The position numbers and the translations under genes were made by a program. A stretch of DNA of 20,000 nt. It comes from an uncultured virus (IMG/VR IMGVR_UViG_3300000116_000008). Its lineage: Duplodnaviria > Heunggongvirae > Uroviricota > Caudoviricetes. Positions 1-20,000 of this stretch are shown one piece after another. Below the pieces are notes generated by a model. It did not search any database and was not told the origin of the DNA. It saw only the letters and a list, made by a program, of their open reading frames with translations. The stretch is from the IMG/VR virus record IMGVR_UViG_3300000116_000008; one strand, written 5' to 3'. How positions within the stretch are numbered: the stretch's first letter is position 1; each line of letters opens with the position of its first letter.

Positions 1-189
1 TTTAAAAAGAATTTTCCTTTTTTACAAGACGTTAATGAGTGTTTTACCGTACTTCTCCGAAACAATAATCAAAATATTTCAGAACATAGTATGGCTAGCG
101 GGTTTGGTTCACATTATGATGAAGAAGCTCTTAAATGGTTTGCTAATTATTTACACAAGTATATAAAGTCAAATAATCTTTTACCTTGA
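1..189 (+). CDS. 3' end of a hypothetical protein (possibly SGNH-like C-terminus), truncated by window edge
   Basis: Frame 1 is open from base 1 to TGA 187-189: ...GFGSHYDEEALKWFANYLHKYIKSNNLLP*. Confidence 0.55.
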   Translation, partial: FKKNFPFLQDVNECFTVLLRNNNQNISEHSMASGFGSHYDEEALKWFANYLHKYIKSNNLLP

Positions 190-233
190 TTTATAGTCTT
201 TATTTTGCTATATTATTATTTTAGGAGGTTAAT

Positions 234-470
234 TTGGCACAATATGTAGTAAGACAAGGGAGATGGTCTAATGAAGTTACAAAATTTGATGACTCTAGGG
301 AGCCTATCGATGTATATACCTTTAATCACAGGGGATGTGGTTGTCCTGCTTGGACTCGTAATTGTAAACACGTAAAAATAGTAAAGGCTTGGGAAAAAGC
401 TGGTAAACCGTTAGGTTCAGTTTTTGACGATAGTGCTAAGATGATTGGGAATATTTTCATTAATGAGTAA
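234..470 (+). CDS. SWIM zinc-finger protein
   Basis: CxC...CKH motif (CGCPAWTRNCKH); TTG start after AGGAGG; promoter TTGATT-17-TATATT at 186-214. Confidence 0.75.
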   Translation: MAQYVVRQGRWSNEVTKFDDSREPIDVYTFNHRGCGCPAWTRNCKHVKIVKAWEKAGKPLGSVFDDSAKMIGNIFINE

Positions 471-1221
471 AACATTACTTTTAAATGATTCAACTCACTA
501 CCATCATGGCTGTGCAAAAGTAATAGAAACATTCACTTTTGATCACAGTATTGCGACTAATAGATCTATTAATGTAAATTTTTCAGATTATTCTACAGTA
601 ATTCTAAATGGTGAGGGTACTATGCACCATAATAGGAATACTGCATTGAAGTTTTTACAAGCACTAAAGGACGCTTATTTAGCTAAGTGTGATGTTCAAT
701 TAGTCAATACTGTTTGGCAAGATATGACAAATGATTATGACGATGTTCTAGCTAAATGTAGCCTTATTCAAGTAAGAGATACTATTTCACAACAAGAGCT
801 TAAAAATAGACATGGTATTGATAGTGATATAGTTCCAGACAGAAGTATTATACCGTATGTTCCTTTTCAGGACTATCCCCCTGTAAATGTTTATCAAGGC
901 AATCGTTTTGATAGTAAGGTAGAATCATTTAAGTTAGGATGTCCTAAGATTAACATTTTTAAAGAAGACTGGAATAGTATAGTTAATAGGCTGAGACACG
1001 CAAAGCTATTAGTTACAGGAAGGCATCACGAAGCATATGCAGCAATTAAAGCTGAGTGTGAATTTATATTATTACCAGGTAATACACATAAAAATGAAGG
1101 AATTTATTTAAACGCTGGAGTTTCTCCTATAAACTCGATTGATGATATAGAAGATGTTTTATCTGGTGAGTATACTAGAGAATTTAATAGGATATTTGAG
1201 TATTATGGAAAAAGTATTTAG
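463..1221 (+). CDS. Polysaccharide pyruvyl transferase-like protein
   Basis: Motifs NDS.HYHHG, NGEGTMHH, VRD, VPD, VTGRHH; likely start MSK at 463 coupled to the upstream stop. Confidence 0.65.
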   Translation: MSKTLLLNDSTHYHHGCAKVIETFTFDHSIATNRSINVNFSDYSTVILNGEGTMHHNRNTALKFLQALKDAYLAKCDVQLVNTVWQDMTNDYDDVLAKCSLIQVRDTISQQELKNRHGIDSDIVPDRSIIPYVPFQDYPPVNVYQGNRFDSKVESFKLGCPKINIFKEDWNSIVNRLRHAKLLVTGRHHEAYAAIKAECEFILLPGNTHKNEGIYLNAGVSPINSIDDIEDVLSGEYTREFNRIFEYYGKSI

Positions 1222-1585
1222 AGATTGGGGTTGGTGGAGCGTATTAGCAGAATACGATAAATCTTGTAAGATTAAAGAGTTAGTTGTCAAACCAAAGACT
1301 AAGCTTTCTTGGCAAAGACATAATTTTAGAAGTGAAGTATGGTTTGTTAGAAAAGGAACTGCTACAATCTACTATAGTGACGATAGGGAAGGATTAAAAA
1401 ATGTTTTTAAAGATACAAAAGTCGAAAAGCAAACTCATCGGATCTCACGATACCAGTGGCATTGCTTGGCTAACGAAACTAATGAAGAAGTGTCTGTTAT
1501 TGAAATTCAGTTTGGCGATGATTGTCGTGAGTCCGACATCATACGCAAGCAGCTTCCACAAGGAAGTTACCTGTTTGGCAACTAA
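1205..1585 (+). CDS. Cupin, mannose-6-phosphate isomerase type II C-terminal-like
   Basis: R.WG.W, LSWQRH..RSEVW, WH.L.N, IEIQFG..C.ESDIIR motifs. Confidence 0.8.
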   Translation: MEKVFRDWGWWSVLAEYDKSCKIKELVVKPKTKLSWQRHNFRSEVWFVRKGTATIYYSDDREGLKNVFKDTKVEKQTHRISRYQWHCLANETNEEVSVIEIQFGDDCRESDIIRKQLPQGSYLFGN

Positions 1586-1991
1586 TATTTACTGGGAAGC
1601 TCGAAATCAAACGGTATCTGGTATGCTAGGGGTCGGAATGGTAACTCGTAATAGAGTCAAGCGACAGACTTTTCCTAACACGTATTGTGGAGTTGTATAC
1701 GAAGCTAAGATGAGTAAGTGGTGGAAAACTGAACACAATAAAGATGTACCTGTAAGAAATAGATGTCAGTTTAGTTGGTACTGTGATGGTACATCTGACA
1801 AAGTACCTGCCTATGATCGTGAAGTTTGGGAAGTAGCAGTTTATTTAGCACGAGGAATATATAATGGTAGATATACTGATAATACTTTTGGTGCTACACA
1901 TTATCATGCTTACTATGTGTCACCTAAATGGGCAAAGCAATTTAGACATACTACTACTATTGATGATCACATTTTTTATAGATATGATTAA
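1482..1991 (+). CDS. Cell wall hydrolase, SleB/Hydrolase_2 family
   Basis: CLA.NIY.EARNQ, V..NRV....FPNT.C.VV, CQFSW.CDG, GATHYHA.YV.P.WA, I..HIFY; signal-peptide-like N-terminus from ATG 1482. Confidence 0.9.
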   Translation: MKKCLLLKFSLAMIVVSPTSYASSFHKEVTCLATNIYWEARNQTVSGMLGVGMVTRNRVKRQTFPNTYCGVVYEAKMSKWWKTEHNKDVPVRNRCQFSWYCDGTSDKVPAYDREVWEVAVYLARGIYNGRYTDNTFGATHYHAYYVSPKWAKQFRHTTTIDDHIFYRYD

Positions 1992-2106
1992 TGTGGGAAA
2001 ACAGATTTCAGTGTAATGAGTTTACTGACTTTACAGATTCTGATGTATAGTCCTCTACTCTTTCAAAATATACTTGCATAACTCTTAATTTTTGAATATA
2101 CTATAT

Positions 2107-2164
2107 ATGTAGATGCTCAAAAGAGGTCTACATAATTAAACTTGCTTAATAATAGGAGAAAATA
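2107..2164 (+). promoter_or_regulatory. hsp20 5' leader: stable hairpin plus ROSE-like RNA thermometer
   Basis: Hairpin ATGTAGATGCTC-AAAA-GAGGTCTACAT (2107-2133); CTTGCT (2141-2146) can pair with SD AGGAG (2154-2158) with a bulged G; promoter TTGCAT-17-TATACT just upstream. Confidence 0.6.
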
Positions 2165-2581
2165 ATGACTTTAACTAGTACATTCGCTTTTCCAAGAAGT
2201 GCGTTTCTTGGATTCGACCATATATTTGACGAACTTAATAATATTCGTTTACACGCACACGACGGATACCCACCACATAACGTAATTAAAACTGGAGAGA
2301 AGACTTACACAATTGAACTTGCTGTTGCAGGATTCAAAAAGTCTGATTTGAAAGTTGATATTAAAGATCATGTACTAACAATTGGAGGAGAGCGTGCACA
2401 ACGTAGACCTGCAGAAGATTACGTACATCGTGGTTTGAGTACCCGAAAGTTCTCAAAATCATATAGACTTTCCGAATACACAGAAGTCGTTGGAGCTGAC
2501 CTAAACGATGGTATATTGACTGTCAACTTAGAAGTAATTGTTCCACAGGAAAAACTTCCGAAGGCAATATCTATCAAATAG
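2165..2581 (+). CDS. hsp20: Small heat shock protein Hsp20 (IbpA-like)
   Basis: FLGFD..F, YPPHNVI, Y.IELAVAGF, YVHRGLSTRKF, V.GADL.DGIL.V.L. Confidence 0.95.
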   Translation: MTLTSTFAFPRSAFLGFDHIFDELNNIRLHAHDGYPPHNVIKTGEKTYTIELAVAGFKKSDLKVDIKDHVLTIGGERAQRRPAEDYVHRGLSTRKFSKSYRLSEYTEVVGADLNDGILTVNLEVIVPQEKLPKAISIK

Positions 2582-2625
2582 TGTTGGTGTCTCTTTAAAT
2601 AAAACTTAATTTAAGGAGAAATGAT

Positions 2626-2853
2626 ATGACAACTATGTCTATAACTGCATTTACTTGCAGTGCATGCGAAAAAATCGCAACTATGTTTAACAATCTTTTT
2701 AGAAAAGTACGATTTGGAATGCAGATGTCTGCAAACCAAAGAGTCGCTAGAGAGTTAATCCACTTAGGCTTTCATCAGCAAAAAGAGTTTAACCAGCTTC
2801 TACAAAGAATGAACGATCAAGCTATAGAAGAATACTATGACAACAAGAAGTAG
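2626..2853 (+). CDS. Hypothetical protein
   Basis: ORF with AAGGAG RBS directly after hsp20. Confidence 0.7.
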   Translation: MTTMSITAFTCSACEKIATMFNNLFRKVRFGMQMSANQRVARELIHLGFHQQKEFNQLLQRMNDQAIEEYYDNKK

Positions 2854-2910
2854 TATCTGATGTGGCCTTATACTGAAGATGAGAACGACTTCTTATCTAA
2901 ATAAAAAAGC

Positions 2911-2941
2911 GAATGGGGGCTATGATTGTAGCTCCCTTCTT
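2911..2941 (+). terminator. Probable intrinsic terminator of the hsp20 unit
   Basis: GGGGGCTA-TGATTG-TAGCTCCC stem followed by TTCTT; overlaps the -35 of the next promoter (TTGCAT-17-TATTAT, 2940-2968). Confidence 0.55.
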
Positions 2942-2998
2942 GCATTATACCCCAAAATATTGTATTATAAGTTATAAATTTTTAAAAGGAGAATTATT

Positions 2999-3202
2999 AT
3001 GACTAAAGGCGAAATAAATTTTGCAATAAGACCTGACTACAATCAGGAATCTACAGACGCAACTTCCGTAGTACCTGAGATTGACTACAAATTTTCTTTT
3101 GATCACTCTCAAGGTCTTCAACTTAGTATTCAAGAGATTGATTATCATTTTAATAAATGGTTACTATCTTTAGGTTATGAGAGAAAAGGATCTAGTCAAT
3201 GA
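2999..3202 (+). CDS. Hypothetical protein
   Basis: ORF with AAGGAG RBS after a promoter. Confidence 0.65.
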   Translation: MTKGEINFAIRPDYNQESTDATSVVPEIDYKFSFDHSQGLQLSIQEIDYHFNKWLLSLGYERKGSSQ

Positions 3203-3429
3203 AAATAGGAGATCAAATACTCAAAGCAGCTTTACTACAAGCTAAAGGTCAAGTAGAAGTACATAAAACTAACATTTTAGTTTATCAAAATATGCCAGCA
3301 GGTATTGGAGAGCATAGTGATGTTACTGAAGCAGTTATTTCTGAATTAGATAAGCTGGCTTCAGCTAATGATAGAATTGATATGTTAAGATACTACTTTG
3401 ACATAGAAGATGAACATGACTTTGAATAA
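3199..3429 (+). CDS. Hypothetical phage protein (GIGEH motif)
   Basis: ATGA overlap; PAGIGEHSD motif typical of a small marine-phage protein family. Confidence 0.75.
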   Translation: MKIGDQILKAALLQAKGQVEVHKTNILVYQNMPAGIGEHSDVTEAVISELDKLASANDRIDMLRYYFDIEDEHDFE

Positions 3430-3455
3430 ACTATTGGCTTAGATACTAAATATAA

Positions 3456-3529
3456 AGGGGATAAGTGTTATGGTAGCACGGCAGGCTCCAACCCTGTAAG
3501 CGTGGGTTCGACTCCTACATCCCTTGCCA
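3456..3529 (+). tRNA. tRNA-Trp (CCA)
   Basis: Acceptor AGGGGAT/ATCCCTT, G discriminator, encoded CCA end; anticodon arm GCAGG-CTCCAAC-CCTGT; T-loop TTCGACT. Confidence 0.92.
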
Positions 3530-3550
3530 ATTTTTAGGAGGACAATTATA

Positions 3551-3775
3551 ATGTATGCGATAAAATGTACACCAAGCAAGTATAACCCAAATGATTGGTA
3601 TTTACTCAGAGATTTAAATGATTATGTTGTTCATGTGTGGACAAGAGAATCTGAAGTAAAAAAGTTACTTGCTGAATTGAAAAATAATACTCTTGAGATA
3701 ACACAAGATATCCCTCGATTGGCTCTTGAAAGGGCAACGGCTAAAAAAAGAGCAAAATTGACTGAAAAGGAGTGA
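3551..3775 (+). CDS. Hypothetical protein
   Basis: AGGAGG RBS then ATG 3551; the track's TTG start lies inside the tRNA. Confidence 0.7.
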   Translation: MYAIKCTPSKYNPNDWYLLRDLNDYVVHVWTRESEVKKLLAELKNNTLEITQDIPRLALERATAKKRAKLTEKE

Positions 3776-3777
3776 AG

Positions 3778-4185
3778 ATGAATAAATTAATTAGTTTAAC
3801 AACTATTGGAATCGTAACCTGTTTTGTGAGCACTGCTAATGCAACACAACCTCATTCTGCAAAAGTTAGTGATCATTACAAAGCAGTTATAGTAAAGATA
3901 CCAACAGATTATGAAGTATGCACAAAAGGTAACGGTAAAACAGATTTAGAGAATTTTATTACAGGAGGTATTGTTGGTGGAGTGATTGGTAACAATATTC
4001 CTGGAGAAAAAGGGGGCGGAGCATTGGGTGCTATACTAGGCGGAGCATTAAACGCTGAAGCTAATAAAGGCATAAAATGTACAAAGCACACTCATTATGA
4101 AAAAAAGATGGAAACTATTTACTCACACAGCACTATAACCTTTACTTATGATGGTAGAAGTTATACTGTAAGATTTACAAAGTAG
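3778..4185 (+). CDS. Glycine-zipper domain envelope protein
   Basis: Signal-like N-terminus; GGIVGGVIG...GGALGAILGG glycine zipper. Confidence 0.7.
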   Translation: MNKLISLTTIGIVTCFVSTANATQPHSAKVSDHYKAVIVKIPTDYEVCTKGNGKTDLENFITGGIVGGVIGNNIPGEKGGGALGAILGGALNAEANKGIKCTKHTHYEKKMETIYSHSTITFTYDGRSYTVRFTK

Positions 4186-4261
4186 GTCTCGTAGCTCAAC
4201 TGGACAGAGTATCGGTCTACGAAACCGAGGGTTGCAGGTTCGAATCCTGCCGAGATCACCA
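4185..4261 (+). tRNA. tRNA-Arg (ACG)
   Basis: Acceptor GGTCTCG/CGAGATC-ACCA; D arm GCTC-AACTGGACA-GAGT; anticodon arm TCGGT-CTACGAA-ACCGA; T-loop TTCGAAT. Confidence 0.95.
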
Positions 4262-4281
4262 AATTAAGGAGAGAGAACTAA

Positions 4282-4776
4282 ATGCATAGAATATCTGCAT
4301 ATTGGAAAGATAAAACTATAGTTAGGTTATTCAGATGTGTTTACGACGCTATTGACTTTAAAGATATTATGGATGCAAATTATCCTGATAAAGTAAAATT
4401 CGAAAAAGGAGTATTTTCAATGAGAGAATGGACATATGATATGTGGAATGTTATTATGGATAGTAAGCATAATCCACTACGGAATATCCCAGATTTGCAA
4501 GTTAGGCACCTGGTTATGCAAGTGTTGGCATGGATGTGGTGTATCACATTTTCTATGTATTTTAGTTCTATGTGGATGTTTGGCATTACTGCTATTGCAC
4601 ATGCAATACTAATAGCAGCTATAGTTGTTACAGTTTCTACTTTTACTACAGCTAGTTTAAATCCTATATTTTTTATAAAAAAAGGTTATCATACACCAAG
4701 TAGAACTAGAGCGCTATATTATAACGGAAAAAGAATTGAACTCGATGCAAACGACCCTGGAGGCGAGCACGATTAA
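4282..4776 (+). CDS. Hypothetical membrane protein (possible internal start at 4420)
   Basis: AAGGAG RBS; two hydrophobic helices; NPLRNIPDLQVRH.VMQVLAWMW motif. Confidence 0.7.
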   Translation: MHRISAYWKDKTIVRLFRCVYDAIDFKDIMDANYPDKVKFEKGVFSMREWTYDMWNVIMDSKHNPLRNIPDLQVRHLVMQVLAWMWCITFSMYFSSMWMFGITAIAHAILIAAIVVTVSTFTTASLNPIFFIKKGYHTPSRTRALYYNGKRIELDANDPGGEHD

Positions 4777-4785
4777 GGAGAGCAA

Positions 4786-4938
4786 ATGTTAGGAAGATTA
4801 ATTGAATACACCCGTACCACAACTTATCAACACAAACCAAGGAGAAAGTATATGACACCGAACCCACACTATATTAATATGATGATTAATATTGGTATAT
4901 TCGCTATGTTAGTTTACGTTGCTATACAAGTTAGTTAA
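4786..4938 (+). CDS. Small hypothetical membrane protein (50 aa)
   Basis: AAGGAG RBS, C-terminal hydrophobic stretch; below ORF-track cutoff. Confidence 0.5.
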   Translation: MLGRLIEYTRTTTYQHKPRRKYMTPNPHYINMMINIGIFAMLVYVAIQVS

Positions 4939-4950
4939 AGGAGAACATCA

Positions 4951-5148
4951 ATGTTTTATGATATTGATAAACTAAACGACTTAGAAAAAACTGTGAGTGA
5001 TAATTTAGCCTCAGCTGATAATCATACACAACATAATGACCATAAAACACATTGGATTAACTATCGAACTGATATGCCTAATTGTTTAATGGTTATTAGA
5101 GAATATAAAGAATTACTACGACAACTTAACTTAAGAAAGGAAAACTAA
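4951..5148 (+). CDS. Hypothetical protein
   Basis: AAGGAG RBS, operon packing. Confidence 0.65.
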   Translation: MFYDIDKLNDLEKTVSDNLASADNHTQHNDHKTHWINYRTDMPNCLMVIREYKELLRQLNLRKEN

Positions 5149-5333
5149 TGGGAATTATTATATTAGCACTAGGTATGTTCAGCATGGACACACAAGAATT
5201 TAGAGAAACTGCTAATCAGCAAGTAAAAGAAGGATACAAATGGACTTATGTCGGTAAGCAAGCACCATCAGGAGTTCCAGCTATCACTCTAAAGTCAAAT
5301 GGCGATGAATATATACTTTGGAAATTAAAGTAA
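5148..5333 (+). CDS. Hypothetical protein
   Basis: TAATG overlap, N-terminal hydrophobic segment. Confidence 0.6.
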   Translation: MGIIILALGMFSMDTQEFRETANQQVKEGYKWTYVGKQAPSGVPAITLKSNGDEYILWKLK

Positions 5334-5557
5334 TGACAGTAACATACATGACTGATGGTTCACCTAAATCTTGGGATAAAAAGCTACGTACTTATGAAGT
5401 AACTTATCCCAGTGGTCAGAAAGTGTTTTGGAAAGACTATACTGCTCGTGATGCGCTAACTAAGTATGATGGTCACAACTCTATGTATAATTATGAATTA
5501 AAAATCCGAGAGATCGAAGGTAAAGAACTTGCCTTAAAAAAGATTATGGATAAGTGA
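5333..5557 (+). CDS. Hypothetical protein
   Basis: TAATG overlap gives start MTVTY. Confidence 0.6.
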   Translation: MTVTYMTDGSPKSWDKKLRTYEVTYPSGQKVFWKDYTARDALTKYDGHNSMYNYELKIREIEGKELALKKIMDK

Positions 5558-5635
5558 TAGCAAACCTACTTTGTGCTTATCAAATGGTTATTTTTTGTGT
5601 ATTATATAAATAACAATCAAAAATAGGAGATTTTA

Positions 5636-5782
5636 ATGGCAACTAACATTGTACTTTATGGCGTAGCTGCAGCAGCACTTATACTAACTTTCATGGCTAC
5701 TAATGAGTTAGAAAATAGATTTGTAGAAATTGAGAAACAAATTGAAATTCAAAATACTATCATTGATAAACTAAGAAAGTAG
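5636..5782 (+). CDS. Small TM + coiled-coil protein (48 aa)
   Basis: AGGAG RBS; MATNIVLYGVAAAALILTF... Confidence 0.55.
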   Translation: MATNIVLYGVAAAALILTFMATNELENRFVEIEKQIEIQNTIIDKLRK

Positions 5783-5789
5783 GTGAAGC

Positions 5790-5954
5790 ATGGATAATTT
5801 GCAAGAAAAACTACAAGAAACTATTCAAGAGTTAAAAGAAGTCATGGAAGCTCGTAAAGCTAAGATGGACGACCTTAAACGAGAAATTGAAGAGCTTGAA
5901 GAAGAAAATGTCGCATTAGAAGAAAGCATTAAAGGAATCTTAGATGACTTCTAA
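5790..5954 (+). CDS. Small coiled-coil protein (54 aa)
   Basis: AGGTG RBS; E/K/L heptads. Confidence 0.55.
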   Translation: MDNLQEKLQETIQELKEVMEARKAKMDDLKREIEELEEENVALEESIKGILDDF

Positions 5955-6582
5955 TGAACCACATGATATGGCTAAAAGTTGGCTTGAGTGGTTAAAGCAT
6001 AATCCTGACCCTGCAAGTTACCTATCTCCTGACGACTGGAGAACTCAAGCTAACATCTGGATTGACTTAGGCTATTCTTGTGTGAAAACACCATTACTAC
6101 CTAAATATCAGTATCATATTATAGATCGTTGCTTGCGTGGAGCTTCTGACATTATATCTTGTGAGACTACCGCAGTTCATTCAAACACCTCTAGTTTAAT
6201 ACAATGGTGTAAACAATGGAGTAGGGGAGCAGTTCAAGAGTATGCACAACTATTTGAAGTACTCAAAGAGGATCGTGCAGGAAAGCCGCCAACTCATCGC
6301 CAGGTGTGTGAGTCGAGAGATGCTAGCAGAAAACGACACTTCACTGCAGAACATCAGTTCCCCATCATGATACCTAAAAAAGGCATTCGTGATAGAGGAT
6401 GGACACTAGAAAAGGCTCGCAATTGGATGTGGCAACACTCTAAGGTCACGATAGTTACTCAAGCAGAAAATAAACGACTCCTACCTTTCACAGAGGATAT
6501 GGAGATAGCGAGTAAAAGATATTCAGATGCAGACATTGAGATTTGTATCCACCCTAAATATTTGGCTGACGACAATGTTTAA
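5944..6582 (+). CDS. Hypothetical protein, possible His-Me/HNH-like nuclease fold
   Basis: AEHQFP ... VTIVTQAENKRL pattern. Confidence 0.45.
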   Translation: MTSNEPHDMAKSWLEWLKHNPDPASYLSPDDWRTQANIWIDLGYSCVKTPLLPKYQYHIIDRCLRGASDIISCETTAVHSNTSSLIQWCKQWSRGAVQEYAQLFEVLKEDRAGKPPTHRQVCESRDASRKRHFTAEHQFPIMIPKKGIRDRGWTLEKARNWMWQHSKVTIVTQAENKRLLPFTEDMEIASKRYSDADIEICIHPKYLADDNV

Positions 6583-6787
6583 GAATAAAACTGCCTGTGC
6601 AGCACTAGACGCGTATTATATTCAGCACAATGTAGCAGACTTTCAATATGAAGGTATGAGCGGTAAAGCTGCGTTTGAACTCTATTGTATACATAACGAC
6701 GAGTTCCTTCTTGAGTTACTTTGTGCTTATCTTGACCTAGTCAATAATATTAAAGCTATATACCCCGCTGTACCACAGAGCGTTTAA
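6575..6787 (+). CDS. Hypothetical protein
   Basis: Overlapping start MFKN, operon packing. Confidence 0.5.
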   Translation: MFKNKTACAALDAYYIQHNVADFQYEGMSGKAAFELYCIHNDEFLLELLCAYLDLVNNIKAIYPAVPQSV

Positions 6788-7134
6788 TGACCTTATTTTT
6801 TATACTACTTCTCAAACATGCAATTGTAGACTTAGGCGTACAATCTCACTTTTCTGGATTACGTAAGCAGGCATATATCAGTAATGCACACATACATTAT
6901 CTGCATCACGGAATATCAACTCTGCTCATTGCAGCATTCTTTGTAGACCCCCTCCTTGCAGTAGCTTGTGCTATTATTGATTATCTAGCACACTGGCATA
7001 TAGACTGGGGAAAGCATCGTATTAATACAGCTTTTAGCATTAAAAGTCGATCTCGTTTATGGTGGTGGACAAATTCAGTTGACCAGCTACTTCATTTTGT
7101 TACTTATTACATTATTGTTCTCATAGGAGTATAA
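6787..7134 (+). CDS. DUF3307-like membrane protein
   Basis: KH..VD..VQ, H..HHG, HWHIDW.K, DQLLH motifs in hydrophobic helices. Confidence 0.8.
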   Translation: MTLFFILLLKHAIVDLGVQSHFSGLRKQAYISNAHIHYLHHGISTLLIAAFFVDPLLAVACAIIDYLAHWHIDWGKHRINTAFSIKSRSRLWWWTNSVDQLLHFVTYYIIVLIGV

Positions 7135-7135
7135 C

Positions 7136-7543
7136 ATGGTTACAGGACATGATATCTATCGTCATTTTAACCTCAAAACAACTCAAGATTTATTTGGAGT
7201 GTATATAGGTTGGCAACAGATACGACTATATCGAGCGCCCTTAAAGATTGGGCGTAGTAAAAATGCAGCAGCCATACAACGTGGTAGAGCGCAAGGAGGA
7301 GCTGACTGGTGGTTTTCTTCTTATTTTTTACTACCTGACAATGAAGCTACCTACATTGTAGAACGACAGATCAAATCACAACTAAAACAATATAACATCA
7401 AAGGTACCCAACGACAAACAGAATTGTATATCCTAGATGCTGAAGAAGCAAAGCATCAGATTAGAGCAATCCTAACTCAACTCGGTTACGAAGTTATAGA
7501 TATTGTCCCAGAAGTTAAAAATTTACACATTGCACACTCTTAA
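7136..7543 (+). CDS. GIY-YIG/T5orf172-like nuclease domain protein
   Basis: GVYI...LKIGRS...R..Q ... VERQI ... TELY pattern. Confidence 0.55.
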   Translation: MVTGHDIYRHFNLKTTQDLFGVYIGWQQIRLYRAPLKIGRSKNAAAIQRGRAQGGADWWFSSYFLLPDNEATYIVERQIKSQLKQYNIKGTQRQTELYILDAEEAKHQIRAILTQLGYEVIDIVPEVKNLHIAHS

Positions 7544-7706
7544 AATCCATGCTATTATTGTTGCATAGCTGGATTGAACATAAAACGCTTCGGCACAGCG
7601 CGGCACAAAGTTCTTCAACAGAGTGCGACCGTAGGGAGCAAGTGCGGAAACGGAGTTTCACATTGTTTTATGCCACAACTGCGTCTAACTTTAATTAAGA
7701 AAAAGA

Positions 7707-8141
7707 ATGATTAATCTACCAGGTCAAAGTATTGATATAGAAAAATTTAAACTTATATTAGCTTCAAAAACTTTAGATTGTTATGTTTTGTCAGCTATTA
7801 CTGCCTGTTGGATAATAGAACAAAATTTAAATAATGGGAGTCCAGTACATATAGTTACTCATTTAGCTGATACCTGGTCTCATACTGTTTGTGAAGTGAA
7901 AGGCATTGGAACATTAGACGGTAAAAATAACTTATATATACCTAATTACTACTATCACAAACAACCTGCTACAGAACAACAATTCAATGATGCCAAACCA
8001 GTCTTTAATTGGTATGACACTCAGAAAAAACACACTAATGCTAAGAAATGGTGTTGTTATGAACCATCACAGATAACTAAGACTACTTTACTACTATTCG
8101 GAGACTACACCAACTTTTCACCAAAAATGGAATTAATATGA
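7707..8141 (+). CDS. Hypothetical protein (possible papain/transglutaminase-like C..H..D triad)
   Basis: DCY, SHTV, LDG motifs. Confidence 0.45.
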   Translation: MINLPGQSIDIEKFKLILASKTLDCYVLSAITACWIIEQNLNNGSPVHIVTHLADTWSHTVCEVKGIGTLDGKNNLYIPNYYYHKQPATEQQFNDAKPVFNWYDTQKKHTNAKKWCCYEPSQITKTTLLLFGDYTNFSPKMELI

Positions 8142-8329
8142 AATTAGAATTAACACCTTTAGATCATATAACAGTAGCTATTCACGCTTTTTTTATACTT
8201 ATAGGATTAAAACTAGCTTTATCTAATCACATACCTGTAAGTATGTTTGGTGGAGTTTTAGCTTACTTAAATCTTAAGTCTTTTGATGTTTATTCACTAT
8301 GGAGAAAACATGCCAGAACAAGACAATAA
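8138..8329 (+). CDS. Small membrane protein
   Basis: ATGA-like overlap; hydrophobic. Confidence 0.55.
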   Translation: MKLELTPLDHITVAIHAFFILIGLKLALSNHIPVSMFGGVLAYLNLKSFDVYSLWRKHARTRQ

Positions 8330-8486
8330 CTTAGAAGAAGCAATGTCAAAGCTCAACGACACTCTTACATCGCTAGAAGTAGAACTTGATATAGAGAACG
8401 AACAAGATCTGAATACTTCTAAAAAAACTCCTATAAATAATGAATCCTCTAATTGGGATTATGATACATATGGACATGGAGCTTAG
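8310..8486 (+). CDS. Small acidic hypothetical protein
   Basis: GGAG RBS before MPEQD. Confidence 0.55.
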   Translation: MPEQDNNLEEAMSKLNDTLTSLEVELDIENEQDLNTSKKTPINNESSNWDYDTYGHGA

Positions 8487-8557
8487 GTTACTATAGCCTT
8501 GCTAACTACTTGTTTTTTTGCTATTATTAATAGAATTAAAAATTAAAGGAGTAAACT

Positions 8558-9220
8558 ATGCCTAATTGGTGCGAAAATTATTTAAGACTAGAAGTTCCTA
8601 ATAAAGAGGAAGCAGATAAACTTGCCGCTGTTTTAGAGAGTAGTGACGAAGATAGTGTTGGCTTATTAGGTTATTTAATGCCTGAACCTAATTATGACGA
8701 TCAAGAATTTAAAGAACAGAGTGCTATTTTTCCAAACTGGTATGAATGGAGAGTTCACAACTGGGGAACTAAATGGGACGTTGATGTGCAGGATTGGAAT
8801 AAAGTTGAAAATAGTGACGGTACTTGTACCTTTGATATGAATTTTGACTCTGCTTGGGCTCCGCCGACTGGNGTATATGACTCTGTAGCTCAGAAAGAAA
8901 ACTGGAAAGTATTCGCTACGTTTATTGAAGGAGGTTGTGCTTTTCTTGGTTATTTTGANGACAATAATGCTTATCAATATGACTGCGATAAAAGAGACAC
9001 TACTAATGCTCCTTCCTGGTTGGTTGATGACTATGCTTGGTACTATGACCAACTAGACGAGTGGGAACAAGAGGAAGATGTTGAGAGTATCAATGCAGGA
9101 ACTATGACTGAAGACCAGTTTCTTGAAAAATGGGGAGTAGATACCTACAATATATATAAAGAGTCTATGAACCCAAATACTGATGAACCTGAAAAGAAAG
9201 ATTGGAGTACTGATGCTTAA
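8558..9220 (+). CDS. DUF1281/YubB ferredoxin-like domain protein
   Basis: [27 protein letters not shown] signature; promoter TTGCTA-17-TATTAT at 8499-8527. Confidence 0.85.
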
Positions 9221-9398
9221 AAAACTACTGCAAAAGTACATATTTAAAAAAACAGCAAATAAACCAGACGATAATCCTGGTTGGGATAGGGTCTTAGACC
9301 CTAATAGAAAATTTAGTACTCCTAACCAGCAATGGGAAAAAGCAATGAAAGCTTCTATCAACAAAACTGAACTTTTAGAAAGGTTAAAAAATGGCTAA
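9213..9398 (+). CDS. Hypothetical protein
   Basis: GGAG RBS before MLKK. Confidence 0.55.
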   Translation: MLKKLLQKYIFKKTANKPDDNPGWDRVLDPNRKFSTPNQQWEKAMKASINKTELLERLKNG

Positions 9399-9594
9399 AA
9401 AAGACTTTGGACAAGTAGTCGGAAAATGTGAAATATGCACTATTAATTGCTGGGATTCTACCGACAGTAAACCAGCAATTTGGCCTTGTAATATAAAGGG
9501 TTGTCCCTATGAGAGTGGAACCTCCCAAAATAGATTAAGTAATATTCCTTTCCAAAGTCCTACTGGCTCTGGTATAGGACAGATAGAGATGTAA
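9391..9594 (+). CDS. Small Cys-rich hypothetical protein
   Basis: CxxC and C....CP motifs. Confidence 0.6.
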   Translation: MAKKDFGQVVGKCEICTINCWDSTDSKPAIWPCNIKGCPYESGTSQNRLSNIPFQSPTGSGIGQIEM

Positions 9595-9888
9595 ATGTCA
9601 GATAGTATTTTTATAGAACAAAGAGAGTATCATTCGACCACACACTATATTAATAGAGAAATCTCTAAAGAAGAGATTATCAAAGAATTTGGTGATATAG
9701 ATACCTTTAAAAAAGGATTACTTGAATATCAACACGAGGACTATGATGAAGAGTTGAATGATAAAGTACACGATTTTTTAAGTGAATTTGACTATGACAG
9801 ACATGTTGACGAATGGTCCATGCGTAAAGGTGGGTATGACGTTGAGATAGAGGTTGTAGATAAATTTACAATGACGGAAGATAGATAA
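9595..9888 (+). CDS. Acidic hypothetical phage protein
   Basis: Abuts upstream stop; W..RKGGYDV motif. Confidence 0.7.
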   Translation: MSDSIFIEQREYHSTTHYINREISKEEIIKEFGDIDTFKKGLLEYQHEDYDEELNDKVHDFLSEFDYDRHVDEWSMRKGGYDVEIEVVDKFTMTEDR

Positions 9889-9906
9889 AAGTAAAGGAGA
9901 GGTATA

Positions 9907-10059
9907 TTGACTGAAGATTATACTGAATACGGCTATAGAGGTCTTGAAGAATTAAAACAAGCTCATCAAGAAATTGAGTTACTTAAAAAGCAAATCGCTG
10001 AAGAGATAAAAGAAAAATATATCTTATATAAACGTATAAAAGAACTAACTGAAGAATAA
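9907..10059 (+). CDS. Small coiled-coil protein (50 aa)
   Basis: GGAGAGGT RBS, TTG start; ...LYKRIKELTEE*. Confidence 0.55.
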   Translation: MTEDYTEYGYRGLEELKQAHQEIELLKKQIAEEIKEKYILYKRIKELTEE

Positions 10060-10093
10060 AAGTACCTAATTAAATAATCCACCATCGATACAC

Positions 10094-10123
10094 AAAAAAG
10101 TCGCTCATGCGGCTTTTTTATTA
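10094..10123. terminator. Bidirectional-looking intrinsic terminator
   Basis: AAAAAAGTCGC-TCAT-GCGGCTTTTTT. Confidence 0.75.
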
Positions 10124-10290
10124 TAAAAAACCCAAAGTTGCTAATCAAAGTTGTCCATATAAAACAAATTATATTTGGTGAAACAGTCATTGGTCTTTCT
10201 CTTAATAATTGCCTATTAATACTTTTTTTAGTAATATTGATTATTAACAGATTAGACTATCAACTGCATGATGAGCGAAAGGATTTTTTT

Positions 10291-10452
10291 ATGCAAATTT
10301 TAAAGTTTTTTACACTTAAAGTGTACGACGGTAAGGGAAGGTATCACATATGTTCCCTCCGAGAAAGAATTAAATGGCTTTTACAGGGACGCCCTTTGAG
10401 AAGTAAAAAGGTTGTAGACAGAGCGATTAAAATAGCACATAATAATAGATAA
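10291..10452 (+). CDS. Small basic hypothetical protein
   Basis: AAGGA RBS, ATG 10291, upstream promoter TTGCCT-17-TAATAT. Confidence 0.45.
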   Translation: MQILKFFTLKVYDGKGRYHICSLRERIKWLLQGRPLRSKKVVDRAIKIAHNNR

Positions 10453-10483
10453 TAACAATTAAATATTTATGAGGGCAAGCAAA

Positions 10484-10645
10484 ATGGATCACAGAGATTT
10501 CGCAATTGAACTAACAGAGAATATGGGTTTCTCAGCAAAGGATATGCTGGTAGCTTGTCTAAAGTATATGTCGCAGGACGATGTAAAAGATATGTTACAT
10601 TGTAACGAATATCCAACTAGCACAGAAGAGGCAAACCATGTTTAA
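10484..10645 (+). CDS. Small hypothetical phage protein (53 aa)
   Basis: GAGGG RBS; ACLKYMS.DDV.DML motif. Confidence 0.6.
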   Translation: MDHRDFAIELTENMGFSAKDMLVACLKYMSQDDVKDMLHCNEYPTSTEEANHV

Positions 10646-10767
10646 AATACTAAAGAAATTTCACGACCCAAACTATGTTATTATAACACCTTGTGTACTG
10701 TTATACACTTATGGTGCTTATGTATTTATTATAGATATTTTTTCCTAAAGGACTTCGTAAATATTAT

Positions 10768-11931
10768 ATGAAAAAAATAATCACAACAAGTCCTCCACCA
10801 TACCCTGTGTTTAAGTCTGAACATATTCAGAAACTTGCTTACAGTATTTATGAAGATAAAAGATCAGTTGATTCTTATTATTTTAATGGTGAGACAGACT
10901 TTGAAAAAGAACTAATTAATTATTTAGGTACAAAACATTGCTTTGTTACTAACTCAGGACATGCTTCTATTTATATTGCCTTAATGGCTGCTGGAGTTGG
11001 TCCAGGCGACGAAGTAATTACTACATCTATATCTTGGGGACAAAGTTTATCTCCAATACTACAACTAGGAGCAATTCCAGTTATGTTAGATATTGATGAA
11101 TCTTTCCAATTAAACTACTTTCATTTAAGTTCTGCTATTACAGATAAAACTAAAGCCGTACTTGTTGTAAATCTTTATGGTGCTAGCGCTAATTTAGATA
11201 AAATTAGAAGTGTTTGTGATGCTCACAAGTTAATTATGATTGAAGATGCTGCTCAAAGCATGGGATTAAAATATAAAAATAAGTATACAGCTACTTGGGG
11301 TCATATAGGTGCTTTAAGTTTTAATTCGGGAAAACTTCTTCCTATCGGCGGAGCAGGTGCAATTGTTACTGACTCTGATGATCTTTGGCACAAGATTTTA
11401 TACTATGGATCAAAGGCTGCACATAAAAGAAAAGGTTTAGTTGGTACTGATTATGAATGTGATGGCATGGATTATACGTTTTTATGTCACCCCTTACTTC
11501 AAGAAATGGGTAGAATTCAACTTCGACAACTATCTAAAATGAACAAAAACAGGAGGGCTAATATTGCTCTTCTACGTAGTTTAATCGACACTACACACTT
11601 TGATTTACAACATATACCTGAGGGATCAGATACTCCTGCGTATATATTTTCTTTTGTGAATAAAACAAAACTTAAGATCGATCAGTTAATAAAACTATTC
11701 AAACAGGTGGGCTTACCTATGTTTAGGTACAATCCGTTTCCACTTTCAAACATTCCTGGTTATACAAGATTTACCAATTACAGATATAGTATGTGCACTA
11801 ACGCTGAGAGACTATCTAAAAATGAACTTTGTATCACGAGTTATAAGTGGTATACTGAAGATACTGATTATATTGAACAGTACGCTAAAGCAATTAACTA
11901 TATTTCTGATGAGGTAAGTAAGAATGTTTGA
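10768..11931 (+). CDS. DegT/DnrJ/EryC1/StrS family PLP-dependent aminotransferase
   Basis: NSG..S, GVGPGDEVIT, GAIPV..DI, VNLYG, IEDAAQS.G, SFNSGK (PLP lysine), GGAG. Confidence 0.92.
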   Translation: MKKIITTSPPPYPVFKSEHIQKLAYSIYEDKRSVDSYYFNGETDFEKELINYLGTKHCFVTNSGHASIYIALMAAGVGPGDEVITTSISWGQSLSPILQLGAIPVMLDIDESFQLNYFHLSSAITDKTKAVLVVNLYGASANLDKIRSVCDAHKLIMIEDAAQSMGLKYKNKYTATWGHIGALSFNSGKLLPIGGAGAIVTDSDDLWHKILYYGSKAAHKRKGLVGTDYECDGMDYTFLCHPLLQEMGRIQLRQLSKMNKNRRANIALLRSLIDTTHFDLQHIPEGSDTPAYIFSFVNKTKLKIDQLIKLFKQVGLPMFRYNPFPLSNIPGYTRFTNYRYSMCTNAERLSKNELCITSYKWYTEDTDYIEQYAKAINYISDEVSKNV

Positions 11932-12739
11932 ATTTTTTGATAAAAGACCTGCTGACATCAATAAACAAATAATTGATAGCTGGGAGGAGTCTAAACTCCA
12001 TCTTGATGCATTCTCTACTGATGAGATAAATCAATTGATTAAAATATTCAAAACTGCACCTAAAACAAATAATATGACCAAACAGAATAAAATGTTTGAT
12101 GATTTTTTAAATAGTGAAAGCGTTGATAAAACTATAACCCCAGGTTCAAGATTTGGACAAGGATCTGGAGCCTGCTCTGCTCCTGTGTGTTGGGACGAAG
12201 GTAGTAAAGAGATATTAGATCCTGTACTTAGAAGATATATTGGCGATTATAAAATAGTTGGTGGAACTTTTAACATTACTATGAATCCTTATCGATTACA
12301 TACTGATAGTGGCAGATTGAAAGAAACTAAAATCCACAAACAAATCATTATACCACTACACTGGGATAAGTCTCTTGATATATACAGTATACTATATGAT
12401 CAAAGATGGACAGGGTGCCAGGCTAGATTTCAACGAGGTATACCTACTACATCTGAAGAAAAATTTACTACATCTACTCACATGACTATAACTGACTATG
12501 AGAATAGTGAGATTCATAATTTAACTAATGCTTCGTTTGACAAGCGAATGTATGAGAGCCTTGTATCTCATATCAACTATGAGAGTTTGTGGGGATTTAG
12601 TGTAGAACTAGCTGCTAAATGGACTCCAAGATCCTTAATCGCTTATGATAGAAGTGTTATTCATAGTTCTTGTCATTTTGCTAGTAGTAAACTAAAAACT
12701 AAACTATTTATTACTTTAGTCACAGAACAAGCTGATTAA
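11924..12739 (+). CDS. Putative 2OG-Fe(II) oxygenase-fold protein
   Basis: LHTD (HxD), IIIPL, D...IHSS and K.FI pattern of a DSBH fold. Confidence 0.55.
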   Translation: MFEFFDKRPADINKQIIDSWEESKLHLDAFSTDEINQLIKIFKTAPKTNNMTKQNKMFDDFLNSESVDKTITPGSRFGQGSGACSAPVCWDEGSKEILDPVLRRYIGDYKIVGGTFNITMNPYRLHTDSGRLKETKIHKQIIIPLHWDKSLDIYSILYDQRWTGCQARFQRGIPTTSEEKFTTSTHMTITDYENSEIHNLTNASFDKRMYESLVSHINYESLWGFSVELAAKWTPRSLIAYDRSVIHSSCHFASSKLKTKLFITLVTEQAD

Positions 12740-12803
12740 TGCCATCATTATATTAAAATTTAATTTTTATGGCGGGGTAATTCGTAAAACTACCACTTTT
12801 CGA

Positions 12804-12832
12804 TTGCCCAAAGGCTAATTTTTTTATATTAT
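12804..12832 (+). promoter_or_regulatory. Sigma70-like promoter driving the non-coding region
   Basis: TTGCCC-17 nt-TATTAT, same type as other phage promoters here; no ORF downstream. Confidence 0.7.
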
Positions 12833-12838
12833 ATATTT

Positions 12839-13310
12839 ATAAAGATTGAAAGAGGCATCATCCTCTGGGCAACAGGGTTAGGTGGTAACGCCAAACGAGT
12901 TTGCGAAGTGTAAAACCAGGTAAATGATCCAACGGAGTCACGGAACGCGTCTCAGCCATCTCTCAACTTTATTGGGAAGTTGCACCCATTAATGCAATAG
13001 CAATCAGCTGAACGAGAGCTTAGAAATGGGCTTCAGTCGAGCCAAGTTATGGATGCGTAAGAGATACCGATGGGCGTTCCTCGAGGGGTCAGGGAGACAT
13101 CGTTAAAAACTCCCCCTTATTCTGTTGTTTCGGTAGGGATAACCAACTTAAAAAAACCCACCACAAAGAACACGGGTCAACCGATTGCCATAAGCTGAAC
13201 AGGAGTCAGGCGAGTACGCGGGATGTAAGATGACAGTAAGTTCACTTTCACGCTTAGCCACCTTTTGAAAATTTTACTCACGAAGATGCTTCGCACGATT
13301 GACCCCCATT
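12839..13310 (+). ncRNA. Putative structured ncRNA(s), three closed domains, unknown family
   Basis: Promoter-driven, no ORF, GC-enriched; closing helices 12839-44/12967-72, 12977-82/13144-49, 13174-80/13299-305; ends in T-tract. Confidence 0.65.
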
Positions 13311-13316
13311 TTTTGA

Positions 13317-13345
13317 TTGCTAACAGGTTTATTTTTTCGTATTAT
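13317..13345 (+). promoter_or_regulatory. Sigma70-like promoter
   Basis: TTGCTA-17-TATTAT. Confidence 0.7.
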
Positions 13346-13420
13346 ATTTATATAAGATAACAAGAGGGAAGGAAAATGCCTCACAACTATTTTCCAACTG
13401 ACTTTTTAAGAGGTGAATAT

Positions 13421-13738
13421 ATGTCAGCTACTACCCAGAAATCAGCGAATTATACTGCTGATATGGTCAATCAAATGACCGAAATGTATAATGAATTAGG
13501 CAATGATGGCATAGACCAGATTGCTGACACTCTCGGCAAGTCCGTAAGGTCTGTCAGAAGTAAACTCGTTCGCGAGGGTGTTTATGTAGCTAGTCCTAAG
13601 AAGACTGCTTCAAAACTAGAGGGTCCTTCTAAAAAAGAGATTCTCAGAGATATCGAGTCTAACGGCTTTGATGTGTCAGGTTTTGAGGGCGCCACGAAAG
13701 CGGCACTCACTAGATTAATGGGTGTAGTAGCTAACTAG
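13421..13738 (+). CDS. T5 A2/D3-like DNA-binding protein
   Basis: NY..E...M...Y, IA..LGKSVRSVRSKL.REGVY, LE.ATK..L pattern resembling T5 A2 (SVRSKL); GAGGTG RBS before ATG 13421. Confidence 0.7.
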   Translation: MSATTQKSANYTADMVNQMTEMYNELGNDGIDQIADTLGKSVRSVRSKLVREGVYVASPKKTASKLEGPSKKEILRDIESNGFDVSGFEGATKAALTRLMGVVAN

Positions 13739-13739
13739 C

Positions 13740-14490
13740 TACTCGCCAAGAGTTTCAGGAGGTGGAACTTATTAGCTCCACCTACTACTGCCATCTTCAC
13801 GATTATTTTATAATCGCATAGGGACGTCTAATAAGAGGAAGTGGCAACCTACCCATAGAGGTAAGAGCTATGGGGTGTTTAAGTACGCGACTTGACACAG
13901 TTGATTCTAGGGGACGGGTTCTCTGAAAACTAGAATCCATGCAGAGGAAAGCTGCGATGACAAATAAAACCCTGTGGTGACTTACACATTCCCAAAGTCG
14001 ATTGTCGGTTAGGCGCTAAGATTTCTAAATCCGACACACTGGCACCCTAAGGTCCCGCAGGTAACGAAAGTTCGTGGACCTAGGTAGTGCCAAAACTGAC
14101 TAGTCGCATGAGGCTATTCAGTAAGTTGAATAGGGGAGACACTGTCAAGTCTTCGGATAAGCACAGAGCCCTATTCATTAAACTCCGACCCTCGACACAA
14201 ACTATATGTTTGATGCTGGTAAGAACTGGAGTTGGGTAAAAGGCGATAGGCATTACGGTTACCTGCTCTGTCCTCTAACAGTCACTGTAAGAGAACATCA
14301 AAACGGACTTGTAATCGCCTTTTTACTTTCAGAGCTTGTCGTAGGCTCTTCTTCTGCAGAGGCGAAACTACGAGTCGGGAAGGGATTAATACAATGCGTA
14401 CCCTTAGTGAGTAGGCGAGGTTGGCGGCAACTCACAACATATTTTACTTTAAAGTTCAAGAAAGGAGCAGCGACGGTTGTTCCTTTCTTG
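13740..14490 (+). ncRNA. Putative large, multi-pseudoknotted ncRNA (~750 nt), unknown family
   Basis: More than 12 local hairpins plus several 7-9 bp long-range complementarities; GC-enriched; no credible ORF; ends at a strong hairpin. Confidence 0.75.
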
Positions 14491-14496
14491 CGTTTT
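14457..14496 (+). terminator. Terminal 15-bp hairpin, probable terminator
   Basis: CAAGAAAGGAGCAGC-GACG-GTTGTTCCTTTCTTG then CGTTTT; overlaps promoter TTGCGT-17-TATTAT (14488-14516). Confidence 0.65.
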
Positions 14497-14546
14497 AGCC
14501 TATTTTTTGATATTATATATACATAATTAAAAAAGGAGCAAAATGT

Positions 14547-15068
14547 ATGACAAACCAAGTATCACGAGATTATGAACCTCTTACTAGTTTAGCACAAAGA
14601 AACACTGAGGATTTAACAGTTGTTCTTGAAAATGAGCCTATCACAACACCTTATAGACGTTCCCAATTACCACAATGGACAATCAGAGATATAATTAAGT
14701 ATGATTATACTTATTACTTTGGGATAGCACTATGCTCAAGTTTAAAACCTACTCAACTTCAAGAAGAGTATGAAGAGTTTAGGACTCTACGTAAGATTCA
14801 TGAGTTAAAGCATGGAGTATTTGACCCTATTATAGTAGACTGTGATTACTTTATTATCTGCGGACACCACAGACATAAAGCGATAAAAGAGCATTATTCA
14901 TATAGCTATCGAACACCTATTATCTGTTTAGAAGGAGTTACCCATGGTTTGGTAACAAGCTTCTACGAGAGTTGTCAATTACATCTTCAAGGTCAACTAG
15001 ATGAGCAAGCAAGAGCAATTGAAGAGTATGATTATGGAAAACTACAAGCTGGAAAGGAAATATTATGA
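14547..15068 (+). CDS. ParB/sulfiredoxin-like N-terminal domain protein
   Basis: LKPTQ, PIIVD....ICGHHR..A motif; AAGGAG RBS. Confidence 0.7.
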   Translation: MTNQVSRDYEPLTSLAQRNTEDLTVVLENEPITTPYRRSQLPQWTIRDIIKYDYTYYFGIALCSSLKPTQLQEEYEEFRTLRKIHELKHGVFDPIIVDCDYFIICGHHRHKAIKEHYSYSYRTPIICLEGVTHGLVTSFYESCQLHLQGQLDEQARAIEEYDYGKLQAGKEIL

Positions 15069-15517
15069 TTTATTTTGCATCTGACCACGGAGGTTATAAG
15101 TTAAAAGAACGACTATTTATGAGACTATCTAAGGAAGGTTATTCAACCTATGATTTAGGTTGTGCAGGTACTCAAATTTCGTGTGATTATCCACTGTTTG
15201 CACAACGCTGTGCTAATGCTATGATCGAGGAGGGCGAAGGATTCGATCCAAATTCATTTGGTGTGCTAATTTGTGGAACTGGAATTGGTATTTCTATGGC
15301 TGCTAATCGTTATAGTCATATTAGAGCTGCTCTTTGTTTAAATCTTACTTATGCTCGACTAGCTCGTGAACACAATAATGCAAATGTACTTTGTTTGCCA
15401 GGTCGCTTTATGGAGTTTGAAGATGCCTACGCAATCTTACACACCTTTTTAAGTACTCAACCTTCTAAAGAAGCTAGACACGCAAGACGATTGGAGCTGA
15501 TGAATGCAATCAACTAA
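15065..15517 (+). CDS. rpiB: Ribose-5-phosphate isomerase B (RpiB/LacA/LacB family)
   Basis: SDHGG, DYP, ICGTGIG.SMAANR, IRAA, AREHNNANVL, RH.RR. Confidence 0.92.
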   Translation: MIYFASDHGGYKLKERLFMRLSKEGYSTYDLGCAGTQISCDYPLFAQRCANAMIEEGEGFDPNSFGVLICGTGIGISMAANRYSHIRAALCLNLTYARLAREHNNANVLCLPGRFMEFEDAYAILHTFLSTQPSKEARHARRLELMNAIN

Positions 15518-15707
15518 TATCTGTGACTCCTGTCAGAGTGAGACTATCGACTCTGAACTATACTGGAATGAAGATTGCTCTCCACTGTGTGAGGACTATA
15601 CAATGCCCTCAAAGTGGGACGCAGTTTGTGCATCTTGCTTTGCAAAAGCACTTTCTGAGGGGTTAATCACTTGGAAAAATGCAGTTGAGCTTGCCAAAAA
15701 CAAATAA
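15504..15707 (+). CDS. Small Zn-finger-like protein
   Basis: Two CxxC pairs. Confidence 0.55.
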   Translation: MQSTNICDSCQSETIDSELYWNEDCSPLCEDYTMPSKWDAVCASCFAKALSEGLITWKNAVELAKNK

Positions 15708-15750
15708 TTTTGATATTATAAATAATAATCAGAAAAAGGAGCAACCAAAC

Positions 15751-15936
15751 ATGAACGACCCATTTGAGCCACTTAGACTTGCTACTGACCACTATAACAT
15801 CTCAAGAGATGAGTTTGTAGCCAAAATTGATGCAGTGTGGAGCACTAATTCTGTCTTCTACACTCAAGCACTAGCACACTATGACCAAATCCAAAAGGAC
15901 ATGGCAGAATATACGAGGTATGCCAATGCAATATAA
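15751..15936 (+). CDS. Hypothetical protein
   Basis: Promoter TTGCCA-17-TATTAT (15691-15719), AAGGAG RBS, ATG 15751. Confidence 0.6.
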   Translation: MNDPFEPLRLATDHYNISRDEFVAKIDAVWSTNSVFYTQALAHYDQIQKDMAEYTRYANAI

Positions 15937-16189
15937 TAGAATGACAGATGCAGCTATCTTAAAAGCACACCCAAATACGCAGTATGCATTTCAGCAGTGG
16001 AAAGCACGTGTTGACAAGATATGTGTTAAAGCATTTATGATGCCTTCTTCTTGCCTACCTGATGCAGGTTGGAGATGTAGCTTTGAATCCTCACTTACTC
16101 CACGAGAAGCAGTTGAATCTGCAGTTGAATTTTGTTGGAGATATGAGCCAGGCGTCCAAGATTGCTGGTATGGAGATGTGACTCAATGA
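15920..16189 (+). CDS. Hypothetical phage protein
   Basis: GAGG RBS; F..W...VD....LPD..WR..F...TP..A motif. Confidence 0.6.
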   Translation: MPMQYNRMTDAAILKAHPNTQYAFQQWKARVDKICVKAFMMPSSCLPDAGWRCSFESSLTPREAVESAVEFCWRYEPGVQDCWYGDVTQ

Positions 16190-16515
16190 CAATTATTAAT
16201 TTATCAGACTGGAAACGTAAAGGCAAACGAGAAAGCATACAAGCACAGATTGACAATCCACAAGAGGACAACGATGAGGTAATGTGCTCCTTTACCTTAG
16301 AAGAGAGTGAAGACGAATTTGAATTCACACTCGAGACAGAACCGTACCCACTACCTGTTGCCCAGAGAACACTTTTTGGTTGGAGTGTCCAGATTTGGGA
16401 CTTTCATCAACAGCAGTGGGTACATCTGCCAGACTACTTTACTACTGAGACAGAAGCACTAGATCTAGGAGAGGCAATTATGAGGGAGAGCGACAATGCA
16501 GCATTTTTCGAATAA
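16186..16515 (+). CDS. Hypothetical protein
   Basis: GGAG RBS, ATGA overlap. Confidence 0.6.
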   Translation: MTIINLSDWKRKGKRESIQAQIDNPQEDNDEVMCSFTLEESEDEFEFTLETEPYPLPVAQRTLFGWSVQIWDFHQQQWVHLPDYFTTETEALDLGEAIMRESDNAAFFE

Positions 16516-16666
16516 TGCTGAAATGAATCTACTTACTGTCAGACTTGACTCCGTTCATGATTGCCTCAGCCGTTGTGCTGAAGGATCGTGGTCACACACA
16601 TATTGGAGCGGTGTGCTATTTGCTCTAGTCAGACAACTTTCGCGTATACAGATCACACGCCACTAG
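16496..16666 (+). CDS. Small hypothetical protein (56 aa)
   Basis: GGGAG RBS; fills the gap; SW..TYW..V...L.R motif. Confidence 0.55.
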   Translation: MQHFSNNAEMNLLTVRLDSVHDCLSRCAEGSWSHTYWSGVLFALVRQLSRIQITRH

Positions 16667-16674
16667 GAGAAGAG

Positions 16675-16947
16675 ATGACCTCTCTATTTTATTTAACTGT
16701 AGCATTTGTAATGTCTAACCCAGCAGCGTTAGATAGACCACTATACATTTACTACAGCCCAACATTTGAAAGCAAAGCGAGTTGCTATGGCTATGCACGT
16801 GCTAACGCCACAGCAATATTTCGTAATGCAGTTTCACGTATGAGAAGCGCAGTTCCTCTACAACCTGAGACTATCTATTGTCTTAGTACAGAAGAGATAC
16901 AGAACATCTACACGTACTCACAAAATCTACATAAAAAGGAAATATAA
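16675..16947 (+). CDS. Hypothetical protein with N-terminal hydrophobic segment
   Basis: AGGAG RBS before ATG 16675. Confidence 0.6.
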   Translation: MTSLFYLTVAFVMSNPAALDRPLYIYYSPTFESKASCYGYARANATAIFRNAVSRMRSAVPLQPETIYCLSTEEIQNIYTYSQNLHKKEI

Positions 16948-17213
16948 TGAAAGAACGATCGTTAACAGAGCAATCTAAAAAGTTAATCGGTGAACCACAC
17001 TTTAGAAATCGAGTTTCCTACTACTATAATCACTCACGTCATGCTTATATTTTTTGTGTACCTTTAGGAGATGGGTCACGAGAAATGCTTCCAATTGCAC
17101 AATTTCAACCTATTATTTCAGATGAGATGCCTTATGATGCTACTGATTTAATAGAGCATATAGCTGACTGGATGAGTCAAGATATTGAACGCAACGATAA
17201 GCCTAACCAATGA
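16947..17213 (+). CDS. Hypothetical protein
   Basis: AAGGA RBS, TAATG overlap. Confidence 0.6.
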   Translation: MKERSLTEQSKKLIGEPHFRNRVSYYYNHSRHAYIFCVPLGDGSREMLPIAQFQPIISDEMPYDATDLIEHIADWMSQDIERNDKPNQ

Positions 17214-17386
17214 GACAGGGCGGATTAAAACCAAAATCACACAGCTCTGGAGTGTACTGGGTTCGTGCTTCTGCAAACCCAAAAGGAGAGGGTGCATCTA
17301 AAAAGAGCGAAGAAGAATCTCCAGCAATCAATTTTATCGCCACAGTCTTAACTGTACTAGCTGTAGCCTGGTATTTTGTATCTTAA
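17210..17386 (+). CDS. Small protein with C-terminal TM anchor (58 aa)
   Basis: ATGA overlap; hydrophobic C-terminus. Confidence 0.45.
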   Translation: MRQGGLKPKSHSSGVYWVRASANPKGEGASKKSEEESPAINFIATVLTVLAVAWYFVS

Positions 17387-17398
17387 CTATGGAAACGC

Positions 17399-17965
17399 AT
17401 GAGCAGACAAACTAAAGGTGTGCGGCTTAACACCACCGACTTCTATCCAACACCCTCTTGGTGTTACAAAAATCTAGACATCGACTGGTCACAATTTACA
17501 TCAGCACACGAACCGTGCAGAGGTGATGGTCGTATAGTTGATTGGTTAGGCAAAACGCTTCCTACCACCTACTCTGAGCTTCGTGAGGGCAAAGACTTTT
17601 TTGATTGGAGCGAAGGCGTTGACTTAATTGTTACTAATCCACCTTTTTCTTTAGCTCAACGATTTATTGACCACTCTATTGCCCATGCTAACACAGTCTT
17701 AATGCTACTTCGTATTAACTATCTAGGTTCTATCTCACGACATGATTGGTGGAAGGCTCAATCTCCTACTTCACTCTATGTTCTATCGAAGCGTCCGTCG
17801 TTCACCGGCAAAGGAACTGATGCTACAGACTATGCTTGGTATGTTTGGGATAAAACTGATAGAACTCCACGAGGTATTCATTTTGTGCAACCTCCTACTC
17901 GTGAACAAGCTACTGTTGATAATGCATCATGTGCTGAAGCGCTTGCAAACGCGAAACTTCTATGA
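17399..17965 (+). CDS. DNA amino-methyltransferase (m6A/m4C type)
   Basis: DFYPTP, EPCRGDG (motif I), IVTNPPF (motif IV), RPSF, YAWYVWD. Confidence 0.85.
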   Translation: MSRQTKGVRLNTTDFYPTPSWCYKNLDIDWSQFTSAHEPCRGDGRIVDWLGKTLPTTYSELREGKDFFDWSEGVDLIVTNPPFSLAQRFIDHSIAHANTVLMLLRINYLGSISRHDWWKAQSPTSLYVLSKRPSFTGKGTDATDYAWYVWDKTDRTPRGIHFVQPPTREQATVDNASCAEALANAKLL

Positions 17966-18315
17966 TATACCGTACAAGAAAAATGGTAGCACCAAAAGAT
18001 CTAAATGCTATTGGCACACTATTTGGTGGCAGAGTACTTGACTGGATTGATGAAGAAGCCTACATTTATGTGAGTTGTCAGCTGGATAGTATGAATGTTG
18101 TTACTAAAACAATAGGACGTATTGATTTTATTCATGGTGCAACACATGGAGATATTGTAGAGATTGGTATGGAAACTGTAAGCACAGGTAAAACAAGTAT
18201 TACAGTTAAAGCAACTATACGTAATATGAAAACACTAAAAGTTATAACACAAGTTGATGATATTGTATTTGTTAATATACTTGATGGCAAACCGCATCCA
18301 CACGGAAAACGCTAA
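17962..18315 (+). CDS. Acyl-CoA thioesterase, hotdog fold (YciA-like)
   Basis: DLN..GTLFGG..L.WIDE, GDIVE, G.TS..V, FV....GKP. Confidence 0.85.
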   Translation: MIYRTRKMVAPKDLNAIGTLFGGRVLDWIDEEAYIYVSCQLDSMNVVTKTIGRIDFIHGATHGDIVEIGMETVSTGKTSITVKATIRNMKTLKVITQVDDIVFVNILDGKPHPHGKR

Positions 18316-18523
18316 TAGAACTGTTCAAAATGTAACTGTGCAATGATTGATAACGAATATTTTGTATCAACCATCATATCTGGGTCTTTAGCAATCATAC
18401 AAAATGTATCAACTAACCTCTTGTTTTCCAGCCCAAATATAGTATTATGTACATATCACTAAAGAATAACCATTCCTTCTAAATACATATTCTCATTTCT
18501 ATTAATTAACCCTTCCAAACGCA

Positions 18524-18552
18524 TTGACAAATAGCAAAACTTCTGCTAATAT
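18524..18552 (+). promoter_or_regulatory. Sigma70-like promoter inside the non-coding block
   Basis: TTGACA-17-TAATAT. Confidence 0.5.
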
Positions 18553-19190
18553 TAGGTATCTAAGAAACGAATTAGCGTTATCACACAGCGTTATTTTTTT
18601 TGTGACAGCGATCACACGGCTGGAACACAGCTTTCGAACGAGCTTTTCCAGCCTCGAAAATAGACTTCATACATATATATGACCGTAGGGAATTACGCAG
18701 TATGCGCCCAACAAACGTTTGTTATATATTTTCCAGATGTTACATTTATACTAGCTATTTCCTTTTGACGCGAAGCGTCTGTCTGCATGTAGGTTATGTC
18801 ACGAAGTGACAGACCTGCTTCACCAACTTCATCAAAGTACATTTCAAGCTCGCGAACGGAGTTCGCTGCAGCTGCAAACCGAGCACTCGTCCAGCTCTTT
18901 TTCTCATTTTTTAGGCGCCGCAATACTACGTATTTGCACTATTTTACTCCGTAAAAACCATCTTTTTTCTATTTTTTTACTATATTTCATATATTTATTG
19001 ATGTTTTCTCTTGCATAATACGATTTTACGACACTTTTTCACATATTATTGACAGTGGCGACCGTAGGGAGCCAGGTTACTGTTGCATAATGGCTATTTT
19101 TATGGTATTTTAATAGGGAGAGGAGGGAGGGCTAGGCTCAAGCAAGGTCGAATCAGCATACAGCAGCAAGGTTTCAGGGCATGCACATCG

Positions 19191-19313
19191 AATATCGACT
19201 TTCCACTGGTGCAGGCAAGCACTACTGAAGGCATTTCAAATTTGCACTGGCGCAAGCAGGCGATAGTAAGATACTTTCACATTTGCACTGGTGCAGGTAG
19301 GCACTGCACATAA
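19191..19313 (+). repeat. Three degenerate 41-bp tandem repeats
   Basis: CACTGGYGCARG cores at 19204, 19245, 19286. Confidence 0.8.
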
Positions 19314-19338
19314 AAAAATAGGGAGCCGAAGCTCCCTA
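19312..19338 (-). terminator. Intrinsic terminator of the minus-strand A2-like gene
   Basis: Minus strand TAGGGAGC-TTCG-GCTCCCTA-TTTTTTT. Confidence 0.85.
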
Positions 19339-19357
19339 AGTCTCGCACGAAGTGCGA

Positions 19358-19657
19358 TTAGTTAGTGAAGTGGGCTAAAAGTCTAACTATAGCCTCTTTC
19401 GTTGCCCCCTCTAAACCTGCAACGTCAACACCGGTCTGCTCTAGGTCCTTAAGAAGTTCCTTCTTAGTTGGACCTAAGACCTTAGTTGATGTCGACTTTG
19501 GCTTAGCAACGTAGACACCTTCTCTAACTAACTTTGATCTTACTGACCTAACTGACTTACCAAGATCAGATGCGATATCGATAATGTCTGTGCCTGCTAA
19601 GTAGTCAGATGTGATTTTAGCAACTTGAGCTGCTGAGTAGTTTGGTGATTTAGTCAT
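19358..19657 (-). CDS. Second T5 A2-like DNA-binding protein (paralog of 13421-13738)
   Basis: Identical LGKSVRSVRSKLVREGVYVA core plus GP.KKE and EGATK; AGGGAG RBS before ATG 19657. Confidence 0.75.
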   Translation of the reverse strand: MTKSPNYSAAQVAKITSDYLAGTDIIDIASDLGKSVRSVRSKLVREGVYVAKPKSTSTKVLGPTKKELLKDLEQTGVDVAGLEGATKEAIVRLLAHFTN

Positions 19658-19691
19658 ATTTTCGTCTCCCTGTTTTTCTGATTGATAACTA

Positions 19692-19720
19692 TTTATACGA
19701 TATTTTAGAGCGAGAAGCAA
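19692..19720 (-). promoter_or_regulatory. Sigma70-like promoter for the minus-strand A2-like gene
   Basis: Minus strand TTGCTT-17-TATAAA. Confidence 0.7.
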
Positions 19721-19775
19721 GCGAAAAGTGAAAGTATGACTAACTTTTTTTTTACGTCTTAAAGTCATTTTACGC

Positions 19776-19805
19776 TTGACAACGGGCACCAAAGTATGGT
19801 ATAAT
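19776..19805 (+). promoter_or_regulatory. Consensus sigma70 promoter, divergent from the A2-like gene
   Basis: TTGACA-18-TGgTATAAT (extended -10). Confidence 0.8.
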
Positions 19806-20000
19806 AGTGGCGCTGCGCGCAAGACTCTTTAACTAGTTAACAATTGGCCGCTTCGCGGTAGGACTTCTACTTCGAATTGTCACTTTTTCACTGGCGCTAC
19901 GCGCCACTATAATCGACTTTTCACTTTACTACTGGTGCTGGGGAGCACTCTTTAATTGCGAATGCTAGTGCGACTCGTTATCATTCGCAGGGGGCCAAAA

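Follow-up and report, generated by a model that had tools for sequence, protein, structure and literature searches.

Two structured RNA stretches around a T5 A2-like gene in an uncultured marine phage are probably parts of one large modular RNA

Introduction

What are the two long stretches without open reading frames that flank a small protein gene in an uncultured tailed phage, and is the protein their partner? The question is raised by a 20,000-nt stretch of DNA (IMG/VR record IMGVR_UViG_3300000116_000008, Caudoviricetes), hereafter the window. A preliminary description, made from the letters of the window, read the flanking stretches as large structured RNAs and proposed that the gene product, a relative of protein A2 of phage T5, forms a ribonucleoprotein with them. 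T5 A2 is a pre-early protein that binds DNA and has a role in second-step DNA transfer. Here the layout of the locus, the two RNAs, the gene and their relatives are analysed.

Results

Organization of the cassette

The order of elements given in the preliminary description (promoter, RNA, promoter, A2-like gene, RNA, terminator) was confirmed from the sequence, with the last element being a terminator-like hairpin. On the + strand the cassette comprises a promoter-like site P1, RNA A (~475 nt), a second site P2, a 105-residue ORF, RNA B (~720 nt), the hairpin and a third site P3. P1 (12804-12834; TTGCCC, a 17-nt spacer and TATTAT) lies upstream of RNA A, P2 (13317-13347) lies upstream of the ORF and RNA B, and P3 (14488-14518) serves the next gene (14547-15068), which exhibits a weak ParB-like N-terminal match. 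The three sites are the exact + strand copies of the motif TTG-N20-TATTATAT. When up to one mismatch is allowed, the motif is matched nine times versus 1.66 expected, and none of 200 shuffled sequences reaches nine. The -35 and -10 positions of P1 are constant in relatives while the spacer varies, P2 is conserved, and the P3 region aligns with 79-86% identity. Inside the cassette the + strand carries no promoter-like motif beyond the three exact copies, and a scan of + strand 13493-14487 listed no promoter-like site. The P1 and P2 transcripts share an opening (..GAGAGG / GAGGG ..loop.. CCTC); at the 5' end of the P2 transcript it is seen as a leader hairpin GAGG..CCTC (13364-13382, + strand) that resembles the start of RNA A, and the likeness suggests that the two leaders are related.

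Direct reading also bears out the proposed placement of the stop codon (TAG, 13736-13738) within a small hairpin (13726-13743, + strand). Its 7 bp are formed by AGTAGCT (13726-13732) and AGCTACT (13737-13743), and no T-run stands behind it; it is present in the related loci L015, L016 and L017 and absent from L068 and L071. The terminator-like hairpin (14458-14489, + strand) is followed by GCGTTTT, ending at 14496, and overlaps the -35 element of P3. Two of its pairs (944:965 and 949:960 of alignment A1) are double-changed in two of five sequences. A consensus terminator scan did not call this hairpin because its T-run has only four T.

RNA-library assemblies bear on the transcription units. 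Eight runs recorded as metatranscriptomes contain 49-64% of the sampled words of the window, and contigs fall on the cassette in all four of the assemblies examined; these are assembled contigs, which carry no strand, ends or level, and the libraries can contain DNA. In three of the four, contigs run across the stop codon and on into the RNA (13479-14426, 13553-14454 and 13562-14407), with a depth that cannot rank expression. Since there is also no intervening promoter or terminator, a single transcription unit seems to hold both the ORF and RNA B, in agreement with the co-transcription suggested at the outset. One piece of contig falls at 10500-10631, while 10632-12851 and 14455-16500 are left uncovered; the uncovered parts prove nothing, as the runs were picked for containing the window.

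The A2-like gene and its paralogue

The listed ORF extends from 13376 to 13738 on the + strand. Its likely start is the ATG at 13421, preceded by AAGAGGTGA, because the resulting 105 residues (13421-13738) equal the length of most among the 120 homologues listed. The protein contains a helix-turn-helix-type motif (LGKSVRSVRSKLVREG). It matches the profile phrog_1725 at 3.7e-8, the same profile that T5 A2 matches at 4.3e-52, and BLASTP aligns its residues 4-102 with residues 2-125 of T5 A2, near full length, at E 9e-5 and 29% identity. The designation as A2-like is thereby supported, and by these sequence matches the ORF is a distant but genuine relative of T5 A2. Codon changes relative to L015 and to L016 comprise 19 synonymous versus 4 non-synonymous, and the ORF is under purifying selection. 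The protein has 1810 database homologues, mostly from marine surveys, and the system is accordingly common in the sea.

A duplication of the gene had also been reported, correctly: a paralogue at 19358-19654 on the - strand is 59.6% identical over 99 residues and matches phrog_1725 at 1.1e-4. The term basic, in contrast, fits the protein only mildly (pI 7.9), as it is not strongly basic; the paralogue has a pI of 9.4. An AlphaFold2 model of the A2-like protein exhibits four helices with a pLDDT of 82.6. Foldseek returned no match to this model at E 0.001 or better; the weak top rows are myb and homeodomain folds, which bind double-stranded DNA (best E 0.42). A Pfam search of the ORF gave no match; PF26822 is attached as a precomputed tag in the homologue listing. 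A tblastn search with the ORF found no match in 50,697 phage records. Loci L077-L092, considered as distant A2 homologues, were rejected, as they encode 452-residue proteins that have only a short C-terminal stretch in common with the A2-like protein.

The resemblance to T5 A2 comprises the family-level match and a similar length. In contrast to T5, the window gene resides in a cassette amid accessory genes rather than in a terminal pre-early block, identity is only 29%, and the gene of the A1 partner was not found by searching two related records, G001 (the same phage, 34 kb, covering only 1-7401 of the window) and G002 (a relative, 91% complete). The T5 major tail protein likewise had no match in either record, and the frame of a marine T5-like phage is thus unconfirmed. 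A search of both records for T4 gp23 gave no match and is uninformative, as the controls were silent too. The best cultured relative of the Hsp20 protein belongs to a Kyanoviridae phage (49.6% identity).

Structured RNA modules

RNA A (12841-13314) and RNA B (13739-14456, 3' of the ORF), both on the + strand, are real promoter-driven structured non-coding RNAs of a modular family in uncultured marine phages, whose modules are shuffled among relatives. Both are conserved across marine metagenomes. Both stretches contain only short ORFs of odd composition and have a GC content of 44-49%, compared with ~33% nearby. RNA A is ~85% identical to its counterparts in L015 and L016, where the gene upstream of it is absent and the downstream gene is 67% identical; the corresponding values for RNA B are 78-87%. 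Insertions and deletions are mostly frame-breaking, with 28 of 29 runs in RNA A and 62 of 74 in RNA B not being multiples of three. Exact 23-/24-mers of the two RNAs had no matches in viral contigs.

That both stretches are structured was part of the preliminary description. For RNA B it is upheld by single-sequence folding (z -4.35 relative to shuffles) and by covarying pairs, 28 of the 183 predicted pairs being double-changed in a small alignment of six window-type sequences. For RNA A the claim stands by covariation and frame-breaking indels, with double changes at 11 of 115 predicted pairs in only four sequences, but folding of RNA A by itself is no better than that of shuffles (z +0.19).

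Three modules are distinguished in RNA A, all on the + strand. The 5' module M1 (12843-12960) has GCAUCAU/AUGAUSC as a long-range helix and a second helix, CUGG/CCAG, which is replaced by CCGA/UCGG in relatives. Its model, R2, scores 97.5 bits in the window and matches 31 of 100 sources, once per locus, and two pairs are double-changed in 10 of 23 sequences. M2 (13080-13116) is a conserved block, CTCGAGGGGTCAGGGAGACATCGTTAAAAACTCCCCC, which aligns with TGAGGGGCAGGGGAAACGACG..AAAAA..CCCC of relatives. In M3 (13132-13314) the hairpin GGTAGGGATAACC..AAAAAAACCCACC (13132-13162) is followed by a closing helix, GGGTCAA (13174-13180) with TTGACCC (13299-13305), and by a T6 run (13309-13314) that ends RNA A. 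Among 46 distinct M3 sequences, all have the terminal T-run directly before the next promoter, in the case of P2 immediately so, and the closing helix covaries (GGGTCAA/TTGACCC, GGGGAAG/CTTCCCC, GGGCGAG/CTCGCCC).

The 3' core of RNA B (14124-14436, + strand; model R1) ends in module M5, which is built from the helix TCGTAG/CTACGA, GAGTCGGG, a hairpin and a stem-loop (14407-14435) with the conserved loop GAGGTTGGYG. R1 has 44 matches in 92 sources, all on the + strand. In 35 sequences, 94.5% of cells are paired, compared with 76.0% in shuffles and 39-45% with slid partners, and double changes occur at 55 of 79 pairs, a value that none of 500 shuffles equals; alignment A4 was fitted to the model structure, which favours pairing. 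C/U exchanges opposite G in helix 3 indicate that the RNA is read from the + strand. The M5 apical loop is nearly invariant across the 35 sequences, beyond the needs of pairing, with the Y position being T in relatives and C in the window and L016. Such conservation argues for a specific binding partner, which could be a protein.

The marks expected of structured RNAs in general, namely compensatory pairing, frame-breaking indels and an own promoter and terminator, are thus all found, with the window-type alignments being small and A4 model-fitted. It is very improbable, and was already disfavoured, that the stretches are not functional RNAs but decayed genes, DNA-level recombination cassettes or hitch-hiking spacers. 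Promoter-plus-hairpin cassettes are indeed repeated, with different genes inserted at module junctions, and RNA A has no thermodynamic signal. Yet the compensatory and G-U-compatible changes are those of the + strand specifically, the stretches are better conserved in nucleotides than neighbouring genes, the ORFs that fill these gaps in relatives have no similarity to the RNA stretches, and the sequences are found in RNA-library assemblies.

Joined RNAs and the link to the A2-like gene

A blastn search of 50,697 phage records with the cassette gave no match, and the same search with the joined RNA of L125 (see below) returned nothing beyond 50 nt of promoter sequence in Klebsiella phages. Neither the A2 region of T5 itself nor the above Kyanoviridae phage yielded a match to M1. 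The modules were followed through viral and metagenome loci, several of which are identical or near-identical contigs and hence non-independent. Within one clade, 40 of 59 loci have the 3' module of RNA B downstream of the gene and the other 19 lack it there, and 18 of 23 have the 5' module of RNA A upstream of the gene. In the 42 loci with A2 coordinates, every R1 match likewise lies downstream of the A2-like gene. None of 19 loci whose A2-type domains are more distant carries the RNAs.

Searches that started from the RNAs give a different picture. A 16-mer search for M1 gave 12 loci that pass R2 among 80 fetched, and a search for M5 in viral contigs gave 10 of 80 that pass R1. (A 17-mer of the M5 loop also occurs in more than 120 bacterial contigs; these were rejected as chance occurrences, as none of 80 fetched loci passes R1.) No A2-like gene is present within 3 kb in 8 of the 12 M1 loci and 5 of the 10 M5 loci. 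In six loci (L345, L374, L328, L366, L356 and L321) M1 is preceded by one promoter-like site, and from M1 to past M5 there is neither a further promoter-like site nor a run of at least five T. M1 and M5 are here joined within one ORF-free, single-promoter unit, in which M2 is also present. In L115, M5 stands directly 3' of two tRNA genes.

RNA A and RNA B are probably two portions of a large modular phage RNA that was split by an insert comprising terminator, promoter and gene. As related phages carry the same RNA pieces as one continuous RNA lacking the gene, the A2-like protein has the look of an insert, not of a partner that the RNAs require. The synteny survey thus sustained part of the earlier expectation, in that adjacency is frequent in one clade, but RNA modules also occur without an adjacent gene, so that RNAs and A2-like genes are in part independent of each other.

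The proposed dedicated ribonucleoprotein, in which the A2-like protein would bind RNA A, RNA B or both, for example through the M5 loop of its own transcript, is consistent with the shared transcription unit, with the clade-wide adjacency given above and with a loop more invariant than pairing needs; in two of five records with joined RNAs that were searched, moreover, an A2-like gene is located ~6 kb away. We nevertheless consider it unlikely. Single-unit RNAs lack a nearby gene in 8 of 12 and 5 of 10 RNA-first loci, the sole A2-like match of the 91%-complete relative G002 is weak (E 3.5e-6) and 54 kb distant, and 19 clade loci have the gene with no downstream M5. The flanks of the window paralogue hold no RNA module, R1 and R2 each matching the window once, in the cassette. 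The protein itself is small and helical with only weak fold neighbours, which bind double-stranded DNA, and the T5 A2 record is annotated as DNA-binding.

Relation to manA and other Rfam families

A search of the window with 4227 Rfam 15 models yielded only two tRNAs above gathering thresholds. Within 12700-14600 nothing has an E below 0.68, and the weak rows are unrelated small families; M1, M2, M3 and M5 are all absent from Rfam 15. A group I or II intron, tmRNA and RNase P were considered as identities and rejected, as there is no Rfam or ARAGORN match. The manA model (RF01745) has no match in 12700-14600 at E up to 10, nor, at E up to 0.1, in L015 and L068, two loci of the window type. Among relatives, L125 (61.3 bits), L029 (56.3) and L019 (55.2) pass the manA cut-off of 55.2 bits, and L034 (54.9), L020 (54.8) and L025 (50.3) come close, falling slightly short of it. 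In relatives the manA module is located between the A2-like stop codon and M5, starting ~57 nt past the stop in L034, and in L125 it lies inside the ORF-free RNA.

An insertion of ~31 nt in RNA B (14092-14122, + strand) is confined to the window copy and the near-identical L014, its site being a gap in all five other sequences of alignment A1. Within it stands CTGACTAGTCGC, similar to the 3' portion of the relatives' manA module; such a string occurs in L034 and L125.

Alternatively, RNA B may act in cis, either as a long 3' UTR that stabilizes or terminates the A2-like mRNA or as a manA-type riboswitch leader of the next gene, with RNA A being a separate small-RNA gene. M5 always forms the 3' end of its unit, whether an mRNA, an M1 RNA or tRNAs stand upstream, and manA has been described as a 5'-UTR riboswitch candidate (PMC2864571), both of which agree with such a role. 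The probability of a cis-acting RNA B is nonetheless low: between RNA B and the next gene stand the terminator-like hairpin and the conserved P3, more than 700 nt of conserved multi-helix structure far exceeds what a 3' end needs, the same modules occur with no mRNA attached, and the window has no manA match.

Discussion

Returning to the split-RNA reading, we propose that related phages would make one ORF-free RNA of ~450-830 nt from a single promoter, with M1 at its start, then an M3-type hairpin, in some phages also manA, and M5 at its end. In the lineage of the window this RNA would be interrupted by an insert that comprises the rest of M3 (the closing-helix domain and U-run), P2 and the A2-like gene. 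The predicted outcome is two transcripts, RNA A of ~475 nt and an mRNA of ~1.1 kb in which RNA B makes up the 3' two-thirds. The A2-like gene would then be cargo on an RNA transcription unit rather than its defining component, and M5 a portable 3'-terminal domain that may close mRNA, M1 RNA or tRNA-pair units. The direction of change is presumed to be splitting rather than fusion.

By analogy to the manA, GOLLD and ROOL class, our best guess is that the RNAs most likely act folded and in trans, as self-assembling or scaffold RNAs. A further step is conceivable and rather doubtful: the split RNA A and RNA B might re-associate in trans into the joined fold, with the invariant AACC (M3 hairpin) and GGUU (M5 loop) as one possible contact, and build a manA-like multimeric scaffold or cage, with the A2-like mRNA being part of the assembly and the protein made at or loaded onto the particle. 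A search for complementary, covarying contact between RNA A and RNA B found none.

Several known systems share features with the cassette. Two-piece tmRNA is a split and permuted RNA gene, in which one fold is made from one or two pieces, and the fold considered here may likewise be encoded in one piece in some phages and in two, each with its own transcription, in others; re-association of RNA A with RNA B is the conjectural part of this parallel. RNAIII and SgrS are dual-function transcripts that combine an mRNA with a structured RNA, as the P2 transcript would combine a coding region with a large structured RNA. GOLLD, ROOL and OLE, which are large and ornate, assemble into RNA-only multimers (PMC12286853). 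The RNAs described here resemble them in being several hundred nucleotides long, ORF-free, elaborately structured and phage-borne, with tRNA genes adjacent in relatives. They differ in matching none of the models, in a modular, permuted gene order and in the protein gene nested in one unit.

The closest comparison is with manA, listed since 2010 as a riboswitch candidate (Weinberg et al. 2010, PMC2864571), for which a 2026 preprint reports in vitro assembly into decamers and a 60-mer cage. Both are marine and phage-borne with ornate multi-helix folds, and the neighbouring genes are of kinds given in PMC2864571, the window having a mannose-6-phosphate-isomerase-type cupin and an Hsp20/ibpA gene. 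In contrast to the published description, the module in relatives is not a 5' UTR, since M5 and then a separate promoter come after it, and M1, M2, M3 and M5 lie outside the Rfam family. The cage analogy rests on the relatives because RNA B of the window has no manA match. The literature searched held no description of M1, M3, M5 or of a joined RNA that contains manA. In one phage group, the natural setting of manA seems to be a modular transcript of much greater size, in which it is accompanied by no fewer than four other conserved modules that Rfam lacks. The same modules, as one chain or as two transcripts around a protein gene, constitute a natural experiment on the splitting of large RNAs, and the joined and split forms provide a concrete pair of constructs for structural work.

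Organization of the cassette

The window DNA is AT-rich and encodes many small plus-strand genes, two tRNA genes and several accessory genes, including Hsp20, a cell-wall hydrolase, a sugar aminotransferase and RpiB. The GC content rises to 44-49% within 12800-14520, compared with ~33% for the window. A promoter-like motif, TTG-N20-TATTATAT, is present in three exact plus-strand copies at 12804, 13317 and 14488; with at most one mismatch the motif has 9 matches against 1.66 expected, a count reached in 0 of 200 shuffles. The first copy precedes an ORF-free stretch (RNA A, 12841-13314, +) that closes with a long-range helix and then a T6 run (13309-13314). Behind the second come a short leader and the A2-like gene, an ORF of 105 aa (likely start 13421, stop 13738, +); the ~720 ORF-free bases after it (RNA B, 13739-14456, +) have a 14-bp hairpin and GCGTTTT at their 3' end. 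The third copy stands before the next gene as its promoter-like site. The motif copies, the ORF-free stretches and the end hairpin thus confirm the order promoter, RNA A, promoter, A2-like ORF, RNA B, terminator proposed in the preliminary description, and the small hairpin noted around the A2-like stop codon was found on reading the sequence. No further plus-strand promoter-like site was called within the cassette, in agreement with the claim that none separates the ORF from RNA B.

Structure and conservation of the RNAs

A search of Rfam 15 returned no family matching RNA A or RNA B. Relative to shuffled sequences, RNA B folds better (z -4.35) and RNA A no better (z +0.19). Viral contigs supplied 12 homologous loci (L-numbers) and metagenome contigs 79, and both stretches are present in the close relatives L015, L016, L017, L062, L068 and L071. 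Identity to L015/L016 is ~85% for RNA A and 78-87% for RNA B; the upstream gene is absent there, and nucleotide identity of the downstream gene (14547-15068, +) is only 67%, below that of the RNAs. The N-terminal part of that gene gives a weak ParB-like match (phrog_12047, 1.5e-4). Indel runs are mostly frame-breaking (62/74 in RNA B and 28/29 in RNA A), and the true ORFs found between the elements in other relatives bear no relation to the RNA stretches.

RNAalifold predicted 183 pairs for RNA B from six sequences, with double changes at 28, and 115 for RNA A from four sequences, with double changes at 11. R1, a covariance model of the RNA B 3' core, gave 44 matches in 92 sources, all on the plus strand and downstream of the A2-like gene wherever the gene position was recorded (42 loci). 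In a 35-sequence alignment of this core, whose fitting to R1 favors pairing, 94.5% of cells are paired, compared with 76.0% for shuffles and 39-45% for slid partners, and 55 of 79 pairs exhibit double changes. R2, a model of the RNA A 5' module, gave 31 matches in 100 sources, one at each locus, and the two long-range helices of this module covary. Conservation, frame-breaking indels and covarying pairs together uphold the assignment of both stretches as structured RNAs.

Recurring modules and manA

Four modules recur in the alignments. M1 and M5 are the 5' and 3' domains, respectively, and the loop of M5 is almost invariant. M2 is a block of the form GAGGGG...CCCC, and M3 combines a GGATAACC..AAAAAACC hairpin with a domain whose closing elements are a covarying helix and a U-run. 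In each of 46 distinct copies of M3 a promoter lies immediately 3'. In relatives, the manA motif of Rfam occurs between the A2-like stop and M5, scoring at or above the 55.2-bit cut-off at three loci (61.3, 56.3 and 55.2 bits) and slightly below it at three others (54.9, 54.8 and 50.3 bits). The Rfam search gave no manA match in the window type.

Relatives also carry protein genes at module junctions, namely a 202-219-aa family starting MKIGIFG (L003 930-1589, L006 3056-3691, L009 279-887), a 284-aa protein (L010 2255-3109) and a 179-aa protein (L004 3194-3733); tRNA genes are likewise found at junctions in L003, L025, L125 and L115. Judged by sequence, junctions 3' of a T-run plus promoter look like insertion hot spots. 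The promoter stretch before M1 in L125 (2165-2216) is 85-86% identical over ~50 nt to unannotated intergenic DNA in 77 Klebsiella phage records, mostly 106-123 kb among those listed, and is the sole nucleotide match to cultured phages.

The A2-like protein and its paralogue

The A2-like identity of the ORF is supported by the phrog_1725 profile (3.7e-8; T5 A2 itself scores 4.3e-52) and by an alignment with T5 A2 (E 9e-5, 29% identity) that spans nearly the full length of both proteins. The database contains 1810 relatives, the majority of 105 aa and the majority from marine surveys. Compared with L015 and L016, codon differences are 19 synonymous and 4 non-synonymous. An AlphaFold2 model from a 12-sequence alignment comprises four helices (pLDDT 82.6). 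Foldseek gave no match to this model at E 0.001 or better, and its weak top rows were myb and homeodomain DNA-binding domains. The protein had been described as duplicated and basic: a paralogue at 19358-19654 (-), identified by sequence similarity, substantiates the duplication, but the protein is only mildly basic (pI 7.9).

At least five short CACTGGTGCAGGCAAGCACT-type repeats flank the paralogue on both sides (19200-19310 and 19870-19950), and a clean hairpin with a T-run lies 3' of it (~19320-19345, -). A perfect consensus promoter (TTGACA, 17 nt, TATAAT; 19776-19806, +) points rightward, back to back with the paralogue upstream region, an arrangement that looks like a divergent control region. 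The 244-aa proteins of L074-L076 (e.g. L075 2069-2803) contain the A2-type helix-turn-helix motif in three tandem copies (..SVRSVSSKL.., ..SVNSVRGKAL.., ..TVRGVKTML..).

Association of the RNAs with the A2-like gene

Within the protein-first clade, and with duplicates included, 40 of 59 loci (flank of at least 800 nt) have M5 downstream and 18 of 23 (flank of at least 2200 nt) have M1 upstream. Both modules are missing from 19 loci whose A2-type domains are more distant, duplicates again included. The RNA neighborhood in this clade is common, not universal.

In searches that started from the RNAs, 10 of the 80 loci having the M5 17-mer passed R1; at five of these an A2-like gene sits immediately 5' of M5, and at the other five the nearest 3 kb contain none. 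R2 was passed by 12 of the 80 loci having the M1 16-mer, four on contigs with an adjacent A2-like gene and eight without. Each of these eight has a single promoter-like site before M1 and no other such site or T5 run until past M5; thus, M1 and M5 form one unit of ~450-830 nt. In L115, M5 is immediately 3' of two tRNA genes. Searches of whole records placed an A2-like gene at a distance of ~6 kb in two records; a 91%-complete 107-kb relative gave only a weak match, 54 kb distant, and two small fragments gave none. RNA-first loci and whole-record searches together indicate that the RNAs need no adjacent A2-like gene. The survey therefore upholds frequent adjacency in the protein-first clade but also reveals RNAs without the gene, and the proposal that the A2-like protein is the partner of the RNAs was not sustained, as the adjacent gene is lacking at 5/10 (M5) and 8/12 (M1) RNA-first loci.

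Representation in RNA libraries

Eight runs classified as metatranscriptomes contain 49-64% of the sampled words of the stretch. For four runs from four studies, assembled contigs rather than reads were compared with the window, and 13 of 14 placed contig pieces fall inside 12852-14454. In three of the four runs a contig extends from within the ORF through the stop into RNA B, and two low-depth contigs run from M3 across the second promoter-like site into the leader. These contigs, which carry no strand, end or level information and may include DNA carry-over, are consistent with transcription and co-transcription. The postulated co-transcription of the ORF and RNA B thus gains stop-crossing contigs in three runs, from assemblies that give neither strand nor ends.

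A promoter-like site with 10/12 matches lies inside the ORF (13464-13492, +; TGGTCA, 17 nt, TATAAT); contigs crossing into RNA B start at 13479, 13553 and 13562, and neither fit nor exclude it. Contigs from three libraries end or begin at 13156-13161, within the A7 run in the loop of the M3 hairpin (13148-13160), and this shared edge could mark a processing site or a point where assembly broke at low-complexity sequence. A 229-nt contig of run X18 is assigned a word depth of 1699, contig depth being a poor guide to expression; only 35 nt of this contig align with the window (12919-12953), and its loose ends resemble the M1 module of L010-type relatives.

A proposed modular phage RNA and its known counterparts

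The data are best accounted for by one large modular phage RNA of which RNA A and RNA B would be the two parts. In the window lineage the continuity of this RNA would be broken by an insert comprising a terminator-like domain, a promoter and the A2-like gene, and M5 would be a portable 3' domain, the conserved loop of which suggests a putative specific binding partner. M1, M2, M3 and M5 correspond to no Rfam family and to no description found in the literature; neither Rfam nor the literature yielded a description of the joined and split module arrangements, or of a protein gene nested within such a modular RNA unit. The A2 family has been described before, as has manA, which was published as a marine phage riboswitch candidate (PMC2864571) and for which a 2026 preprint reports in vitro formation of decamers and of a 60-mer cage. 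By analogy to manA, GOLLD and ROOL, the favored reading is that RNA A and RNA B are folded RNAs that would act in trans and possibly self-assemble, a likeness that for the window runs through its relatives.

What the first reader, a model, noticed from the sequence alone, without database searches (positions are those of the whole stretch)
12839..13310. Second promoter-driven structured ncRNA (or three tandem small RNAs)
Seen: a dedicated promoter (TTGCCC-17-TATTAT) is followed by ~470 nt with no ORF. The predicted +1 (ATAAAG, 12839) pairs with CTTTAT (12967-72), closing domain 1, which contains GGTG-GTAA-CGCC (GNRA) and CTCTG/CAGGG hairpins. Domain 2 is closed by TGGG.AAGTTG (12973-82)/CAACTT..CCCA (13144-60) and contains TACCGA/TCGGTA and AGGGG/CCCCT stems. 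After an A/C-rich linker, domain 3 is closed by GGGTCAA.CG/CG.TTGACCC (13174/13305) just before a T-tract. Cross-domain complementarities: GGAACGC 12942/GCGTTCC 13074, GTCTC 12949/GAGAC 13094, GCAATC 13000/GATTGC 13183, TTATGG 13047/CCATAA 13188 and AGGTGGT 12880/GCCACCT 13257. Established: T5 makes non-tRNA small stable RNAs of unclear function. Inference: an undescribed stable RNA.
Basis: partly seen in the sequence, partly recalled or inferred. Interest (0 to 1): 0.8.

Follow-up and report, generated by a model that had tools for sequence, protein, structure and literature searches.

The report
Large structured RNA of marine phages
This 476-base stretch has its own promoter and terminator and encodes no protein; it encodes a conserved, pseudoknotted RNA that many uncultured aquatic phages share, that no catalogued RNA family matches, and whose function is unknown.

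Summary
The finding is real, but the window is not T5. It has no DNA match in 50,697 phage records. Its relatives are uncultured aquatic viral and metagenome contigs.

Window 12839-13314 (+) is a non-coding transcription unit. It has a sigma-70-type promoter at 12804-12832 and ends in a helix plus U-tract.

Comparison with 49 distinct 5' domains and 26 distinct 3' parts shows compensatory base changes in these elements:
- a terminal helix, P0, that starts at the predicted +1;
- helices P2 and P4;
- two pseudoknots, PK1 and PK2;
- a hairpin at 13124-13147;
- the helix that closes the 3' domain.

Rfam (4227 families) gives nothing, even at E<=10, for the window or for longer relatives of 594-1011 nt.

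The RNA has two modules, A (12839-13120) and B (13121-13314). In other phages these lie up to about 1.3 kb apart, with ORFs, a tRNA or a promoter-like site between them.

Contigs from RNA libraries of four studies cover the stretch.

The proposed domain-2 closure and all five cross-domain pairings are not supported.

Function is unknown. Most likely it is a trans-acting folded phage RNA, a new family of the GOLLD/ROOL kind.

The parts
12804..12832 (+). Sigma-70-type promoter: -35 TTGCCC (12804-09), 17-nt spacer, -10 TATTAT (12827-32). Predicted +1 is about 12839.
   Evidence: Consensus scan. TTGC and the -10 are conserved in relatives. The same promoter type recurs at 13317-45; the pattern is found 2 times against 0.10 expected. 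Helix P0 starts 6-7 nt after the -10 in all subfamilies. No TSS mapping was done.
12839..13314 (+). The whole non-coding RNA, 476 nt, made of module A plus module B.
   Evidence: No ORF longer than 42 aa. 17 of 18 indels among 4 close relatives are not multiples of 3, and substitutions fall 37/30/37 by phase. Complete homologues of 468-1011 nt were found in 33 loci, 29 of them distinct. RNA-library contigs cover 12852-13301 and bridge 13120.
12839..12849 (+). P0, 5' strand (AUAAAG.UUGA). It pairs with 12963-12972 and closes the 5' domain.
   Evidence: 44 distinct strand pairs. Cognate duplex energy is -8.43 against -5.05 kcal/mol non-cognate, and 0 of 2000 permutations are as good. Different subfamilies carry different complementary sequences.
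12852..12865 (+). P1 hairpin: GAGG/CCUC with loop CAUCAU (12856-61).
   Evidence: Paired in 49 of 49 sequences, but invariant and part of the search motif, so there is no covariation. The loop takes part in PK1.
12866..12918 (+). P2 (12866-68 / 12916-18), P3 (12869-71 / 12902-04), a variable hairpin containing GGUG-GUAA-CGCC (12881-92), and the conserved joiner 12905-15.
   Evidence: P2 pairs read CG 27 / UA 22 and AU 27 / GC 21 of 49. The variable hairpin differs in sequence between subfamilies, with GNRA or UUCG loops.
12924..12929 (+). PK1, 3' strand (AUGAUC). It pairs with the P1 loop 12856-61.
   Evidence: Five pairs are invariant. The sixth reads C-G 28, G-C 9 and C.C 12 of 49. A loop beginning with G never occurs with a partner ending in G. 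The window itself has the C.C mismatch.
12935..12953 (+). P4 hairpin: GAGUC / G.UCUC with the invariant loop ACGGAA (12940-45).
   Evidence: 4 of 6 columns show changes on both sides (AU 35 / UA 11 / GC 2, and others). A U.U mismatch is conserved in 40 of 49.
12974..12997 (+). M1, a probable H-type pseudoknot: GGG 12974-76 / CCC 12985-87 and UUGCA 12980-84 / UGCAA 12993-97.
   Evidence: A candidate of this topology is found in 53 of 72 loci, 29 of them distinct. The second stem varies (GCUC/GAGC, CCAC/GUGG, ACUAU/AUAGU, CUACC/GGUAG). The first stem is CCC..GGG in long forms and GGG..CCC here. Support is moderate; 19 loci do not fit.
12998..13120 (+). Middle of module A; structure unresolved. 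Candidate helices are CUGAA 13008-12 / UUCAG 13032-36 and GGGAG 13092-96 / CUCCC 13110-14. Also holds the palindrome CCUCGAGG at 13079-86.
   Evidence: Aligns weakly to the long forms (nhmmer). The helices are invariant among the 4 close relatives, so they are untested.
13124..13147 (+). First hairpin of module B: GUUG 13124-27 / CAAC 13144-47 plus UU 13128-29 / AA 13141-42. The loop holds GGUAGGG at 13132-38.
   Evidence: 38 loci give 11 distinct strand pairs, all complementary. 0 of 2000 permutations are as good. RNAalifold columns 5-27 and 6-26 show three pair types each.
13148..13162 (+). A-rich linker (13148-56) and PK2 3' strand CCCACC (13157-62), which pairs with the loop 13132-38.
   Evidence: The variable position pair reads G:C in 25 loci, U:A in 4 and A:U in 9: 38 of 38 are Watson-Crick. 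13134:13160 is U:A in the window and L043, and A:U in L049 and L036. The energy permutation test alone is weak (134 of 2000).
13165..13170 (+). A-tract (AAAGAA) that pairs with the terminal U-tract 13309-14.
   Evidence: In 21 main-type homologues the pair at columns 50-176 reads U-A 12 / A-U 9, and a G.U wobble is present in 21 of 21. For the window this is inferred by homology.
13174..13305 (+). 3' domain. Closing helix Pa: 13174-83 / 13296-13305. Pb: 13203-06 / 13276-79. Pc: 13209-11 / 13257-59. Pd: 13218-22 / 13249-53.
   Evidence: Pa: 19 distinct strand pairs, -13.86 against -10.65 kcal/mol, 0 of 2000 permutations. L047 carries GGGAGAG/CUCUCCC where the window has GGGUCAA/UUGACCC. Pb: all 4 pairs changed on both sides in L043. 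Pc and Pd were read by eye.
13309..13314 (+). U-tract; predicted 3' end.
   Evidence: Conserved after the closing helix in all 33 complete homologues found by script and paired to the A-tract. The 3' end has not been mapped.
13317..13345 (+). Context: the next promoter of the same type (TTGCTA-17-TATTAT), for the gene of a 105-aa DNA-binding-like protein (13421-13738).
   Evidence: Module B lies upstream of this gene in 10 of 10 related loci that have enough upstream sequence.

Best explanation
Window 12839-13314 (+) is a stand-alone non-coding transcription unit of an uncultured aquatic phage. Host-type RNA polymerase starts at about 12839 from the promoter at 12804-32. Transcription ends at a terminator-like structure that is part of the RNA fold: A-tract, long closing helix, U-tract at 13309-14.

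The RNA has two conserved modules:
- Module A (12839-13120) is a 5' domain closed by helix P0. It contains P1-P4 and pseudoknot PK1, followed by a probable second pseudoknot (M1) and less well defined hairpins.
- Module B (13121-13314) is a hairpin whose loop pairs across an A7 linker with CCCACC (PK2), followed by a branched 3' domain closed by helix Pa.

In related phages A and B are contiguous or up to about 1.3 kb apart. Here they are fused and are probably one transcript.

Shown: conservation, covariation of the named helices, absence of coding signal, absence from Rfam, and presence in RNA libraries.

Inferred: the transcript ends, and the mode of action. The RNA most likely acts in trans through its folded shape, as a scaffold or decoy for a host or phage factor, as has been proposed for the phage RNAs GOLLD and ROOL. 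It is unlikely to act as a cis regulator or an mRNA.
For: Homologues:
- The motif scans found 16 viral loci, 69 metagenome loci and 2 genome loci. Five of these 87 share only the motif and are chance hits.
- 49 distinct 5' domains were aligned (A2).

Covariation in the 5' domain:
- 89.1% of cells are paired against 83.5% in shuffles.
- The covariation score is 0.164 against 0.074, reached by 0 of 500 shuffles.
- The structure is best at slide 0.
- P2 shows two fully covarying pairs.

Other helices:
- P0, the module B hairpin and Pa each gave 0 of 2000 permutations as good as the cognate pairing.
- The PK2 variable pair is Watson-Crick in 38 of 38 loci, with three pair types.
- RNAalifold on 21 module B sequences predicts 25 pairs, 12 of them with compensatory changes.

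Strand: the pair-type table shows 32 G.U/U.G cells against 1 C.A cell. GNRA and UUCG loops lie on the + strand.

Not coding.

Not a known family: Rfam at gathering score and at E<=10 on the window, at E<=1 on 8 relatives, and at E<=10 on one full long form all gave nothing for this RNA. ARAGORN finds no tRNA or tmRNA in it.

Expression: 19 RNA-labelled runs hold part of it. Contigs of 4 RNA runs from 4 studies cover 12852-13301, and three of them bridge the A/B junction. A contig of depth 481 carries a relative's 5' domain.
Against: - Thermodynamic stability is ordinary (z = +0.15, -1.67 and +0.04).
- The transcript ends and strand are not measured. The RNA-library data are unstranded contigs, RNA libraries can hold DNA, and the runs were chosen because they hold this stretch.
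- One contig (13134-13432, depth 4.5) runs across the U-tract into the next unit.
- The homologues were collected with a 20-nt motif. P1, the 5' strands of P2 and P3 and one strand of PK1 are therefore invariant by ascertainment.
- The window's own PK1 has a C.C mismatch and its P4 a U.U mismatch.
- The middle region, 12998-13120, is structurally unresolved.
- The PK2 energy test is not significant on its own (134 of 2000).
- Modules A and B are separated by ORFs in some relatives. 'One RNA' therefore holds, at most, for this subfamily.
- Nothing here bears on function. The trans-acting scaffold or decoy role is an analogy.
Confidence: 0.72

Rival explanations
1. The stretch gives two or three independent small RNAs: the 5' domain of about 134 nt, the rest of module A, and module B of about 195 nt. 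They are released from one precursor by processing and act separately.
For: - P0 closes the 5' domain on its own.
- Modules A and B lie about 1.1-1.35 kb apart, with ORFs between, in L018/L005, L024/L003, L025 and L088. L035 has a module B upstream of a module A.
- Long forms carry a promoter-like TTGCAT-17-TATACT just before module B, and L084 has a tRNA-Met there.
- In L018 a terminator-like hairpin follows the long module A.
Against: - In the window and its 3 close relatives no promoter, terminator or tRNA lies between A and B.
- Three RNA-library contigs bridge 13120.
- No processing site is known.
- The two modules co-occur on every contig where enough sequence is held on both sides.
Confidence: 0.2
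2. It is a cis-acting element. Module B, or the whole RNA, would be a leader, insulator or terminator that controls the downstream gene of the 105-aa DNA-binding-like protein.
For: - Module B lies upstream of that gene in 10 of 10 related loci with enough upstream sequence. In 8 of them, as in the window, it ends about 100 nt before the gene.
- Its 3' end looks like a terminator.
- One RNA-library contig reads through into the next unit.
Against: - The downstream gene has its own conserved promoter between the U-tract and the gene.
- In L002 and L008 ORFs lie between module B and the gene.
- In L017, L030 and L084 tRNA-like genes follow the RNA.
- A plain terminator would not need 476 nt with covarying pseudoknots.
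Confidence: 0.06
3. It is not a functional RNA. It would be a decayed gene, a chance structure, or a DNA-level element such as an origin or a packaging site.
For: - Ordinary folding energy.
- Raised GC compared with the flanks, which could mark foreign DNA.
Against: - Compensatory changes occur in at least six helices, including pseudoknots.
- G.U wobbles are far commoner than C.A: 32 cells against 1.
- RNA tetraloops are present.
- A promoter and a U-tract frame the structure exactly.
- There is no reading frame, and indels are not in threes.
Confidence: 0.03

Closest known systems
GOLLD RNA (large phage and prophage ncRNA)
   Same: Both are phage-encoded, large, multi-pseudoknot and of unknown function. 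Both have conserved end regions joined by a variable linker that can hold a tRNA (here L084). Members of both occur in aquatic metagenomes. The GOLLD features are taken from passages of bioRxiv 10.1101/2024.12.08.627333 read.
   Different: The Rfam library gives no match at gathering score or at E<=10. The window RNA is 476 nt and its relatives 468-1011 nt, whereas many GOLLD members exceed 800 nt. Here the 5' domain is the most conserved part, whereas in GOLLD the 3' region is. tRNAs lie next to or inside only a few loci. Oligomer formation is untested.
ROOL RNA
   Same: Both are phage or prophage ncRNAs of several hundred nucleotides with multiple pseudoknots, no known protein partner and unknown function.
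   Different: No match in the Rfam library. The environment differs: aquatic phages here. The architecture is modular, with separable parts.
Small stable non-tRNA RNAs of T4 and T5 (recalled, from no call)
   Same: Both are phage-made, non-coding, stable-looking RNAs of unknown function, encoded among small early genes and near tRNA genes.
   Different: There is no DNA similarity to any of 50,697 phage records, whether or not these include T4 and T5. This RNA is much larger and has its own promoter and terminator. The window is not T5.
Candidate structured RNAs of viruses catalogued from IMG/VR (Fremin et al. 2023, PMC10690425)
   Same: That work screened the same kind of data, viral contigs, by covariation. 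This family could be among its 10,006 unnamed candidates (abstract and outline read).
   Different: Not verifiable here. The motif was absent from the supplementary files that could be searched. The two alignment archives and one table were not searched. No function or name would follow from a listing there.

Membership tests
Any Rfam 15 family (including GOLLD, ROOL, OLE, HEARO, IMES, group I/II introns, RNase P, tmRNA, 6S, riboswitches, small ribozymes) | Match to the family's covariance model at or near the gathering score | tested here: not met
   Window at gathering score: only 2 tRNAs, elsewhere in the window. Window 12700-14300 at E<=10: 4 chance matches far below gathering, and none lies wholly within 12839-13314 on the + strand. 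Eight relatives at E<=1: only flanking tRNAs and chance matches. One full long form at E<=10: 0 matches.
GOLLD | Universally conserved 3' region, less conserved 5' region, and a linker that may hold tRNAs (as described in 10.1101/2024.12.08.627333) | tested here: inconclusive
   A variable linker with a tRNA is present in L084. But the 5' domain is at least as conserved as the 3' part, and there is no model match.
GOLLD / ROOL | Self-assembly into homo-oligomeric cages | not testable with these tools
   No RNA 3D or assembly tool was available. The only hint is a conserved palindrome, CCUCGAGG at 13079-86, in the 4 short forms.
tRNA / tmRNA | Cloverleaf or tRNA-like domain with tag reading frame | tested here: not met
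   ARAGORN finds none in 12839-13314 and no tmRNA in 44 related loci.
Cis-regulatory leader (riboswitch or attenuator) | Lies in the 5' UTR of the regulated gene, with no promoter between the element and the gene | tested here: not met
   A conserved promoter at 13317-45 lies between the U-tract and the next gene. In some relatives tRNAs or other ORFs follow instead.
Protein-coding gene or small-ORF cluster | A conserved open frame, indels in multiples of three, and third-position bias | tested here: not met
   The longest ORF is 42 aa. 17 of 18 indels are not multiples of 3, and substitutions fall 37/30/37 by phase. Codes with TGA=W or TAG=Q open no frame across the stretch.
Intrinsic terminator (3' end only) | A stem followed by a U-tract, optionally with an upstream A-tract | tested here: met
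   Closing helix Pa, then a U-tract, with an A-tract that covaries with it (U-A 12 / A-U 9). The simple scanner misses it because the 'loop' is a 112-nt domain. Termination itself was not measured.

The most novel reading that the evidence does not exclude
This would be a third, independent class of large 'ornate' phage RNAs, abundant in aquatic phages. Its invariant unpaired nucleotides (ACGGAA loop, GAAAGUUAAA joiner, A7 linker) and three pseudoknots would build either a self-assembling RNA particle or a catalytic or ligand-binding core. Its modules A and B could then work as separate pieces or fused, making it a natural split RNA.
Probability: 0.12. Interest if true: 0.9.

Novelty: new variant of a known kind. 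Interest (0 to 1): 0.72.

Why it matters
Large, highly structured bacterial and phage RNAs of unknown function are rare. Each one found so far (OLE, GOLLD, ROOL, raiA) has led to unexpected biology.

This family is widespread in uncultured aquatic phages and is present in metatranscriptome assemblies of several studies. It has an unusually clear anatomy: a promoter, a helix that starts at +1, at least two covarying pseudoknots, and a terminator built into the fold.

Its short 476-nt form and its separable modules make it a practical object for structure probing and cryo-EM. They also allow a direct question: what do phages gain from such RNAs early in infection?

It also corrects the annotation frame, since the window is not T5.

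Tried and rejected
- Thermodynamic test: the MFE is no better than shuffles on either strand or per module.
- Known families: Rfam at four settings gave nothing. ARAGORN gave nothing.
- Cultured relatives: megablast and blastn of the window RNA and of a long form, and tblastn of the neighbouring 105-aa protein and of a 212-aa protein, found no match in 50,697 phage records.
- Nearest held virus record, G001: no match to the stretch.
- Covariance model R1 of the 5' domain: it finds only 12839-12965 in the window (107.8 bits). Its 12.3-bit match in phage Melnitz lies inside the ribonucleotide reductase gene and lacks P1, so it is chance.
- Bacterial genomes: the two motif hits, L099 and L100, share only the motif. 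No host was found.
- PK2 by duplex-energy permutation: not significant (508 of 2000 with a mis-cut loop; 134 of 2000). It was replaced by the position-specific count.
- Strand from G.U against A.C in the 5' domain: uninformative, 2 against 4.
- Weak nhmmer match of the long form at window 2909-2958 (E = 0.014): this is a terminator hairpin plus promoter, not a copy.
- Proteins: the ORFs of about 200 aa and 54 aa found between or after the modules in relatives have no Pfam or PHROG family. The 105-aa protein has only PHROG 1725 'DNA binding protein', with nothing in Pfam, NCBIfam or PDB sequences.
- RNA-library contigs: no contig of the four runs lay on 12000-12839, the upstream gene. The runs were chosen for the RNA stretch and contigs cannot rank genes, so this absence is not used as evidence.
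- Alternative genetic codes open no frame across the stretch.
- Earlier notes of this scan: nothing was on file.
- Literature: three full-text searches found no description of this family. The supplements of PMC10690425 could be searched only in part.
Full report
**What is in the sequence.** This covers the TTGCCC-17-TATTAT promoter-like site at 12804-12832, the complementary hexamers at 12839-44 and 12967-72, the GGTG-GTAA-CGCC hairpin at 12881-92, GGGTCAA.CG at 13174-83 against CG.TTGACCC at 13296-13305, the T-run at 13309-14, and the five cross-domain complementarities. No ORF longer than 42 aa overlaps the stretch. GC is 45-47% here against 31-36% in the genes upstream.

The sequence on its own is not remarkable:
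- The minimum free energy equals that of shuffles: z = +0.15 for the + strand and -0.99 for the - strand. By module, z = -1.67 for 12839-12972 and +0.04 for 13121-13314.
- Long-range perfect complementarities are as frequent as in shuffled sequence: 6-mers 27 against 21.3 +/- 5.8; 7-mers 5 against 5.4 +/- 3.1.

**Where the window comes from.** It is not T5.
- Megablast and blastn of 12700-13400 against 50,697 phage records find nothing.
- tblastn with the neighbouring 105-aa protein and with a 212-aa protein also finds nothing.
- The best cultured similarity is a cell-wall hydrolase, 48% identical to that of Methylophilales phage Melnitz (Kyanoviridae). T5-like endolysins follow at 38%.
- Relatives are uncultured viral and metagenome contigs.

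**Homologues.** An alignment of the window with five loci found through the neighbouring gene showed conserved blocks separated by a hairpin of changing sequence. A 20-nt motif from that alignment found 16 viral loci, 69 metagenome loci and 2 genome loci. Five of these 87 (L037, L063, L087, L099, L100) share only the motif and are chance hits. L071 is near-identical to the window.

Three loci (L043, L049, L036) are 84-86% identical to the window over 12794-13347 and have the same short form. Most others are longer. Complete RNAs from +1 to the U-tract were found in 33 loci, 29 of them distinct, with lengths of 468-1011 nt.

**Not coding.** Among the four short forms, 17 of 18 indel runs are not multiples of three. 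The 104 variable columns fall 37/30/37 by codon phase. Reading TGA as W or TAG as Q opens no frame across the stretch.

**Structure of module A (12839-13120).** On 49 distinct 5' domains (A2) I counted a structure read from the alignment.
- P1: GAGG/CCUC, 12852-55 / 12862-65. It is invariant and part of the search motif, so it is uninformative.
- P2: 12866-68 / 12916-18. Two of its pairs covary fully (C-G 27 / U-A 22; A-U 27 / G-C 21).
- P3: 12869-71 / 12902-04. Invariant. It carries a hairpin whose sequence differs between subfamilies and ends in GNRA or UUCG loops.
- PK1: the P1 loop 12856-61 pairs with 12924-29. Five pairs are invariant. The sixth reads C-G 28, G-C 9 and C.C 12; the window has the C.C.
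- P4: 12935-39 / 12949-53, with the invariant loop ACGGAA. Four columns change on both sides.
- Overall, the covariation score is 0.164 against 0.074 in shuffles (0 of 500 reach it), and the structure beats all slid versions.

The 5' end pairs with the segment after P4 (helix P0). Across 44 distinct strand pairs the cognate duplex averages -8.43 kcal/mol against -5.05 for non-cognate pairs, and 0 of 2000 permutations do as well. Subfamilies carry quite different complementary sequences at this place. P0 starts 6-7 nt after the -10 element everywhere.

After P0 comes a probable H-type pseudoknot (M1, 12974-97). It is seen in 53 of 72 loci, with a varying second stem. The remainder, 12998-13120, aligns only weakly to the long forms and is unresolved.

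**Structure of module B (13121-13314).**
- The hairpin 13124-27 / 13144-47 has 11 distinct strand pairs in 38 loci, all complementary (0 of 2000 permutations).
- Its loop GGUAGGG (13132-38) pairs with CCCACC (13157-62) across an A-rich linker; this is PK2. A duplex-energy permutation test is weak (134 of 2000) because all variants are G/C runs. The one variable position pair, however, is G:C in 25 loci, U:A in 4 and A:U in 9, so 38 of 38 are Watson-Crick. In addition, 13134:13160 is U:A in the window and L043 but A:U in L049 and L036.
- The 3' domain is closed by 13174-83 / 13296-13305 (helix Pa). There are 19 distinct strand pairs, at -13.86 against -10.65 kcal/mol, with 0 of 2000 permutations as good. 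L047 has GGGAGAG/CUCUCCC where the window has GGGUCAA/UUGACCC.
- Inside, Pb (13203-06 / 13276-79) has all four pairs changed on both sides in L043.
- RNAalifold on 21 main-type module B sequences predicts 25 pairs, 12 of them with compensatory changes. It also shows that the conserved AAAG after PK2 pairs with the terminal U-tract (U-A 12 / A-U 9), with a G.U wobble in 21 of 21.
- In that table G.U/U.G cells number 32 against one C.A. Together with the tetraloops, the promoter and the U-tract, this puts the RNA on the + strand.

- AAGTTG/CAACTT, the 'domain 2' closure, keeps only 3 of 6 pairs in each of L043, L049 and L036. CAACTT is in fact the 3' strand of the module B hairpin, and CCCA is part of PK2.
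- TACCGA/TCGGTA is not compensated.
- CTCTG belongs to P1 and P2.
- None of the five cross-domain pairings shows a compensatory change. AGGTGGT/GCCACCT falls to 3-4 of 7 pairs and GGAACGC/GCGTTCC to 3-4 of 7.

**Modularity.** nhmmer profiles of the 5' domain and of module B find one copy of each in the window.
- In L018/L005, L024/L003, L025 and L088 the two modules lie about 1.1-1.35 kb apart, with ORFs of about 200 aa between them. These ORFs have no Pfam or PHROG family.
- L035 has a module B upstream of a module A.
- Long forms have a promoter-like TTGCAT-17-TATACT just before module B, and L084 has a tRNA-Met there.
- The long forms also hold an extra block of about 200 nt that the window lacks.
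- Module B lies upstream of the gene for the 105-aa DNA-binding-like protein (PHROG 1725) in 10 of 10 related loci with enough upstream sequence. That gene has its own promoter of the same type (13317-45).

**Known families.** Rfam 15 gives nothing for this RNA at any setting: the gathering score on the window, E<=10 on 12700-14300, E<=1 on eight relatives, and E<=10 on one complete long form. ARAGORN finds no tRNA or tmRNA in it.

The closest described things are GOLLD and ROOL. Both are phage RNAs with multiple pseudoknots and unknown function, often found near tRNAs, and GOLLD has a linker that can hold tRNAs. I read passages of bioRxiv 10.1101/2024.12.08.627333 for this. The resemblance is in kind and layout, not in sequence or model.

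A catalogue of 10,006 unnamed viral candidate RNAs (PMC10690425; abstract and outline read) may include the family. Its alignment archives could not be searched. Three full-text searches found no description.

**Expression.** 19 RNA-labelled runs hold part of the stretch. I laid the contigs of four RNA runs from four studies on the window.
- X3 covers 12852-13156, X1 covers 12894-13301 and X4 covers 12920-13260. All three bridge the A/B junction.
- X2 covers 12906-13088 and 13134-13432. The second piece crosses the U-tract, at depth 4.5.
- A contig of depth 481 carries a relative's 5' domain.

These are unstranded contigs from runs chosen for this stretch, and RNA libraries can hold DNA. They show presence in RNA libraries, not transcript ends or levels.

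**Conclusion.** The stretch is a real, conserved, structured non-coding RNA with its own promoter and a terminator built into its fold. It belongs to a family not in Rfam and is made of two separable modules that are fused in this phage.

How it works is inferred. The many invariant unpaired bases and the pseudoknots argue for action through a defined three-dimensional shape, in trans. The own promoter of the next gene argues against a cis leader.

Noticed in passing
window 13745-14205: A second GC-rich stretch without an ORF, just after the 105-aa gene. It is conserved in L043 (87%) and L036 (75%), with hairpins that change in a compensatory way (for example CCCAUAG..CUAUGGG against CCCACAA..UUGUGGG). 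RNA-library contigs of depth 115, 57 and 16 cover it. It is probably another structured RNA. Rfam gives nothing.
   Followed up: partly
window 13346-13420, and relatives: The transcript from the next promoter also begins with a GAGG-loop-CCUC hairpin after an AAUGAG-like start, like P1 of the RNA. The promoter and the start of the transcript look duplicated.
   Followed up: no
window 13376 and 13421: The ATG at 13376 is ATA in L043, L049 and L036, and relatives encode 105 aa. The gene therefore most likely starts at 13421, not at 13376 (which would give 120 aa). Many long-form relatives have an extra ORF of 52-55 aa between the promoter and this gene.
   Followed up: partly
window 2074-2102, 2941-2969, 2916-2937: Further promoters of the same TTGC-17-TAT type (TTGCAT-17-TATACT and TTGCAT-17-TATTAT), and a terminator hairpin. 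These suggest one promoter class for this gene block.
   Followed up: no
L084 1620-1696; L017 844-912; L030 388-461; L018: tRNA genes lie inside the linker of the RNA (L084, tRNA-Met) or directly after it (L017, L030, and weakly L018). In the window the two tRNAs (3456-3529 and 4185-4261) are 8.6 kb away.
   Followed up: partly
window 13079-13086: An 8-nt palindrome, CCUCGAGG, is invariant in the four short forms. It could be a self-pairing (kissing) site, but this was not tested.
   Followed up: no
window 1401-1991, 2165-2581, 10768-11931, 15065-15517: Auxiliary-type genes surround the RNA: a cell-wall hydrolase, Hsp20, a DegT-family aminotransferase and RpiB. The closest cultured hydrolase is that of OM43 phage Melnitz (Kyanoviridae, 48%).
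   Followed up: partly

Follow-up and report, generated by a model that had tools for sequence, protein, structure and literature searches.

A gene for a highly structured non-coding RNA of about 740 nucleotides, carrying a shared three-hairpin 3' module, in an uncultured marine phage

Ornate large RNAs with no known job are rare. GOLLD and ROOL form multimeric RNA cages and their function is as yet unexplained; together with OLE and raiA, they have recently revealed unexpected architectures. The tRNA and prophage context of ROOL and GOLLD is noted in parts of PMC5737381, and there is also a cryo-EM preprint (10.1101/2024.12.08.627333) on such RNAs. In the crAss-like Cellulophaga phage phi14:2, as described in sections of another study, two gene-free stretches of ~690 nt (g004-g005 and g005-g006) flank a gene of ~105 aa (10.1101/2020.03.07.982082). 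The same sections describe these stretches as early long non-coding RNAs that are transcribed above most genes and persist late (10.1101/2020.03.07.982082).

Here we examine a locus in an uncultured, marine, AT-rich phage (GC ~0.33), using a stretch of 20,000 nt from its IMG/VR record (the window). The locus encodes a stable non-coding RNA of ~740 nt that is read from the + strand and is highly structured. This bears out the original prediction of a large phage non-coding RNA, as the stretch was found to be conserved, non-coding, read from the + strand and structured over ~740 nt. The RNA starts at or before a stop-codon hairpin of an upstream helix-turn-helix (HTH) gene and extends to an intrinsic terminator. 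A chain of ~20 conserved helices makes up the molecule, and its last 100 nt form a three-hairpin module. In other marine phages, this module is joined to very different RNA bodies, and the RNA is plentiful in ocean RNA samples of many studies.

Nearly all genes of the window lie on the + strand. The recognisable ones encode a DegT-type aminotransferase, RpiB, Hsp20, an endolysin, a DNA methylase and a thioesterase. Two tRNAs were found with ARAGORN and Rfam 15 (3456-3529 and 4185-4261), and the phage with the RNA thus also carries tRNA genes, a point on which the original likening to GOLLD and ROOL was supported. A related record, G001, overlaps the window at 1-7401 only and contributes radical-SAM, epimerase and ferredoxin genes; a search of this record for structural genes found none. 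When 53 ORFs of the window and G001 were scanned against PHROG, the result was limited to auxiliary metabolic genes, and structural and crAss hallmark genes were absent; no hallmark crAss gene was seen across the 54 kb examined. Neither the RNA (blastn) nor the upstream protein (tblastn) matched any of 50,697 phage records, cultured phages included. The RNA is also a marker of an uncultured large marine phage group that is absent from the phage reference collection.

The GC content is 0.45-0.46 over 13501-14400 compared to 0.33-0.36 in the flanks, and it is raised between the stop codon at 13736-13738 and the gene at 14547, as expected from the GC-enriched, ORF-poor stretch first noticed there. 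The RNA stretch (13740-14500) holds only short or overlapping ORFs. The 106-aa + strand ORF (14206-14526) has 4-7 stops in six of six relatives, and the other four ORFs tested are each broken in at least one relative. Since every ORF is broken in at least one relative, the stretch is non-coding. The minimum free energy of the + strand was -249.4 kcal/mol (z -5.98), which none of 20 shuffles equalled, versus z -3.49 for the minus strand. The stretch is therefore heavily folded, as had been claimed, and the ten local stems that were first proposed were all real and correctly placed. At 12 of the 168 consensus pairs described below, G-U is the commonest form, where the opposite strand would give A-C. 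These pairs and the direction of the terminator favour the + strand, which upholds the earlier argument from G-U pairs. Cumulative GC skew did not shift at the RNA stretch.

The gene directly upstream (13421-13738, +) encodes a 105-aa HTH protein assigned to the 'DNA binding protein' family phrog_1725. The listed ORF opens at 13376, and the ATG at 13421 agrees with the relatives. There are 12 close loci with this gene in IMG/VR and 51 by alignment-based search, and the protein is 74-83% identical to 11 aligned IMG/VR relatives. From a reading of its sequence, it is a putative sigma-region-4-like helix-turn-helix. A 154-aa ORF elsewhere in the window (19358-19822, -) is a weak paralogue of this gene (phrog_1725, E 2.6e-4), with a faint Sigma70_r4_2 match, and related contigs have two such paralogues apiece. 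A promoter scan found a promoter-like site, TGGTCA-17-TATAAT (10/12), inside the HTH gene at 13464-13492 (+), and this is a possible start of the RNA. The stop codon TAG (13736-13738) sits in the loop of a hairpin at 13726-13743 (+) that has the final codons of the gene as its 5' arm. Across orthologous loci, this hairpin persists through compensatory changes that are synonymous in the gene: GTAGTAGC/GCTACT, GTAGTGGC/GCCACT and GTAGTAGCC/GGCTACTAC.

At the other end, an intrinsic terminator at 14457-14499 (+) consists of a 16-pair hairpin (helix 27, with 2 compensatory pairs) followed by GCGTTTT. The terminator scan did not call the window's own tail at 14457-14499, which has too few T, and it did call the homologous hairpins of L160 and L170. 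A conserved promoter-like box, TTGATATTATATATACATAAT, and the ribosome-binding site of the next gene follow at 14504-14546 (+) in eight of eight aligned loci. The next gene starts at 14547, and the box and ribosome-binding site mark the end of the RNA unit. In L160 and L170, a 77-nt insert with a promoter-like site lies directly 5' of the RNA body, and a called terminator lies at its end. A box of the form TTTTYGATTGC ... TTTTTT.ATATTATAT.T.TA is repeated ahead of each unit in the window (12790-12835, 13310-13350 and 14497-14535) and is conserved in related loci too, so that it may represent a phage-specific class of promoter.

In the orthologous IMG/VR loci, 400-900 nt with no credible gene lie behind the HTH gene, and a conserved terminator hairpin, the promoter-like box and the next gene come after them. 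Only the very beginning and the final 130 nt of these non-coding stretches align to the window. A metagenome search with a pattern from the shared 3' part gave 28 loci. Among them, L171 is 99.9% identical to the window, and another six (L150, L149, L160, L170, L155 and L169) are diverged homologues, full or partial, of the RNA as a whole, with 75-88% identity. RNAalifold gave 168 consensus pairs, 20 of them changed on both sides, for the full-length alignment, which contains 7 sequences only and is the same alignment from which the consensus structure was derived. In a separate count over the 168 pairs, 96.8% of cells were paired, compared to 38-41% when partners were slid by 1-3 columns. The 20 compensatory pairs compare to 8.5 ± 2.0 in column shuffles, where none of 500 reached 20, and to 0-2 when partners were slid. 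The collection of homologs thus supported a conserved structure, with six diverged relatives and 168 pairs kept, 20 of them by compensatory change. Entire hairpins were inserted, lost or replaced between relatives. L149 and L160 have an insert of ~80 nt, the hairpin at 14004-14035 is absent from L150 and L170, and the P1 extension is shorter in L149, L160 and L169. Swaps of hairpin tips, inserts and deletions are the usual variation of structured RNAs.

The RNA begins with a series of hairpins, all on the + strand. H1 (AGGTGGA/TCCACCT, 13760-13783; helix 2) is 100% paired with 1 pair changed on both sides, and its loop has an insert of 20-30 nt in relatives. H2 (GCCATCTTC/GAAGTGGC, 13790-13845; helix 3), which contains an inner palindromic hairpin, and H3 (CCCATAG/CTATGGG, 13852-13874; helix 4) each have 2 pairs changed on both sides, and H4 (13875-13898; helix 5) has 3. 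As judged by complementarity, the H4 loop GTACGC (13883-13888) may kiss the loop of P2 in the 3' module (14396-14401). H5 (GATTCTAG/CTAGAATC, 13903-13937) was identified in the alignment by eye; in relatives it reads GTTCATAG/CTATGAAC, so that three positions are changed on both sides. For H6 (13941-13955) there is an alternative pairing of 13941-13948 with 14350-14357, which lie in the P1 extension loop. H7 is taken from the RNAalifold consensus and is followed by the invariant single strand TTCCCAAAGTC (13973-13999 together). A predicted pairing of UCCC (13990-13993) with GGGA (14377-14380) would close a 3' domain of 390 nt; this pairing (helix 9) is invariant in seven of seven sequences and, thus, can give no covariation signal.

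Within this domain, two hairpins at 14004-14035 and 14041-14091 comprise helices 10-13, and the second is capped by a GAAA loop in the window and by UUCG-type loops in relatives. The next hairpin (TGAATAGGG/CCCTATTCA, 14127-14177; helix 14) is 100% paired with 3 pairs changed on both sides. The most conserved core of the clade lies at 14181-14328, where helices 16-21 are nearly invariant, with 1 compensatory pair in helix 18. It is composed of an AACTCCG/TGGAGTT domain that encloses a CAAAC/GTTTG hairpin, plus a 17-pair helix, GGGTAAAAGGCGAT.../...ATCGCCTTTTTACTT.

Seven long-range pairings had been proposed to cross these helices, and all seven are complementary in the window itself. Most of them are not conserved: two have modest support, three are contradicted and two show no compensatory change. 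GCAGAGGA/TCTTCTGC is modestly supported, as both sides are changed at 3 of its 8 pairs among the four sequences in which the P1 extension is retained. For GTACGC/GCGTAC, the support is likewise modest, with six of six pairs in the window, L160 and L170, and 1 of 6 changed on both sides. The pairing GACTTGACA/TGTCAAGTC is perfect (9/9) in the window only, compared to 3-7 of 9 in the five relatives having both sides, and its 5' partner sits in the local hairpin with three compensatory pairs (helix 5). GCAGGTAAC/GTTACCTGC is also 9/9 in the window only and 3-5 of 9 in six relatives. TTTGATG/CATCAAA is outcompeted by the local CAAAC/GTTTG hairpin, which shows a compensatory A-U to U-A change in two sequences. 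No compensatory changes were found for CTCTGAAA/TTTCAGAG or ACAGAGC/GCTCTGT. When the four helices that are not contradicted were pooled, they were weakly above controls, and 8 of 500 shuffles reached their paired fraction. The two supported pairings would be loop-loop contacts that tie the 5' hairpins to the 3' module.

The three-hairpin 3' module (14335-14437, +) was modelled with the covariance model R1. P1 (14339-14344/14368-14373) is followed by the junction GAGUCGGG, then by P2 (14381-14384/14401-14404) and P3 (14407-14412/14430-14435), whose invariant loop, GGCGAGGTTGGCGGC, lies at 14414-14428. The two invariant elements of the module are the junction and the P3 loop, GGCGAGGUUGGYGGC. 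All 31 distinct sequences with the invariant words have the same three hairpins. The 6 pairs of P1 take forms that include UCGUAG/CUACGA, UCUCAG/CUGAGA, UCACAG/CUGUGA and UCGCAG/CUGCGA, and the stem of P3 varies around its constant loop. R1 found 38 loci at 52-88 bits among 91 sources, and L099, L100 and L103 are among them though they were unused in building the model. At 82.8 bits, the window falls within this range and is a member of the family. In 34 matches, 97.2% of cells were paired versus 76.3% in shuffles and at most 54% when slid, and 16 of the 19 pairs were changed on both sides (130 cells versus 30.5 ± 4.9); the alignment behind these counts was fitted to the model.

Four of the 28 pattern loci (L147, L158, L159 and L166) are probably chance, with 13-19 bits on R1, and were excluded from the module model and the pair counts. 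A pattern search of viral contigs with AGTNGGCGNGGTTGGNGGC gave 81 loci, 7 of which have an upstream GAGTCGGG and a stem of at least 7 pairs; the remainder are chance sites in GC-rich DNA. GTDB genomes contained at least 120 sites, mostly GC-rich chance, and none of the 80 scored among the matches listed exceeded 23.4 bits on R1, which is the ceiling for chance sites in GC-rich genomes bearing the invariant words. A search for a partner of the invariant loop with RNAduplex gave many candidates for G-rich loops and none consistent across clades. Pairing of the loop with a 5' CGCCAA was rejected, as it fails in L150, L160 and L170.

The module lies 138-886 nt from the stop codon of the upstream gene. 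In the clade of L005, it is present in L006 and L008 and missing in L005, L007 and L009; its position also differs between L008 and L023. In L148 and L162, a tRNA follows directly 3' of it. With its variable distance, patchy presence and tRNA neighbour, the module has the character of a portable domain.

A second RNA, likewise conserved and non-coding, was found 5' of the HTH gene in the segment 12782-13316; it runs at ~12838-13316 (+), ending at CCCCCATTTTTT (13303-13315), with a promoter-like box, TTGCCC-17-TATTAT, ahead of it (12804-12832, +). Its 5' domain (GAGGCAUCAUCCUC ... AAUGAUCCAACGGAGUCACGGAA ... GUCUCAGCC) is conserved in 12 diverse loci, and 7 of the 22 consensus pairs are compensatory. 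At its 39-nt core (12919-12957), RNA contigs reach a depth of 45-65. It has no Rfam match. The window copy is without the large middle part present in L010, L103 and L104, and its folding energy z-score was not significant. In L037 (700-1735) and L154 (305-1270), the 5' domain of this upstream RNA and the 3' module are found on one unit. The L037 unit, flanked by a strong promoter-like site and by a terminator that is also strong, is ~1,030 nt long; its only same-strand ORF of at least 50 aa has 51 aa and overlaps the module. This unit also has blocks in common with the downstream RNAs of L023, L005, L008 and L010. The fusion of 5' domain and 3' module in L037 and L154 places the two RNAs of the window in one set with exchangeable domains. 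The original prediction of a single self-contained RNA family was, therefore, not borne out, and the RNA is a mosaic member of a set that shares a 3' module. In L010, L012 and L013, the first part of the downstream RNA is followed by an inserted 284-aa ORF, ~300 nt 3' of the HTH gene, and a conserved 38-nt RNA block lies inside a 72-aa 'ORF' ahead of this insert.

Most of the stretch was present in 20 sequencing runs, including 12 metatranscriptomes under 11 study codes, and these 12 RNA runs contain 0.73-0.82 of the sampled words. Contigs were placed on 12500-15500 of the window in 30 bins. Three RNA runs from three studies gave contigs over 13520-14425 (X7, depth 8), 13676-14421 (X11, depth 16) and 13640-14466 (X15, depth 98), with single contigs of 658-906 nt spanning the RNA. 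These contigs miss the first 100-250 nt of the HTH gene. No RNA contig of X7, X11 or X15 fell on 14520-15226, and beyond 15226 a 38-base partial match (15270-15307) was seen in X7 only. In the DNA run X2, all 30 bins were covered and one contig bridges 13653-15040. DNA carry-over does not explain this contrast between the RNA runs and the DNA run. The RNA was thus assembled from RNA libraries and the neighbouring genes were not, in line with what a metatranscriptome check of the prediction should give. Contigs do not give true RNA ends, strand or level. In X11, adapter remnants at three contig ends have one orientation, as for a + strand RNA in a dUTP-type library, and this is a weak hint of the + strand. 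X11 also has a 118-nt piece (13676-13793) with adapters on both sides. No joints were seen in the RNA contigs.

The best explanation of the locus as a whole, to which we give a probability of about 0.5, is a stable structured non-coding RNA that acts in trans as a scaffold or decoy. It would be transcribed by read-through from the HTH gene or from a promoter inside that gene, and perhaps released by cutting at the stop-codon hairpin. Beside this proposed production stands the promoter-like site directly before the RNA in two relatives. By analogy to what has been proposed for GOLLD and ROOL, the RNA would then act in trans as a long-lived scaffold or decoy. The invariant module would be the site recognised by a conserved partner, such as a protein from host or phage, a different RNA or a further copy of itself, and the variable 5' hairpins would be docked onto the module through one or two loop-loop contacts. 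Most of the conserved helices are local and, thus, a string of separate units is equally possible; the HTH gene is syntenic in the orthologous loci and, thus, a role in cis would also fit.

The main rivals are that the RNA acts in cis as the tail of the HTH mRNA and that it is a precursor to several smaller RNAs. In the first case, the RNA would be a 3' UTR that blocks 3' exonucleases or controls translation or decay through the stop-codon hairpin. Gene and RNA are adjacent in all orthologous loci, the stop codon lies within a conserved hairpin and the RNA contigs begin inside the HTH gene (13520, 13640 and 13676). However, the contigs leave the first 100-250 nt of the gene uncovered, L160 and L170 have a promoter-like site between gene and RNA, and the module is also found on RNAs with their own promoter and no HTH gene ahead, such as that of L037. 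A length of ~740 nt and 20 helices are also far beyond the needs of a stabiliser, and we regard a cis role as unlikely. If the RNA were instead a precursor to be cut into a number of small structured RNAs, with every piece an independent and swappable module, this would agree with the chiefly local helices, with the gain, loss and exchange of entire hairpins among relatives, with the different placement of the module in L008 and L023, and with the adapter-flanked 118-nt piece (13676-13793) in X11. This explanation is slightly less probable still, since the RNA runs of three studies hold single contigs, 658-906 nt long, that cross the region, two long-range contacts show some covariation and the invariant UCCC/GGGA pairing would close a domain of 390 nt.

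Two further explanations have far less in their favour. The size, the ornate fold and the patchy distribution among related phages could suggest a ribozyme or intron-like mobile RNA that cleaves or splices itself. This is very unlikely because no intron, small-ribozyme or RNase P model matched at E up to 10, no host gene is split, the next gene has its own promoter and ribosome-binding site, and the RNA contigs show no joints. The region is mosaic between phages, as might be seen if the element worked at the level of DNA and its transcription were incidental, be it an origin of replication, a hotspot of recombination or a gene in decay. However, compensatory changes and G-U pairs are strand-specific signatures of RNA, the minus strand folds less well, the cumulative GC skew does not change, and the sequence is conserved though its ORFs are broken in relatives, which leaves such an element with almost no credence.

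The natural variation of the RNA is enough to support a structure, and the two strictly invariant elements point to where a partner should bind. At 100 nt, the module is small enough for pull-downs, structure work and tests for G-quadruplexes or ligands, and the shuffling of domains provides natural experiments. Abundance, variation and domain exchange make the role of such phage RNAs an approachable question.

As the original prediction had supposed, the RNA matches no Rfam 15 family. At gathering thresholds, Rfam 15 found only the two tRNAs in the window and nothing meaningful at E up to 10; in 40 related loci, Rfam found tRNAs only. The GOLLD, ROOL, OLE, HEARO and raiA models did not match the window at E up to 10, and neither did those for hammerhead, twister, pistol, hatchet, HDV-like ribozymes and RNase P. 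Group I and group II intron models had no Rfam match, and no split host gene was seen, as the upstream ORF ends like its relatives and the downstream gene has its own start signals. ARAGORN and RF00023 found no tmRNA in the window; the same tools detect one in phi14:2, which served as a positive control. No description of the RNA was found in the literature, in a search that took in parts of PMC5737381 and part of the supplements of PMC10690425.

Among described motifs, the marine metagenome RNA Ocean-VII (RF03092) has a hairpin, GAGGGGGAACA..CCCCUCAGA, that resembles P2 of the L152 module. Membership in that family was rejected, as 8.7 bits against a gathering score of 53.5 (E 5.5, over half the model) is at chance level. 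The structured-RNA candidates of Fremin et al. 2023 (PMC10690425) come from the same data source, and, in size and copy number, the 100-nt module is what a screen of this kind picks up, going by the accessible parts of that catalogue. In contrast to our RNA, the catalogued RNAs in those parts average 67 nt and have no function assigned. A search of the readable supplements of PMC10690425 for the motif words and for five contig numbers gave no match, and some overlap with that catalogue may still exist. As in phi14:2, the layout of the window is RNA, small gene, RNA. The layout alone is shared, however, with no likeness in sequence: no BLASTP alignment was found between phi14:2 and window proteins, and R1 scored at most 3.8 bits on phi14:2. 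In addition, g005-g006 of phi14:2 is a tmRNA according to ARAGORN and the window has none. This tmRNA (L294, NC_021806, 4031-4500; tag GSSVQKLAMVA*) scores 46 bits on the Rfam tmRNA model, which has a gathering score of 47, and the phage record is without such an annotation.

A bolder reading, which we consider doubtful and put below either of the main rivals, is that both RNAs of the window belong to an undescribed, ocean-wide superfamily of mosaic giant phage RNAs with a shuffled 5' domain A, the 38-nt block and the 3' module. Such RNAs would reach very high copy in infection, and the module would assemble with itself or capture a universal host component for takeover of the cell. If true, this superfamily would be a marine counterpart of GOLLD and ROOL. 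The RNA resembles GOLLD (RF01998) and ROOL (RF03087) in being hundreds of nt long, phage-borne and composed of many helices, with tRNA genes in the same genome or, in L148 and L162, directly beside it. It differs from them in having no match to their covariance models, in being marine and in being a mosaic with a shared 3' module.
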